Positions 1 to 59,779 of a stretch of DNA of 59,779 nucleotides are shown piece by piece. The position numbers and the translations under genes were made by a program. Numbering within the stretch: the first letter of the stretch is position 1; the number at the start of each line of letters is the position of its first letter. The notes under the pieces are model-generated. The model was given only the letters and a program-made list of their open reading frames with translations. It searched no databases and was not told the DNA's origin. The stretch comes from Patescibacteria group bacterium (GTDB lineage Bacteria > Patescibacteriota > Patescibacteriia > Magasanikbacterales > GWA2-37-8): contig JAQWDH010000006.1 in NCBI GenBank assembly GCA_028705565.1, positions 1 to 59,779 on the forward strand. The letters run 5' to 3'.

Positions 1-279
1 ATGTGGACATATTTGAAAGAATTGAATAAAAATGAAGGCACGACAATATTTTTTACCACGCATTATATGGAAGAAGCGGAACAAATAGCGCAAAGAATCG
101 CGATTATTGACAATGGAAAAATTATCGCTTCGGGAACGCCACAAGAATTAAAACAGCAAGAATCGGTCAGCACGCTTGAAGAAGCTTTTCTATCGCTTAC
201 CGGAAAAACAATCAGGGATGAATCGGCTAACTCAAAAGATCGCATGCGCGCGATGCATCGCTTGCACAGTAAAAGATAA
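1..279 (+). CDS. ABC transporter ATP-binding protein, C-terminal fragment (5' end lies outside the window)
   Basis: The ORF is open from the window edge. The translation ...TIFFTTHYMEEAEQIAQRIAIIDNGKIIASGTPQELK... is the conserved H-loop/C-terminal part of DrrA/CcmA-type ABC ATPases. An ABC-2 permease gene follows 10 nt downstream. Confidence 0.8.
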   Translation: MWTYLKELNKNEGTTIFFTTHYMEEAEQIAQRIAIIDNGKIIASGTPQELKQQESVSTLEEAFLSLTGKTIRDESANSKDRMRAMHRLHSKR

Positions 280-289
280 ACGCGTTATT

Positions 290-1036
290 ATGAAAAAAAT
301 ATATATTCTTTGGCTTAGGCAAATTAAAAGATATTCGCGTTCAAAATCGCGTATTTTAGGGTCGCTCGCTCAACCGCTTCTTTTTTTGCTGGCGTTGGGT
401 TATGGCTTCGGTTCTGTATATCAGCAAGCCGGGCAAGGAAATTATATAAATTTTTTAGCGCCGGGAGTTATCGGCATGAGTATCATTTTTACCGCTGTTT
501 TTTCAGGTATAGAAATTATTTGGGACAGGCAATTCGGATTTCTCAAAGAAACTTTGGTCGCGCCGATATCGCGTTTGGACATCATGATTGGCAGAACGCT
601 TGGCGGTGCGACAGTTGCCACAATACAGGGAATTATAGTTCTGTCCCTATCTCTTCTTTTTGGATTTCATCCATACAGCTGGCTTGGAATTTTTCCGGCG
701 ATAGTCATTATGTTTTTAATAGCGTTGCTTTTTACTTCGCTTGGAACAATGATAGCGTCGCTTCTTGAAGACATGCAGGGATTTCAATTGATAATGAATT
801 TTCTTATTATGCCGTTGTTTTTTTTGTCAGGCGCCCTGTTTCCGCTTGATGGTTTGCCAAAGACGCTATCAATAGTTATTCGTCTTGACCCGCTTTCGTA
901 TGGAATTGACGCTTTGCGAATACTGCTTATCAATGCCGGTCATTACAGTTTAAGAATGGATATTATCGTGCTCGGCGCGATCACCGCTGTATTTTTGTGG
1001 CTCGGAAGTTATTTTTTTAAAAGAATTCAAATTTAA
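290..1036 (+). CDS. ABC-2 type transporter permease
   Basis: 248-aa polytopic membrane protein (MKKIYILWLRQIKRYSRSKSRILGSLAQPLLFLLALGYGFG..., about six hydrophobic spans) directly after the ABC ATPase. I chose the ATG at 290 because the longer track ORF (176) overlaps the ATPase gene in another frame. Confidence 0.8.
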   Translation: MKKIYILWLRQIKRYSRSKSRILGSLAQPLLFLLALGYGFGSVYQQAGQGNYINFLAPGVIGMSIIFTAVFSGIEIIWDRQFGFLKETLVAPISRLDIMIGRTLGGATVATIQGIIVLSLSLLFGFHPYSWLGIFPAIVIMFLIALLFTSLGTMIASLLEDMQGFQLIMNFLIMPLFFLSGALFPLDGLPKTLSIVIRLDPLSYGIDALRILLINAGHYSLRMDIIVLGAITAVFLWLGSYFFKRIQI

Positions 1037-1065
1037 TAATTTTAATTTTTTTTGTTTGTTGCAGT

Positions 1066-1095
1066 AAAAAATGGCTTAACAAAGCCATTTTTTTT
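1066..1095 (+). terminator. Rho-independent terminator after the ABC-2 transporter genes
   Basis: AAAAAATGGCTT (1066-1077) pairs perfectly with AAGCCATTTTTT (1082-1093) around a 4-nt loop AACA, and the T-run extends to 1095. It lies 30 nt after the permease stop. Confidence 0.6.
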
Positions 1096-1142
1096 AATTA
1101 AAATAAATTAAACTTTTTTGTATGTTTTTTGCGTTTTTTCCT

Positions 1143-1171
1143 TTGACTTTTTCTTTTATTTTAGCTATAAT
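1143..1171 (+). promoter_or_regulatory. Sigma70-type promoter for the glycan mega-locus
   Basis: TTGACT (1143-1148), a 17-nt spacer, then TATAAT (1166-1171). This is a near-perfect consensus 28 nt upstream of the ATG at 1199, in the only sizeable intergenic region at the head of the locus. Confidence 0.55.
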
Positions 1172-1198
1172 TTGTATAAATGTTTATAAATATTTTTT

Positions 1199-3265
1199 AT
1201 GAAAAAAATCGTTGAAGGAACGATTAAAGTTTTGATTTACCTTACTTTTTTCGCGCCTTTGGTAGTATTGCCGTCTTCTTATATCTTTCCTTTTATTGTT
1301 CCGAAAATATTGCTTTTCAGGTCATTATTGGAACTGATGGCAGGAGGATATGTGTTGCTTTTAATCGTAAATTGGCGTGAATACAAGCCGAAATTCACTG
1401 TTTTGAATTTTGTTATGGCGGCTTTTTTGTTTAGTTTCGCCATATCCACATTTGCCGGAGCGGACGCTTATCACAGTTTTTGGGATAATCACGAGCGCAT
1501 GCTCGGACTTTTTACGATTATTCATTACATAATTTATTACTTTATTTGTTCCGCGGTGTTGAAAAATTGGAAAGATTGGAACCTGGCGTTGAAAATTTTT
1601 TTGGTTGCCGGTTCTTTGGTGATGATTTTGGGTTTGGTCCAAATCAAAGACCCATATTTTTTGTTAAACCAGGGAAGCCCAAGAATATCAAGCACATTGG
1701 GCAATCCTATTTATGTCGGCGGTTACGGGCTGTTTTTAATTTTTGTTTCTTTTCTTCTTTTTATAAAAGAAAAATCAAAAGTTTGGCGAGCGGTTGAAGC
1801 GGCGATGTGCGTGTTGGCGTTTTTCGGAATGCTTTATAGCGGGACAAGGGGTTCTTTGCTGGGATTTTTTGCCGGAATAGGATTTTTAACATTCGGATAC
1901 GCTTTGATTTTAAAAAATTATCCAAAAATCAGAAAAATTTTATGGGTGATAATAGCGGCGGTTTTATTATCGCTTGGAACTTTTTATTTTTATCGCCAAA
2001 CGAATTTTGTGCGCGACATACCGACATTGGGACCTCTTTTAAACACTTCAATCGGAGGAACGGTCACTACTCGTTTTATTGCATGGAACATAGCCATGGA
2101 AAGTTGGAAAGAGCGGCCGATTTTTGGCTGGGGGCCGAATAATTTTTTTTACGCTTTCAATAAATATTACAATCCGAAATCATTGGAATTCGGTTACGGA
2201 GAAACATGGTTTGACAACGCTCATAATATTATTCTAAACACCTTAGCTGTTCAGGGCGTTTTCGGTGTGGTGGTCTATTTGTTTATTTTTATCGCCGCTA
2301 TAACAGTGTTGTGGCAGAATAAAGAATTAAAACAAAAAAATATTCATATCGTTGTCGCGGGGTCGGCGTTTTTAGTCGCTCATTTGATACAAAATATAAC
2401 AGTTTTTGAAAATCCGACGTCGTATCTTTATTTTATGTTTTGGCTGGCGATGATAAATCGTTTTTCTTTTTTTGAATTAAAGCCGTCCGAAGAAACAGAG
2501 GCGAATAAAAATAAATTACAGAAAGAAGAATCAATAAATAGCGATAAAAATATCGGAGCCGGAGTTTTGTTGTTCGTTTGCGTTTCCGCCGTCTTTTTTA
2601 TTTTTATTTTTAATATCCAACCCGCGCGGGCGAATCAAAAGACATTTCAAACGTTAAATTTATTAGGCACGAATTTAAACATGGGTTTGACCGCCGCAAA
2701 CGACGTTTTGGCTTTCAGCTCGCCTCATATTGATGACATAAGAATTGACATAGCTAGGTCGGCTTTGCAAATTCTTAACGCTTATCAAAATCAAATTAGC
2801 CGCGCGCAAGCTGAAGAAATTTTTAAAATCGTGTATTATCCGATGAAAGAAAATATCACCCTGCACCCGTTGGATATCAGAAACAATCTTGTTTTGGCGC
2901 AATTATTGCAAATAGAAGCGATGGTTAAGAATGATGCAAAACTTATGGTGGAAGCGCGAGACCTTTTGATGGAAGCATTGCGTTTTTCTCCGAAACGGCA
3001 ACAGCTTTTATACACAATTTCATCCATTGAATACCAATTGGGGCGATGGGAAGAGTCGGTGGCTTATTTGGAAAGCGCTATCAATGATAATCCAAATATA
3101 AGCGAGAGTTATTGGCGTTTGGCTTACGCGTATCAATTGATGGATAAAATGGATAAGGCGATGGAGGTTGTGAATTTAGCGAAAGAAAGGAATGTTATTT
3201 TTGAAGAAAAGGGTCAGGCGATAATTGATGATATCGTTGCCAAATCGCAAAAAATGAAAAAATAG
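1199..3265 (+). CDS. O-antigen ligase/polymerase (Wzy_C) family polytopic membrane protein with C-terminal TPR-like repeats
   Basis: The N-terminal ~430 aa have at least 10 hydrophobic spans plus the family-typical loop ...MLYSGTRGSLLGFFAGIGF... and ...WFDNAHNIILNTLAVQGVFG.... The C-terminal ~200 aa are soluble helical repeats (...LGRWEESVAYLESAINDNPNISESYWRLAYAYQLMDKMDKAMEVV...). Confidence 0.75.
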   Translation: MKKIVEGTIKVLIYLTFFAPLVVLPSSYIFPFIVPKILLFRSLLELMAGGYVLLLIVNWREYKPKFTVLNFVMAAFLFSFAISTFAGADAYHSFWDNHERMLGLFTIIHYIIYYFICSAVLKNWKDWNLALKIFLVAGSLVMILGLVQIKDPYFLLNQGSPRISSTLGNPIYVGGYGLFLIFVSFLLFIKEKSKVWRAVEAAMCVLAFFGMLYSGTRGSLLGFFAGIGFLTFGYALILKNYPKIRKILWVIIAAVLLSLGTFYFYRQTNFVRDIPTLGPLLNTSIGGTVTTRFIAWNIAMESWKERPIFGWGPNNFFYAFNKYYNPKSLEFGYGETWFDNAHNIILNTLAVQGVFGVVVYLFIFIAAITVLWQNKELKQKNIHIVVAGSAFLVAHLIQNITVFENPTSYLYFMFWLAMINRFSFFELKPSEETEANKNKLQKEESINSDKNIGAGVLLFVCVSAVFFIFIFNIQPARANQKTFQTLNLLGTNLNMGLTAANDVLAFSSPHIDDIRIDIARSALQILNAYQNQISRAQAEEIFKIVYYPMKENITLHPLDIRNNLVLAQLLQIEAMVKNDAKLMVEARDLLMEALRFSPKRQQLLYTISSIEYQLGRWEESVAYLESAINDNPNISESYWRLAYAYQLMDKMDKAMEVVNLAKERNVIFEEKGQAIIDDIVAKSQKMKK

Positions 3266-3280
3266 CGAGATAAAAAATTT

Positions 3281-4321
3281 ATGGCGGAAGGAAATAAAAA
3301 TTTAATAATAATCACGCACGGCAACATCGGAGGAGCCCAGAAGTCGGTGTTTTATTTGGCAAAAAAATTAAAGCTGGAAAACAGTGAAGTCACGGTCGGA
3401 TTCGGAGGAGGAGAGTGGCTGCGAAATAAATTGGAAGAAAGCAAGATTTCTTTTCATCTTTTTGCTCGGCTCGCGCGCGGCGCGAATCCATTTAAAAACT
3501 TTTTTTTTATTTTTGAAATAAAAAAGTTTTTGGATGATAATTTTTTCAGCAATGTCTATATTAACAGCAGTAACGCTTTGGCCGGCGCTTTAGGCGCGAA
3601 GCTATCAGAGTCCAAACCGCGCGTAGCGTTCATTTTTCACGGGCTTTCAGTTTTAGACCCGAATTACAAAGCGAATTTAATAATAAAAATTATTTATTGG
3701 TTTTATTTTAAGTTTTTTTTATTATTTGTTGATGAGCCGGTTTTTGTGTGCCAAAGCAATTTGGAAATCGCGCGTAAATTATTTTTGGTGAAAAAAGCCG
3801 TTGTTTTACGCAACGAAATATCGCCAGAAGATATTCGATTTTTTACAAAAGAAGACTCTAAAAAAATTATCCGCGATAAAATTCACGAAAATTTGGAAAA
3901 TAAATTTTTAATCGGGTCAATCGGCAGATTGGACTACGCCAAGAATTACGAATTTTTGATAAATATTTTTTCTGAAATTTTAAAATTTAAAAATAACGCG
4001 GTCGGTTTGATAATCGGAGAGGGAAAAGAAAGAAAAAAATACGAAGAATTGATAGCAAAAAACGGGTTGAAAGAAAAGTTTTTTTTGGTTGGTGAAATCA
4101 AAGACGCGGAAAATTTATTAAAGGCGTTTGATATTTTTGTATTGCCTTCCAGATATGAAGGATTGTCGTTCACTTTGCTTGAAGCCAAAGCCGCGGGAAT
4201 TCCGATTATAGCGAGTGATGTCGGATGCAATAAAGAAGCGATTGGCGAAGCGGGGATTGTTTATCGTTTTGACGATAAAGATGAATTTTTAAACGCAATA
4301 AAAAAATCATTCCATAATTAA
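3281..4321 (+). CDS. Glycosyltransferase family 4 (GT-B, Glycos_transf_1)
   Basis: C-terminal EX7E-type motif ...FVLPSRYEGLSFTLLEAKAAGIPIIASDVGCNKEAIG.... Size is 346 aa. Confidence 0.8.
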   Translation: MAEGNKNLIIITHGNIGGAQKSVFYLAKKLKLENSEVTVGFGGGEWLRNKLEESKISFHLFARLARGANPFKNFFFIFEIKKFLDDNFFSNVYINSSNALAGALGAKLSESKPRVAFIFHGLSVLDPNYKANLIIKIIYWFYFKFFLLFVDEPVFVCQSNLEIARKLFLVKKAVVLRNEISPEDIRFFTKEDSKKIIRDKIHENLENKFLIGSIGRLDYAKNYEFLINIFSEILKFKNNAVGLIIGEGKERKKYEELIAKNGLKEKFFLVGEIKDAENLLKAFDIFVLPSRYEGLSFTLLEAKAAGIPIIASDVGCNKEAIGEAGIVYRFDDKDEFLNAIKKSFHN

Positions 4322-4375
4322 TTTCGTCAAAATATATAAAAATATTTTACAACGCCAACCAAATAAATAATTTTT

Positions 4376-5953
4376 ATGAATGATAAAAAACAAAAAACTA
4401 TTTTAGTAACAGGGGGGGCGGGGTTTATCGGCTCGCATCTTTGCGACCGCCTTATCGGAATGGGGAATAAAGTTATTTGTGTTGACAGTTTTTTTAGCGG
4501 CAGAAAAGAGAATATTAAGCATCTTTTGGATAATAAAAATTTTACTTTTATAAAACACGATATTCGCCGACCTTTGCGTTTAAATGGAGAAAAAATAGAA
4601 AGAATTTACAATTTGGCGTGTCCTGCGTCTCCGGTACAATATCAGTTTGACCCGATGTTGACTTTGGAAACAAATATTTTGGGTGTAGGTAATATGCTTC
4701 AATTGGCTCGCCGTCTTGGAGCCAGGTTTTTGCAAACATCCACGTCAGAAGTTTACGGCGATCCGCTGGAACATCCGCAAAAAGAAATTTATTATGGCAA
4801 TGTTAATACTCTTGGAGAAAGAGCGTGCTATGATGAAGGAAAAAGAGCGGCCGAAACTCTCTGTAAAGATTATTATATTGAGCATGGCGTGAACGCGAGA
4901 ATAGTCCGTATTTTCAACACTTACGGTCCGCGCATGATGTTTAACGACGGGCGCGTTTTGTCAAATTTTATTTTGCAAGCTTTATTGAATGAAGACATAA
5001 CTGTTCATGGAGACGGAGAGCAAACGAGAAGTTTTATGTATGTTGACGACTTAACTAGAGCGCTTGTGTCAGTGATGGAAAAAGACGGATTGGATTATAA
5101 TCCGATAAATCTCGGCAATCCTGATGAAAGGACGATAAAAAATATGGCCGAGTTGGTAAAAACAAAAACAAATTCGCAAAGCAGGTTGATTTATTTGCCT
5201 TTTGAGAGTTTACACGGTAGAATTGGCGATCCGCAGCGCAGGTGTCCGGATATTACTCGCGCCAAAGTGCTTTTAGAATGGGAGCCGGCTATAAATTTGG
5301 AAGATGGACTTAAAAAAACGATTGAAGATTTTAGAAATCGTTTGAAAAACTTACCGCGTGTTTTGGTTTTCAGCACGTCGTATTTGCCGATATGCGGTCC
5401 TGCGGAAGAAGCGGTAAAAAATATTATTGACAGGGCGCAAGGTTGGGAGTTTGATATTATTACCGCTAAATTTGATTCCAAGCTCGCTTCAAAAAGTCAT
5501 AACGGAAGAGAACATATATACCGTCTCGGATTTGGCAATAGATGGGACAAGTTTCTTTTGCCGGTCAGAGCGGCTTTTTTTGCCAGAAAACTGAGTAAAA
5601 AATATGATTACCAGTCGGCTTGGGCGATAATGGCGAGCTATGGCGCGTTCGCGGCCGTAATATTTTCTTGGCTCACAAGGAGCAGAACGCCGTTTCTTTT
5701 GAGCGTTTATGAAGGCGATATTACGGAAAAAATGACGAAAAGAGGAATGTGGTTATTTTGGATTTACAAAATTATTTTTCGCAAAGCTTGCAGGTGGCAG
5801 GTGGTCGGCAAAATAAATGAACAACAAAAGGCGTGGCTGGAGGAAGAAAAAAAAGCGCAGACGGTAAAATTTGACGGAGAATGGGATTTGTTGGCGAAAA
5901 GGACAAAGGAAATGTTTCAAGAGCTTGAGATTTTATCAACTAGATCACAATAA
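4376..5953 (+). CDS. UDP-glucuronate decarboxylase (UXS-type SDR) fused to a stand-alone GT4 N-terminal half-domain
   Basis: Residues 1-~322 match UXS nearly motif for motif (ILVTGGAGFIGSHLCDRL, TSTSEVYGDPLEHPQ, ACYDEGKRAAE, RIFNTYGPRM..NDGRVLSNFI, GDGEQTRSF.YVDD). Residues ~329-510 (VLVFSTSYLPICGPAEEAVK...AWAIMASYGAFAAV...YEGD) are colinear with the N-terminal half of the next GT4, but the Glycos_transf_1 catalytic half is absent. Confidence 0.85.
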   Translation: MNDKKQKTILVTGGAGFIGSHLCDRLIGMGNKVICVDSFFSGRKENIKHLLDNKNFTFIKHDIRRPLRLNGEKIERIYNLACPASPVQYQFDPMLTLETNILGVGNMLQLARRLGARFLQTSTSEVYGDPLEHPQKEIYYGNVNTLGERACYDEGKRAAETLCKDYYIEHGVNARIVRIFNTYGPRMMFNDGRVLSNFILQALLNEDITVHGDGEQTRSFMYVDDLTRALVSVMEKDGLDYNPINLGNPDERTIKNMAELVKTKTNSQSRLIYLPFESLHGRIGDPQRRCPDITRAKVLLEWEPAINLEDGLKKTIEDFRNRLKNLPRVLVFSTSYLPICGPAEEAVKNIIDRAQGWEFDIITAKFDSKLASKSHNGREHIYRLGFGNRWDKFLLPVRAAFFARKLSKKYDYQSAWAIMASYGAFAAVIFSWLTRSRTPFLLSVYEGDITEKMTKRGMWLFWIYKIIFRKACRWQVVGKINEQQKAWLEEEKKAQTVKFDGEWDLLAKRTKEMFQELEILSTRSQ

Positions 5954-5974
5954 AATCTATAGAGAATTTTATAT

Positions 5975-7117
5975 ATGCTCAAAAATATTTTAATATTTTC
6001 AACAGCGTACCTACCTTTTGTTGGTGGCGCGGAATTAGCGGTTAAGGAAATTACTGATAGAATTCAGGACCATGAATTTGACATGGTAACAGCTAAAATG
6101 GACGCGAAGTTACTAAATGTTGAAAAAATCGGGAATATTACTGTCCACAGAATTGGCATAGGGCATCCTTTTTTTGATAAAATTTTTTTGGTTTTGTTTG
6201 GGCATTATTTTGGTTTAAAACTGCATAAAATAAAAAAATATGACGCTGTTTGGGCGATAATGGCGAGCTATGGCGGTTTCGCGGCTTTGAGTTTTAAGTT
6301 AAAAACCGGCGTTAAATTTTTATTGACTTTACAGGAAGGCGACCCAATAGAATATATTTTGAAAAAAGTTCGTTTCGTTCGGCGCAGATTTTATTTGATT
6401 TTTAAAAAAGCGGACGGTTTGCAACCAATAAGCAATTTTTTAATGAATTGGGGGAAAAAAATGGGGTTTGTCGGCAACGTGTCCGAGGTGATACCAAACG
6501 GAGTGGATGTCGCTCGTTTTACAAAAGATTATCCGCGAGAAGAAATGAACGAGATAAGAAAAAGTTTCGGTTTCGCGGAAAATTCCGTGATTTTGATTAC
6601 AGCTTCGCGTTTGGTGATAAAAAACGGTATTGAAGATGTGATAAAGGCGTTGCCATTATTGCCGGATAATGTTTGTTTCGCTATTTGCGGAGTAGGAGAG
6701 TTGAAAGGAAAACTTGAAAACGCGGTAAAGGAATTGAATTTGGAAAAAAGAGTGAAATTTTTAGGAAATAAATCGCATGAAGAATTGCCGAAAATTTTGA
6801 AAGCCTGCGATATTTTTATTCGCCCGTCTCTTTCCGAAGGACTCGGAAATGCGTTTTTGGAAGCAATGGCCGCCGGGTTGCCGACCATAGGGACATTGGT
6901 TGGCGGTATTCCGGATTTTTTGCGCGACGGGGAAACCGGATTTGTTTGCGAATTGAACAATCCAAAAAGCGTCGCGGAAGCTGTTAAAAAAGCAATGAAT
7001 TTATCGCCTGAAAATAAGTCTGCTGTTTGCAATAACGCGATGAATATGATTAACGAAAAATATAATTGGGATAAAATAGCGGTTAAGATGAGAAATTTAT
7101 TTGAACGGCTTGTTTAA
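5975..7117 (+). CDS. Glycosyltransferase family 4
   Basis: N-terminus ILIFSTAYLPFVGGAELAVKEI... and C-terminus ...FIRPSLSEGLGNAFLEAMAAGLPTIGTLVGGIPDFLRDGETGF... (EX7E region). Confidence 0.85.
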   Translation: MLKNILIFSTAYLPFVGGAELAVKEITDRIQDHEFDMVTAKMDAKLLNVEKIGNITVHRIGIGHPFFDKIFLVLFGHYFGLKLHKIKKYDAVWAIMASYGGFAALSFKLKTGVKFLLTLQEGDPIEYILKKVRFVRRRFYLIFKKADGLQPISNFLMNWGKKMGFVGNVSEVIPNGVDVARFTKDYPREEMNEIRKSFGFAENSVILITASRLVIKNGIEDVIKALPLLPDNVCFAICGVGELKGKLENAVKELNLEKRVKFLGNKSHEELPKILKACDIFIRPSLSEGLGNAFLEAMAAGLPTIGTLVGGIPDFLRDGETGFVCELNNPKSVAEAVKKAMNLSPENKSAVCNNAMNMINEKYNWDKIAVKMRNLFERLV

Positions 7118-7164
7118 AAACGATTCTTTTGAAGTCAAAATAATTTTGGTTCAGTATTAAGTTT

Positions 7165-8334
7165 ATGAATTCGCTTAGAATTTTAATCACAACAGGTATT
7201 TTTCCGCCAAGCATTGGCGGGCCGGCGAGAATCGTGGAACAGTTGTCGTCTGATTTGTCTTTGAAAAATATAAAAGTAAGCGTGCTTGCTTTTGGAGAAG
7301 AAGACGGCAAGATTCGCAGTTACAATGTTTTTAAATGCGAAAGCAAAATAAATTTCGCTTTATCGGTTTGGCGGCTTGGTAAAGAAGCCGATGTAATTTA
7401 CACGTTTGATTTATACACAGCCGGATTTTTTTCGTGGCTTATCGGAAAAGTTATTTTGCGAAAAAAATTAATTGTGCGTTTCGCTGGCGACAGCGCATGG
7501 GAATCGGCGTATAATCAAGGATTGACAAAAGATGATATTTTGACTTTTCAAGAAAAATTTTACGGAATAAAAATTTGGATGATGAAAAAAGCCAGAAGTT
7601 TGATTTTGAAAGGCGCTGATAGCGTGGTGTCGGTTAGTTATTTTATGAAAAATTTGGCGGAAAAAATCGGAGTTGAAAAAGAAAAAATTGAAGTGATATA
7701 TAATTCCGTGGATTTTATTGATTTTAAAAATTTAAATTGTGAAACCGAAATATTGCAAGATAAATTTGGTTTAAGAAATTTAAAAATAATAGTTACAGCA
7801 GGGCGTTTTGTGCCATGGAAAGGCATTGATGGTTTGATTAAAGCGATTGATTTATTAAAATCAGAGCGACAATTTTCGTTCAAACTTTTAATAATAGGGG
7901 ATGGACCTGATTTTGGAAATTTAAAAGCGTTGGTTGACGAGAAAGGATTAAACGACGAAATTTTATTTACAGGCAAAATTCCACAAGACAAGATGTTCGC
8001 TTATTTGAATTTAGCCGATGTGTTTGTTTTAAATTCAAAATACGAAGGGCTGTCGCATGTTTTATTGGAAGCGTTGCGTGCGGGAAAGCCAATTGTCGCG
8101 AGCGATTGCGGAGGAAATTCGGAAGTGGTTGAAAACGAAAAAAACGGTTTATTGGTTGAATATAACAATATAAAACAATTATCCGAAGCCGTCAAAATAA
8201 TATTGACGGAAGAAAAGTGGCGCGCGTCCGAGTTTAAAAAAATTTGCGTTGAAAGTTTAAAAAAGTTTAGCTGGCAAAACGTGGTTGAACGAACAGTTAA
8301 TGTTTTTGATAAAATTAAACAAAAGCATGAATAA
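7165..8334 (+). CDS. Glycosyltransferase family 4
   Basis: RILITTGIFPPSIGGPA... at the N-terminus and ...FVLNSKYEGLSHVLLEALRAGKPIVASDCGGNSEVVENEKNGLL... at the C-terminus. Confidence 0.85.
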   Translation: MNSLRILITTGIFPPSIGGPARIVEQLSSDLSLKNIKVSVLAFGEEDGKIRSYNVFKCESKINFALSVWRLGKEADVIYTFDLYTAGFFSWLIGKVILRKKLIVRFAGDSAWESAYNQGLTKDDILTFQEKFYGIKIWMMKKARSLILKGADSVVSVSYFMKNLAEKIGVEKEKIEVIYNSVDFIDFKNLNCETEILQDKFGLRNLKIIVTAGRFVPWKGIDGLIKAIDLLKSERQFSFKLLIIGDGPDFGNLKALVDEKGLNDEILFTGKIPQDKMFAYLNLADVFVLNSKYEGLSHVLLEALRAGKPIVASDCGGNSEVVENEKNGLLVEYNNIKQLSEAVKIILTEEKWRASEFKKICVESLKKFSWQNVVERTVNVFDKIKQKHE

Positions 8335-9772
8335 AATTTTACTGATCAATCCTCCGTTTAATATCGCGAAAGAAAATTACGACAGCTCAGTTTCCGTGGG
8401 TCTGCTTAGCATTGCCACATATTTGGATAGTAAAGGTTTTTTTGTGGAAATTGTTGACGGCGCGCGGCAAAAAAATTACGAAGAATTGATAAAACAAAAC
8501 GCGATTAATTGCGATTGGGCCGGTATTTCGGTGATGACAATGCAAGTTCCGAACGCGTTGAAAATCAGCCGTCTTATCAAAGAAATGAATCCTAAATGTA
8601 AAATTGTTTGGGGTGGAACGCACCCGACTTTTTTTGCGCGTCAAACATTGTTTCACTCACTTGTTGATATTGTTTGTTTGGGAGAAGGCGAAATAACTTT
8701 TTATGAACTTGTCGCGAACAAAATTTTATCGGAAATAAAAGGCATAGCTTATAAAAAAAACAATGAGATTTTTATCAATCCTCCGCGTGAACTCCACGAC
8801 CCTTCGCAAATGCCGCTTTTTAATTGGGATTTGGTTTCAAAAGAAATTTTAGAAAAACTTTATCTGATACCGTCGCTCACTTCTCGCGGCTGTCCGCATC
8901 AATGCGCTTTTTGCATTAACGCGATTTTAAAAAATAATTGGAGGGCTAGGACAGCGGAACAAGTTTTGCGCGATTTGGAAATTATAAAACAAAAAAAATA
9001 TTTTTCGGATAAAAAACTAAGATTTTGGGATGAAAATTTTTTTGTGGACATCGTCAGAGCCAAAGCCATTGTTAAAGGAATGATTGATAAAAATTTAAAT
9101 ATCCCGTGGGAAACCACTGTTAGAGCCGATTATATGCGAAATGGAATGATAGACGATGAATTCATGTCTAAATTAAAACAGTCAGGTTGTTATCTTTTGT
9201 CGTTTGGGGCCGAATCCGGCAGTTCACGCGTTTTAAAGAAGATAAACAAAGGCGTAGCCCCGAACCAAATTGTTGATTCGGCCAAGCTTTGTTTAAAATA
9301 CGGCATTGTGCCGCAATATTCTTTTATGATAGGTTTGCCCGGTGAAACAAGAGAAGATATGAACGCTACTTTAAAATTAATAGACATATTGGTCAAACTG
9401 AGCGATAAGGTTCAAATTTTGGGTCCGCAGGCGTTTCGTCCTTATCCGGGTTCGGATTTGTATGAAGAATGTCTTGCGTCCGGTTGGCGCGCTCCGCAAT
9501 CTTTGGAAGAGTGGTCTCGTTTGGCGGAAAATCAATTGAGTTATTTATCAGTGAAAAATTTTCCTTGGGTAAAAGACAAAGATTTTGTGGAATCTATGGA
9601 AGCCTATACGCGATTTGGAGCTCATAGCATAAAAAGCGCGATGGGTTCCAGTGTTAAAGCGCAAAAATGGTTGAAGCTGATTTTTGTTTTGATTTGCCAA
9701 TTGCGCTGGAAAATGAAATTTTTCGCGTGGCCGATTGAGTATAAAATCGCGAAAAAATTTGTAATAAAATGA
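8327..9772 (+). CDS. B12-binding-domain radical SAM protein (paralog A)
   Basis: The N-terminal Rossmann-like part is typical of COG1032/class B rSAM (MNKILLINPPF..., VWGGTHPTFF, CLGEGEITFYEL). Cluster motif is SRGCPHQCAFC (CX3CX2C), followed later by GLPGET. The ATG at 8327 overlaps the upstream stop (ATGAATAA); the track start at 8285 is a TTG inside the previous gene. Confidence 0.85.
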   Translation: MNKILLINPPFNIAKENYDSSVSVGLLSIATYLDSKGFFVEIVDGARQKNYEELIKQNAINCDWAGISVMTMQVPNALKISRLIKEMNPKCKIVWGGTHPTFFARQTLFHSLVDIVCLGEGEITFYELVANKILSEIKGIAYKKNNEIFINPPRELHDPSQMPLFNWDLVSKEILEKLYLIPSLTSRGCPHQCAFCINAILKNNWRARTAEQVLRDLEIIKQKKYFSDKKLRFWDENFFVDIVRAKAIVKGMIDKNLNIPWETTVRADYMRNGMIDDEFMSKLKQSGCYLLSFGAESGSSRVLKKINKGVAPNQIVDSAKLCLKYGIVPQYSFMIGLPGETREDMNATLKLIDILVKLSDKVQILGPQAFRPYPGSDLYEECLASGWRAPQSLEEWSRLAENQLSYLSVKNFPWVKDKDFVESMEAYTRFGAHSIKSAMGSSVKAQKWLKLIFVLICQLRWKMKFFAWPIEYKIAKKFVIK

Positions 9773-9773
9773 T

Positions 9774-10772
9774 ATGAGCCAATTGATGATAAGTTTAGAC
9801 AAAAATATTTTCAATTTTGATTCCGCCGCGGCGAGACGCATGATTGAATATGGAGAAAAAAACGAGCTTTTTATTGTTATTCCGGATAATGATAAACGAT
9901 ATTTGGATTTAAGCGCGAAAGTCCATGTATGGGGAACGGGAGGTTCAAAACTTACGCAATTTTTTCGTTTATTATACACAGGCAATAAAATAATTCATAA
10001 TTCAAGATTCATAATTCAAGATTCATTAATTACCACTCAAGACCCGTTTTTTACCGGTTTAGCAGGTTTGTTATTGAAGCGAAAAGAAACAACTTTTGAG
10101 ACGCAAGTTCATGGCGATTTTTACGGTTCGGATTATTATCAAAAAAGCGGACTGACAAACAAGATTCGTTTTTATATAGGAAAATTTTTATTGCCTCGCG
10201 CGGATAAAGTAAGAACCGTAAGCGAGCGCGTAAAACAAAGTTTAATAAAAATCGGCGTTAAATCTGAAAAAATAGAAATTAAACCAATTCAGGTTGATTT
10301 TGAAAAGATAAAAAATTATCAGCCGAAATTTGATTTACATCAAAAATATCCAGATTATGAAAAAATATTTTTGGTTTTAGGACGGTTTGACGCAGTTAAA
10401 AATATCAGATGGCTGATAGAAGTATTTTGTGAAGTTGTAAAACAAAAAAATTATTTATTATTAATTATCGGAAGCGGACCGGATGGGCACAATATAACGA
10501 CGCACGCCACTCGTTGCATGTTGCGTAAAAACATAAAATTTGAGCCATGGACAAACGATCCGATAAGTTATATAAAGACAGCGGATTGCCTTTTGTTCCC
10601 AAGTTTGAGCGAGGGATACGGATTGGCGGCGATGGAAGCGAGTGCCGCCGGAACGCAGGTGATAATGACGGATGTTGGTGTGGCAAATTATGAATTAAAA
10701 CTCGGACCGAAAGTCAAAATCGCGCCGGTGGGCGATAAAGAAAAATTTATTCAGGAGATTTTACAAATATGA
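9774..10772 (+). CDS. Glycosyltransferase family 4-like
   Basis: C-terminal motif ...LLFPSLSEGYGLAAMEASAAGTQVIMTDVGVA.... The N-terminal half is divergent. Confidence 0.7.
   Translation: MSQLMISLDKNIFNFDSAAARRMIEYGEKNELFIVIPDNDKRYLDLSAKVHVWGTGGSKLTQFFRLLYTGNKIIHNSRFIIQDSLITTQDPFFTGLAGLLLKRKETTFETQVHGDFYGSDYYQKSGLTNKIRFYIGKFLLPRADKVRTVSERVKQSLIKIGVKSEKIEIKPIQVDFEKIKNYQPKFDLHQKYPDYEKIFLVLGRFDAVKNIRWLIEVFCEVVKQKNYLLLIIGSGPDGHNITTHATRCMLRKNIKFEPWTNDPISYIKTADCLLFPSLSEGYGLAAMEASAAGTQVIMTDVGVANYELKLGPKVKIAPVGDKEKFIQEILQI
9993..10020 (+). repeat. Two perfect tandem copies of a 14-nt unit (ATTCATAATTCAAG) inside the GT4-like CDS, followed by a degenerate third copy
   Basis: Direct reading gives 9993-10006 = 10007-10020 = ATTCATAATTCAAG. 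10021 onward starts ATTCAT again and then diverges. Confidence 0.8.
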
Positions 10773-11389
10773 CAAGTATGACAAGGCCATGGGAAAAATT
10801 TTTTAAAGAAAAAATGATAAAGATTTTTACAGAAAAAAAGTCAGTTTTAGATATTGGCGGAGGACTGCGCACAGAAGCAAGCAAGGGTAATCGCATAGAT
10901 AAAAAAAATGTATGGCTGGATGAATATATAAAAAAAGTGAATTATAAAGTTATGGATAAGGTTTTAGATTACCATCCGGATATTGTCGGTGATGTGCAAA
11001 ATTTAAATTTAGAAGACGAATGTTTGGATGCTATTATTTGTATAGCTGTTTTGGAACATGTGGAAGAGCCGCAAAAGGCGATTAAAGAAATTTATCGTGT
11101 TTTAAAACCCGGCGGATATTGTTTTATTTATGTTCCTTTTTTATATTATTACCACCCGATGAAAGGATATTATCAAGATTTTTATCGGTTTACTTTTGAT
11201 GGAATTAAATATATTACACGACAATTTAGCCAAGTGGAAATACAAAATGTGCGAGGCGCATTGGCAACAGTTGTGAATTTATTTCCGATTTTTTCCAAAC
11301 ATTCAAATTGGTTTGATTGGTTGGATATTGTGTTTAAAAAAATTTTTAGCCGTCAAACTAGCGGTTACTATGTTTTTTGCATTAAATAA
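10769..11389 (+). CDS. Class I SAM-dependent methyltransferase (Methyltransf_11-like)
   Basis: Motif I VLDIGGG and post-I region ...AIICIAVLEHVEEPQKAIKEIYRVLKPGGYCFIYVPF.... The start overlaps the upstream stop (ATGA). Confidence 0.8.
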   Translation: MTSMTRPWEKFFKEKMIKIFTEKKSVLDIGGGLRTEASKGNRIDKKNVWLDEYIKKVNYKVMDKVLDYHPDIVGDVQNLNLEDECLDAIICIAVLEHVEEPQKAIKEIYRVLKPGGYCFIYVPFLYYYHPMKGYYQDFYRFTFDGIKYITRQFSQVEIQNVRGALATVVNLFPIFSKHSNWFDWLDIVFKKIFSRQTSGYYVFCIK

Positions 11390-11408
11390 CGCCAAAATCA
11401 TTTAATTT

Positions 11409-12761
11409 ATGAAAGTTTTATTATTAAGCATAGATCCCGCTAAATCAAGAAAATGTGTAAATAAAGATTTGGCCGGAGGTATGGGTACCGGAACGTGGGT
11501 GGGTAATTCTTTACGCGCCAGACTTTTTGGATATCTTAAAAAAAAGAGTGTTATTTTACCAGATATTACGATCGCTTATATATCCGCAATTTTTAAACAG
11601 GCCAATTACGAAGTATCAATGCTTAAAATTTTAGAAGACAAAATTCCAGACATTGGCCCGGTTGATTTTGTTTTAATTTCGACTTCAATCGTGGATTGCA
11701 ACCACGAGTTAGATATTATTAAAAAAGTAAAGCAGAGAGGATATATTGTAGGCGTTTATGGCACTTTTGCCACTGCGGTTCCTGAATTTTTTTCTGCGCA
11801 TGTTGACTTTTTAATTAAAGGGGAACCGGAAGCGGGCGTATTAAAAATTATTTCCGACAACAGTTTGCCAAAAGGAATTGTGGAATCTGGCGTGGTAGAA
11901 AATTTGGAATTATTACCATTTCCAGATTGGAGCTTTTTTCCAATTAATTGTTTTTCTTATTTTCCAGCTTTGAATAAAAAACCGGTCCTTACAATGCTTA
12001 CATCCAGAGGATGTCAACATAGATGTTCTTTTTATTGCCCATATACGATTAACGCTGGGTGTAAATACCGCGCGCGTTCTTTGCAAAATATTGTAAATGA
12101 AGTGGAATATTTAATCAATGATTTTGGCGTAAAGGCGATAGATTTCAGAGATCCGATTTTTACTTTTAATCGAGCTCGAGTAGTTGGTTTTTGTAATGCA
12201 TTGATAAATAAAAAAATTAAAATTATTTGGTCGTGCGAAACCAGGATTGATAATTTGGATGAAGAATTGCTCAAAATTATGAAAATGGCCGGCTTAAAAC
12301 ATATAAATGTTGGCATTGAATCCGCGGTAGAAAGTGTTTTAAATAAATCAAATAGGTTGCCAATAAAAAATGAGATTCAGGAAAAAATTATTAAGTTTTG
12401 TCAAAAATCTGGAATAAGTGTCGCCGCATTTTATATTCTTGGCATGGACAATGATACAAAAGAAAGTATTGAGCAAACCATAGATTATGCAAAAAAATTA
12501 AATACACTGGTGGCTCAATTTACCATTAATACTCCTTTTCCCGGAACAAATTTTTATCTTAGAATAAAAAAAGAAGGGCGTATTAATAAATGCTGGGAAG
12601 ATTTTGATTCTTACAGTCCCGTATACAAACACCAGAATTTAAGCGCGGAAGAGTTGTTGTTTTTAAAAGAAAAAGCGTTTGTTTCGTATTATTTTCGTTT
12701 TGCATATATAATTAAATATTTTTCAAAATATTTATTTAGCAAATTAGTATGTCTATTCTAA
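11409..12761 (+). CDS. B12-binding-domain radical SAM protein (paralog B), atypical CX3CX3C motif
   Basis: Architecture matches the other paralogs (VYGTFATAVPEFF, IKGEPEAGVLKI), but the cluster motif reads TSRGCQHRCSFYCPY (tgt caa cat aga tgt tct ttt tat tgc, 12012-12038). Confidence 0.75.
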   Translation: MKVLLLSIDPAKSRKCVNKDLAGGMGTGTWVGNSLRARLFGYLKKKSVILPDITIAYISAIFKQANYEVSMLKILEDKIPDIGPVDFVLISTSIVDCNHELDIIKKVKQRGYIVGVYGTFATAVPEFFSAHVDFLIKGEPEAGVLKIISDNSLPKGIVESGVVENLELLPFPDWSFFPINCFSYFPALNKKPVLTMLTSRGCQHRCSFYCPYTINAGCKYRARSLQNIVNEVEYLINDFGVKAIDFRDPIFTFNRARVVGFCNALINKKIKIIWSCETRIDNLDEELLKIMKMAGLKHINVGIESAVESVLNKSNRLPIKNEIQEKIIKFCQKSGISVAAFYILGMDNDTKESIEQTIDYAKKLNTLVAQFTINTPFPGTNFYLRIKKEGRINKCWEDFDSYSPVYKHQNLSAEELLFLKEKAFVSYYFRFAYIIKYFSKYLFSKLVCLF

Positions 12762-13570
12762 TAACAGGAGGCAAGGGTTTTATTGGCTCACAACTGGAGT
12801 CTTATTTGCGAGACGGAGGACATGAAATCGTTTTGTTTAATGGGGACATATCTAACATTGAATCAGTAAAAAATTTTACAAGTGCAAAGCAGATTAGAGC
12901 TGTAATTCATTTAGCGGCTACAGTGAGTAGTCGGAGAAGCGGCTTATATGAGAAAACAAATATAATTGGAACGAGCAATATATTGTACCTTTGCCAGAAA
13001 TTGAACGTAGAGAGATTGATTTTTTTGTCTAGTTTACGGGTTCTCTCTTCAATTAAGGATCCATATATTGATTCAAAAAGACAGGCCGAGAAGATGATTA
13101 TTGGTTCAGGCGTTCCTTATATAATTTTGCGTCCGAGTATGGTGTACGGACCGAATGACAAAAAAAATATCGGTTTTTTATTAAAGATAATAAAAGAAAA
13201 GCATTTAGTTCCAGCGTTAGATTTTGTTTTTCAACCTTTATTTTTAAAAGATTTATTACGAGTGATAGAGGCTTGTTTGACTGTTTTACCAAATAAAGTT
13301 TTTAACGTACCTGGCGGTCAAACTTTATCTTTCGGTGAATTTTTGAATTTTGTTGGAGATTGTGGTTATAAATTTAAAATTTTTGGTTGGCCAAAAATAA
13401 ATCATATATTAATTAAAATTTTTTCTTATTTTCCATTTTCGCCAGTGATTCCATCGCAGGTGGATAGTTTATTTTCAAAGGAAGTTTTCAACGAACGGTC
13501 GTGGAGCAAAGAGTTAAACATAAAGGAAACTTTTTTAAAAGACGGTTTGGAAAAAATTTTATCAGCATGA
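12749..13570 (+). CDS. NAD-dependent epimerase/dehydratase family protein (short SDR-type sugar nucleotide enzyme)
   Basis: ILITGGKGFIGSQL glycine-rich NAD motif, and YIDSKRQAEK (YxxxK). Size is 273 aa, with a 13-nt overlap with the upstream gene. Confidence 0.8.
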   Translation: MSILITGGKGFIGSQLESYLRDGGHEIVLFNGDISNIESVKNFTSAKQIRAVIHLAATVSSRRSGLYEKTNIIGTSNILYLCQKLNVERLIFLSSLRVLSSIKDPYIDSKRQAEKMIIGSGVPYIILRPSMVYGPNDKKNIGFLLKIIKEKHLVPALDFVFQPLFLKDLLRVIEACLTVLPNKVFNVPGGQTLSFGEFLNFVGDCGYKFKIFGWPKINHILIKIFSYFPFSPVIPSQVDSLFSKEVFNERSWSKELNIKETFLKDGLEKILSA

Positions 13571-13601
13571 AATTGAACAAAGCGATTATTAAATTTAGAA
13601 A

Positions 13602-14318
13602 ATGTTTATAAAAAACAAGAGTATGAAATTGTCAATTATCATCCCTGTTTATAACGAAAAAGAGACAATATTGTTGCTTTTAGAAAAAGTTGACCGCGTA
13701 GATATGGGTGTGATTCAAAAAGAAATTATTATTGTTGACGACGGTTCGAATGACGGAACGCGTGATTTGTTAAAAACAGTGGAAAATAAATACAATGTAA
13801 TTTATCAAAAGATAAACAGCGGTAAAGGTTTCGCAATTCGCGCAGGATTAGCTCAAGCGACGGGGGATTGGGTTGTAATTCAAGATGCGGATTTGGAGTA
13901 CGACCCGAATGACTTAAAAAAAATGTTGGAAAAAATACAAAAAGTCAATGTGTCTGTAGTATATGGCTCTCGCCGTTTGAACCGTAATTATTTTAATGAG
14001 AGGCATTCAGGCCACATATTCGCTTTAGGAGGTATTTTTTTAACATGGTTAACAAATATTCTTTTCCACGCTGATATCACAGACGAATCCACATGTTATA
14101 AAATGTTTAAAACAGACTTGATAAAAAGTTTAAAATTAGCTTGTTTAAAATTTGAATTTTGTCCAGAAGTGACAGCAAAAATAATAAAGAAAGGTATAAA
14201 AATTTACGAGGTACAGATCAATTATTATCCTCGTCAAAAATTGGAAGGCAAAAAGATCAATTGGATTGATGGTTTGAGCGCTATTTGGACTTTGATTAAA
14301 TATAAATTTGTTTCATGA
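13602..14318 (+). CDS. Glycosyltransferase family 2 (polyprenyl/dolichyl-phosphate hexosyltransferase-like, soluble form)
   Basis: LSIIIPVYNEKETI..., IIIVDDGSNDGTRDLL and VIQDADLEYDP (DXD). An alternative ATG at 13623 is equally possible. Confidence 0.85.
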   Translation: MFIKNKSMKLSIIIPVYNEKETILLLLEKVDRVDMGVIQKEIIIVDDGSNDGTRDLLKTVENKYNVIYQKINSGKGFAIRAGLAQATGDWVVIQDADLEYDPNDLKKMLEKIQKVNVSVVYGSRRLNRNYFNERHSGHIFALGGIFLTWLTNILFHADITDESTCYKMFKTDLIKSLKLACLKFEFCPEVTAKIIKKGIKIYEVQINYYPRQKLEGKKINWIDGLSAIWTLIKYKFVS

Positions 14319-15712
14319 AAAAAATTTTATTAATCAACCCGCCTTGGGTTATTGGCGAAAGTAAAAATTTATGGAAAGAAGTAGCGAGTTGTTGGCCAAG
14401 TTTAGGGTTAGCTTATATAGCATCTGTATTAGAAAAAGAGGGGCACTCCGTTTATTACCTTGATTTTTCCGCTGAGCATTTTACTGTTGGAAACGCGGAA
14501 ATCGTTTTAAAAAAATACAAAGAATTGGATTATATCGGTTTTACAGCAACAACTCCTTTAATTAACAATGCCCTTAAAATAGCCGAAGTTGCAAAAAAAA
14601 TATTTCCCCAAGCCAAGATTGTTTTTGGAGGTACGCATCCTTCCATTTTGCCTTTTGAAGTAATGTCTAATCGATTTGTTGATTTTGTGGTTGTGGATGA
14701 AGGAGAAGAAACAATAAAAGAGATAATGTTCGGAAAAAAACCTTCCGAAATAAGAGGTCTGTGTTATAAAGATAATGATAAAATAGTGTGTAATGAAAAA
14801 AGGCCTTTAATTTCCGATCTAAATAAAATTCCATCGCCAGCTTATCATCTTTTGCCTATGAAGAAATATTTTCCGGCAGTAGGCAGTTATAAGCGGTTGC
14901 CGGTAATGATAATGTTTGCGACTAGGGGTTGTCCCGGCAGGTGTACTTTTTGTTACCGAACTTTTCGAGGAGTTGTAAGGAGAAGATCGGCTAAAAATAT
15001 AATAGATGAAATAAAATTATTGCAAAAAAATTATGGTATCAATGAAGTTGCTTTTTATGATGACACGTTTACGCTTTTTAAGGACCTGATAAAAGATTTT
15101 TGTAATTTATTGATTGAAGCGAAAATTGATATAGTATGGTCGTGTTTTACAAGAGTAGATTGTGTGAATAAAGAAATTTTGACTTTAATGAAAAAAGCCG
15201 GATGCCACATGATACTTTTTGGAGTAGAATCGGCAGATGAAAAGATTTTGGCTAATATTAACAAAATAATTTCTTTACAACAGGTAAAAGATGTGGTAAA
15301 ATTTGCTAGAAAAATCAATATCCAGACTAGAGCATCTTTTATGTTTGGAAATCCAGGGGAGACCATTGAAACAATTGAAAAAACCATTGGCTTCGCCATA
15401 GATTTGGATCCCGATGAGGTGCAGTTTAATATAGCGACTCCATACCCTGGGACTGAATTTTATAATTGGGCCAACGAGAACAATCTTATAATGAGTTATA
15501 ATTGGGATGACTACAGTTATTCTAATATGGTTTTTGAGTTAACCGGATTAAGCAGAGAAAATTTAAATTATTATTATAAATTGGCGCATCGTAAATTTTA
15601 TTTCCGACCAAAAATTATAATACGTCGTTTTTTGCACATCAGAACATGGAATGAGTTAAAGCAAGAAATAAGAGGGTGTTTGGCTTTATTTAATTTTATT
15701 TGGAGAAGATGA
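14315..15712 (+). CDS. B12-binding-domain radical SAM protein (paralog C)
   Basis: MKKILLINPPW..., VFGGTHPSILP, VVDEGEETIKEI, TRGCPGRCTFCY (CX3CX2C), GNPGET. ATGA overlap with the upstream gene. Confidence 0.85.
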   Translation: MKKILLINPPWVIGESKNLWKEVASCWPSLGLAYIASVLEKEGHSVYYLDFSAEHFTVGNAEIVLKKYKELDYIGFTATTPLINNALKIAEVAKKIFPQAKIVFGGTHPSILPFEVMSNRFVDFVVVDEGEETIKEIMFGKKPSEIRGLCYKDNDKIVCNEKRPLISDLNKIPSPAYHLLPMKKYFPAVGSYKRLPVMIMFATRGCPGRCTFCYRTFRGVVRRRSAKNIIDEIKLLQKNYGINEVAFYDDTFTLFKDLIKDFCNLLIEAKIDIVWSCFTRVDCVNKEILTLMKKAGCHMILFGVESADEKILANINKIISLQQVKDVVKFARKINIQTRASFMFGNPGETIETIEKTIGFAIDLDPDEVQFNIATPYPGTEFYNWANENNLIMSYNWDDYSYSNMVFELTGLSRENLNYYYKLAHRKFYFRPKIIIRRFLHIRTWNELKQEIRGCLALFNFIWRR

Positions 15713-15744
15713 TGGTTGGTTAGTATTAATATTATTAGCAAGAT

Positions 15745-17214
15745 ATGAAAAAAGTTGCGTTGGTTACATTATATGCGAAAGACACAAGAGGAATTCCTCC
15801 TCTAGGAGCTTTGTATTTAGCCACAGCTCTTAAAAAAAACGGTTTCGTTCCAAAAATTATTTATAAAGAATCGACTGAAATAGAAGACGTAATTTTAGAA
15901 ATTGAGAATTTTAATCCAGATATCGTCGGAATGTCTGTTTTTACCGGATTTCTCAATCAAAATTATGTGGAATTAAGTAAGAAACTAAAATTAAAAGGGT
16001 ATAAAATTGTTTGGGGTAACGCTCATCCATCTTTACTGCCGGAAGAAGTGCTGGGACAAAAATATGTTGATTTTATTGTTATTGGAGAAGGAGAAGAAAC
16101 AATGATTGAATTAATGATGAACTTTGACAACAAAAGTTGTTTTAGCAATATTTTGGGGCTTGGATTTAAAGATGAAAACGGGGCAATCAAAATTAATGGC
16201 AGGAGACCTTTTATAAACATTGATGAATATTTAATAGATTGGTCGTTGATAGATTTGGAAAAATTTTTAGTTCCTTATTTTTCCAATCGTTATAAAAGAA
16301 CTTTGGCGGTTACAACATCTAGAGGGTGCGCGTTTAATTGTCAGTTTTGCTATAACTTGGTTTTTAATAATAGAAAATGGAGAGGGCACGACGCTGAAAA
16401 GTTTATTAACAATTTAAAACCGATAATAGAAAAATATAACATAAACGCAATTCGTTTTTTGGACGATAATTTCTTTTTTGACAGAGAGAGGGCGATGTCA
16501 ATCGTCCGTGGATTAAATTTACCATACTACGCAGACGCAAGAGTTGAATATGTAAACGAAAAATTTGTAACAGACCTGAAAGATACTAAGTGTCAAGAGA
16601 TAATGTTTGGTTTTGAATCCGGAAACGAACGAATTTTAAAAGAAGTGGTGCAAAAAGGCACAGGAACAGCTGAAATTGTGAAGGCCGTAACATTATTGAA
16701 AGATTCCAGTATTATGGTATCAGGTTCTTTTGTTTTTGGTTTTCCGTCCGAAACAAAGGAAGAATACTTAAATACAATGAAATTTATTGTAAAGTTATTG
16801 GAAATAAATAATAATTTGGCTTTTACTTGCGGTTGGTATTTACCTTACCCCGGTACCGAACTATATGAAAAATCTAAGAAAATGGGTTTTACGCCACCAA
16901 ATAAAATAGAAGATTGGGACCGATTAGACCGTTGGCGCAATGACTATGAGATGGAGTGGATAGATTGGGATTATAAAGACAAAGTTAAATATACAAGAAA
17001 AGTTGTTCATCTTTTGGCATTATCTTATAAAAGAAATATTCCTATATTAAAAACAATTTTATGCAAAAGGGTAAAAAATGCATTTTTTAAATTTCCAATT
17101 GATATATTTTTACTCCACAAGTTAAGAGGCATATATTTGTTTGGAAGTAATAAGAATTTTGTTCATAGAATTGTAAAGAAGATGGTCATAAAATTGTTAA
17201 ATGGCAGAGTTTAA
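15745..17214 (+). CDS. B12-binding-domain radical SAM protein (paralog D)
   Basis: VWGNAHPSLLPEE, VIGEGEETMIELM, SRGCAFNCQFCYN (CX3CX2C), GFPSET. Confidence 0.85.
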   Translation: MKKVALVTLYAKDTRGIPPLGALYLATALKKNGFVPKIIYKESTEIEDVILEIENFNPDIVGMSVFTGFLNQNYVELSKKLKLKGYKIVWGNAHPSLLPEEVLGQKYVDFIVIGEGEETMIELMMNFDNKSCFSNILGLGFKDENGAIKINGRRPFINIDEYLIDWSLIDLEKFLVPYFSNRYKRTLAVTTSRGCAFNCQFCYNLVFNNRKWRGHDAEKFINNLKPIIEKYNINAIRFLDDNFFFDRERAMSIVRGLNLPYYADARVEYVNEKFVTDLKDTKCQEIMFGFESGNERILKEVVQKGTGTAEIVKAVTLLKDSSIMVSGSFVFGFPSETKEEYLNTMKFIVKLLEINNNLAFTCGWYLPYPGTELYEKSKKMGFTPPNKIEDWDRLDRWRNDYEMEWIDWDYKDKVKYTRKVVHLLALSYKRNIPILKTILCKRVKNAFFKFPIDIFLLHKLRGIYLFGSNKNFVHRIVKKMVIKLLNGRV

Positions 17215-17320
17215 AATAATTGATGATTTTATAGCGGTTGAATCATCGTGTCATAGTTTTTTCATTTTAGAAAAAAGTAATTTGTTAAAAGAGAGCCCTC
17301 CGTTAATGCTAAAAATTTTT

Positions 17321-18334
17321 ATGAAAATACTTATTGTTACGCAGAAAGTGGATGAAAATAATGATATTTTAGGTTTTTTTCACGAATGGATTAGAGAATT
17401 TGCGATATATTGTAAGCAAATTACGGTTATATGTTTGCAAAAAGGAGAGTTTGATTTACCATCAAATGTAAAAGTATTATCATTAGGAAAAGAAGTAAAA
17501 CAGTCGCGTTTAAAGTACGTGTTTAATTTTTTCAGATACGTTTGGTCGGAACGGAAACAGTATGATTTTGTTTTTGTACACATGAACCCGGAGTATGTTA
17601 TTTTGGGTGGTATCCTATGGAAAATATTGAATAAAAAAATTATTTTTTGGTATACGCATAAATCCGTTGGTTTAAAATTAAGAATATCGGAAAAATTGGC
17701 TGATAAAATTTTTACCGCTTCTGAAAAAAGTTTTCGTTTAAAGAGTAAAAAAGTTGAAATAATCGGGCATGGAATCAATACAAAAAATTTTATTCCTGCG
17801 ATTTGCGAGCCAAATAGTAATATAATACTCAGCGTCGGAAGAATATCGCCGACAAAACGACAAATAGAAATTATTAAAATTTTTAAGGATGTATTAACAA
17901 GCATACCAGATTGTAAGTTATATATTGTTGGATCTCCAATTTTGGAGATTGACAAAAGATATGAAAAAAATTTAAAAAATTATGTGAAAAAAAATGATTT
18001 AGACGAACGAATAGTTTTTTTTGGTTCTGTTGCCAATAAAAAAATGCCTAATATTTTTCAACAATCAAAAGTATTGATAAATTTAAGCATGACCGGCAGT
18101 TTAGATAAAGATGTTTTAGAAGCAATGTCATGCAATGTGCACATAGTCACCACCAACGAAGCATTTAAAAATGTTTTGCCTGATAAAAATACAGCAAATG
18201 ATTTTGCGGAAATAAAAAATAAAATTTTGTATTTTTTAAAACAGCCGCGTTATGATGTTTACAGGACAATAATTTTAGAACAACACAGTTTAAGCAGTTT
18301 AGTTAAAAAAATCATTTCTAAATTAAGTAAATAA
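17321..18334 (+). CDS. Glycosyltransferase family 4-like
   Basis: MKILIVTQKVDENNDILGFFHEW... is a typical GT-B N-terminus, and ...DKDVLEAMSCNVHIVTTNEAF... sits in the C-terminal half. The track ORF begins at ATG 17201 (overlapping the previous gene). I prefer 17321, but the start is uncertain. Confidence 0.65.
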   Translation: MKILIVTQKVDENNDILGFFHEWIREFAIYCKQITVICLQKGEFDLPSNVKVLSLGKEVKQSRLKYVFNFFRYVWSERKQYDFVFVHMNPEYVILGGILWKILNKKIIFWYTHKSVGLKLRISEKLADKIFTASEKSFRLKSKKVEIIGHGINTKNFIPAICEPNSNIILSVGRISPTKRQIEIIKIFKDVLTSIPDCKLYIVGSPILEIDKRYEKNLKNYVKKNDLDERIVFFGSVANKKMPNIFQQSKVLINLSMTGSLDKDVLEAMSCNVHIVTTNEAFKNVLPDKNTANDFAEIKNKILYFLKQPRYDVYRTIILEQHSLSSLVKKIISKLSK

Positions 18335-18356
18335 ATATTTTTTCACGATAAAAACC

Positions 18357-19400
18357 ATGATAAAAGCAATTAAAATAAAAATCAAAACTTACGCAACGCA
18401 CCTTTATTATTTGTTAAAGAGGCATTTTATAAATCAGGTCTCCTTAAAAGACTACAGAAAAATAATACATTATTTAAAAGTTGGTTTTCGTAACAAATTT
18501 TTTAATTATCCGCGTTTAGTTATGATAGAAATCGGTACGACTTGTAATTTACAATGCGAGACATGCCCAACTCCGCGAGAGTATTTGGAAAGGCCGTTAA
18601 TTTTAATGAACATAGACGATTTTAAAAAGATTATTGATAATATTAAAAATTATGTGCATGTTGTTCTGCTTTATGTAAGCAACGAACCATTGCTGAATCC
18701 ATATTTGCCTGAAATGATAAAGTATGCGGCAAAAAATTTTCTTTATGTCATGATTAGCACAAACGCAACTTTATTGGATGAAAAAAAATCCAACGAATTG
18801 ATAAACGCCGGTCTTGACGAAATTTTACTTTGTTTAGATGGAATGACAAAAGAATCATACGAACCGTTCCGCACGGGAGCTGATTTTGATGTAGTTATTA
18901 AAAATATAAGAAATTTTTGTTTTGAAAAAAAGAAACGAAAATTAAAAAAACCATATGTTGAAGTGCAATTTATTGTTACTAAATTAAATCAGGATCAAAT
19001 TCCTGAAATAAAAAAGTTTTCTCGCGAAATTGGTTCTGACAGGTTAAAAATCAAATCTTTATCTATTGCGGAATATTGTTATTCTGACAAGAAAAGACAA
19101 GAACTAGTGGATAAATTTTTGCCTACGCGAGAAGATGCAAAAGTCAGATACAAAAAGGATATTGATGGAAAAATAAAAAAAAGGAAAATCGCGCATTGCA
19201 ATACTGTAAAAAATCAAATTGTAACATTAGTTGACGGAAGATTAGTTTTGTGTTGTTATGATGTTCGCGGCGAATATGTTTATGGAAATTTATTAGAAAA
19301 ACAGTTTAAAGATATTTGGTTTGATCAAAAAAACATAAACAAGCGTAAAATAGCGGAAAAAAGACAATACGCTTTATGCAAAAAGTGTGATTTGTATTAG
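18357..19400 (+). CDS. Radical SAM protein with C-terminal Cys-rich SPASM/twitch-like extension
   Basis: VMIEIGTTCNLQCETCP (CX3CX2C), SNEPLLNP and ISTNATLL core motifs. The C-terminus reads ...HCNTVKNQIVTLVDGRLVLCCYDVRGEYVYGNLLEKQFKDIW...ALCKKCDLY. Confidence 0.8.
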   Translation: MIKAIKIKIKTYATHLYYLLKRHFINQVSLKDYRKIIHYLKVGFRNKFFNYPRLVMIEIGTTCNLQCETCPTPREYLERPLILMNIDDFKKIIDNIKNYVHVVLLYVSNEPLLNPYLPEMIKYAAKNFLYVMISTNATLLDEKKSNELINAGLDEILLCLDGMTKESYEPFRTGADFDVVIKNIRNFCFEKKKRKLKKPYVEVQFIVTKLNQDQIPEIKKFSREIGSDRLKIKSLSIAEYCYSDKKRQELVDKFLPTREDAKVRYKKDIDGKIKKRKIAHCNTVKNQIVTLVDGRLVLCCYDVRGEYVYGNLLEKQFKDIWFDQKNINKRKIAEKRQYALCKKCDLY

Positions 19401-19415
19401 CAAAAAAATTAAAGT

Positions 19416-20756
19416 ATGAAAAATAAATTAATTAATTTTATAAAAAGCAATAAAGCGTTGGTGTTTATATTATTTTTTACTTTTATTTTTAGTCTGTTTT
19501 ATTCTTTCTACTTTAGAATAACACCAGCCGTAGATGCCAGGGGTTATGATAACATTGCCTTAAATATTGTAAGAGGCAATGGTTATAAAGAAGATATAAG
19601 CGCGAATATTTTGAGAGACAACGCCATAAATAGAATAGGCCCGTTATATGAATTTTTTTTAGCTGGAATTTATTATGTTTTTGGACATAATTATGAAGTT
19701 GTGTGGATATTCCAGTCCTTATTACGCGTCGTTACAGTGTGGTTGATTTTTTTAATTTGCACTTTAATTTTTGAAAAAAATGAAAATAAAAAAAAGATAG
19801 GACTGATTGCATCCGGAATTGTCGGTTTTTATCCAGATTTGATAGAAATTTCCGCAATGTTGATGACGGAAACTTTATATTTATTTTTGTTTTGTTTGAT
19901 GATTTATTTATTTTTTAAATATTTTAATAATAAAAGGATTCTTCCAGCCGTAATAATGGGAGTAGTTTTTGGTTTAGCGACCATGGCGCGTCCGCCTATT
20001 TTATTTTTAACTCCAGTGTTATTATTTTATTTTTATCGTAAAAAAATGATTGTTCCGGCGATTTTATTTTTTATTTCATTATCGTTTGTTTTTACACCCT
20101 GGACGGCGCGTAATTATAAAGTTTATCACGAATTTATGCCTTTTGGGGTAGCCGGTACTTATAATTTTTGGATCGGAAATTATCATGGAGCCAACGGCGA
20201 GCAGGAGCAGCCGTCAGAAGCGTTAAATTTTATAGCCAACCACGAGATAAAAGATTTGCAAAAAGAATCGTTAAAACAGATAAGACTTTTTTTATACAAT
20301 TATCCATGCGAATTTGTGAAGTTAACTTTTTTAAGAATTAATAAATATTTTAGCATAATTCGTCCCATGGGTTTTTGGTTTTACCAAACAGGTTTAGGAC
20401 AATTTATATTTTTATTTTTTTCAGCGGCAGCATCTCTCGTATTGTTTGTTTTTGGTTTGGCTGGAATAATAAAATCATTTTTATTAAAAAATGAATTTTT
20501 AAATTATTTATTTGCTTTTACAATAATAACGCCTTTAATTATTTTTGTTACAGTAGTAGAAACACGATACAGGTTTCAAATTTATCCATTACTATCTATA
20601 TTTGCCGGATATTTTATCGTTCAATTGACAAATAAGCCAAGAAAATTTATTGATAGCGCGTTATTGCTTTCCATATCTATTATTTTTTTAAATGGAGTTT
20701 TGGATTTAATTTTAAGCATAGACAGATTTAAAGAAAGAATAGGTTGGTTTTTTTAA
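19416..20756 (+). CDS. GT-C fold membrane glycosyltransferase (GT39/GT83, ArnT/PMT_2-like)
   Basis: 446-aa polytopic protein. The N-terminal loop ...AVDARGYDNIALNIVRGNGY...GPLYEFFLAGIYYVFG... resembles lipid-carrier-dependent glycosyltransferases. Confidence 0.7.
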   Translation: MKNKLINFIKSNKALVFILFFTFIFSLFYSFYFRITPAVDARGYDNIALNIVRGNGYKEDISANILRDNAINRIGPLYEFFLAGIYYVFGHNYEVVWIFQSLLRVVTVWLIFLICTLIFEKNENKKKIGLIASGIVGFYPDLIEISAMLMTETLYLFLFCLMIYLFFKYFNNKRILPAVIMGVVFGLATMARPPILFLTPVLLFYFYRKKMIVPAILFFISLSFVFTPWTARNYKVYHEFMPFGVAGTYNFWIGNYHGANGEQEQPSEALNFIANHEIKDLQKESLKQIRLFLYNYPCEFVKLTFLRINKYFSIIRPMGFWFYQTGLGQFIFLFFSAAASLVLFVFGLAGIIKSFLLKNEFLNYLFAFTIITPLIIFVTVVETRYRFQIYPLLSIFAGYFIVQLTNKPRKFIDSALLLSISIIFLNGVLDLILSIDRFKERIGWFF

Positions 20757-20782
20757 ATACTTCAAAATGCAATTAAATTTCT

Positions 20783-21928
20783 ATGAAATTAGTTTATATT
20801 GCCAACGTCAGATTACCAACTGAGAAAGCGCATGGATTGCAAATAATTAAAATGTGTGAAAATTTTGCAAAAGCAAGCAAATTTGGCGAGAATCTTGATG
20901 TGGAGCTTGTGGTGCCTAAAAGATTTAATCGTATTAAAGAAGACATTTTTTTATTTTATAATGTTAAGCGAAATTTTAAGATAACTAAAATTCCTTGTTT
21001 TGGTTTATTCTCTGCGAACGGTTTTTTGGGAATGATTTATTTTTTGACGCAGACGGTCAGTTTTTTATTTGTCGCGAGACTTCATTTGTTGTTTTCTCGT
21101 TTTGATATCTTGTACACGAGAGAACAAATAGCAGGATTATTTTATAAAAATTTTGTTTTAGAAATCCATTCATTGCCAAAAAAAATAACTTTTTTTCATA
21201 AAATAATTTGGCAAAGAGCAAACAAATTGGTCGTACTAACGAATTACATAAAGGAAATAATCGTTAAAAACGGGGTAGCAAACGATAAAATTTTGGTAGA
21301 GGCTGATGCGGTGGATTTAAATGAATTTGATATTCCAATAAGCCAAAAAGAAGCTAGAAAAAAAATCGGCTTGCCCTTAAATAAAAAAATAATTTTATAC
21401 GCAGGAAGCCTTACACTTTTTGACTGGAAAGGCGTGGACATCATTTTGCAAGCTGCAAAATTTATAAATAATAATTGCATGTTTGTTTTGGTTGGCGGTG
21501 AAAAATTAGAAATTGAGGCTTTAAAAAATAAATTTGACATAAAAGATAGTAACAATGTTTTGTTTGCGGGGCAAAAATCGCACAGTTTAATCCCTTTTTA
21601 TATAAAAGCCGCCGATGTGCTAACGCTACCAAATAAGGCTGGCGATGTTTGGTCGGAGTATTACACGTCCCCATTAAAATTATTTGAATATATGGCTGGA
21701 CGTCGGCCCATAGTTGCGTCTAACATACCGTCAATAAAGGAGATTTTAAACGTAAACAGCGCATTATTATTTGAGGCGAATAGCGCCGTTGATTTGGTTG
21801 AAAAAATCAATCTAATATTAGCAAATCAAGATTTAGGAAAAAAATTTGCTGATAACGCATATAAAATCGTAATGAATTTTACATGGAAAAAAAGAGCGCA
21901 AACCATTATTAATTTTATTAATTGTTAA
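20783..21928 (+). CDS. Glycosyltransferase family 4
   Basis: MKLVYIANVRLPTEKAHGLQI... at the N-terminus, and ...YYTSPLKLFEYMAGRRPIVASNIPSIKEIL... at the C-terminus. Confidence 0.75.
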   Translation: MKLVYIANVRLPTEKAHGLQIIKMCENFAKASKFGENLDVELVVPKRFNRIKEDIFLFYNVKRNFKITKIPCFGLFSANGFLGMIYFLTQTVSFLFVARLHLLFSRFDILYTREQIAGLFYKNFVLEIHSLPKKITFFHKIIWQRANKLVVLTNYIKEIIVKNGVANDKILVEADAVDLNEFDIPISQKEARKKIGLPLNKKIILYAGSLTLFDWKGVDIILQAAKFINNNCMFVLVGGEKLEIEALKNKFDIKDSNNVLFAGQKSHSLIPFYIKAADVLTLPNKAGDVWSEYYTSPLKLFEYMAGRRPIVASNIPSIKEILNVNSALLFEANSAVDLVEKINLILANQDLGKKFADNAYKIVMNFTWKKRAQTIINFINC

Positions 21929-21933
21929 AATTT

Positions 21934-22890
21934 ATGAAGATATCAATAGTTTTACCTGTTTATAATGAAGAAAAAAATATTCAAAATCTTTATACAGAGT
22001 TAAACATTGTTTTAAAAAATATAAAATCAGATTATTTGATTGAAAATTATGAAATTATTTTTGTGAATGACGGATCGCAAGATAACAGTTTGGAGATATT
22101 AAAAAATTTGGCAATTAAAGATAATTTTGTAAAAGTAATTGATTTTATAAATAATTTCGGTCAGACAGCTGCGTTGTCAGCCGGTATAAACGCGGCTTCT
22201 GGCGAAGTAATAATACCAATGGATGCCGATTCGCAGAATGACCCGAAAGATATCCATAAATTTATAGAAAAAATTAGCGAAGGGTTCAGTTTGGTATCCG
22301 GTTGGCGTAAAGACAGAAAGGATAGTTTGATTTTAAGGAAAATCCCATCAGTCGCGGCTAATTGGTTGATTGGATTGATAACCGGGGTTAAAATTCATGA
22401 TTATGGCTGTACCATCAAAGCTTATAGAAGAGAAATAATTCAAGGAGTTAATTTATATGGAGAGATGCATCGTTTTATAGCAGCTTATGCTGTTTGGCGT
22501 GGAGGTAAAATTACTGAAATTGTTGTTAATCATCGTCCAAGAATAAATGGTAAAACCAATTATGGCATTTTAAGAACCTTCAGCGTAATTCTTGATTTGA
22601 TAGTGGTAAAGTTTTTGTTTAAATATATGGACAGACCGATTCATTTTTTTGGAGGAATTGGTTTTTTTTCTTTTTCAATAGGGTTTTTTTTCGGTTTATT
22701 TGCGATGTTATTGCGTATTTTTTACAATGTCCATATTATACAAACACCGTTACCAATTTTATCCGCTTTGTTTATTATGGTAGGAGTACAATTTATTATT
22801 ATGGGGGTGGTGGCTGAAATGCTTACGAGGATTTATTACGAATCCCAAAATAAAAATCCTTTTGTAATTAAGGAAAAAATAAACTTTTAG
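21934..22890 (+). CDS. Glycosyltransferase family 2, polyprenyl-phosphate sugar synthase type (GtrB/ArnC/Dpm1-like) with two C-terminal TM helices
   Basis: MKISIVLPVYNEEKNI, IFVNDGSQDNS, PMDADSQNDPKD, then two hydrophobic helices (FFGGIGFFSFSIGFFFGLFAML; LSALFIMVGVQFIIMGVVAEML). The track start at 21922 is a TTG overlapping the upstream stop. Confidence 0.85.
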   Translation: MKISIVLPVYNEEKNIQNLYTELNIVLKNIKSDYLIENYEIIFVNDGSQDNSLEILKNLAIKDNFVKVIDFINNFGQTAALSAGINAASGEVIIPMDADSQNDPKDIHKFIEKISEGFSLVSGWRKDRKDSLILRKIPSVAANWLIGLITGVKIHDYGCTIKAYRREIIQGVNLYGEMHRFIAAYAVWRGGKITEIVVNHRPRINGKTNYGILRTFSVILDLIVVKFLFKYMDRPIHFFGGIGFFSFSIGFFFGLFAMLLRIFYNVHIIQTPLPILSALFIMVGVQFIIMGVVAEMLTRIYYESQNKNPFVIKEKINF

Positions 22891-22909
22891 TAAGTTATTA
22901 TGATAAGGT

Positions 22910-24781
22910 ATGTGCGGTATCGCCGGTTTTGTCGGTGCAGGTAATCGACAGATTTTAGAAAAGATGGTTGAATCTATCAAATATCGCGGTCCAGATGACC
23001 GCGGCTTTCTTGTTAAGAACAATGTTGGGCTTGGACATGCTCGTTTAAGTATTATTGATTTGAGTTTTGCCGGGCGACAACCGATGTCTAATTATCAAGA
23101 AACAGTGTGGTTGGTTTTTAATGGTGAAATTTATAATTTTAAAGAATTACGCATAGAGCTGCTCAAAACCGGAAAGTATACTTTTAAAAGTCAAACCGAC
23201 ACAGAAGCGCTTATTTATTTATACGAAGAATACGGAATTTCTTTTTTGAAAAAACTAAACGGCATGTTTGCCATTGCGTTATATGATTTTAAAATTGGTA
23301 AATTGATTTTAGCTCGTGACAGGATTGGAAAAAAACCATTATATTGGGGGTTGTTTAATTCCACTTTAATTTTTGGTTCCGAGCTCAAAGCGATTTTGGA
23401 ACACCCGATAACTAAAAAAGAAATTGATTTTAATTCATTTAATCAATACTTAACTTTTGAATATGTTCCGACCCCGCACAGTATTTTAAAATCAATTTAT
23501 AAATTAGAGCCGGCCACTTCTTTGGTTTTTCAAGGAGGTAAAATTAAAAAAGAAAAATTTTGGAAATTAGATTTTAACGAAAAACCCGTTTCATTTAACG
23601 AAGCCCTAAGCACAGTTGATAGTTTATTGAACCAAGCCGTAAAAAGCAGATTGATGGCCGATGTGCCAATAGGTATTTTTTTAAGTGGCGGCCTAGATAG
23701 TTCTACAATAGCTTACTATGCGCAAAAAAATAGCAGTAAAAAAATTAAAACTTTTTCAGTTGGTTTTGAAGAAAAAAGTTTTGATGAATCTGCATACGCT
23801 AAAATTATATCTAATTTTTTAGGAACAGAACATCACTGTAGCCTTTTTACTTCAAAAGAAATACTTGACACAATCCCTTATATAATAAGTTTGTTGGATG
23901 AACCTTTGGCAGATGTTTCGTTGTTGCCTACGTTTTTTCTGTCACATTATGCTAAGCGATACGTAACAGTGGCTTTAGGGGGTGATGGGGGTGATGAATT
24001 ATTTGCCGGTTATCCAACGTTTCAAGCTGAAAATGTAGTTGAAATTTATAAGAAACTTCCTCATTACTTAAGAAAAAAAATAATTGAAAAAATTATTAAT
24101 TTATTACCGATTCGTGATTCTAATTTTAGTTTTGATTTTAAGTTAAAAAAATTTGTGAGCGGTGTTTATAGCGACCAAAACCGCCGACATTTTAATTGGC
24201 TCGGAAGTTTTAACAAAAGCGAACTAGATCAATTGTTAAGTAGCGAGATCAGGCAAGAAATCAAAAATAAAAATGAATATTCGTCTGTTGACCAATATTA
24301 TTATGAAGCGAAAGAAGCGAGTTTTAACAATAAATTACTTTATTTATACCTAAGAACTTATTTAATGGACGATGTGTTGGTAAAAGTTGACCGAGCCAGC
24401 ATGTATAATGCTTTAGAAGTACGAGCGCCTTTTTTAGATTTTAATTTAGTTGAATTTTTGGCTAAATTATCATATAATTATAAATACCGACATTTTCAAA
24501 CTAAGTATATATTAAAAAAACTAATGATAGATAAATTGCCAAAAAATATTGTTTTTAGACAAAAGAAAGGGTTTGGCATTCCTCTTGCAAAATGGCTGAA
24601 GGCGGATTTAAAAGAATTATGCGAAGATCTTTTATCAAAAAATAATATAGAAAAAGACGGTTTTTTAAATTTTGAATATATAACTAAACTAAAGCAGGAT
24701 CATTATTCCGGCATGCGCGATAATCATAAACAAATTTGGACATTGATGGTTTGGCAAATGTGGAAAAAAAATTGGCTGTAA
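22910..24781 (+). CDS. Asparagine synthase (glutamine-hydrolysing) family amidotransferase
   Basis: N-terminal nucleophile MCGIAGF, GHARLSIID and FNGEIYN in the Ntn glutaminase domain, and a SGGLDSS PP-loop in the synthetase domain. Size is 623 aa. Confidence 0.9.
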   Translation: MCGIAGFVGAGNRQILEKMVESIKYRGPDDRGFLVKNNVGLGHARLSIIDLSFAGRQPMSNYQETVWLVFNGEIYNFKELRIELLKTGKYTFKSQTDTEALIYLYEEYGISFLKKLNGMFAIALYDFKIGKLILARDRIGKKPLYWGLFNSTLIFGSELKAILEHPITKKEIDFNSFNQYLTFEYVPTPHSILKSIYKLEPATSLVFQGGKIKKEKFWKLDFNEKPVSFNEALSTVDSLLNQAVKSRLMADVPIGIFLSGGLDSSTIAYYAQKNSSKKIKTFSVGFEEKSFDESAYAKIISNFLGTEHHCSLFTSKEILDTIPYIISLLDEPLADVSLLPTFFLSHYAKRYVTVALGGDGGDELFAGYPTFQAENVVEIYKKLPHYLRKKIIEKIINLLPIRDSNFSFDFKLKKFVSGVYSDQNRRHFNWLGSFNKSELDQLLSSEIRQEIKNKNEYSSVDQYYYEAKEASFNNKLLYLYLRTYLMDDVLVKVDRASMYNALEVRAPFLDFNLVEFLAKLSYNYKYRHFQTKYILKKLMIDKLPKNIVFRQKKGFGIPLAKWLKADLKELCEDLLSKNNIEKDGFLNFEYITKLKQDHYSGMRDNHKQIWTLMVWQMWKKNWL

Positions 24782-24847
24782 AATTTACAAAAGAAGTCGA
24801 AAGTCGCAATATCATGTTTAAAGTAAAACAAAAATTTTTCAATAAGT

Positions 24848-25684
24848 ATGAATGATATTTTATTAAATAACGACAATAATTCCGAAAAAATTGTTTATAG
24901 ACCATGGCTTCAGTTTGTGAACAAAAAATTTATGGTTAAAGATAACCAGTTTTTCTTTATTGAATGTCAAAATGTCGGTTTTACGCAAGGAAGCAATGAT
25001 TTAATTGTAAATAAATTAAAATTATTATTTAAAAAGTTTCCAAAATTATTTAATTTAGTTTATATTCTTTTTGGTGTAATTTTTATTGGAAGAAACGCGC
25101 AATATGCGATAAGAGCAATTGGAACCAGTGGTTTGATTTTGAATTTGGGCTCCGGGGTTAAGAAAATACGAAAAGATGTGGTCAATGTTGATTTTTATCC
25201 ATTTGATGGAGTTGATATTGTCGCTGATATATCGGAGTTGCCTTTTATTGATAACTCAGTTGACGCGGTTGTTAGTGAGTTTGTTTTGGAGCATTTACCT
25301 AATCCAGAAAAAGTTGTTAAGGAGATGTTTCGCGTATTGAAGCCCGGAGGAATATTATATATTTCCGTACCGTTTGTGGCCAGTTTTCATTCCTCGCCAA
25401 ATGATTTTTTCCGTTGGAGCAAACAAGGTTTAAGAGTATTGCTTAAAGATTTTCAGGAAATAGAAAGCGGTATTAGATGCGGTCCGACATCCGCTTTAGT
25501 TTATGTAATAAGTGAATGGCTTAGCACTGTTTTAAGTTTTGGTATGACAAAAATTCAGCAGATTCTTTTTATGATTTTTATGATATGTTTTTCTCCTTTA
25601 AAATTGTTGGATTTTGTAATTTCAAAGGCGCCAAGTAGCGAGAACATCGCTTATGGTTTTTATTTTATTGGTAAAAAAATATGA
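24848..25684 (+). CDS. Class I SAM-dependent methyltransferase (paralog of 10769-11389)
   Basis: ILNLGSG motif I and ...AVVSEFVLEHLPNPEKVVKEMFRVLKPGGILYISVPF..., colinear with the 10769 methyltransferase. Confidence 0.8.
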   Translation: MNDILLNNDNNSEKIVYRPWLQFVNKKFMVKDNQFFFIECQNVGFTQGSNDLIVNKLKLLFKKFPKLFNLVYILFGVIFIGRNAQYAIRAIGTSGLILNLGSGVKKIRKDVVNVDFYPFDGVDIVADISELPFIDNSVDAVVSEFVLEHLPNPEKVVKEMFRVLKPGGILYISVPFVASFHSSPNDFFRWSKQGLRVLLKDFQEIESGIRCGPTSALVYVISEWLSTVLSFGMTKIQQILFMIFMICFSPLKLLDFVISKAPSSENIAYGFYFIGKKI

Positions 25685-27096
25685 ATATAGCTTTAATTAC
25701 CCCTCCCTATGATTTAATAAGGAAAGGATATGGATCCAAAAAGTTTATTAAAATTGGATTTTTTCCTCCTTTGGGAGTAGGATATTTAGCCACCCCATTA
25801 TTAAAAAAGGGTCACAAGGTTAAAATAATTGATTGTCCGCCGTTAGAGTATCAGAATGAAGATGTTAAAAGAGAGTTAATTAATTTTAAAGTAGATCTTA
25901 TCGGAGTTTCATCTTTAACCGCTTCAGCGCAAGAGGCCTATTCTTTGATTAAATTTCTTAAGGATAGTTTTCCAAAAGTTCCGATAATTTTTGGTGGTGC
26001 CCACGTAAGCTGTTTTTCAGAAATTATTACAAAGGAAGTGCCGATGGTTGATTGCCTTTGTTATGGCGAATCGGAAACAATCCTAACAAAAATAGTAGAT
26101 TCTTTTGAAAAAGACGGTAAAATAGACAAAAACATACCAGGCACAATGTTTAAAAATGAATGTGGAAATTTTGTTAGGAATTCGCCAATGATGCCTATAA
26201 TGAATTTAGACGAGATATTGCCTCCCGCATACGAACTTTACGATTATAAAATTTACAGCCCGCTTCCTTTGCAGTATAAAAAATATCCAGTGGCTAATGT
26301 TATTACATCCAGGGGGTGTCCGTGGGGAAGATGTACTTTTTGTTTCTCTTCGGGAAAGGCGTCTCAAATATATAGACGACACAGCCCGAGCCGAGTGATT
26401 AATGAATTGAAAATTTTAGTCAATGAGTTAGGAATAAAAGAAGTAACATTTTGGGACGATAATTTTTTGATAAATGAAGTTTGGATAAATGAATTTTGCG
26501 ATCTTTTAGATCGTTCCGGGTTAAATATTCCTTGGTCAGCTTGCGGCAGAGTAAACACAGTTACAAAATCAATGTTGGAAAGATCTAAAAGGTCAGGCCT
26601 TTGGTGTGTTTTTTACGGATTTGAAACTGGAAACGAAGATTTACTTTTACGTATAAAAAAAGGCGCAACGTTAGACCAAGCCAGGCAAGCTGTAAAATGG
26701 ACTAAAAATTTAGGCATAGACATCCGCGGATCATTTATGTTGGCCTTGCCTGGCGAAACTCCAGAAAAAGCCCACAAAACGATTAGATTTGCTAAAGAAT
26801 TAGATGTGCCGTTTGCTCATTTTTTATTAACTTTTCCAGAGTGGGGGACAAAATTATATGATGATGCCATTAAAAGCGGACAAGTGGTTAACTCGTACAA
26901 GGGAAGAACAGGAGTCACATACATTCCGGAAGGATATAAGGATGCGGATGAAGTAAGAAATATGCAAAAAGAAGCTTATAGGTCGTTTTATTTTCGTCCA
27001 TCATTTATTTGGAAACATTTTAAAAGATTAAAAAGTATTGATATTGTTAAGCAGTACTATAAAGGTTTAAAATATATTTTAGGAATTAGCCAATAA
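25681..27096 (+). CDS. B12-binding-domain radical SAM protein (paralog E), CX4CX2C motif
   Basis: IFGGAHVSCF and CYGESETILTKI. The cluster motif is TSRGCPWGRCTFCF (26317-26343), followed by ALPGET. ATGA overlap with the upstream methyltransferase. Confidence 0.8.
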   Translation: MNIALITPPYDLIRKGYGSKKFIKIGFFPPLGVGYLATPLLKKGHKVKIIDCPPLEYQNEDVKRELINFKVDLIGVSSLTASAQEAYSLIKFLKDSFPKVPIIFGGAHVSCFSEIITKEVPMVDCLCYGESETILTKIVDSFEKDGKIDKNIPGTMFKNECGNFVRNSPMMPIMNLDEILPPAYELYDYKIYSPLPLQYKKYPVANVITSRGCPWGRCTFCFSSGKASQIYRRHSPSRVINELKILVNELGIKEVTFWDDNFLINEVWINEFCDLLDRSGLNIPWSACGRVNTVTKSMLERSKRSGLWCVFYGFETGNEDLLLRIKKGATLDQARQAVKWTKNLGIDIRGSFMLALPGETPEKAHKTIRFAKELDVPFAHFLLTFPEWGTKLYDDAIKSGQVVNSYKGRTGVTYIPEGYKDADEVRNMQKEAYRSFYFRPSFIWKHFKRLKSIDIVKQYYKGLKYILGISQ

Positions 27097-27099
27097 TTT

Positions 27100-28785
27100 A
27101 TGAAATTAAAAGAAAATAAAATTTTATTTATAATTCTATTGATAGCCTTTTTTTTACGTTTAGGAGGGATTTTTCACGGTTACCCTTTGATGGTTTTTAG
27201 TGATGAAGGCGCAACATTGTTGGCTAGTTTAAAAATGATAGGTACTTTTTCTCTGCGCGCTGGCAATGCATTAGGTTATTATTATCCAGCTCTGCTTTCT
27301 TATGTTTTTCTACCATTTCTTTCTTTTTTTATTGGTATTTGTCGATGGTTGGGGGTTTTTACCGATATTCAGCAGATTAAAGAAACTGTACTTTTAAATA
27401 TAGGGTTTTTTGCTCCTCTAATAAGACTCGTCTCAGTATTATTCGGAACAGCTACGGTTTATTTGGTGTATAGAATAACTAAGGCATTATTTAATAAATC
27501 AATTGTTAGTTTATTGGCGGCCTGGTTTTTGGCCGTAAGTTTTTATCATTCTGGTGTTTCTCATTATGGTAATACTTGGACAATCCAGACCTTTTTCTAT
27601 TTGTTAGTGCTTCTTTGGGCCATAAATTTTTTAAAAAAATCAACTATTTCTTTTAGGGATTATATTTATGGAGCCTTGTTGGTTGGTTTATCATTTGGAA
27701 TCAATTTTGTCGGTATCATAACTTATACTTGGTTTTTAATTGTTCATTTTTTAAAAAATAGAAACAAAAATTTAATAAATACCTTTTTAATAAATAAAAA
27801 TTTTTGGCTGGCAAATTTTATTTTATTAGCCTTTATCGCCATCATTTATTGGTTAAATCCCGCAGGTTTAAATAATTATTTTAATAGAATAACCGTATCG
27901 GTTCCGCGAGATAACTACGCTTCGTATCAGTTGTTTCATGCCAGCACCCTGTCCGGCTTATTTTTTTATCTTAAGAATGTGTTTTTTGTAGAGCCTTTCC
28001 TCTGTGTATTTTTTTTGGTGGGCAGTTGGATGTTGTGGAAAAAAGAAAAGACGGCATTTCTATTGGTTTCTGTCGGCGCTCTGCTCTATTTGGCATTATT
28101 ATCGCCGCAGACTGGATTGTTAATTAGATATGCTTTGCCGCTAGACCCATTGTTAGCTATTGTTTCAGCCTATTTTTTATATGAACTTTTTAGTGTTTAC
28201 AGTAAAAAATTAGGCATAATTTTATTAGTTGTTGCTTCGCTTTATGTGTTGATGTTTGGCGTATTATTTAATTTACGTTTAATGAAAATTGACACAAGAG
28301 TGTTGGCTAGAAATTGGATATTAAGCGATCTGCCGTCAGGATCAAGTATCAAAAATTATGATTTAGCGGATGAAATAAATTTAATAGAAGATAAGGCCAG
28401 CATTAATTTGATACAAAATTATTTGCCAGGACTACTTTCTACAAGGAGGAAATATTTGTTTGCTTTGGAAGAATATCAATATCCAAAACCGAATTTTTTT
28501 GTTTTAAATTATGAATTACCGGCTGGAATTTTACCAAAAACTGATTATATTATTTTAAGCGATATTGAAAAAAAAGATTTGGATAGTAAAGCAGGGACGA
28601 TTTTGGATGAGTATTCTTTAATTAAGCGTTTTTATCCTGTAGAAACGCCAATTAATGGTGTTTGGCCCGGTTATTATGAACTTGGAGCCCCTTTTAATCA
28701 CTCTATGTTTAAACCGTTAATGTTATTTAGATTGTATGGCATGGGACCGTATGTTGAAATTTATAAAATAAAATCATCGGAATGA
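27100..28785 (+). CDS. GT-C fold membrane glycosyltransferase (GT39-like, lipid-carrier dependent)
   Basis: 561-aa polytopic protein. The N-terminus ILFIILLIAFFLRLGGIFHGYPLMVFSDEGATLL... shows the first-loop acidic motif typical of the family, and a soluble C-terminal domain follows. Confidence 0.65.
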   Translation: MKLKENKILFIILLIAFFLRLGGIFHGYPLMVFSDEGATLLASLKMIGTFSLRAGNALGYYYPALLSYVFLPFLSFFIGICRWLGVFTDIQQIKETVLLNIGFFAPLIRLVSVLFGTATVYLVYRITKALFNKSIVSLLAAWFLAVSFYHSGVSHYGNTWTIQTFFYLLVLLWAINFLKKSTISFRDYIYGALLVGLSFGINFVGIITYTWFLIVHFLKNRNKNLINTFLINKNFWLANFILLAFIAIIYWLNPAGLNNYFNRITVSVPRDNYASYQLFHASTLSGLFFYLKNVFFVEPFLCVFFLVGSWMLWKKEKTAFLLVSVGALLYLALLSPQTGLLIRYALPLDPLLAIVSAYFLYELFSVYSKKLGIILLVVASLYVLMFGVLFNLRLMKIDTRVLARNWILSDLPSGSSIKNYDLADEINLIEDKASINLIQNYLPGLLSTRRKYLFALEEYQYPKPNFFVLNYELPAGILPKTDYIILSDIEKKDLDSKAGTILDEYSLIKRFYPVETPINGVWPGYYELGAPFNHSMFKPLMLFRLYGMGPYVEIYKIKSSE

Positions 28786-29912
28786 AAATTTTGTATATCA
28801 CAAACAATCTAAGCGGTTCAGATGGTTGGAGTAGGTATAGCATTGACATTGCTAAGGCGTTTGATGAACAAGAAACATTGTGGGTAGTTTCAAATAAATT
28901 AGAAAATAAATTTAGTCAGAAGAAATTATTATACGAACCGTTGCGATATCTATCAAACATTTTTTGGGTTTTTGTTTCCGCCGTAAAGATAAATAAAACT
29001 ATAAAAAGTTTTTCTCCCGATGTTGTTCATTTTTTGGTTGAGCCGTATCTAATGGTTTTACCTTTTTTGAATATAAAAAAAGCAAAAATCGTTTCCACAG
29101 TACATGGGACATATTCATTTTTGCCAAACACCAGAAAAAATGGAATTAAAAAAATTATTTTATTATGGTGGATAAAGTTTATTTATAAAAAGATAGATAA
29201 TATAGTTGCTGTTAGCAATTACACGAAAAATTATTTGATTGGATGTTTAAACGATTATCATATTAAAGGCGTAAAAGAAAAAATAACCGTTATAAGCAAT
29301 GGAGTTGATTTTTATAATTTTTATCGCGCACGTGAAAAAAAATATATAACTAAGACGAAACATATATTATTTGTAGGCGCGGTTAAGAGGAGAAAGGGAT
29401 TGCATGAAGCGATTAACGCTTTAAAATTTTATAACGATAATTTTTCAAGCGATTTTGTTTTTGATATTGTAGGATATTATAAAAAAAAAGATAAATATTA
29501 TTTGTATTTGAAATCGTTGATAAATTCATACGAATTGGACGACAAAATTAAATTTAAAAATAGAGTTGACGAATTAATTTTACGTGATTATTATGTTAAA
29601 GCTGATTTGTTTTTAATGTTGTCCACAAAGGAAGAAAATAAATTTGAAGGATTCGGACTGGTTTATTTGGAAGCAAACACCTATGGCGTTCCTTGTGTAG
29701 GCGCCAAATATAGCGGGGCGGAAGACGCTATTTTGGATGGAAAAACCGGTTATTTGGCGGAAGCGAATTCTAGAAAGGATGTGTCCGATAAAATTAATTT
29801 GGTTTTGGATAAACATACTATTAATTCGGATGTTTGCGTAAGTTGGGCAAAACAAAACGATATAAAAATAAAAAGCAAGGAAATATTTGAAATATATAAA
29901 AAAATTAAATAA
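28782..29912 (+). CDS. Glycosyltransferase family 4
   Basis: MKILYITNNLSGSDGWSRY... and ...FEGFGLVYLEANTYGVPCVGAKYSGAEDAILDGKTGYL.... ATGA overlap with the upstream gene. Confidence 0.8.
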   Translation: MKILYITNNLSGSDGWSRYSIDIAKAFDEQETLWVVSNKLENKFSQKKLLYEPLRYLSNIFWVFVSAVKINKTIKSFSPDVVHFLVEPYLMVLPFLNIKKAKIVSTVHGTYSFLPNTRKNGIKKIILLWWIKFIYKKIDNIVAVSNYTKNYLIGCLNDYHIKGVKEKITVISNGVDFYNFYRAREKKYITKTKHILFVGAVKRRKGLHEAINALKFYNDNFSSDFVFDIVGYYKKKDKYYLYLKSLINSYELDDKIKFKNRVDELILRDYYVKADLFLMLSTKEENKFEGFGLVYLEANTYGVPCVGAKYSGAEDAILDGKTGYLAEANSRKDVSDKINLVLDKHTINSDVCVSWAKQNDIKIKSKEIFEIYKKIK

Positions 29913-29916
29913 ATTT

Positions 29917-30666
29917 ATGAGAATTTTTCAAGGATTGTATAAAATTAAAGAAGATTTTAAATGGTTATTCGGTTATCCGATTGTGGATTTTTTTACTGAT
30001 TCGTGTGTTAATTATGATAAGTATTGGGAGAAAAGAGGTCGTAACAGTCGTCCTTTTTTGTCAAAATGGCAGAAAAAAAGAGCTGTCTTTGTTTTAAAAT
30101 CAATTGAAAAAGGTTCCACAGTATTGGATTTAGGATGCGGAGACGGCATCCTTTTAAAATATCTTCAAGAAAAGGCAGAAATTAAAGGATGTGGCGTGGA
30201 TTCAAGCGATAAGATTTTAAACCAGGCAAAATCCATAGGAGTTTTCACTATAAAAATGGATATTATTGATATAGACAATATAAAATCACTATCAATATTT
30301 GATTATATAACATGTTTTGAAATTATTGAACATTTGTCTTGCCCAGAAATTTTGCTGAATTGCTTAAAAGGAAAAGTGCGCAAAGCTATTTTTTTTTCCA
30401 TTCCAAATACAGGATATTATGCGCATCGTTTAAGATTACTATTCGGCAAATTTCCATTACAGTGGGCCGGGCATCCGGGCGAACATTTGCGTTTTTGGAC
30501 GCTATCAGATATAAAATGGTGGGTAAAATCATTAGGTTTTAATATTGAAAGTTTGGAATTATACGAAGGATTTCCCATATTAAATAAAATATTTCCGTCA
30601 TTATTTGCGCAAGGTATATTACTAAAAATAGTTGATAACAATAAAGTGAAAAATAATGCGAAATAA
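29917..30666 (+). CDS. Class I SAM-dependent methyltransferase, MetW-like
   Basis: VLDLGCGDGILLKYL motif I, FDYITCFEIIEHL, and GEHLRFWTLSDIKWW resembling the MetW family. The ATG at 29917 is preferred; the track start at 29887 is a TTG inside the upstream gene. Confidence 0.75.
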   Translation: MRIFQGLYKIKEDFKWLFGYPIVDFFTDSCVNYDKYWEKRGRNSRPFLSKWQKKRAVFVLKSIEKGSTVLDLGCGDGILLKYLQEKAEIKGCGVDSSDKILNQAKSIGVFTIKMDIIDIDNIKSLSIFDYITCFEIIEHLSCPEILLNCLKGKVRKAIFFSIPNTGYYAHRLRLLFGKFPLQWAGHPGEHLRFWTLSDIKWWVKSLGFNIESLELYEGFPILNKIFPSLFAQGILLKIVDNNKVKNNAK

Positions 30667-30670
30667 AATT

Positions 30671-32095
30671 ATGAGAGTTTTTTTGGTTTTACTGAAAATT
30701 AATTCTAATTGCCAGTGGCATGTTGGATTGTCTTATATTTCCGCCGTGCTTAAAAAAGGAGGGCACGACGTGGAACTGTTTGAACTTGAAAATTTTCATG
30801 AACAAAATCATTTTTTGTTGGAAAGAATAAAAGAATTCCGTCCAGGAGTAATTGGCATATCCTCCAATTCTCATCAGTTTAAATATGTTGATATTTTGGC
30901 AAAAGAGATTAAAGATTGCGTGTCAGTTCCGATATTTTTAGGTGGAGTTCATACAACTTTGAACCCGGAAAATATTAAGGAACTGAAATATGTGGATGGT
31001 GTTTGTATCGGAGAGGGAGAAGAAGCATTTTTGGAATTGGTAAATGCCATAAATAATAAACGAAATTTAACGGATATAAAAAATTTTTGGATAAAACACG
31101 GAGGTGAAGTTATAAAAAACACCAGCCGTCCTTTAATTGAAAATTTGAATTTTTTACCATTTCCCGATCGTTCAATTTTTAATTATTTTAAAGAGAAAAA
31201 AACTAAAAAAGTACCGCGTTTTATTTTTTCCCGCGGGTGCCCTTTTGACTGCGCTTATTGTTGTAACCACGCGATAAAAAAAGTTTATAAAGATTTAGGA
31301 AAATATGTTAGATTCAGGACTGTTAATATGGCCATCGCTGAAATTGAAGCGGAGCTGCAAAAATATAATTTTTCTCATTTTAAATTAGACGACGATACCT
31401 TTTCTTTAAATAAAAGTTGGTTAAAAGAATTTTGTAATACAATTGCGATCAAAAATTGGAATTTAACTTTTGAATGCAATGTTCGTCCTGGCACAATTGA
31501 CGCGGAAGCGATGAATGCTTTAAAAAAAGGCGGATGTACTTTGGTAAAAATTGGTATAGAAACCGGGAATGAAGCATTAAGAAAAGAAGTGCTGAACAGA
31601 AAATTTTCAAATCAAGATATAATTAAAACATTCAAAATAGCTAAAGAAAATGGCATAAAAACCTTTTCTTTTAATATGATTGGCATACCTGGTGAAAATC
31701 GTACGACAATTAAAGAAACCATTGATTTAAACGCAAAAATAAAGCCGGATTTTATGCAGGTAACCATTTTTTATCCTTATCGTGGAACTGTTTTGGGGGA
31801 TGAGTGTTTTCGGAAAGGGTATGTGGAAAGATTCTCTGAAGATTCGTATATGGAAAAATCTTCTTTAAAATTACCAGGTATTTCAAGACACCTGATAGAA
31901 AAGTCTGCTAAAAATTTTAAGTTTAAAGTATATTGGCATTATGACAAAAAAAAAGCGTTAAAAGAAGCTATTTTAATAGTAAAAATGTTTATTTTGTCTA
32001 ATTTTGTACTTTGTTTTGTTTTTAAAAAAGCCCGTATTTTGGTTAAAAACATTAAAAAAATTAGGTTGACTTTAATCAGAAAAATGATAAAATAG
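30671..32095 (+). CDS. B12-binding-domain radical SAM protein (paralog F)
   Basis: FLGGVHTTLNPE, CIGEGEEAFLELV, SRGCPFDCAYCCNH (CX3CX2C), GIPGEN. An alternative ATG at 30656 overlaps the upstream gene by 11 nt. Confidence 0.85.
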   Translation: MRVFLVLLKINSNCQWHVGLSYISAVLKKGGHDVELFELENFHEQNHFLLERIKEFRPGVIGISSNSHQFKYVDILAKEIKDCVSVPIFLGGVHTTLNPENIKELKYVDGVCIGEGEEAFLELVNAINNKRNLTDIKNFWIKHGGEVIKNTSRPLIENLNFLPFPDRSIFNYFKEKKTKKVPRFIFSRGCPFDCAYCCNHAIKKVYKDLGKYVRFRTVNMAIAEIEAELQKYNFSHFKLDDDTFSLNKSWLKEFCNTIAIKNWNLTFECNVRPGTIDAEAMNALKKGGCTLVKIGIETGNEALRKEVLNRKFSNQDIIKTFKIAKENGIKTFSFNMIGIPGENRTTIKETIDLNAKIKPDFMQVTIFYPYRGTVLGDECFRKGYVERFSEDSYMEKSSLKLPGISRHLIEKSAKNFKFKVYWHYDKKKALKEAILIVKMFILSNFVLCFVFKKARILVKNIKKIRLTLIRKMIK

Positions 32096-32120
32096 CCGCA
32101 TATTTAAAAAAATTTATTTT

Positions 32121-32897
32121 ATGAATATTATTGCTATTATCCCCGCTAGAATGGGTTCTACCCGTTTTCCGGGTAAACCGCTGGCTAAAATTAATGGTAT
32201 CCCAATGGTCGGTCATGTTTATTTTAGGAGCAAAATGAGCAAGATTCTTTCTGATGTTTATGTGGCTACTTGTGACAAAGTAATTGCGGATTATGTAGCT
32301 TCAATCGGTGGCAAGGTAATTATGACAAAGAATGCGCACAAGCGAGCTAGCGACAGGGTTGCGGAAGCTGCGCAAAAAATAGAGCAGGAAACCAAAAAAA
32401 AAGCAGATATTATTGTTATGGTTCAAGGAGATGAGCCGATGATCGTGCCGGAAATGATTAATGCCTCGCTTCGTCCATTGATAAAAGACCCGTCTTTGCG
32501 AGTGGTTAATTTAATGAGTAAAATTCATAATGTAGAAAACCATAATGACCGCAATGAAATAAAAGTTGTTGTTGATAAAGAAAATAATGCTTTATATTTT
32601 TCTCGAGAGGCGATTCCAACTCGTTGTAAAAACTGCAATAAAATTACAATGTATAAACAAGTTTGTGTCATTCCTTTTCGTAGAAATTTTTTGTTTGAGT
32701 TCAGCGCTCTCAAACCGACACCGTTGGAGATAGCAGAGTCAATAGATATGTTGCGTGTGTTGGAGCATGGACAAAAAGTCCGTATGGTTCTATCACCGGT
32801 AGAAAATACATTTAGCGTTGATACGAGTGAAGATTTATTAGAAGTGGAAAAATTAATGAAAAATGATCCGCTCATTGTTAAGTACAAAAAATATTAA
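32121..32897 (+). CDS. kdsB: 3-deoxy-manno-octulosonate cytidylyltransferase (KdsB) family enzyme
   Basis: MNIIAIIPARMGSTRFPGKPLAKINGIPMVGHV..., VQGDEPMI, ALYFSREAIP and ...IDMLRVLEHGQKV... are colinear with E. coli KdsB motifs (IIPARYASTRLPGKPL, VQGDEPMI, ALYFSR, LEQLRVL). The actual substrate is unknown. Confidence 0.75.
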   Translation: MNIIAIIPARMGSTRFPGKPLAKINGIPMVGHVYFRSKMSKILSDVYVATCDKVIADYVASIGGKVIMTKNAHKRASDRVAEAAQKIEQETKKKADIIVMVQGDEPMIVPEMINASLRPLIKDPSLRVVNLMSKIHNVENHNDRNEIKVVVDKENNALYFSREAIPTRCKNCNKITMYKQVCVIPFRRNFLFEFSALKPTPLEIAESIDMLRVLEHGQKVRMVLSPVENTFSVDTSEDLLEVEKLMKNDPLIVKYKKY

Positions 32898-32924
32898 AAA
32901 ATTAAATTAAGGCAAAATTATTTT

Positions 32925-34811
32925 ATGCCTGAAATAAGTATAATTATTCGGACATTTAATGAAGAGAAACACTTGCCAGTTCTTTTAGAAGCGCTATCAA
33001 AGCAAACTTTTAGAAATTTTGAAATAATTTTGGTTGATTCCGGTTCCACCGACAAAACACTTTTAATTGCTCAAGATAAGTGTAAAAAAATTATACGGAT
33101 TCATAGCCGTGATTTTACTTTTGGTTATTCTTTAAATGTCGGGTGTCGTAACAGTTTGGGAAAATATTTTGTTATTATTTCCGCCCACGCTTTTCCATCA
33201 AATAATAAATGGCTGGAAAATTTAACAGCGCCATTTATTGATGAGAGTGTGGTAATGACTTATGGCAGGCATATAGGAGCGGAACAAAATAAGTTTTCTG
33301 AAAAAAGAGATTTTAAAAAATATTTTTGTTCATCGGAAAAAAATTTGCACCCATTCTCTTTTTTTGCAAATAATGCGAATTCAGCAATAAAGCGTTCTGT
33401 TTGGGAAAAACATCCATTTGATGAGTGTCTGACCGGCTTAGAAGATATTGCTTGGGCAAAAAAAACACAAGATTTAAATTTAATAACAAAATACGTTCCG
33501 GAAGCAGTTGTTTATCATATTCACGAAGAATCGTGGGATAAAATTTATAATCGTTATCGTCGTGAAGCGATTGCTGCCCGCCACATCGGTTTACCACACC
33601 CGCCGCTAGCTTCCCCAAGTTTTAAAAAATTTATTACTTATATATGCGGAGATATTTTTGATGACTTAAATAATTTTAACCGAAATCGTTTAAAAGAAAT
33701 ATTTTTATTTCGTTTTTACCAATGGATTGGCACTCGTCATGGCTGGTTTCATAATAAAAATAATCGCAGTTTTACCTTAAAAGACAGAGATAGCCTATAT
33801 TTTTCCGGCGCGAATAATGGAGTTGTTGTTTTAGATAAAAATTGCGCGCAATGGAAAGAAATTGCAATGCCCGAGGTTAAACCAGGCGATGTTTTGGTAA
33901 AAGTAGCTTATGTAGGAGTTTGTCAGACCGATTTGGAAATTTATAAAGGCGAACTCGGCTATTATAAACATGGGATAGCTAAATACCCAATTATTCCCGG
34001 TCATGAATTTTCAGGTGAAGTTGTTAAAGTTGGCGCAAATAATCAAAAGACTTTTAAAATTGGCGATAAGGTTGTAGGCGAATGCGTTATTTCTTGCGGA
34101 AATTGTTCGTTTTGTAGAAAAGGGAATCGCGTTGCTTGCGTTGAAAGAAAAGAAATCGGAGTAATGAATCATGACGGAGCTTATTCAAAGTTTATTGTTT
34201 TGCCGGCACATTTTTTACATCACATCCCGGAAGAGTTGGATTTAAAAGTCGCTTGTTTAGCCGAACCTTTAGCAGTAGTGTTACGTGCCGTTAGAAGAGT
34301 AGAACACAGAATAAAATTTGCGAGTCGGTGCGCTGTTGTTGGCGCTGGACCGATTGGCAATTTTTGCGCGCAAATTTTAAGCGCGCTTGGTCATACAGTA
34401 AAAGTTTACGATAGAAATGAATCAAGGCTTAAATTTTTTAAAAAAAATATTATAACCAGTAGCGCTACATTGGAAGATTGCGCAGATTATGATTTAATTA
34501 TTGAGGCGAGCGGAAATTTAGATGCTTTGAGCCGTGTTTTAACAAAAAGTCAAGCAGGTTCCACAGTCCTTTTATTAGGTTTTCCTTACGGTAAATTAAA
34601 ATATAATTTTGAGGATGTCGTCGGTAAAGAAAAAACAATAATAGGTTCAGTTGGTGGTTCTAATGAAGATTTTGTAAAAGCTTTGCAGATTTTGTCAACC
34701 TTAGATACTGTTAATTTTTTAAAAGCAGTAGTCCCTATTAAAGAGTTTTTGTATGCTTGGAAGTTGCATTCATCTAAAGAGTATTTAAAAGTTATATTAT
34801 CTGTTGGTTAA
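32925..34811 (+). CDS. Fusion protein: GT2-type glycosyltransferase domain + zinc-type medium-chain alcohol/polyol dehydrogenase domain
   Basis: N-terminus ISIIIRTFNEEKHLPVLLEALSKQTFRNFEIILVDSGSTDKT (GT2). C-terminus ...GDVLVKVAYVGVCQTDLEIYKG...PIIPGHEFSGEVVKVG..., structural-zinc Cys cluster CGNCSFCRKGNRVAC, and VVGAGPIGNF Rossmann motif. Confidence 0.8.
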   Translation: MPEISIIIRTFNEEKHLPVLLEALSKQTFRNFEIILVDSGSTDKTLLIAQDKCKKIIRIHSRDFTFGYSLNVGCRNSLGKYFVIISAHAFPSNNKWLENLTAPFIDESVVMTYGRHIGAEQNKFSEKRDFKKYFCSSEKNLHPFSFFANNANSAIKRSVWEKHPFDECLTGLEDIAWAKKTQDLNLITKYVPEAVVYHIHEESWDKIYNRYRREAIAARHIGLPHPPLASPSFKKFITYICGDIFDDLNNFNRNRLKEIFLFRFYQWIGTRHGWFHNKNNRSFTLKDRDSLYFSGANNGVVVLDKNCAQWKEIAMPEVKPGDVLVKVAYVGVCQTDLEIYKGELGYYKHGIAKYPIIPGHEFSGEVVKVGANNQKTFKIGDKVVGECVISCGNCSFCRKGNRVACVERKEIGVMNHDGAYSKFIVLPAHFLHHIPEELDLKVACLAEPLAVVLRAVRRVEHRIKFASRCAVVGAGPIGNFCAQILSALGHTVKVYDRNESRLKFFKKNIITSSATLEDCADYDLIIEASGNLDALSRVLTKSQAGSTVLLLGFPYGKLKYNFEDVVGKEKTIIGSVGGSNEDFVKALQILSTLDTVNFLKAVVPIKEFLYAWKLHSSKEYLKVILSVG

Positions 34812-34825
34812 GTTGATTAAAAAGT

Positions 34826-35464
34826 ATGGAGAAGCGATTTATAGACGTTACATTGCCAATTGATAAAGGCATGCCGATTTGGCCTGATAGCACAGGGATT
34901 AATTTTAGTTGGACACATTGTTTGAACAAAGGAGGAATGGTTAATTTGACGCGATTAGACATGGATGTTCATGCCGGTACTCATGTGGAGGGACCTTTAC
35001 ATTATTATGCTAATGCGATTTCGGTTGATGAAATTCCTTTGGAAATTTTTTTAGGAAGAGCTTTGGTCGTTGATTTACCGGCGGTAGATAAAATAACGGC
35101 AAATGATTTAGAAAAATTGAGTTTACCAAAAGGTATTAAACGTTTGCTTTTTCGGACAAAAAATTCCGAACTCTGGAAAGATTTTAAACAATCATTTTAT
35201 GAAGATTTTGTCGGTCTTTCTTCTAGCGCCGCGCAATGGGTAGTTGACAAAAAAATAAAATTAATCGGAATTGATTATTTATCTGTAGCGAATTTTAAGC
35301 AAGGAAGATCGGTGCATAAGATATTGTTGAATGGAGGCGTGGTTGTTTTAGAGGGTTTAAATTTGCTAATGGCTCCAGCCGGTGAATACGAAATTATCTG
35401 TCTTCCTGTCAAGTTAATCGGCAGAGAAGCGTCCCCGGCTCGTGTAATTTTAAAAAAATTATGA
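34826..35464 (+). CDS. Putative cyclase / arylformamidase-family metal hydrolase
   Basis: The motif ...MDVHAGTHVEGPLHY... matches the HxGTHxDxPxH-type signature of the cyclase (kynurenine formamidase-like) family. Size is 212 aa. Confidence 0.65.
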   Translation: MEKRFIDVTLPIDKGMPIWPDSTGINFSWTHCLNKGGMVNLTRLDMDVHAGTHVEGPLHYYANAISVDEIPLEIFLGRALVVDLPAVDKITANDLEKLSLPKGIKRLLFRTKNSELWKDFKQSFYEDFVGLSSSAAQWVVDKKIKLIGIDYLSVANFKQGRSVHKILLNGGVVVLEGLNLLMAPAGEYEIICLPVKLIGREASPARVILKKL

Positions 35465-36414
35465 GTATTAAAAAATGGAAAATTTTAGTATCCGCTCCAT
35501 ATTTTCAATTGGTACTGGACAAATACCGCGATTTTTTTGATGAACACGAAATTAAGTTGATAGTGCCACCGGTCAACGAAAGGATGTCAGAAGAAGAATT
35601 ACTGAAATACATTTGCGACATTGATGGCGTAATTTGCGGTGACGACCGTTTTAGCGCTCGTGTGATAGACGCAGCTACGAAATTAAAAGTTATATCAAAG
35701 TGGGGAACTGGCATTGATTCTATTGATATAGTGGCTGCTAAAAAAAAAGGTATAGCAGTAAAGAACACGCCAAACGCCTTTACTAAACCAGTAGCCGATA
35801 CAGCCATGGCTTTTATTTTATCTTTTGCCAGGCAGATACCGTGGATTGACAAAGAAATGAAAGATGGAAAGTGGAAAAAAATTTGTACAAATTCTTTAAG
35901 TGAAAGAGTATTGGGTGTTATAGGCGTTGGTAAAATCGGGCAGGCCGTAGCTCGTTGCGGTAAGGCATTTGGAATGCGAATTATAGGAAATGATACCAAT
36001 GAAGTATCAACTGATTTTCTTCGTGAAACAGGGATGATGTTGTTGTCTCTTAATGAATTGGTTTCGCAAGCTGATTATATTACTATACACTGTGATTTGA
36101 ATCCAACAAGTTTTCATTTAATCGGCGCGCCGCAGTTTGCTCTAATGAGCAACACTTCTTATGTTATTAATACGGCGCGCGGTCCGATAATAGATGAATC
36201 AGCTTTAATTCAAGCGCTAAATGAAAAAAAAATTGCAGGGGCTGGGTTAGATGTGTTTGAAAAAGAACCTTTACCGGTGGATTCTCCCTTATTAACGTTT
36301 CCTAATGTTCTTTTGACGCCGCACAATGCTAATTCCAGCCCGGCGGCTTGGCAAAAAGTACACGAGAATACAATAAAAAACTTGCTTGAAGAACTGCAAA
36401 AGTATGATAAATAA
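35461..36414 (+). CDS. D-isomer-specific 2-hydroxyacid dehydrogenase (PGDH/glycerate dehydrogenase-like)
   Basis: VLGVIGVGKIGQAVA NAD motif, and ...INTARGPIIDESALIQALNEKKIAGAGLDVFEKEPLP...LLTPHNA catalytic region. ATGA overlap with the upstream gene. Confidence 0.85.
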   Translation: MSIKKWKILVSAPYFQLVLDKYRDFFDEHEIKLIVPPVNERMSEEELLKYICDIDGVICGDDRFSARVIDAATKLKVISKWGTGIDSIDIVAAKKKGIAVKNTPNAFTKPVADTAMAFILSFARQIPWIDKEMKDGKWKKICTNSLSERVLGVIGVGKIGQAVARCGKAFGMRIIGNDTNEVSTDFLRETGMMLLSLNELVSQADYITIHCDLNPTSFHLIGAPQFALMSNTSYVINTARGPIIDESALIQALNEKKIAGAGLDVFEKEPLPVDSPLLTFPNVLLTPHNANSSPAAWQKVHENTIKNLLEELQKYDK

Positions 36415-36415
36415 T

Positions 36416-38044
36416 ATGAACCGGCGCATATCAATTGAATCTCAAGAGGATGGTGTCATTAAAATATTTAATGAAGAAGGAAAAATGTTGGAAAAATTTT
36501 TTGTAAAAGAAAACTTACAAAGAGCATTAGATTTATTAAAAAAAATAAACGGTTTGAAGACAAAAAAAGGGGTTCCTATTTATGAAATGAGAAAATTTAA
36601 AGGAAAATCAGTTTGGGCTTTTCAACAACATAATATTTTTTGGAATTATTTGAGAAATTATGTAATGTATGAACCGATAATAAAATTTTTACACAGTTTG
36701 AGTTTTAATAGTGTGAAAATTTCGGAAAATTTAAGAGAATTGGAAAAAATACTTAAAATTAACGGTTTGATAGTGGTAAATAGTAAAGAAGCGGATGGTA
36801 TTCGTAAAATTAAGATATTGTTAAAAATATTTTTAGCTAAAATTTTTTCTATAACGATAACTTTAATAGCATTTTTAAAATTATTTTTTAGTCGCTCCGG
36901 CACGTTGGTTTATACACCGGATAAATATTCTAAACATGATTGCGATTTTAGATTTGCCCCTGTTTATGATTATTTAAGAAAAAATAAAATTGATTTTATT
37001 GAAGTGTTACATACGCTTCTCGGCGGAGAATTTTATAAAAATTTTTTTAAAAGAAAGAGACCGGTTATTTATCTAGAAGCTTTAACTAATAGTTTTTTTT
37101 TAAATAAAAAAAATAATATTATTGATATTGATTTTGTTTCCATTGAACAATACAATGTTCCATATATAACGCGCCTTTTGTCTGAAATTGATAAAACGTC
37201 GCAAACAAGCATAAGGTTAATAAAAATTATAAGCTTATTTTTTAAATTAACTAAAATTAAAAGATTGGTTGCAATTGATGATGTTAGGTTTACTAACGAG
37301 CTTGTGATGGCGTGCGGATTAAATAATATAAAGACATATGCTTTTCAGCATGGACATTTTACAAAATACCATGTTGGTTGGATGAATTATGGAATACCGC
37401 AAGAGCTGTCCGTGACTTTTGATAAACTATTTGTCTGGAATGATTATTGGAAAAATATTTTATTTGATTACAGCTCTCAGTATAATGAAAAAAATGTTAG
37501 TGTCGGCGGGTGTTTGCGGAAACTGCCGAACATTTTGTATGAAAAAAGTTGCGCAAAAATTACGAACATTTCCCAAGTAAGCATCCTTCTGCCTTTTGAG
37601 GGAATGGTTGGACGAACCGGTACTATGATGGAAATTAAAAATTTTATTATAAAATTTTTAAATTTGAATGTAAAAATTTTTTTTAAAACAAGACCGGATT
37701 CTGATGTTAAAGAACAACTAAGCAATTACGGGTTAAACGATAATAACAGAGTTGAAATAGTCAGCGAAATAAACAAAGAAGTCCTTTTTAAAATAGACGC
37801 TGTCGTTGGATTATATAGTACTTTTTTAAACGAGATGATTTTTTATGATAAACCGATATTTTTAATGAAGACATCTTTTGATTTAGGGCACAGATTAACA
37901 GATGATGGGCTAGTCACACCTTTGGAAGAATGCTTTAACCCAAAAGTTATTGTTGACGGAATCAATAATTTTAGCTCAAAAAAGAAAATTGTTTGGACCG
38001 AAACAATAAATATTGAGCAGACATTGAATAAAATATTTTTTTAA
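36416..38044 (+). CDS. Uncharacterised 542-aa protein, possible GT-B-like transferase
   Basis: I recognised no confident family. The C-terminal half (...AFQHGHFTKYHVGW..., ...KIFFKTRPDSD..., ...AVVGLYSTFLNEMIFYDKPIFLM) has the layout of capsule/teichoic-type GT-B transferases. An alternative ATG at 36404 is possible; the track start at 36386 is a TTG. Confidence 0.3.
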   Translation: MNRRISIESQEDGVIKIFNEEGKMLEKFFVKENLQRALDLLKKINGLKTKKGVPIYEMRKFKGKSVWAFQQHNIFWNYLRNYVMYEPIIKFLHSLSFNSVKISENLRELEKILKINGLIVVNSKEADGIRKIKILLKIFLAKIFSITITLIAFLKLFFSRSGTLVYTPDKYSKHDCDFRFAPVYDYLRKNKIDFIEVLHTLLGGEFYKNFFKRKRPVIYLEALTNSFFLNKKNNIIDIDFVSIEQYNVPYITRLLSEIDKTSQTSIRLIKIISLFFKLTKIKRLVAIDDVRFTNELVMACGLNNIKTYAFQHGHFTKYHVGWMNYGIPQELSVTFDKLFVWNDYWKNILFDYSSQYNEKNVSVGGCLRKLPNILYEKSCAKITNISQVSILLPFEGMVGRTGTMMEIKNFIIKFLNLNVKIFFKTRPDSDVKEQLSNYGLNDNNRVEIVSEINKEVLFKIDAVVGLYSTFLNEMIFYDKPIFLMKTSFDLGHRLTDDGLVTPLEECFNPKVIVDGINNFSSKKKIVWTETINIEQTLNKIFF

Positions 38045-38071
38045 ATTTATCCGAGTAATAATTATTTTTTT

Positions 38072-39865
38072 ATGTTATTAAATTACAAAAAAATCATTAG
38101 TTTATATCACTTGTTCAAAAAAGGGTACGGTAAGCATAAAACAAGAATAGCCGTAATGATTTTTTTGAGTTTTATCGGGTCGGTTATGGAGGGGGTTGGT
38201 CTCACTATGATTATCCCTCTTTTATCTTTTGTTAGCAAAGAAGGGTCTTCTAATCAAGGAGAAATATACACTACGCTTTCAAAAGCCTTTTCTTTTTTTG
38301 GAATAAATTTTTCAATTAAAAATTTATTGTTTGTAATTTGTGTTTTGTTTTTAGTTAAGGCAGTAGTACAATTTTGTTCCGGATATGTTAACACGCGTAT
38401 TATAACTAGTTTTGAATTAGACAATAAAAAAGAATTGTTTAAAATGACCATGGAATCAAACTGGCTATATTTGTCTAAACAAAAATTAGGTCATTTAGTT
38501 CAAAATATTACAACTGATGTAGATTATAGTTCGCGACTGTTTAGCCTCATAAGCGGCGTGTCAATAATGATTATCAATTTGTGTGTTTATACTTTTTTAA
38601 TTTTTAGTATTTCAATCCCAGTTTCTTTGTTATTGATTGTTTTAATGATTTTTATTTTCTTTTTTCTCAAACCATTATTTTATAAAAGTAGAATGCTATC
38701 GGCTAAATTAAGTTTATGGTATAAAGAATTGTCTCATTTTGTAAATCAGGTGGTTTTAGGAATGAAATCAATTAAAGCGATGTCGGTTGAAAAAAAGATT
38801 ATAAAAGAAGCGGATCGTTATTTTGATGATTATAGAAACTTAACTTTTAAAATAGCATTGTTTGATAATTTAATGAATTCAATAACACAGCCCATAGGCA
38901 TGCTATTCGTGTTAGCAATTTTTGTTTTTCTGTACAAGTTTGTTGGATTTGATTATGGCTCTTTTACGGTCATAATTTATGCTATTTATAAAGTTTTTAC
39001 TTATTTACAAAATACTCAAGTTCAAATTCAAAGAATGAATACATTTTCTCCTTATTTGGTTAATTTATTAAAATATAAGGAACACACGAGTGTTTTTTTT
39101 GAAAAGAATGAAGGAAAAAAACGATTTAATTTTAAGAATGCTTTAAAATTTCAAGATGTTAAGTTTTCTTACGGTGAAGATAAAATTGTTTTAAACGGGA
39201 TTAATATTATTTTTCGTAAAGGAGAAGTTACTGGTATTTTTGGCCCCTCAGGGTCTGGAAAAACCACGGTGGCGGATTTAATTTTGCGCCTTTACAACCA
39301 AAGCTGCGGGCATATATTATTGGATGAAGAAAATATCGCCGATATTGATATGGAAACATGGAGGAATAATATCGGTTATGTTTCACAGGACTTCTTTTTA
39401 ATAAATGATACAATAGAAAATAATATTAAATTTTATAGAGACGATATTACTCACGATGATATTATAGAAGCGGCAAAGATGTCTAATATTTATGATTTTA
39501 TTGAAGGATTGCCTGATAAATTCGCTACTGTAATAGGAGAAAGAGGGGTTTTGCTTTCCAACGGCCAAAGGCAAAGAATTGTTTTGGCAAGAATTTTATC
39601 TAAAAAGCCAGATATTTTAATACTAGATGAAGCCACAAGCTCTTTGGATAATGAAACCGAAATTTTTATTCAAAAAGCGATTGAGAATTTAAAGGGCAGA
39701 GTAACCATCATAGTAATAGCGCATAGATTGACCACATTGGATAATGCTGATACAATTTACGCGATAAACGAGGGTGTTGTTATTGAGAGTGGAAAACCGA
39801 AAGAGCTTTTAGCAAACAAGGACTCTTATTTCTGTAAAGTTTATAATTTAAAAGGTGTATTATAA
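38072..39865 (+). CDS. ABC exporter, fused permease + ATPase half-transporter (MsbA/PglK-like)
   Basis: The N-terminus has six TM helices. The C-terminus carries Walker A GPSGSGKTT, signature LSNGQRQR and Walker B ILILDEATSSLD. Confidence 0.9.
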   Translation: MLLNYKKIISLYHLFKKGYGKHKTRIAVMIFLSFIGSVMEGVGLTMIIPLLSFVSKEGSSNQGEIYTTLSKAFSFFGINFSIKNLLFVICVLFLVKAVVQFCSGYVNTRIITSFELDNKKELFKMTMESNWLYLSKQKLGHLVQNITTDVDYSSRLFSLISGVSIMIINLCVYTFLIFSISIPVSLLLIVLMIFIFFFLKPLFYKSRMLSAKLSLWYKELSHFVNQVVLGMKSIKAMSVEKKIIKEADRYFDDYRNLTFKIALFDNLMNSITQPIGMLFVLAIFVFLYKFVGFDYGSFTVIIYAIYKVFTYLQNTQVQIQRMNTFSPYLVNLLKYKEHTSVFFEKNEGKKRFNFKNALKFQDVKFSYGEDKIVLNGINIIFRKGEVTGIFGPSGSGKTTVADLILRLYNQSCGHILLDEENIADIDMETWRNNIGYVSQDFFLINDTIENNIKFYRDDITHDDIIEAAKMSNIYDFIEGLPDKFATVIGERGVLLSNGQRQRIVLARILSKKPDILILDEATSSLDNETEIFIQKAIENLKGRVTIIVIAHRLTTLDNADTIYAINEGVVIESGKPKELLANKDSYFCKVYNLKGVL

Positions 39866-39868
39866 TTT

Positions 39869-41308
39869 ATGCGTGTAATGTTAATGGAGTGGGCAAATTC
39901 ACTTCCCGAGTTGGTAGATGTGGCGAGTAAATTAAAAGAAAATGGCCATCAAATTTTGTATTGGGTAAGGAACGACTCTCATTTTAAAGTGGATGAATCA
40001 GCTTTTTTCGGTACGATATTTCATAGTCACATAGAAGCCAGAGAGGGAAAGCCGGCTATTGGATTAAAATTAACCGATTTTGAACCATTGGGATCGGATA
40101 TTATCTTCAATTTTTTTAATGCGGAGTCGGTTTTTATGTCTAATGTGGAGAGATATTATCCAAAAAAAGGGGCACAAGAAAAAAAACAATTATTTTATGA
40201 TCTGCTTAGATATTGGTATGGGTTAACGGTCAAGCTTAAACCAGACGTGGCTATTTTTGAAGAAATTCCACACCACTTACATTCGCACGTTGCCTATTCG
40301 GTGTTAAAATTTTTCAACATAAAAATAATTATTTTAAATTCTATAGGTTTGAATAACAGATTACTCATTACATCGGATATTAAATTTAACAGCCAAAAAC
40401 TTCGGTTAAGAATGAAAGAAAATTCTGACAAAGATTTTAATTTGGGAGATCTTTCCCCAGAGATAAAAATAAATATTGATAATGGGACTAACTATACAAA
40501 ATTGCCAGTTCAAACGATAGCTTTATATAATGAGCAAAAAATAAAAAATAAAAATAACAATAATGTCCTTGTCGCTAAATTGATTTTTTGGTTAAAAATA
40601 TTTATCAGTTTTCGTATATTTAGAATTACTTATAATTTTGTAAAAAATCGAATAGGCGGCAACGCCAAAAAAGAATACCTGAAAGCGCAAAAATTACCAG
40701 ATTTTAATTTAAAATATATTTATGTGCCATTGCATTATCAACCAGAGGCGTCTACGAATATTCTTGGTGGAATGTTTGTAAATCAGATTAATCTTATAGA
40801 AATTCTCTCCGCTTCGTTGCCGGAAGGATGGAATATTTATGTTAAAGAACATCCAATACAGTTTTATGTTAATGGAATTGGGTATAATTCATATAGGTTC
40901 AAAGGATTTTATAATAGAATTTCCAATATAAAAGGAGTGAAAATTATTCCTATGGATACTGATACATTCAAATTAATTGAAGAATGCAAGGCGGTAGCCA
41001 CTGTTACTGGCACTGCTGCTTGGGAATCCGTTCTTCGATTAAAACCGGCTTTGATATTTGGCGATAATTGGTTTCAAGATTGTCCGGGGATATTCAAAGT
41101 AAACAATGTGGAAAAATGCAAGGCGGCATTGAATTTTATTAAAAACGGAAGTTTTAAGACAACGAAGCAGGATATAATTCGTTTTTTATTTTCTGTTGAA
41201 GAAGCAACCATATTTGGAAATTTTTCTTTTATTAAATCAGAAGATACGGTGGATTCCGCAACGAATGTGGATAATATTTATAAATCAATTATTGAATCAA
41301 TGAAATAA
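39869..41308 (+). CDS. Uncharacterised 479-aa protein, possible GT-B transferase with sialyl/Kdo-transferase-like HP motif
   Basis: ...YIYVPLHYQPEASTN..., ...NIYVKEHPIQF... (His-Pro at 40850-40855) and ...AVATVTGTAAWESVLRLKPALIFG... resemble the acceptor/donor-half layout of Capsule_synth (KpsC/KpsS)-type and sialyltransferase-type GT-B enzymes. This is recognition by eye only. Confidence 0.35.
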   Translation: MRVMLMEWANSLPELVDVASKLKENGHQILYWVRNDSHFKVDESAFFGTIFHSHIEAREGKPAIGLKLTDFEPLGSDIIFNFFNAESVFMSNVERYYPKKGAQEKKQLFYDLLRYWYGLTVKLKPDVAIFEEIPHHLHSHVAYSVLKFFNIKIIILNSIGLNNRLLITSDIKFNSQKLRLRMKENSDKDFNLGDLSPEIKINIDNGTNYTKLPVQTIALYNEQKIKNKNNNNVLVAKLIFWLKIFISFRIFRITYNFVKNRIGGNAKKEYLKAQKLPDFNLKYIYVPLHYQPEASTNILGGMFVNQINLIEILSASLPEGWNIYVKEHPIQFYVNGIGYNSYRFKGFYNRISNIKGVKIIPMDTDTFKLIEECKAVATVTGTAAWESVLRLKPALIFGDNWFQDCPGIFKVNNVEKCKAALNFIKNGSFKTTKQDIIRFLFSVEEATIFGNFSFIKSEDTVDSATNVDNIYKSIIESMK

Positions 41309-41318
41309 TTTTAAATAT

Positions 41319-42311
41319 ATGTCTTTAGGTTTTTTAAAAGGTTCTTCCATTTTGATCACCGGAGGAACCGGTTCTTTTGGAAAACAATGCATTAAAGCTC
41401 TGCTTCAAAAAACAGAAGCTCGGCGAATAATTATTTTTAGTCGAGATGAATATAAACAGGTAAAAATGACCGCGGAATTTCCTGATACGGAAGGACGGTT
41501 AAGATTTTTTATTGGAGATGTTCGTGATAAAGAAAGACTAGAGAGGGCTTTCAACGATGTTGACTATGTTATACACGCCGCCGCGTTGAAGCATGTTCCG
41601 ATTTTGGAATACAATCCTTTTGAAGCGATAAAAACTAATATTTTAGGATCTAAAAATGTTATTGATGCGGCGATTGACTGTCGCGTTAAGAAAGTTATTT
41701 TAGTTTCTACTGATAAAGCCGCTAACCCGGCAAATTTATATGGCGCGACTAAATTATGCGCCGAGAGACTGATGATTAGCAGTAATGTTTATGGCGCCGA
41801 AAAAACTAAATTCTCCGTAGCTCGTTACGGCAATGTTTTTGGTAGCCGAGGCAGTTTAGTAGAACTAATTAAAAAACAAATGTCTAAAGGAGAGGTTGCT
41901 TTAACTCATGAAGATATGACCAGGTTTTGGATTACTTTAGACCAAGGAGTAAATCTTGTTTTGTCGGTTTTGGAAAAAATGCAGGGAGGAGAAATTTTTG
42001 TTCCTAAAATACCAAGTATGAAGATTAAGGATTTAATTCAAATTTTAGCGCCAGGATGCAAATTAAAAATTATCGGCATTCGACCAGGAGAAAAATTACA
42101 CGAAGTTTTAATAACACAGGAGGAAGCAAGGCACACGAAAGACGCGGATGATTACTACGTTATTTTACCGGAAATTAAAGGGTGGTCTATTAATAGTAGT
42201 TATGCCGAAAATAAAAATTTTTCAGATTTATATTTTAGTAGCGATAAAAATCATTTTTGGCTTGACCGAGAAGCCATAATTAAACTTCTATCCACTGTTT
42301 CTAATGAATAA
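41319..42311 (+). CDS. pseB: UDP-N-acetylglucosamine 4,6-dehydratase (inverting), PseB/FlaA1 type
   Basis: Near-colinear with H. pylori FlaA1: ILITGGTGSFGK, RFFIGDVRD.ERL, IHAAALKHVP..EYNP.E.IKTNI.G, STDKAANP.NLYGATKLC, RYGNV.GSRGS, MTRFWITLD.GV, GGEIFVPKIPSMK, IIGIRPGEKLHEV. Confidence 0.9.
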   Translation: MSLGFLKGSSILITGGTGSFGKQCIKALLQKTEARRIIIFSRDEYKQVKMTAEFPDTEGRLRFFIGDVRDKERLERAFNDVDYVIHAAALKHVPILEYNPFEAIKTNILGSKNVIDAAIDCRVKKVILVSTDKAANPANLYGATKLCAERLMISSNVYGAEKTKFSVARYGNVFGSRGSLVELIKKQMSKGEVALTHEDMTRFWITLDQGVNLVLSVLEKMQGGEIFVPKIPSMKIKDLIQILAPGCKLKIIGIRPGEKLHEVLITQEEARHTKDADDYYVILPEIKGWSINSSYAENKNFSDLYFSSDKNHFWLDREAIIKLLSTVSNE

Positions 42312-42325
42312 TAGTAATTTGAAAT

Positions 42326-43480
42326 ATGAAAAAACCATCCATTATACCTTATGGACACCAAACAATAAGAAATGACGATATAGCAGAGGTGGTAAAAGTA
42401 TTAAAGTCAAACTATTTGACACAGGGTCCAAAAGTCAAAGAATTTGAGCAGAATCTTGCTGATTATTGCGGAAGAAAATATGCGGTAGTTTTTTCTTCTG
42501 GCACAGCGGCTTTGGAGGCGGCTTATTATGCTGCCGGTATTGGCGCTGGAGACGAGATAATAACGACGCCGCTTACTTTTGCCGCAACTTCAAATATGAT
42601 ATTGGCTCGCGGGGCGAAACCTGTTTTTGTTGATATTGATTCTTCCACCGGTAATCTTGACCCGAAAGAGTTTGAAAAGAAAATTAATAAAAAGACAAAA
42701 TCGCTAGTTGTGGTTGATTATGCCGGGATGCCGGCAGATCTAAATTTGTTTAAAGAAATTTGCAACAAAAATAACCTCGTTTTTATTGAGGATTCATCTC
42801 ATGCTCTTGGCGCCTCATTTGAAGGTAAAAAAGTTGGCGCTATTGCAGACATGACTATATTTAGTTTTCATCCAGTTAAATCCATCACCACAGGAGAGGG
42901 AGGAGCGGTTATCACTGGCAAGAAAGATTATTACGAAAGGCTCGTCTTATTTAGAAGCCACGGTATTATTAAAGATAAGAAAAAATTTTTTAGTAAGAGC
43001 CCGGCGGAGTGGTATCACGAAATGCAAGATATTGGATTTAATTTTCGTCTTTCTGATATATGCGCCGCGCTAGGAGTAAGCCAAATGAGAAAACTTGATA
43101 AATTTATCGCAAAAAGAAAGTTGATTGCCAAGCGTTACAAAAAAGAGCTCAGTGGTCTTAAAAATTTTATATTGCCAAAAGATATATCTGGGCGTGAATC
43201 CAGCTGGCACTTATTCGTTTTACGGATTATCCCATTAAAAAAGCATCTTCGTAATTTTGTCTTTACTAAGTTGCAAAACAAAGGAATAGGCGTCCAAGTT
43301 CATTATTTACCGGTTTATTTACACCCATATTATCAAATGTTAGGATATAAAAAGAATCTTTGCCCAAAAGCCGAGTTTTTTGCAGAATCGGAAATTTCTA
43401 TACCTATTTTTCCAACCCTTTCTTTTCGAAATCAGTCTCTTATAATTAAAACATTAAAAGAAATTGATAAAATGTTGTGA
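42326..43480 (+). CDS. pseC: DegT/DnrJ/EryC1-family PLP aminotransferase, PseC-like (UDP-4-amino-4,6-dideoxy-hexose forming)
   Basis: IPYGHQTI..DDI..V..VLKSNYLTQGPKV, IITTPLTFAATSN, DSSHALG, FSFHPVKSITTGEGGAV (PLP lysine), FRSHG, GFNFRLSDI.AALG.SQ. Confidence 0.8.
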   Translation: MKKPSIIPYGHQTIRNDDIAEVVKVLKSNYLTQGPKVKEFEQNLADYCGRKYAVVFSSGTAALEAAYYAAGIGAGDEIITTPLTFAATSNMILARGAKPVFVDIDSSTGNLDPKEFEKKINKKTKSLVVVDYAGMPADLNLFKEICNKNNLVFIEDSSHALGASFEGKKVGAIADMTIFSFHPVKSITTGEGGAVITGKKDYYERLVLFRSHGIIKDKKKFFSKSPAEWYHEMQDIGFNFRLSDICAALGVSQMRKLDKFIAKRKLIAKRYKKELSGLKNFILPKDISGRESSWHLFVLRIIPLKKHLRNFVFTKLQNKGIGVQVHYLPVYLHPYYQMLGYKKNLCPKAEFFAESEISIPIFPTLSFRNQSLIIKTLKEIDKML

Positions 43481-43514
43481 AAATTATTTTTTGAAAAAGA
43501 TAAAAATAATATTT

Positions 43515-44828
43515 ATGAAAAAAGGGCAATCTCTTTGGAAAAAGGCTAAAAAAATTATTCCAGGCGGCAATCAACTTCTTTCCAAGAGGTCGGAAATGTT
43601 TTTGCCAAATGGATGGCCATCTTATTATTCTAAGGCAAAAGGAGTTTATGTTTGGGATCTTGATGGAAATAAATATATAGACATGTCAATTATGGGTGTT
43701 GGAAGTTCTCTTTTAGGGTATTCCGACGCAGATGTAAACAGCGCGGTTAAGAAGGCTGTAGACAAAGGAGTTGTTTCAACTTTAAACGCGCCAGAAGAAG
43801 TTGAACTAGCGGAGATATTATGCAAAATTCATCCTTGGGCAAAGATGGTTAGATTCGCTCGTTGTGGCGGGGAAGCTATGGCAATAGCAATTAGAATTGC
43901 CAGAGCTTACAGTGGAAAAGATAAAATAGCCTTTTGCGGCTATCATGGGTGGTCGGATTGGTATTTAGCGGCCAATCTTTCTGATGATAAGAATCTGGAC
44001 GGCCACCTTCTACCCGGGTTAGAACCGCACGGTGTACCCCGTGTATTAAAGGGAACGCTTTTACCGTTTCATTACAATAAAATCTCTGAACTTGAAGATA
44101 TAGTAAAGAAAAATGGTAAAAAATTAGGTGTTATTGTGCTTGAACCAATGAAGGGCGAATATCCTAAAGATAATTTTTTAAAAAAAGTGCGGGTAATTGC
44201 TGATAGAATTGGCGCAGTCCTTGTTTTTGATGAAGTAAGTAGCGGCTGGAAGATGACTTTTGGAGGGTCGCACCTCCTTTATGGCGTAAATCCAGATATT
44301 GCTGTTTTGGCCAAGGCCATAGGCAATGGTTTTGCAATGGCGGCGATTATTGGTCGGCGCGAAGTAATGCAGGCCGCGCAATCAACATTTATTTCAAGCA
44401 CCAGCTGGACAGAGCGCGTGGGGTTAGTAGCCGCTTTAGCGACACTTAAAAAAATGAAACGATTAAAAGTAGCCGAAAAAATTCAAATTATTGGCAACAA
44501 GGTTAAAAAAATTTGGGTTAAAAAAGCTGAAAAACATGGGTTATTAATTACTACGGGCGGTTTGCCTCCTTTTAGTAATTTTATTTTTAATTACAGTAAT
44601 AAACACCAGGCACTCAAGACGCTTTTTATTCAAGAAATGCTTGAAAGGGGTTTTCTCGCTTCCAACCAGTTTTTTCCAAGTTATATGCACACTGACGTAA
44701 TTTTAAAAAAATATGAAAAAGCGGTAGATGATGTTTTTGAGATTTTGAAAGAAGCTATTGACACCAACACGGTTGAAAAGCGTTTAAAAGGACAGGTTGC
44801 TCATACCGGGTTTGCCCGGCTTAATTAA
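43515..44828 (+). CDS. Class III PLP aminotransferase, glutamate-1-semialdehyde 2,1-aminomutase-like
   Basis: ...AKKIIPGGNQLLSKR..., ...VVSTLNAPEEVELAE..., ...VFDEVSSGW..., ...DIAVLAKAIGNGFAMAAIIGRREVM... (Lys in AKAIGNG). The ATG at 43515 is used; the track start at 43464 is a TTG overlapping pseC. Confidence 0.8.
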   Translation: MKKGQSLWKKAKKIIPGGNQLLSKRSEMFLPNGWPSYYSKAKGVYVWDLDGNKYIDMSIMGVGSSLLGYSDADVNSAVKKAVDKGVVSTLNAPEEVELAEILCKIHPWAKMVRFARCGGEAMAIAIRIARAYSGKDKIAFCGYHGWSDWYLAANLSDDKNLDGHLLPGLEPHGVPRVLKGTLLPFHYNKISELEDIVKKNGKKLGVIVLEPMKGEYPKDNFLKKVRVIADRIGAVLVFDEVSSGWKMTFGGSHLLYGVNPDIAVLAKAIGNGFAMAAIIGRREVMQAAQSTFISSTSWTERVGLVAALATLKKMKRLKVAEKIQIIGNKVKKIWVKKAEKHGLLITTGGLPPFSNFIFNYSNKHQALKTLFIQEMLERGFLASNQFFPSYMHTDVILKKYEKAVDDVFEILKEAIDTNTVEKRLKGQVAHTGFARLN

Positions 44829-44875
44829 ACAATAATGTTGTTATGAAAGTAAAATAGTGTGTTTGAGTTAAAAAA

Positions 44876-45811
44876 ATGTTTTATATGAGTTTACAAAAAA
44901 GCAATTTTGTATTAGGCACAGTTCAACTTGGAATGAAGTATGGTCTTAATAATAGGCATAATCAGCCAACCCTAGACGAATCGTTCTCTATTTTAGATGC
45001 GGCTTTTGCTGCCGGCATCAACACATTTGATACTGCGTACGCTTATGGCACTGCGGAAGATATACTTGGAGCATGGATTCAAGATAGATCGTTAGCTGAT
45101 AAAATTCGAATCATTTCTAAAATGAAACCGCATGTTTTGAATGATTATCCAGATGGCGCAAAAGCCATTGATGTTATTAAGACAGAATTAAAAAAAACGT
45201 TGAATCGTCTTAATCTTAATTCTATTGATGGTTATTTATTTCATTCGCCTCATTATATTTATTTGCGTCATATGGTGGATGGAATGAAGAAAATTCGCGA
45301 TATTGGCGTAGTAAAAAATATTGGCGTTTCAATTTATAACGAAGCAGAGGCTTTGCAAGCGGTAGAAATGGGAATTGATTATGTGCAAGTGCCTTATAAT
45401 ATTTTTGATCAACGTTTGGATCGGACAGTTTTTTTTGAATTAGCAAAAAAAAATAAAGTAACCGTGTTTGCGCGCAGTCCTTTTTTACAAGGGTTGCTAT
45501 TGATGCGCCCTGAACGCATGCCGAAAAACCTTTTTTATATGCGTCCGCATATGGAACAGTTTATTGAAATTGTTAAAAAATATCATTTGTCGCCAGTGGA
45601 GGCCTCTCTTATATTTGTAAAAGCGCATTGCAGAGCAGATTATATCGTATTTGGCATTGATACACTTTCCCAGTTGAAAAATAATATTGATATAATAAAT
45701 AATTTTTTACCAAATACAGTGAAAGGATTAGTGGAAGAGATAGAAAATTGTTTTAAAGATTTCAATCAAGGAGCTGTTAACCCGAGTCTGTGGAGTAAAA
45801 TAAAATTATGA
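44876..45811 (+). CDS. Aldo/keto reductase family oxidoreductase
   Basis: ...LGTVQLGMKYGLNN..., ...GINTFDTAYAYGTAEDILG..., ...VKNIGVSIYN..., ...VQVPYNIFDQR.... An alternative ATG at 44885 is possible. Confidence 0.8.
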   Translation: MFYMSLQKSNFVLGTVQLGMKYGLNNRHNQPTLDESFSILDAAFAAGINTFDTAYAYGTAEDILGAWIQDRSLADKIRIISKMKPHVLNDYPDGAKAIDVIKTELKKTLNRLNLNSIDGYLFHSPHYIYLRHMVDGMKKIRDIGVVKNIGVSIYNEAEALQAVEMGIDYVQVPYNIFDQRLDRTVFFELAKKNKVTVFARSPFLQGLLLMRPERMPKNLFYMRPHMEQFIEIVKKYHLSPVEASLIFVKAHCRADYIVFGIDTLSQLKNNIDIINNFLPNTVKGLVEEIENCFKDFNQGAVNPSLWSKIKL

Positions 45812-47289
45812 TAGTCTGTATTATACAAGCACGAATGGGGTCAACGCGTTTGCCTGGTAAGGTTTTAAAATTTATTTTAGAAAAGCCGATGCTTTATAGG
45901 CAAATTGAGCGTGTGAAACGCGCGAACACCATTGATAAAATTATTATCGCTACGACAATAAACAAGGAAGATGACATTGTCGCGTCTACGGCTCGTGAAG
46001 CTGGGGTTGATTGCTTTCGAGGTAGTGAAGCTGATGTTCTGGACCGTTATTATCATGCGGCAAAATTGGCTAAAGCCGACATTATTGTTCGTTTGACAGG
46101 AGACTGTCCGCTCTCCGACCCGGATGTTATTGATGAAACTGTTGGATATTTTTTAAAATATGCAAAAGACTTAGATTATGCTTCAAAACCGGTTAATTAT
46201 CCTGAAGGACTTGACGTGGAGGTTTTTACTTTTACCGCGCTTGAACGTTCTTGGAAAGATGGAAAAAAAATATCAGAGCGAGAACATGTAACACCTTTTA
46301 TATATACACATCCGGAAATTTTTAGAATTGGGGTGGCGCAACAAAGCGGTGGAAAAGATTATTCAAAGATGCACTGGTCAGTTGACACTGCGGAAGATTT
46401 TGTTTTTGTTACAAATATATTTGAAGCGTTGTACCGTAAAAATCCATTTTTTTCTAAGGATGATATAATTAAATTTTTAAAAAATCATCCAGAATTACTA
46501 TTTATTAATAAAGGAGGGACTGGATACGAGGGGTATAAAAAATCTTTAAAGGAAGATAAGGTTTTTCAGAATAAAAGTTTTATTTATCAAAAAATTATTG
46601 GTTTTATTCCCGAGGTGATTTTTATTATTTCCGGCGGGACTGTAAAAGATGTTAAAAAAAATGGTTTGATAACTTACCGTTCAACAAGAAAAAACGAGGG
46701 TGATTTTTTTGGCACACTTTGGGGTGAAGCGCGAGTTATCGCAACGGCGGAACTTGCGTTGTTTTTTCCAAAAACGGAGATAAAAATTGTGGCCACAAAT
46801 TTTTCTATAAATAACGAACCAACGCAAGCAGAAATCATACGGAATGAACTTGAAAAACTTTCTGTTTCTCGCAGTCGTATTACTGTGTTAGGGAAAAAAT
46901 CAAAAAATACAGCTTCCCAAATATGTGAGTGTTTAAAAATTATCTACAATGAAAAATGGCGCAAGGCAGTGATAGTTACAAATGTATATCATATAGATAG
47001 AGTTTCTGCGATATATTCTCATTTGGATAGAATTTCAACCATAAGCAGAGAAGCGAAAAAAAATGCTAAATTTTTATCTTCCGAGGCTTCTATTTTTTTT
47101 ATTGGGGCTGAATTGATATTACCTTTTCGTGACAAAAAATATAAAACAATAATTAAACGAGTACAGGCAACGCACGCTTACAAAAGGAGAATTAAAAACG
47201 AAAAGCAGGGTGTGGCAATGATTTTGAATGGAGAATACGGTAAATTGTTCATTAAGAAAGATAAAAAAAAGGAAAGAAAACTCCAGTGA
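45808..47289 (+). CDS. Fusion protein: SpsF/PseF-like cytidylyltransferase domain + C-terminal DUF218 (YdcF/ElyC-like) domain
   Basis: The N-terminus MIVCIIQARMGSTRLPGKVLKFILEKPMLYRQIERV...IVRLTGDCPLSDP is the acylneuraminate/SpsF cytidylyltransferase signature. The C-terminal ~230 aa (...VIFIISGG..., ...NTASQICECLKII..KWRKAVIVTNVYHIDRV...) resemble DUF218. Confidence 0.75.
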   Translation: MIVCIIQARMGSTRLPGKVLKFILEKPMLYRQIERVKRANTIDKIIIATTINKEDDIVASTAREAGVDCFRGSEADVLDRYYHAAKLAKADIIVRLTGDCPLSDPDVIDETVGYFLKYAKDLDYASKPVNYPEGLDVEVFTFTALERSWKDGKKISEREHVTPFIYTHPEIFRIGVAQQSGGKDYSKMHWSVDTAEDFVFVTNIFEALYRKNPFFSKDDIIKFLKNHPELLFINKGGTGYEGYKKSLKEDKVFQNKSFIYQKIIGFIPEVIFIISGGTVKDVKKNGLITYRSTRKNEGDFFGTLWGEARVIATAELALFFPKTEIKIVATNFSINNEPTQAEIIRNELEKLSVSRSRITVLGKKSKNTASQICECLKIIYNEKWRKAVIVTNVYHIDRVSAIYSHLDRISTISREAKKNAKFLSSEASIFFIGAELILPFRDKKYKTIIKRVQATHAYKRRIKNEKQGVAMILNGEYGKLFIKKDKKKERKLQ

Positions 47290-47300
47290 ATTCATGGTAG

Positions 47301-47330
47301 TTTTTTTGCCTTGCATATTTTTTTGCCTTG
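47301..47330 (+). repeat. 13-nt direct repeat TTTTTTTGCCTTG x2 in the intergenic region upstream of the NeuB-family gene
   Basis: 47301-47313 and 47318-47330 are identical on direct reading. Confidence 0.7.
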
Positions 47331-47339
47331 TATTATTAT
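47311..47339 (+). promoter_or_regulatory. Candidate internal sigma70-type promoter
   Basis: TTGCAT (47311-47316), a 17-nt spacer, then TATTAT (47334-47339). It lies only ~10 nt from the ATG at 47350, so the transcript would be nearly leaderless. Confidence 0.3.
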
Positions 47340-47349
47340 AAAGTAATAT

Positions 47350-48480
47350 ATGCGAAAAGAACGAAAAAATTTTTTTAAAAGTTTGGCAAAGCATCTGACC
47401 TACGAAACAGTAAAGGAAGTCAAAATAGGTAGTAGGTTTATAGGTGAGAATCACCCGGTTTTTATTATTGCCGAAGTAAGCGCAAATCATCGTGGTAAAA
47501 TTAATAATGCTTTGCGAGCGATAGAGTTTGCAGCTGAAGCTGGGGCGGATGCGATAAAATTTCAGCATTTGACTCACGATAAAATTGCCGCCGATACATT
47601 TGTTTATGATAACAACGAAGACAAGCCAATAGGAACAATGTCTGGCTTATATAAAACCGCCGAGTTGCCTTATGAGTGGACGAATACTTTAGTCGCGCAC
47701 GCTAAAAAAAATAATATTACTTTTTTATCAACCCCATTTGATAAGGGCGCAGTGGATTTACTTGATAGGGCGGGGGTGCCAGCATTTAAGATTGCTTCCT
47801 ACGAATTAACCGACGATATATTTCTTCGTTATGTTGCTAAAAAAGGTAAACCAATTATTATTTCAACCGGAATGGCTTATCTGGAAGAGGTGGCGCATGC
47901 AGTACGAATAATACAAGAGGAAGGTAATAATCAAATTATCATTTTGCATTGTATTTCAATCTACCCGCCGAAAAGTTTTAAAGATTTAAATTTGCGCGCC
48001 ATTAAAACACTGCAAGAATCTTTTCAGCTTCCAGTTGGTTATTCTGACCATTCTACGCCGCCTTATTTATCGGCGCCTATTACAGCGGTTGCTTTAGGCG
48101 CCTGTATTATTGAAAAGCATCTGACTGACAATCGCGATGGCGGTAGTAACGATGATCGTAATTCATTGACTTTTGGCGAGTTCAAGCGTATGGTAGAGGA
48201 AATTCGTCGCACCGAGCAATCTCTTTCAGAGTGCGGCATTAAGCAGCCGGTAGTTTATTCTAAACACATAGGAGATGAAATAGCTGACCGTTGGGCTCGT
48301 CGTTCGCTTTATGCTGCCAAAGATATTCCAGCAGGCGCAATTATAACTGAAAATGCGATAATAACTCTTAGGCCGTTTGGTGGCATTGATCCAAAGGACT
48401 TTCAAATTATAAAAGGAAGAAAAACACAGCGCGCAATCAATGCTCGTTCACCTATTACTTTTGATGATTTTTTTACATAA
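47350..48480 (+). CDS. NeuB-family nonulosonic acid synthase (N-acetylneuraminate/pseudaminate/legionaminate synthase type) with C-terminal SAF domain
   Basis: IGENHPVFIIAEVSANHRGKINNALRAIEFAAEAGADAIKFQ, PAFKIASYELTD, KPIIISTGMA, ILHCISIYP, VGYSDHS, IIEKHLT. The C-terminus ...LYAAKDIPAGAIITENAIITLRP... is SAF-like. Confidence 0.85.
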   Translation: MRKERKNFFKSLAKHLTYETVKEVKIGSRFIGENHPVFIIAEVSANHRGKINNALRAIEFAAEAGADAIKFQHLTHDKIAADTFVYDNNEDKPIGTMSGLYKTAELPYEWTNTLVAHAKKNNITFLSTPFDKGAVDLLDRAGVPAFKIASYELTDDIFLRYVAKKGKPIIISTGMAYLEEVAHAVRIIQEEGNNQIIILHCISIYPPKSFKDLNLRAIKTLQESFQLPVGYSDHSTPPYLSAPITAVALGACIIEKHLTDNRDGGSNDDRNSLTFGEFKRMVEEIRRTEQSLSECGIKQPVVYSKHIGDEIADRWARRSLYAAKDIPAGAIITENAIITLRPFGGIDPKDFQIIKGRKTQRAINARSPITFDDFFT

Positions 48481-48541
48481 TCATAAATTAGATGTATTTT
48501 TTATAAAATTAATTAAATTAATTTAATTTAAATAAGAAAAT

Positions 48542-49768
48542 ATGAAATATTGCAAAAAATGTGTCAATCCGGAAAATGTTTATGAAATGAATGATTTTGA
48601 TGAAAATGGGGTATGCGGTATGTGCAGAAATTGGAAGAATTATGATGAAGTTTTCGCAGCCGAACAAAAAAATAAAGAAAAAAGATTCATTGAAATTTTA
48701 GAAAGATACCGCAGCAAAGATGGCAGTAATTATGATATGATAATTCCCGTTAGCGGCGGAAAGGATAGTTTATATCAGGTTCATTTATTGAAAAAAGTGT
48801 ATGGTTTTAATCCTCTTTTGGTTACTTTTAATCATACATTTAATACAAAAACGGGCATTTACAACATGACCAATATGGTGGAAAAACTAGGCGTGGATCA
48901 TATTAGATTTACTCCTAATCCACAGCTTATCTCTAAAACTTCAAGGCTTTCCTTAAAGAAATTTGGTGATATTTGCTGGCATTGCCATTGTGGTATTTTT
49001 ACCTTTCCTTTAAGAATAGCCGTGGCTTTTAAAATTCCTTTGCTTATTTCCGAACACAAATATTATGGTTTGCTTTCCGCGGATGAAGAAAATAAATTTC
49101 AACCCAATCTTAAAGACAGATTATTTGCTGTCCGCGCCGAGGCTAAAGATATGGTTGATAAGGAATTAGGAATTGAATTAAAAGATCTCGTTCAATGGCA
49201 AATGCCTTCGCAAGAAGAAATTGATAAAGTTGGTGTCCGCGGTTTGAGTATCGCCGAATATATAAAATGGGATTCTAAGGTGATAACGGAATTTCTTATT
49301 AAAGAATATGGATTTAAAACTAAAGAACACGATAGAACTTATGATTGTTACGCCAATGCCGAATGCCATCATTGCAGCGGTACGCATGATTATTTAAGAT
49401 ATTTGAAATCAGGCTATGGCAGAGTAACCGATGATGTAGGTATAGATATAAGAAAAGGATTAATGACCAGGGAAGAAGGTATAAAAATGGTTGAAAAATT
49501 TGATGGTGTTAAGCCAAAAGATTTAGACATATATTTAAAGCGGGTAAACATGACTGAAGAAGAATTTATGAAATATATGGAAGATAAGCGCGAAGAATCC
49601 GTATGGTTCAAAGACAGCGATGGTCAGTGGCAAATTAAAGATTCAGTTTCTAGACACAAGAATGATCAAGGTGTGGAAAAAGTAATATCACCCTTGAGTA
49701 GAGTGGACAGTTATAAAAGAATCAGCAACCCGCTTGATGACGAAATAGAAAAACATATTATAATGTAA
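48542..49768 (+). CDS. N-acetyl sugar amidotransferase (PseA/WbpG/WbuX family PP-loop ATPase)
   Basis: N-terminal zinc ribbon MKYCKKCVNPEN...DENGVCGMCRNW, then PP-loop IIPVSGGKDSLYQVHLLKKVYGFNPLLVTF. This matches the family linked to acetamidino formation on amino sugars. Confidence 0.8.
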   Translation: MKYCKKCVNPENVYEMNDFDENGVCGMCRNWKNYDEVFAAEQKNKEKRFIEILERYRSKDGSNYDMIIPVSGGKDSLYQVHLLKKVYGFNPLLVTFNHTFNTKTGIYNMTNMVEKLGVDHIRFTPNPQLISKTSRLSLKKFGDICWHCHCGIFTFPLRIAVAFKIPLLISEHKYYGLLSADEENKFQPNLKDRLFAVRAEAKDMVDKELGIELKDLVQWQMPSQEEIDKVGVRGLSIAEYIKWDSKVITEFLIKEYGFKTKEHDRTYDCYANAECHHCSGTHDYLRYLKSGYGRVTDDVGIDIRKGLMTREEGIKMVEKFDGVKPKDLDIYLKRVNMTEEEFMKYMEDKREESVWFKDSDGQWQIKDSVSRHKNDQGVEKVISPLSRVDSYKRISNPLDDEIEKHIIM

Positions 49769-49785
49769 TGGAGATTGTCAAAGCG

Positions 49786-49856
49786 CGGCTTATCCGATAT
49801 TCCGTTTCCTTTTCATTTTAAATATGAGAACGAAGGAATTTTGGGTAAGCCGTTTT
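49786..49856 (+). terminator. Long imperfect hairpin followed by TTTT (candidate intrinsic terminator or RNA element)
   Basis: CGGCTTATCCGATATTCC (49786-49803) pairs with GGAATTTTGGGTAAGCCG (49835-49852) at 17 of 18 positions (15 Watson-Crick, 2 G-T, 1 mismatch) around a ~30-nt loop, and TTTT follows at 49853-49856. It sits in the largest intergenic gap of the locus (127 nt). Confidence 0.45.
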
Positions 49857-49895
49857 CAGTGTTATCAATTTTTAAAAAAATAATCATGTCAAATT

Positions 49896-50885
49896 ATGAA
49901 AGAAACTGACATTAGAGATGATAAATACGCTGAAAAAATCAAATATTACGCCACTGAAGATAAAAAAGTACTAATGAAACACGAGAAAGATTTTGTTAAA
50001 GTCTCTTGTCCGGCTTGCGGAAAATTAGACGCAAATTTTGCCTTTATAAAATTAAGAATTCAGTATTTAGAATGTAATAACTGTAGAACTATTTATGCCA
50101 GTCCGCGCCCGACACAGGAGATATTAAAAGAGTATTACCAAAAATCAAAAAATTATCAATTTTGGAATAAATACGTTTTTCCAACTTCTGAAAAAGCGCG
50201 GCGGGAAAAAATATTCAAACCTCGAGTTGATTTGTTAATAAAATATTGCAAGCTTTCTGGTATTAAATCAGGAACACTTATTGAAGTGGGGGCGGGTTTT
50301 GGGACTTTTTGCGAAGAGGTTAAAAGTAGAAATTTTTTTAAGCGAGTAATAGGAATTGAGCCAATTCCTGATTTGGCTGAAAGTTGTCGCAAAAAAGGTA
50401 TTGAAATCATTGAAAAACCAGTTGAGGAGGTGAAGTTAAAAAGTATCAAAGCTGATGTCATTGCGTCTTTTGAAACATTAGAACATCTTTTTAACCCCAG
50501 GGATTTTATCTTATCTTGCAGCAAGCTTTTAAAAAAGGGAGGATTGCTTGTTTTGTCTTGTCCAAATATGTTTGGATTTGACACTTTAGTCCTGAGGGAA
50601 ATGTCAAAAAGCGTGGGAGGGGAGCATATTAATATGTTTAATCCAGAATCAATAAAGATATTAATGCAGGATTGCGGTTTGGTAGCGCTTGATGTAAAAA
50701 CTCCGGGAAAATTAGACGCAGAACTGGTACACAAGGCCATCATAATAGATAATTTTAATATGGATGATCAATATTTTTTAAAGCATCTTTTAGTTGATCG
50801 TTGGGATGATATGGGAGATAAATTTCAGAAATTTTTATCAGACAATTTGTTATCTTCCCACATGTTCTCGGTGGCAAAAAAATAA
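49896..50885 (+). CDS. Class I SAM-dependent methyltransferase with N-terminal Cys4 zinc-ribbon
   Basis: CPACGK...x...CNNCRTIYASPRP, then motif I LIEVGAGFGTF and ...VIASFETLEHLFNPRDFI..LLKKGGLLVLSCPN.... Confidence 0.75.
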   Translation: MKETDIRDDKYAEKIKYYATEDKKVLMKHEKDFVKVSCPACGKLDANFAFIKLRIQYLECNNCRTIYASPRPTQEILKEYYQKSKNYQFWNKYVFPTSEKARREKIFKPRVDLLIKYCKLSGIKSGTLIEVGAGFGTFCEEVKSRNFFKRVIGIEPIPDLAESCRKKGIEIIEKPVEEVKLKSIKADVIASFETLEHLFNPRDFILSCSKLLKKGGLLVLSCPNMFGFDTLVLREMSKSVGGEHINMFNPESIKILMQDCGLVALDVKTPGKLDAELVHKAIIIDNFNMDDQYFLKHLLVDRWDDMGDKFQKFLSDNLLSSHMFSVAKK

Positions 50886-50888
50886 ATT

Positions 50889-51818
50889 ATGATTAAATTA
50901 TTATTTTTAGGGTGTAATTTTGACCAACTGCCATATTTAAAAATTGCTAAACAGAAGGGCTATTATATTGTTGGCACAGATTTAAACAACCATGCCCCTG
51001 GAATTAAATATTTAGATAAATACTATCGGGTTGGTTATGAAGACGCGAAAGGGTTGGTTGATTTTGGCAAAAAAGAAAAATTTTCATATGCTGATAAAGT
51101 TTTTACAGCTTCCAGCCAGTTTGCTTACATCGGAGCCAGCGCTTTCGCAAAAAAATTTGGAATTAAATTTATCAGCCCAAAGACAGTTGATTATTGTTTA
51201 AACAAGATTAAACTTTATCAATTATTTAAAAAGCAAAACTTGCAAGTTCCGGAATGGGCAATAGTTAAGAGGCAAAAAGAGCTGAAAAAATATGTTAAAA
51301 AGTGGGGTGTTTGTTATCTTAAATCTGATTATGGCAAGTCTCCACATTACTGTTATAGAATTGCAGGCGGTCATTTTCCCACATTGCCCTTAAAACGCGA
51401 TCGTTATTTTAGAAAATATTTTATTATTCAAAAAGAAATTATAGGTAATCAGTTCAGAATTAATTGGATAAACGGACAATTGATTTGTTTTTTTAAAGTT
51501 TCCGATACCATATCCGTGCCCGCTCATTTTATCGATTTTGGCGATAGAATATGTAAAAACATTAGAAGTTTAATTTTTAAATTAGGCTTACAGAATCATT
51601 TGGTTAAATTTGATATTATTTATAATAAGCAAGGGTGTTATTTTATAGACATTGGTTTAGAACCGCCGATGAGACTAAAATTATATTTGGAATATTTAGG
51701 TTATAATTTTGAAAAAATATATTTGGAACAAGTTGTAGAAAATTTTTACAATTTTCCACTGTCGGATAATCTTCCAAATGATTTAATAATAAAGAATAAA
51801 ATTGTTAAAAAATTATAA
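50889..51818 (+). CDS. ATP-grasp domain protein (putative carboxylate-amine ligase)
   Basis: Pre-ATP-grasp Rossmann-like N-terminus (IKLLFLGCNFDQLPYLKIAKQKGYYIVGTD), and central ...WGVCYLKSDYGKSP... and ...FIIQKEIIGNQFRINW... strands typical of ATP-grasp. Confidence 0.55.
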   Translation: MIKLLFLGCNFDQLPYLKIAKQKGYYIVGTDLNNHAPGIKYLDKYYRVGYEDAKGLVDFGKKEKFSYADKVFTASSQFAYIGASAFAKKFGIKFISPKTVDYCLNKIKLYQLFKKQNLQVPEWAIVKRQKELKKYVKKWGVCYLKSDYGKSPHYCYRIAGGHFPTLPLKRDRYFRKYFIIQKEIIGNQFRINWINGQLICFFKVSDTISVPAHFIDFGDRICKNIRSLIFKLGLQNHLVKFDIIYNKQGCYFIDIGLEPPMRLKLYLEYLGYNFEKIYLEQVVENFYNFPLSDNLPNDLIIKNKIVKKL

Positions 51819-51829
51819 AAAATTTTAGA

Positions 51830-52876
51830 ATGAATTTAATTATTATAAATTCTGGTCAAAAATTTTTTTTGAAGAATTGTCTAAACAGTTTAATAAATAC
51901 CACTAACTTGGTAAATTTTGATATTCATGTAATAAAAGAAAGAGAATACAGAGAAGTAACTTTTAATACCATTTTAGAAGGATATACTAGTCAAGATATT
52001 TTAATTTTCGGTGATGATATTGTTTTTACAAAAGGTTGGTTTGAATTTTTGATGGCAAATAAAAAAAATGGTGACATTATTGGTTTTTCCATGCTTTATC
52101 CAGGGACGGATAAAGTTCAAGATACTGGTTATGATTTAGTAAAAATTGATAACGAAATTATTTTAAAACCTAAAAACAGGGGAAAAAAGAAAGAAAAAAT
52201 AAAAAAGTTTAATTTTAGAGAATGCGATTCTTCAAGCGGCTGCGCATTGTTTATAAAAAAGAATGTGGCAGAAAAGATTCGTTCCATGCCAGTTAACGGT
52301 ATGAACCGCTGGGGAGAGTTTTTATACATGAATGAAGCTAAAAAGAAAGGATTTAAGGTCATAGTTCTTGGCCATTATTTATACCATCATGGTAAGAGTA
52401 CTAAAATTAACCCGAATAAATTATTGAGCTCGGAAAGTTATATGTTGGAACAAAAAATGTGGAGGAAAATTGTAAAACAATATATTAACAAAGAACAAAT
52501 CAAAATTCAATTAAAGAAAGTTTTGTCAAAAAAAATCAGGAGCATACTATTATCAAAAAAGAAAATTTTATTTTATGGAGCAGGCACAGTATCGGAATTT
52601 ATTTTAAAAGAATTAAAAAGCGAGTTAGATTTAAGGTTTGTTGATATTTGTTCCGGGTTGTCTGAAGAAAAAGAAAAGATTTTTTGCGGAAAAAAAATCA
52701 GTTTCTATAAAAATGTTGATTTTGGCAATTATGATATAGTAATAGTTAGCGTTTTACAAAAAGAAAAAGTAATTTTTGATTTAATCAAAAATTTTATTGA
52801 TAAAAAAAAGTTATATTATGTGGCTCAAGAAACAATAGGTTGTTTAATAAAATTTGGAATAAAACAATATGCATAA
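51830..52876 (+). CDS. Hypothetical protein, weak GT2-like N-terminal domain plus C-terminal Rossmann-like segment
   Basis: MNLIIINSGQKFFLKNCLNSLINTT..., ...ILIFGDDIVFTKGWF... (DXD-like) and ...GCALFIKKNV.... The C-terminus reads ...KKILFYGAGTVSEFILKEL.... Assignment is tentative. Confidence 0.35.
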   Translation: MNLIIINSGQKFFLKNCLNSLINTTNLVNFDIHVIKEREYREVTFNTILEGYTSQDILIFGDDIVFTKGWFEFLMANKKNGDIIGFSMLYPGTDKVQDTGYDLVKIDNEIILKPKNRGKKKEKIKKFNFRECDSSSGCALFIKKNVAEKIRSMPVNGMNRWGEFLYMNEAKKKGFKVIVLGHYLYHHGKSTKINPNKLLSSESYMLEQKMWRKIVKQYINKEQIKIQLKKVLSKKIRSILLSKKKILFYGAGTVSEFILKELKSELDLRFVDICSGLSEEKEKIFCGKKISFYKNVDFGNYDIVIVSVLQKEKVIFDLIKNFIDKKKLYYVAQETIGCLIKFGIKQYA

Positions 52877-53846
52877 TTATGTTATTGTTGTTGGCGGCGG
52901 AAAAGACAGCGTTTTTGTTATAGATAAAATTCATAGAATGGGGTTAAAAGCGATTGTTGTTGATAAAAACCCAGTCGTTCCTGGTATGATTTGCGCTGAT
53001 GAAAAAATTGTTTCCAGCACTTATGAAAGCGAACCAATCATAAAAAAACTGAAAAAGTTCATAGCAAGCGGAAAAAAGATAGTTGCCATAGTAACAAGGT
53101 CGTCTGGAATCCCGGTTATAACTACAGCAAAGATAGCCGACGCTTTGAATTTGTTCGGTGCCGGTGAAGACGCCGCAAGAGTACTCACATATAAAAATTT
53201 ATTTACTGATTTATGTTATGATAACGGTATACCCACCGCCAGAATTAAAATGTCAGATTTTAAAAAAAGAAATAAATATCTAACACGTTATTTTCCTTGC
53301 GTGATAAAGCCTGCGTTGGGATTAGCTGGAAAAGTTGACGTTAGGATGATAACAAAAGATTTAAAAATTGGTTCAGTTATAACTGCTGTCAAAAAAAAAT
53401 CTCTAAACGGGAAGATTTTGATAGAAAGATATATCCCAGGCATAGATATAAGTTTATTTTCAGTTGTGTTTAATGGTGTCTTATGCCCATGCTTTTTTTT
53501 GAGAGAGCTAAACAAGTTTGACAAAGAAGGAAAAATTAAATTTAAAGGTTTTTGTTTTTGTAGTAAGTTAAAGAATATTGAAAAGAAAAGGATGATTAAA
53601 ATAGCGCAAAAAGTTGTCAAAGTAGCCGATGTTGGATTCAGTCCGTTTCTTATATCTTTTAGATTAACTAAAGAAGGGCTGGCGGTTCCGATTGAAGTTA
53701 ATCTAGATTTTGGAGGAGAAAATGTTTTAGAAGAGTTGATTTTTTCGAGAATTGATTTTGATTTTATTGAATGTTATTTAGAATCCATAATCCATAAAGC
53801 CAAGCCTGATATTCCTAAAATTTTTTATAAAAATTTTAGGAATTAA
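52869..53846 (+). CDS. ATP-grasp domain protein
   Basis: VIVVGGGKDSVFVIDKIHRMGLKAIVVDKNP (pre-ATP-grasp), ...FPCVIKPALGLAGKVDVRMI..., ...ILIERYIPGIDISLFSV.... 8-nt overlap with the upstream gene. Confidence 0.55.
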   Translation: MHNYVIVVGGGKDSVFVIDKIHRMGLKAIVVDKNPVVPGMICADEKIVSSTYESEPIIKKLKKFIASGKKIVAIVTRSSGIPVITTAKIADALNLFGAGEDAARVLTYKNLFTDLCYDNGIPTARIKMSDFKKRNKYLTRYFPCVIKPALGLAGKVDVRMITKDLKIGSVITAVKKKSLNGKILIERYIPGIDISLFSVVFNGVLCPCFFLRELNKFDKEGKIKFKGFCFCSKLKNIEKKRMIKIAQKVVKVADVGFSPFLISFRLTKEGLAVPIEVNLDFGGENVLEELIFSRIDFDFIECYLESIIHKAKPDIPKIFYKNFRN

Positions 53847-53859
53847 GAATAAAAATATT

Positions 53860-54789
53860 ATGAAAAAAGAATCTTTAAATACAATAAAAAAAATATATGA
53901 AAGAGGTGAAAATATAATCCGTTACCTCAAAGACAATGAAATTAAAAAAAATAATTCAGACGAGATGATAATGATTAGTTATGATTTCCAAAGCGGAAGC
54001 TATGTAAAAGATGTAAAAGAAAATTTTGAATTTAATGAAAAATATACCAGAGCTATTTCAAAAGTGATTAATAATATAGGCGTAGAGTACGACTCTATAC
54101 TTGAGGCCGGAGTTGGTGAAGCAACAACTTTGGCAAATTTAATCCCAAAATTAGCAACTAAACCTAAAAATGTGTATGGTTTTGATTTGGCTTGGTCCAG
54201 AATTAGGTTTGCAAAAGAATATATAGAAGAAAAAAAAATTTTGGGTTCGCATATTTTTGTTGGTAATCTTTTTAATATCCCATTAGCCGATAGCTCAATT
54301 GATGTTGTTTACACATCGCATTCCATAGAACCTAATGGCGGTAGAGAAAAAGAAGCCCTGCTAGAATTATTTAGAGTCTCAAAAAAATATTTAGTACTGA
54401 TAGAACCTGCGTATGAATTCGCAAGTATGGAAGCGCAGAAAAGAATGGAAAGGCACGGTTATATAAAGAATCTGTATTCCACGGCCGTTTCCATCGGATT
54501 AAATATAGTAGAGCATAGTTTATTTGACGTATGTTCAAACCATCTTAACCCAACAGGAATTTTGATAATTAAAAAAGAGTTTAATGATAATAGGATTGTT
54601 TCAAATCCGTTTATTTGTCCAGTTACAAAAACCACCTTGGAATTAATAAAAAATTCATATTTTACAAAAGATGGTTTATTAGTGTATCCAATTATTGACG
54701 GAGTCCCCATCTTGCTAAAAGAGCACGCTGTCGTCGCTACACATTTTACAGATGATTTTAAAATTATTAATAGAGATAACGATTGTTAA
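53860..54789 (+). CDS. Class I SAM-dependent methyltransferase with C-terminal Trm112-like zinc-ribbon-type tail
   Basis: Motif I ILEAGVGEATTL, and ...IDVVYTSHSIEPNGG.... The C-terminal ...FICPVTKTTLELIKNSYFTKDGLLVYPIIDGVPILLKE resembles the Trm112/UPF0434 fold. Confidence 0.7.
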   Translation: MKKESLNTIKKIYERGENIIRYLKDNEIKKNNSDEMIMISYDFQSGSYVKDVKENFEFNEKYTRAISKVINNIGVEYDSILEAGVGEATTLANLIPKLATKPKNVYGFDLAWSRIRFAKEYIEEKKILGSHIFVGNLFNIPLADSSIDVVYTSHSIEPNGGREKEALLELFRVSKKYLVLIEPAYEFASMEAQKRMERHGYIKNLYSTAVSIGLNIVEHSLFDVCSNHLNPTGILIIKKEFNDNRIVSNPFICPVTKTTLELIKNSYFTKDGLLVYPIIDGVPILLKEHAVVATHFTDDFKIINRDNDC

Positions 54790-54857
54790 AACATACTAAA
54801 TAAATATCAAGATTAATAAAATTTTTTATAAGGACAATAACTAATAATTTAAAAAAT

Positions 54858-56591
54858 ATGAATCACAAATCAAAAAAATCTTTACCTTTACATAAAAAAA
54901 TGAAGCTTACAGATTATATTGTAGAATTTTTAGCAACACACGGCGTAGAATGCATGTTTGTTTTTACAGGAGGCGCAATAGCGCACTTTTTAGATTCTGT
55001 ATTTACTCGCAATCTTCAACATGGCGACATAAAACCTGTTTGCGTAATGCATGAACAGGCTGGGTCAATGGCGCTTGATGGTTATACGCGCGCCACGGGA
55101 AAAATTGGCGCTATGGCTGTTACCAGCGGTCCAGGCGCTACTAATTTATTAACAGGTATCGCTTGTTCTTATTATGACTCAATTCCGGGAATATATTTTA
55201 CAGGGCAGGTTAGAACTTGGGAACTCTGCCAAAGTAAACAGCGGCAGATTGGTTTTCAGGAAACAGATATTGTAAGTATCGCCAAACCCATAACTAAATA
55301 CGCAGTTACAATTACTGACCCGGCTACTGTTCGTTATGAGATAGAGAAAGCCTTATTTTTAGCCCAATCAGGCCGCCCCGGTCCGGTTTTAATTGATTTG
55401 CCGATGAATATACAATGGGCTGAAATAGATCCAAGCAAATTAAAATCTTATAAACCAGAACAAAAACCGCCGGAGAGCCACGAAAGAATTAACAAAAAGA
55501 TAGATCTTTTGGTTAAATGGCTTCAGCAATCTAAACGGCCAATAATTATTGGCGGTGGCGGAGTACGGAATGCCGGAGCAACCAATGAACTGCTTAATTT
55601 AGCTAGATTAAGCCGCATACCGGTGGCTGTAACTTTTAATGGAGTTGATACTATTGTTCATGATAATCCTCTTTATTCCGGAGTGATAGGCACCATGGGA
55701 AATCGCGGAACAAATACTTCTATCAAAGAAAGCGATTTAGTTTTGGCGATTGGCACCCGCTTATCTTTGCGTCAGGTAAAGTCAAAACCAAAAGAATTTG
55801 TTTCTCAAGGAAAATTAATTCATGTTGATATTGATCCTAATGAATTGAATCAACTCGTACCGACTGATTTATCTTTTGCTTGCGATGCTAAAGAATTTTT
55901 AATTCTTTTGATAAATAGAATCAAAAAGGCAGGCTGTCCAAAGTTTTCGAATTGGGCAAAACAAACACGAAAAAATTTTGAAGATAATCCTTTTTGCAAG
56001 CCAGAGTACTATTCGCAGAAAAAAGGCGTAAACCCATATGTTTTTATGAATACTATTTCCGAGCAGATGGACGATGATGATATTTTAATTGCCGATGCCG
56101 GTCAAAATGTTATGTGGGCTATGCAAGCGGTTGAGGTTAGGGCAAAACAGAGGCTTTTTACTGCCGGAGCGCATTCCCCAATGGGTTATTCGCTTCCCGC
56201 AGCAATTGGAGTGGCGGCGTATTGCAAGGATTCTCGCCATGTTATTTGTACGATAGGCGATGGCGGTGTTCAATTAAATATTCAGGAGTTGCAAACAATT
56301 TTTTCATATAAATTGCCGGTAAAAATTTTTGTGATGAATAATCATTCTTACGGCGCGATTGTAGATTTTCAGGATGCTAATCTTGGGAAGCGCCATTTTG
56401 CCTCTTCTACAAAATATGGTTATACGATTCCGGACTTGTTGGCTATCGCTCGCGCTTATAAAATTCCGGCGATGGAAATTAATTCACAGCGCGGATTGGC
56501 AAAAAAAATAAAATCGGTTCTTAACAGTAAAGGGCCAATTTTTTGCAATGTAGACATGGGGTCGCGAACATATGTTACGTTGGATGTTTAA
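54858..56591 (+). CDS. Thiamine diphosphate-dependent enzyme, acetolactate synthase large subunit-like (possible YerE-type sugar branching enzyme)
   Basis: LTDYIVEFLATHGVECMFVFTGGA, HEQAGSMALDGYTRATGK.GAMAVTSGPGATNLLTGIA (Pyr domain), and IGDGGVQLNIQELQT...MNN (ThDP GDG-X-NN motif). Confidence 0.85.
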   Translation: MNHKSKKSLPLHKKMKLTDYIVEFLATHGVECMFVFTGGAIAHFLDSVFTRNLQHGDIKPVCVMHEQAGSMALDGYTRATGKIGAMAVTSGPGATNLLTGIACSYYDSIPGIYFTGQVRTWELCQSKQRQIGFQETDIVSIAKPITKYAVTITDPATVRYEIEKALFLAQSGRPGPVLIDLPMNIQWAEIDPSKLKSYKPEQKPPESHERINKKIDLLVKWLQQSKRPIIIGGGGVRNAGATNELLNLARLSRIPVAVTFNGVDTIVHDNPLYSGVIGTMGNRGTNTSIKESDLVLAIGTRLSLRQVKSKPKEFVSQGKLIHVDIDPNELNQLVPTDLSFACDAKEFLILLINRIKKAGCPKFSNWAKQTRKNFEDNPFCKPEYYSQKKGVNPYVFMNTISEQMDDDDILIADAGQNVMWAMQAVEVRAKQRLFTAGAHSPMGYSLPAAIGVAAYCKDSRHVICTIGDGGVQLNIQELQTIFSYKLPVKIFVMNNHSYGAIVDFQDANLGKRHFASSTKYGYTIPDLLAIARAYKIPAMEINSQRGLAKKIKSVLNSKGPIFCNVDMGSRTYVTLDV

Positions 56592-56624
56592 AGAATTGTT
56601 TAAAAGTTTTTTAGAAAAGTATAT

Positions 56625-57380
56625 ATGTTTAAGAAAAATATGACTAAGAACGCTATAATTACAGGAGGGAGCAGGGGCATAGGAAAAGCGATTGCTTTAG
56701 CCATGGCTAAAGCTGGCGTGAATGTAGTTTTGACATATCAAAAAAATAAATCAAAAGCTCTTGCTGTAGTAAAAGAAATAGAAAAAAGCGGGCACAAAGC
56801 AATGTGTGTAAAATTAAATCAAAAAAACAGAGAGGATATCCGCAGAGTTATCAGGGACGCTCGTAAAAGATTTGGCGAGATTAATATCTTGGTAAATAAT
56901 GCCGCTGTTGCTCAAAAAAAACCATTGGAAATGATAAACGATAAAGATTGGGACAATGTGTTGGCGATTAATTTGCGAGGGCCGTTTATTTTTTGTCAGG
57001 AGATATTGCCTTATATGAAAAAACAAGGTTGGGGTAGAATTGTAAACATAAGTTCAATTGGCGGACAGTGGGGAGGTATGAATCAAATTCATTATGCCGC
57101 GGCAAAAGCAGGTTTAATCAATTTAACCAAGTCCGTGGCAAAACTTTATTCAAAATATGGCATTACAAGTAACGCCGTTGCCCCCGGTTTGGTAGCAACA
57201 GACATGACAACGCGCGCATTAAAAATAGATATTAAAAAAATAAAATTTGAACATATACCAATAGGTCGAATTGCGATTCCTGAAGAGATAGCAGGCGTTG
57301 TCGCTTTTTTGTGTTCAGAAGAAGCGTCTTATATAACTGGGCAAACTATAAACATAAATGGCGGCATGCTATTTAATTAA
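56625..57380 (+). CDS. Short-chain dehydrogenase/reductase, FabG-like
   Basis: AIITGGSRGIGKAIA, NNAAV, YAAAKAG (YxxxK), NAVAPGLVATDM, ITGQTININGG. Confidence 0.85.
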   Translation: MFKKNMTKNAIITGGSRGIGKAIALAMAKAGVNVVLTYQKNKSKALAVVKEIEKSGHKAMCVKLNQKNREDIRRVIRDARKRFGEINILVNNAAVAQKKPLEMINDKDWDNVLAINLRGPFIFCQEILPYMKKQGWGRIVNISSIGGQWGGMNQIHYAAAKAGLINLTKSVAKLYSKYGITSNAVAPGLVATDMTTRALKIDIKKIKFEHIPIGRIAIPEEIAGVVAFLCSEEASYITGQTININGGMLFN

Positions 57381-57388
57381 AAAACAAT

Positions 57389-58600
57389 ATGCGTGAAAAT
57401 ATTTTAGAACGTGATTCCTACTTAATCGTGCTTGGAGCGGGGTCTCAACAAGTTTCTGCTTATAAAACAGCGTCTCGACTAGGTTTGAAAACTTTAGCCA
57501 TTGATTATAATCCAAAGGCCAAAGCAAGAGATTTGGCTGATAAATTTTTATTAGCAAGCATAAAAGATAAAGTAGAATGTATATCTAAACTTAAAAAATT
57601 AAATCTTCATTATTCAGGAGTTACTACCATTGGCGTTGAGGTTTCTCCTGTAGTAAGCGCCATTGCTAAAGAATTTAATTTATCAAGCGTTTCTGAAACA
57701 GTCGCCTTTAATACGACCAATAAATGCGCTCGAGCAACGGTGCTGCAAAAAGCAGGAATACCGGCGCCAAAGTTTGAAATTATCAATGAGCGTTCTTTGC
57801 CAAAAATTATTAATTATCCGCTTATCATAAAACCGTCAGACAATTCCGGCTCTAGGGGTGTTAGGATTGTAGAATCTGAAAAGGAATGGTTTGAAGCATA
57901 CGACGATGCCAAATCTATTTCCGGTGATGGCAAAGTCATTGTAGAGGAGTTGCTACAAGGTGATGAAATATCAATTGAAGGGTTTGTTCTTGACGGAAAA
58001 ATGATTATTGTCGGTTTTTCTGATAGAAATTATATTTCTAGTTATCATCCATATTTTATGGAAGATGGCAGCAGCAGTCCAACCAACCTGCCGCATTCTG
58101 TAATAGTTGAAGCAGAAAAAGTTTTTGCGAAAGCGGCTTATTCCTTAGGTGTTACGGAAGGTCCTTCAAAGGGAGATCTTATTGTTACCAAGGAAGGAGT
58201 TAAAGTATTGGAAATTACATCTCGTCTTAGCCCGGGATTTTCTTTGTTACTTCCGCACACAGAAGGCACGGATCCGCTTGAAGCGACAATACGTTGGGCC
58301 GTTAACATGCATATTCCACAATCTTTGCTTCAGCCCAAATTTCACAAAGCCATGGCGCATCGTTTCTTTTTTCATCAGCCCGGTAAAGTTACAAAAATAA
58401 CAGGACTTGAAAATTTAAAAAAACAACCAGGAGTTATAGAGGTTATTTTTTTACGAGATTTTACAATCGGCGACATATTAGAACCACCCAATAACATTAA
58501 TCGTCTTTTCTATATTTATACAGTGGCCGATAATCGTGATACGGCTATCAGATTGGCCGAGGAAGCATTAAGTACGGTGAACATACAAGTTGATAAATAA
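57389..58600 (+). CDS. ATP-grasp domain protein (carboxylate-amine ligase type)
   Basis: YLIVLGAGSQQVSAYKTASRLGLKTLAIDYNP, YPLIIKPSDNSGSRGVRIV, VIVEELLQGDEISIEGFVLDGKM, GPSKGDLIVTKEGVKVLEITSRLS. Confidence 0.75.
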   Translation: MRENILERDSYLIVLGAGSQQVSAYKTASRLGLKTLAIDYNPKAKARDLADKFLLASIKDKVECISKLKKLNLHYSGVTTIGVEVSPVVSAIAKEFNLSSVSETVAFNTTNKCARATVLQKAGIPAPKFEIINERSLPKIINYPLIIKPSDNSGSRGVRIVESEKEWFEAYDDAKSISGDGKVIVEELLQGDEISIEGFVLDGKMIIVGFSDRNYISSYHPYFMEDGSSSPTNLPHSVIVEAEKVFAKAAYSLGVTEGPSKGDLIVTKEGVKVLEITSRLSPGFSLLLPHTEGTDPLEATIRWAVNMHIPQSLLQPKFHKAMAHRFFFHQPGKVTKITGLENLKKQPGVIEVIFLRDFTIGDILEPPNNINRLFYIYTVADNRDTAIRLAEEALSTVNIQVDK

Positions 58601-58601
58601 T

Positions 58602-59660
58602 ATGAGGTTTCTTTTTATTTATCCTAATTCCTGTAAATTCGGGACATTCCATATAGGAATTGGTATCCTCTCTTCCATTTTAAAAAAATATGGGCATGTA
58701 GTGGATCTATTTGACACTACTTTTATACCCGAGGGTTGCGAAGAATATGAATTTGAAAAAAAAGTAATTGAATTCAAACCCGACATGTTGGGTTTTTCTG
58801 TCAAGACTGTTGATTGTCTTTTAGCAGAAAAACTTTACGATAGAGTGGCTAAAATGAATATTCCTGCCGTGGTTGGTGGACATCACGCCACGTTAGAGCC
58901 AGAGAGTACGGCTAAAAAATTTGGGATGGTCCTTCGGGGTGAGTGTGAAATTGCCTTGCCTTTGCTCTTGGATAAATTTAGTAAAGGAGAATCAGTTTTG
59001 GATACACCTAATTTGTATTTGAAGAAAGGGGACATATTTATTAAAAATGATTTAGCGCCTCTTTTTGAGAATCTTGATGAATTGCCGTTTCCCGATTGGA
59101 AATTATTTGATAAAAGAAATTATTTTGAAAGCCCTTACTTAGATAGCGCCTTAGAGGGTTCAAAATGTCTTGGTGTTTTTGAAAAATCTCGTGGGTGTTT
59201 CTTCAGCTGTTCTTTTTGTTCTATACCAAAAGAAAGAGAAATATATGAAGGCAAGGGCGAGTGGCATCGTGAAAAGAGCGCTAACCGCCTCGCCGATGAG
59301 ATACTGGCCTTTAAAGAATTATACCCGCTTGATGCTATCCATTTTATTGATGACATTTTTTTGTCACCTGATAAAAATAAAATGGCGGAATTTCGGGATG
59401 TTTTCAAGACAAGAGTTAAAATCCATTTTACTTCAAGCGAGAGAGCCGAAAGAATTGACCCGGATTTGATGCAAATGTTTAAGGACGCCGGCGGGTATCA
59501 GTTGTGGATTGGGATTGAATCCGGCGACGAGGAATTAAGAATTAAAATGTTAAACCGCAGAATGTCCGATGAAACCCTAATTAAAGCATTCCAGATTGCC
59601 AAAGAATGCGGAGTTAAAACCCGGGCCACCTCTATGCTGGGGTTGCCTAACCAGAGTTAA
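58602..59660 (+). CDS. B12-binding-domain radical SAM protein (paralog G), apparently C-terminally truncated
   Basis: VVGGHHATLEPE and SRGCFFSCSFCSI (CX3CX2C). The ORF stops at ...SMLGLPNQS*, where the paralogs read GxPGE(T/N) and continue for a further ~110-140 aa. It is 352 aa against 450-489 aa for the others. The ATG at 58602 is used; the track start is a TTG. Confidence 0.6.
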   Translation: MRFLFIYPNSCKFGTFHIGIGILSSILKKYGHVVDLFDTTFIPEGCEEYEFEKKVIEFKPDMLGFSVKTVDCLLAEKLYDRVAKMNIPAVVGGHHATLEPESTAKKFGMVLRGECEIALPLLLDKFSKGESVLDTPNLYLKKGDIFIKNDLAPLFENLDELPFPDWKLFDKRNYFESPYLDSALEGSKCLGVFEKSRGCFFSCSFCSIPKEREIYEGKGEWHREKSANRLADEILAFKELYPLDAIHFIDDIFLSPDKNKMAEFRDVFKTRVKIHFTSSERAERIDPDLMQMFKDAGGYQLWIGIESGDEELRIKMLNRRMSDETLIKAFQIAKECGVKTRATSMLGLPNQS

Positions 59661-59779
59661 TAGAACTTTTGGTGGGGCTGAAAAGTGCGTTTTGTGGCAT
59701 ACTACAGCTAAAAAACTAACTAATTATTCATATGACCTGTAAAAAAGTGCCCAGAATGTTTAAAACATGCCATTAAAAA

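Follow-up and report, generated by a model that had tools for sequence, protein, structure and literature searches.

Which sugar chemistry does the far end of this contig encode, where a gene for a ThDP-dependent enzyme stands beside a reductase gene and three ligase genes, downstream of genes for nonulosonic acid synthesis? The window (the whole stretch analysed, 59,779 nucleotides) had been interpreted in the first-pass annotation as encoding a YerE/YerF-like pair and amide-forming ligases that would yield branched, decorated acidic sugars. Our analysis indicates a cassette in which a thiamine-dependent C–C bond-former and a reductase are accompanied by three amide ligases that use ATP, two methyltransferases and a glycosyltransferase, and which probably decorates a surface sugar. 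We tentatively read it as the tailoring set for a pseudaminic-acid-type sugar pathway (probability about 0.4).

A nine-gene block downstream of pseudaminic acid genes

Nine open reading frames make up a genuine, operon-like stretch at 49896–59660. All were found at the coordinates annotated earlier, run in the same direction (+) and are tightly packed, with gaps of −10 to 68 nt; their folds and domains agreed with the earlier gene list, save for a second zinc ribbon. The features of the block and of the region upstream are listed below.

41319–42311, +, PseB, UDP-GlcNAc 4,6-dehydratase (inverting); TIGR03589, 454.6 bits (cut-off 407.75)
42326–43480, +, PseC aminotransferase; TIGR03588, 470.6 bits (cut-off 423.5)
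43464–47289, +, class III aminotransferase, aldo-keto reductase, cytidylyltransferase-DUF218 fusion; Pfam, NCBIfam
47350–48480, +, NeuB/PseI-like nonulosonic acid synthase; PF03102, 264 bits
48542–49768, +, WbuX-type N-acetyl sugar amidotransferase, predicted acetamidino formation; TIGR03573, 311 bits (cut-off 203)
49786–49852, no strand, inverted repeat; 18-nt arms, 83% complementary
49896–50885, +, SAM methyltransferase 1, N-terminal Cys4 zinc ribbon (CPAC...CNNC); Methyltransf_23, 62 bits
50889–51818, +, ATP-grasp 1, small family of ~300 aa; weak HMM matches, AF2 fold with pLDDT 94.2
51830–52876, +, GT-A fold glycosyltransferase-like protein, C-terminal Rossmann-like domain; AF2 pLDDT 93.3
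52869–53846, +, ATP-grasp 2; ATP-grasp_4, 25.9 bits (cut-off 27)
53860–54789, +, SAM methyltransferase 2, Trm112-like C-terminal tail; Methyltransf_11, 32 bits
54858–56591, +, ThDP-dependent carboligase, AHAS/YerE superfamily; three TPP domains, 93–136 bits each
56625–57380, +, FabG-type classical SDR, reductase partner; adh_short_C2, 219 bits
57389–58600, +, ATP-grasp 3, L-amino-acid-ligase (LAL) type; ATP-grasp_4, 55 bits, and LAL_C2, 46.6 bits
58590–59660, +, radical SAM paralog G, truncated; B12-binding and Radical_SAM domains

The cassette is probably one transcription unit, lying 3′ of pseB-pseC-...-pseI-wbuX. The inverted repeat, described earlier as a hairpin, is present within the 127-nt gap 5′ of the cassette, but a terminator scan made no call there. 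At the other end, the radical SAM gene is shortened where the window departs, at ~59653, from a 98%-identical contig (L091), in which a 372-aa ORF is followed by a continuation in another frame.

PseB and PseC both exceeded their NCBIfam equivalog cut-offs, and PseB is the predicted 4-keto sugar source and upstream partner for the cassette. The NeuB/PseI-like synthase scored 321.5 bits against TIGR03586 (PseI), slightly below the cut-off of 340.25, and Pfam and NCBIfam scans of the window ORFs yielded neither PseH nor PseG. Uronic acids had also been thought to be made upstream, which we could not confirm: Pfam scans of the upstream ORFs detected no UDP-sugar dehydrogenase. The same scans showed a setting that is polysaccharide-like, not flagellar, with Wzy_C, ABC exporters and many glycosyltransferases.

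Placement of the ThDP enzyme and its reductase partner

Against TIGR00118 the ThDP enzyme scored 419 bits, below the cut-off of 538, and against the NCBIfam model for 5-guanidino-2-oxopentanoate decarboxylase 259 bits. Its best PDB matches were 5ahk (310 bits) and 8rph (300 bits), with plant AHAS behind at 263; 8rph shows JanthE, a YerE-like carboligase that accepts ketones (PMC12188165). In neighbour-joining (NJ) trees, five true AHAS (enzymes with ilvN/ilvC/ilvD neighbours), together with Gcl and PoxB, were separated from PpYerE, JanthE and the window ThDP family in 100% of 200 and of 300 bootstraps, which sets the enzyme apart from housekeeping acetolactate synthases and on the side of the YerE-like carboligases. 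Its own subclade (ThDP enzymes at least 48% identical; six loci examined, namely the window and L002–L006) received 99.5–100% support. H65-E66-Q67, G467-D468-G469 and N494-N495 were invariant in the alignment, and the window ORFs beside the ThDP gene included no ilvN, ilvC or ilvD. On this evidence the enzyme is not a housekeeping AHAS. "YerE-like" is a superfamily-level placement, below orthology, because PpYerE is no more similar to it (33.5% identity) than some true IlvB proteins are (30–34%, top 34.3%) and is not its specific sister in the NJ tree.

The proposed pairing with a reductase held: the next gene encodes a FabG-type SDR, in the same order as in L002–L006, where the gene 3′ of the ThDP gene is 51–62% identical. 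Its match to meso-2,3-butanediol dehydrogenase in NCBIfam (195 bits) was below the cut-off. The YerE/YerF and amide-ligase interpretation is thus supported in part: the non-AHAS placement and the reductase partner stand, whereas orthology with YerE is not established.

Ligases, methyltransferases and the GT-A protein

All three ATP-grasp assignments were upheld. The structural comparison suggested earlier was run on ATP-grasp 1, whose AF2 model matched PurK, RizA, BL00235 (LAL) and PylC in Foldseek (E about 1e-16, TM up to 0.77); the predicted structure confirms an ATP-grasp fold. This protein is 42–66% identical to its counterparts in L004, L005 and L098, and its family comprises 49 cluster representatives at E ≤ 1e-30 in the representative library. 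ATP-grasp 2, 60% identical to its L098 counterpart, was linked by BLASTP to ATP-grasp 3 (27% over 201 aa, E 1e-15). The PDB matches of ATP-grasp 3 were 4dim and the L-amino acid ligase BL00235, and its identity was 57–63% to the L004/L005 proteins and 31–34% to those of L002/L003/L006.

Both methyltransferases had been described as carrying zinc ribbons. The first does have a Cys4 motif, with weak zinc-ribbon matches (E 0.003–0.01), but in the second a Cys4 ribbon is ruled out, as the tail keeps only one Cys and the zinc ligands are mostly lost. The Trm112-like nature of that tail was corroborated by a match to E. coli YcaR (Trm112 family, PF03966; 36% over 44 aa, E 3e-6), and Pfam found no match there. 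The protein at 51830, previously called weakly GT2-like, likewise had no Pfam match; its AF2 model aligned with B4GALNT1, majastridin, ppGalNAcT, WrtF and TarP (Foldseek E about 1e-7, probability 1.0), and this model confirms a GT-A glycosyltransferase fold. D56, D62 and D63 were invariant in its alignment.

Conservation of the block in relatives

The order ThDP enzyme, FabG-type SDR, LAL-type ATP-grasp was found at all six subclade loci, four of which also carry a NeuB-family gene (window, L002, L003 and L004). The block recurs beside pseudaminic acid genes in many uncultured bacteria, and the ThDP/SDR pair is kept inside sugar clusters across phyla, so that linkage to sugar genes is retained in relatives. 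PseB is 49–55% identical to dehydratases in L002, L097 and L098. In L004 the WbuX-type amidotransferase (68%) is accompanied by the class III aminotransferase, aldo-keto reductase and cytidylyltransferase-DUF218 fusion (55%, 33% and 38%).

In L004 and L098 the cassette set again comes with ATP-grasp 1, the GT-A protein and ATP-grasp 2, and the GT-A protein adjoins ATP-grasp 1 in L004, L097 and L098. Homologues of ATP-grasp 1 and 2 accompany the ThDP set in L005 without the GT-A protein; in L097 the ThDP enzyme found with them is another AHAS-like one (31% identity). In L098, a phosphonopyruvate-decarboxylase-like split ThDP enzyme and an Fe-ADH stand in the position of the AHAS-like/SDR pair. 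A class I/II aminotransferase gene adjoins the ThDP gene in L002, L004 and L005; the window contains none before its end, and in L091 the block runs on past that point with a GH57-like protein and such an aminotransferase.

Around the wider family (ThDP enzymes 40–45% identical, 83 loci), the commonest neighbours were NDP-sugar 4,6-dehydratase/epimerase (53 loci), DegT (36) and sugar nucleotidyltransferase (26), a neighbourhood built on the logic of ddh/yerE/yerF; classical SDR (25) and class I/II aminotransferase (18) also occurred. The sixteen largest neighbour families (smallest 5 loci) included no ligase or acyltransferase except the subclade-confined ATP-grasp.

Proposed pathway and alternative readings

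From the folds, domains, catalytic motifs, family placements and gene linkages observed, we infer substrates and step order as follows. The ThDP enzyme would remove CO2 from a 2-oxo acid (by default pyruvate), and the resulting acyl-anion equivalent on ThDP would add to a carbonyl carbon to form a tertiary alcohol with a new keto side chain; the SDR would then reduce that ketone, like YerF. The ATP-grasp enzymes may convert carboxylates into acyl phosphates and these into amide bonds, with ATP-grasp 3 acting as the L-amino-acid-ligase type, while the GT-A protein would attach a sugar and the two methyltransferases would methylate. A longer 2-oxo acid, formed by the class I/II aminotransferase that L091 encodes beyond the end of the window, may serve as the donor; the ligases would then have a carboxylate to act on.

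As acceptor we narrowly favour, at somewhat less than even odds, a 4-keto-6-deoxy sugar bound to a nucleotide, for instance the product of PseB, as in the earlier branched-sugar reading. Against it, besides an identity to PpYerE that does not exceed that to some IlvB, PseC competes for the 4-keto sugar of PseB, amino acids or small acids are what class I/II aminotransferases and LAL-type ligases act on, and the replacement enzymes in L098 act on small 2-oxo acids. The constant LAL-type ATP-grasp and the frequent aminotransferase also fit a small hydroxy acid amide-linked to the sugar.

The acceptor may instead be a 2-oxo acid that is turned into an N-acyl side chain. The ThDP enzyme would perform an AHAS-type reaction on it, possibly on a NeuB-made 2-keto-3-deoxy sugar acid, and the SDR would reduce the aceto group; the branched di- or polyhydroxy acid so formed would be O-methylated by methyltransferases into a product which the LAL-type ATP-grasp would join to the pseudaminic-precursor amine in place of PseH. 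This is possible but on balance doubtful. The unbroken ThDP/LAL linkage in the subclade, the aminotransferase neighbours there, in L091 and in the wider family, the lack of PseH and PseG in the window and the small-molecule decarboxylase with Fe-ADH in L098 all favour it. So does the nearly invariant R305, which we take to occupy the position of R377 in plant AHAS, the Arg that binds the acceptor carboxylate; however, PpYerE retains this Arg as well, and the wider family lacks a ligase or acyltransferase among its main neighbours.

Improbable is an Ehrlich-type route, in which the aminotransferase would provide a 2-oxo acid, the ThDP enzyme would merely decarboxylate it to an aldehyde, the SDR would form an alcohol or omega-hydroxy acid (e.g. 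of 4-hydroxybutanoyl type) and the ligases would attach it. The aminotransferase, ThDP enzyme and reductase trio of L002, L004, L005 and L091, the L098 replacement and the 259-bit decarboxylase match, in a superfamily that includes simple decarboxylases, agree with such a route, but the enzyme groups with carboligases and not with known decarboxylases, the window has no such aminotransferase before its end, and a dedicated transaminase is unnecessary for common 2-oxo acids. A housekeeping or catabolic acetolactate synthase with an acetoin/butanediol-type dehydrogenase, placed in a glycan cluster by chance, is very improbable despite the TIGR00118 and butanediol dehydrogenase matches and the IlvB-level identity, given that both scores miss their cut-offs, the NJ tree separates the enzyme from AHAS, neither a small subunit nor alsD or ilvC is encoded in the block, and the pair is conserved in sugar clusters.

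Comparison with described flagellin glycans

The first-pass annotation had found no described glycan to match, and thereby overlooked two. In gene content the cassette equals sfmABCDE of Shewanella oneidensis. S. oneidensis was absent among the 120 best matches of the window ThDP enzyme, and likewise of the Neptuniibacter enzyme. The sfm operon, a genetic precedent for the proposed cassette, is needed for a flagellin glycan composed of a 274-Da nonulosonic acid and a nitrogen-free, O-methylated C9H16O7 (PMC3765264). Its nonulosonic core has an unbranched formula, C11H18N2O6 (PMC3765264), which counts against the keto-sugar acceptor. By our arithmetic, a free acid C9H18O8, e.g. 2-C-(1-hydroxyethyl)-3-deoxyheptonic acid, would account for the Shewanella increment, in line with side-chain synthesis. 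Mutants in the ThDP, SDR and methyltransferase genes lose all modification, whereas the ATP-grasp mutant keeps part (PMC3765264), which counts against that synthesis. The outer moiety is readily lost in CID, and the 274-Da part seemingly has a basic amine (PMC3765264); these two results speak against a side chain bound as an amide through that nitrogen.

The second overlooked glycan, from Treponema denticola flagellin, is a 2-methoxy-4,5,6-trihydroxyhexanoyl nonulosonic acid, acylated at nitrogen (PMC13439194), and is again consistent with a methylated polyhydroxy acid side chain. For the tailoring cassette that we propose, the setting also differs from that of its closest parallel in gene content, being polysaccharide-like in the window and flagellar in the sfm system.

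Gene content of the cluster and the block

The 59.8-kb window is a single glycan cluster, with all genes on the + strand and a GC content of 29-38%. The first-pass annotation had placed nine ORFs at 49896-59660, and all were recovered at those coordinates, with intergenic gaps of -10 to 68 nt. In order, they encode a methyltransferase (MT1), ATP-grasp 1, a GT-A protein (the 51830 protein), ATP-grasp 2, a second methyltransferase (MT2), a ThDP enzyme, an SDR, ATP-grasp 3 and a radical SAM protein (rSAM G). Upstream lie an ABC-2 permease, a Wzy_C/TPR protein, many GT4 and GT2 enzymes, two PMT_2 proteins, an AsnB-like amidotransferase, several methyltransferases, KdsB, a GT2-ADH fusion and an MsbA/PglK-like exporter. 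Pfam scans of the window found neither Maf nor any flagellar gene, with Wzy_C, ABC exporters, PMT_2 and many GT4/GT2 proteins present instead.

A pseudaminic-acid-type set also precedes the block, comprising PseB, PseC, a class III aminotransferase, an aldo-keto reductase, a cytidylyltransferase-DUF218 fusion, a PseI-like synthase and a WbuX amidotransferase. PseB (454.6 bits; cut-off 407.75) and PseC (470.6 bits; cut-off 423.5) score above their NCBIfam equivalog cut-offs, the PseI-like synthase lies just under its own (321.5 bits against 340.25), and the cytidylyltransferase matches PseF at only 31 bits in NCBIfam. No GNAT or GT28-like ORF for PseH or PseG was found within the window, and these genes may lie elsewhere in the genome; candidates for both are present in L004, one of the loci carrying a close relative of the ThDP enzyme. 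The production of uronic acids upstream, also part of the first-pass annotation, is unconfirmed because no UDP-sugar dehydrogenase was found in the window. KdsB, which scores above equivalog cut-offs, adjoins the GT2-Zn-ADH fusion, an arylformamidase-like cyclase and a D-2-hydroxyacid dehydrogenase (32121-32897 and 32925-34811), and this region suggests a second, Kdo-type acidic sugar branch within the same cluster. Two large ORFs, at 36386-38044 (552 aa) and 39869-41308 (479 aa), gave either no match or a weak Capsule_synth match only in Pfam and NCBIfam.

The ThDP enzyme falls outside acetohydroxyacid synthases

The ThDP enzyme matches PF02776, PF00205 and PF02775, with 125.6 bits for the central domain. 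Its catalytic Glu and GDG...NN motif (H65-E66-Q67, G467-D468-G469 and N494-N495) are invariant across 25 homologues. Against TIGR00118, the model for biosynthetic acetohydroxyacid synthase (AHAS), it scores 419 bits, with a cut-off of 538. The best PDB matches were 5ahk (310 bits), which we take to be PpYerE, and 8rph (300 bits), followed by plant AHAS (263 bits). A structure of PpYerE exists (PMC8541089), and 8rph is JanthE, described as YerE-like (PMC12188165). At the positions of the FAD-stabilising Y268 and P293 of JanthE, the window enzyme has Met280 and Arg305, a difference that is no firm evidence on FAD binding either way.

Neighbor-joining (NJ) trees were built from 62 and 65 sequences with 200 and 300 bootstraps, respectively, using PpYerE and JanthE as YerE-type references; the second tree adds three further IlvB sequences to the AHAS side. 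In both trees, E. coli IlvB, IlvI, Gcl and PoxB were separated from PpYerE, JanthE and the whole family in 100% of bootstraps. The window enzyme, for which the first-pass annotation had named clustering with housekeeping AHAS as the outcome that would speak against its proposal, thus lies outside AHAS with full bootstrap support, and its subclade is monophyletic in 99.5-100% of bootstraps. The placement of PpYerE was unstable (27-41% support for alternatives), and it is no specific sister of the family. Judged from these trees, the YerE-side position appears to denote a branch of the superfamily rather than membership of the YerE orthologue group.

Pairwise similarity alone, taken at the sequence level, cannot place the enzyme between AHAS and YerE types, its identity being 33.5% to PpYerE and 34.3% to Ilyobacter IlvB. 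A tblastn search of plasmids with the ThDP enzyme returned only true ilvB genes; plasmid IlvB proteins whose genes have ilvN, ilvC and ilvD beside them are 31-34% identical to it. We had considered the similarity to PpYerE as a distinctive feature and rejected it, as true plasmid ilvB genes are equally close (32-34% identity).

Neighbourhood of the ThDP gene across genomes

A scan of GTDB species representatives matched the ThDP family in at least 578 stretches, many of them from Patescibacteria and DPANN-type archaea, with further hosts in Elusimicrobiota, Omnitrophota, Pelagibacterales, Paenibacillus and others. Genes up to four positions from the ThDP gene were counted at 83 loci of the wider family (relatives at 40-45% identity).

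Commonest neighbours within four genes of the ThDP gene at 83 loci of the wider family
NDP-sugar 4,6-dehydratase/epimerase: 53/83 loci
DegT aminotransferase: 36/83 loci
Sugar nucleotidyltransferase: 26/83 loci
Classical SDR: 25/83 loci
Class I/II aminotransferase: 18/83 loci
GT2: 14/83 loci
B12-binding radical SAM: 12/83 loci
Zn-ADH: 12/83 loci

This neighbourhood has the layout of an NDP-deoxysugar pathway, like ddh/yerE/yerF. For the wider family only, gene context favours transfer of a C2 unit from pyruvate to an NDP-keto-sugar as the predicted activity.

The window subclade comprises roughly 40 clusters at 48% identity or more, and its members include Neptuniibacter sp. QD48_55, a Pelagibacterales SAG, Patescibacteria, Candidatus Anammoxibacter and a Piscirickettsiaceae MAG. 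All six subclade loci examined (the window and L002-L006) have two genes in common after the ThDP gene, one for an orthologous FabG-type SDR (51-62% identity) and one for an ATP-grasp protein of the L-amino-acid ligase (LAL) type; NeuB is present at four of the six. L004 and L005 share ATP-grasp 1 (42-50% identity) and an ATP-grasp 2-like gene with the window, and the overlap with L004 extends to the GT-A protein, WbuX (68%), the class III aminotransferase (55%), the aldo-keto reductase and the cytidylyltransferase. Co-variation of ATP-grasp 3 with ThDP enzyme type was considered and rejected, as L003 has a ThDP enzyme 68% identical to that of the window and a ligase only 34% identical.

The trio of ATP-grasp 1, GT-A protein and ATP-grasp 2 was also found beside other ThDP/reductase pairs. 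At L098, where the trio is 60-72% identical, the place of the AHAS-like enzyme and SDR is taken by a phosphonopyruvate-decarboxylase-like split ThDP enzyme and an Fe-ADH (13493-15631), followed by a second NeuB. L097 carries a ThDP enzyme of a different AHAS-like lineage (31% identity to that of the window). At L099, a split transketolase (N and C halves) precedes an SDR 53% identical to that of the window, near a GT-A homologue (13220-15783); this is a third ThDP enzyme type paired with this reductase. As a separate observation, the GT-A homologue and the ThDP gene of L097 are separated by an insertion (10353-10830) that carries a BrnT-toxin-like gene and a small partner ORF.

ATP-grasp proteins, glycosyltransferase and methyltransferases

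All three ATP-grasp proteins share the ATP-grasp fold. ATP-grasp 3 scores 55 bits in Pfam and carries the LAL_C2 domain of L-amino acid ligases. ATP-grasp 2 scores 25.9 bits, just below the Pfam cut-off, and is 27% identical to ATP-grasp 3 (BLASTP E 1e-15). ATP-grasp 1 gave weak HMM matches only, and its AF2 model, built from a 41-sequence alignment (pLDDT 94.2), matches PurK, RizA, the L-amino acid ligase BL00235 and PylC (Foldseek E ~1e-16). Its best match in the representative library, P0217 (638 aa), was matched in two stretches, the better one at residues 335-629, and could be a fused or tandemly duplicated member of this small family.

The 51830 protein had been called weakly GT2-like, and correctly so: its AF2 model (pLDDT 93.3) has a GT-A fold and matches GT-A glycosyltransferases with a Foldseek probability of 1.0. 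The protein has no Pfam GT2 match, and searches with both halves at Pfam E<=5 gave nothing useful. D56, D62 and D63 are invariant, D62-D63 forming an acidic DxD-type motif, and a Rossmann-like domain is predicted to follow the GT-A domain.

Both methyltransferases had been annotated as zinc-ribbon proteins, which appears to hold for one of them. MT1 is a Methyltransf_23 enzyme bearing a CPAC...CNNC ribbon. The tail of MT2 is 36% identical over 44 aa to E. coli YcaR (Trm112 family, PF03966; BLASTP E 3e-6) and gave no Pfam match at E<=5; it keeps a single cysteine (CPVTK), and MT1 therefore appears to be the only real zinc-ribbon methyltransferase. Comparison of MT1 with the SfmD-like methyltransferase of L002 (Neptuniibacter) found generic methyltransferase similarity only (E 0.007).

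Radical SAM genes and the end of the window

Of the radical SAM proteins encoded upstream of the block, six are B12-binding and one is of the SPASM type; rSAM G is the seventh B12-binding paralog.

Radical SAM genes in the window
8285-9772, + strand, B12-binding radical SAM paralog
11409-12761, + strand, B12-binding radical SAM paralog
14315-15712, + strand, B12-binding radical SAM paralog
15745-17214, + strand, B12-binding radical SAM paralog
18357-19400, + strand, SPASM radical SAM protein
25681-27096, + strand, B12-binding radical SAM paralog
30656-32095, + strand, B12-binding radical SAM paralog
58590-59660, + strand, B12-binding radical SAM paralog (rSAM G)

rSAM G is cut short. The window tracks a 98%-identical 96-kb contig (L091) to ~59653 and then departs from it, the last ~126 nt (59654-59779) having no match to L091; the junction at ~59653 is an assembly break or insertion that truncates the gene. 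The reading of rSAM G as an intact short paralog was rejected, as it ends at this sequence junction. The corresponding ORF of L091 (372 aa) continues in another frame and is frameshifted there as well. Past the window end, the next genes of the block in L091 (18285-21047) encode a GH57-like protein of 661 aa and a class I/II aminotransferase. Both are also found in L002, L004 and L005, whose copies share 34-49% and 44-52% identity, respectively, with those of L091; the best NCBIfam match of the aminotransferases of these three loci is the guanitoxin GntC model, below its cut-off. Separately, one homologue in the ThDP family, P0167 (969 aa), is fused to Radical_SAM and SPASM domains, a hint that ThDP enzymes of this kind and radical SAM enzymes are functionally connected.

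Proposed chemistry and alternatives

Folds, motifs, family placement and gene linkage are established for the block. The ThDP enzyme would form a C-C bond between an acyl anion derived from a 2-oxo acid and a carbonyl, the SDR would reduce the new ketone, the ATP-grasp enzymes would form amide bonds through acyl phosphates, and the GT-A protein and methyltransferases would finish the product. Our narrow preference for the ThDP acceptor, at a probability of roughly 0.4, is an NDP-4-keto sugar, for example the one made by PseB, because of the family placement and the dehydratase and nucleotidyltransferase neighbourhood.

In the main rival, possible in our view rather than probable, the ThDP enzyme would act on a 2-oxo acid in the manner of AHAS, and a LAL-type ligase would couple the resulting branched hydroxy acid to an amine of the sugar. 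The ligase partner found at every subclade locus examined, the aminotransferase of amino-acid type, the replacement of the ThDP/SDR pair by small-molecule enzymes in L098 and the absence of PseH from the window all speak for it, and T. denticola offers a precedent in its 2-methoxy-4,5,6-trihydroxyhexanoyl nonulosonic acid (PMC13439194).

Published data from S. oneidensis MR-1 bear on both acceptors. Its sfmABCDE genes (SO_3261-3265) encode a NeuB-like protein, an IlvB-like ThDP enzyme, a FabG-like SDR, a SAM methyltransferase and an ATP-grasp protein; they are required for flagellin modification, and their products work alongside PseB and PseC (PMC3765264). Flagellin is unmodified in sfmA-D mutants, and the ATP-grasp mutant retains part of the modification (PMC3765264). 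The glycan consists of a 274-Da nonulosonic acid, C11H18N2O6, with one acetyl and apparently one basic amine, and a second, N-free C9H16O7 moiety with up to two O-methyl groups (PMC3765264). By our arithmetic, C9H16O7 fits either a hydroxyethyl-branched heptose or a 2-C-(1-hydroxyethyl)-3-deoxyheptonoyl group, and the mass data are compatible with the keto-sugar and 2-oxo-acid acceptors alike.

An Ehrlich-type decarboxylase route seems quite improbable. The idea of a stray ilv/acetoin pair within a glycan cluster is rejected, as both the tree and the gene context stand against it.

Part of the YerE/YerF plus amide-ligase reading of the first-pass annotation is supported: the placement outside AHAS, the reductase partner and the ATP-grasp folds stand, and the upstream uronic acids are unconfirmed. 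Tentatively, and with the odds somewhat against the full scheme, the ThDP enzyme, SDR and LAL-type ATP-grasp may constitute an uncharacterised route to nonulosonic-acid diversity. A branched, reduced carbon unit would be built on a keto-sugar or a 2-keto-3-deoxy sugar acid; the ATP-grasp ligases would then use amide bonds to fix it in place or to extend it, in as many as three ligations one after another. The product would be a chemically undescribed C-branched or polyhydroxy-acyl/peptidyl pseudaminic-acid derivative.

Comparison with known systems

The nonulosonic acids of flagella, capsules and S-layers influence motility and recognition by phages and the immune system, and they vary mainly in their side groups. 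To our knowledge, the sfm operon is the only genetic handle on a cassette of ThDP enzyme, reductase and ATP-grasp, and its chemistry has been unsolved since 2013. The literature search found no paper linking acetolactate synthase with a flagellin glycosylation island, and for thiamine pyrophosphate with flagellin glycosylation only an irrelevant mention of a thiamine-pyrophosphokinase-like domain in Maf. The block is a variant of this known kind of nonulosonic-acid tailoring cassette, itself chemically unsolved. New here are the placement of the ThDP partner in a distinct, widespread YerE-side family, the constant linkage of its closest relatives to a LAL-type ligase (6/6 loci examined) and a second conserved trio (ATP-grasp, GT-A, ATP-grasp) that travels with the ThDP set; together they point to specific enzymes, and to organisms in culture such as Neptuniibacter sp. 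QD48_55, with which the chemistry could be solved. If the proposal is true, the wider family would be a large untapped set of sugar-branching enzymes. YerE-like enzymes are wanted as biocatalysts for chiral tertiary alcohols (PMC12188165).

Housekeeping AHAS (IlvB/IlvI) has the same three-domain ThDP fold, catalytic Glu and GDG...NN motif, at ~30-34% identity. The true IlvB loci inspected for comparison carry ilvN, ilvC and ilvD beside ilvB, whereas the block has neither a small subunit nor ilv neighbours, its ThDP gene being flanked by a methyltransferase and the SDR. The YerE-like carboligases PpYerE and JanthE belong to the same superfamily branch, at only 32-34% identity to the window enzyme, and in yersiniose biosynthesis YerE is paired, as in the block, with a reductase (YerF). 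Yersiniose-type ddh (CDP-3,6-dideoxyhexose) genes are absent from the window; its reductase is a FabG-type classical SDR, and, unlike YerE/YerF, the ThDP/SDR pair has genes for ATP-grasp ligases and for pseudaminic acid as its linked partners.

Among L-amino acid ligases, BL00235 is matched by ATP-grasp 3 with its LAL_C2 domain, and RizA superposes on the ATP-grasp 1 model (TM 0.77); sequence identity of RizA, BL00235 and PylC to the window ATP-grasps is 13-19%. The substrates in the block are probably sugar-linked amines or acids, and not two free amino acids as in these ligases. In the peptidylamido-glycan locus of C. difficile type B flagellin, genetic evidence shows the ATP-grasp gene CDR20291_0245 to be necessary for an amide-linked group carried by an amino sugar (PMC5207246). 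That locus, compared by description only, resembles the block in having an ATP-grasp_4 protein inside a glycan locus and differs in its sugar, which is other than a nonulosonic acid, and in having no ThDP enzyme. The T. denticola glycan indicates, from its structure alone, that pseudaminic-type sugars can bear O-methylated polyhydroxy-acyl groups, the kind of product predicted if the ThDP enzyme acts on a 2-oxo acid.

On gene content, the link to sfm appears architectural, because Shewanella sequences were not among the best 120 matches of the window or Neptuniibacter ThDP enzyme and were compared by description only. The complete sfm gene content (NeuB-like, ThDP, FabG-type SDR, methyltransferase and ATP-grasp, plus PseB/PseC) is present at 41319-58600 of the window, and L002 keeps the sfm gene order, next to FliS and Maf. 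Unlike sfm, the window has three ATP-grasp genes, two methyltransferases that differ from each other, a GT-A protein and a B12-binding radical SAM protein, and its cluster is of the Wzy/ABC-exporter polysaccharide type rather than a flagellar island.
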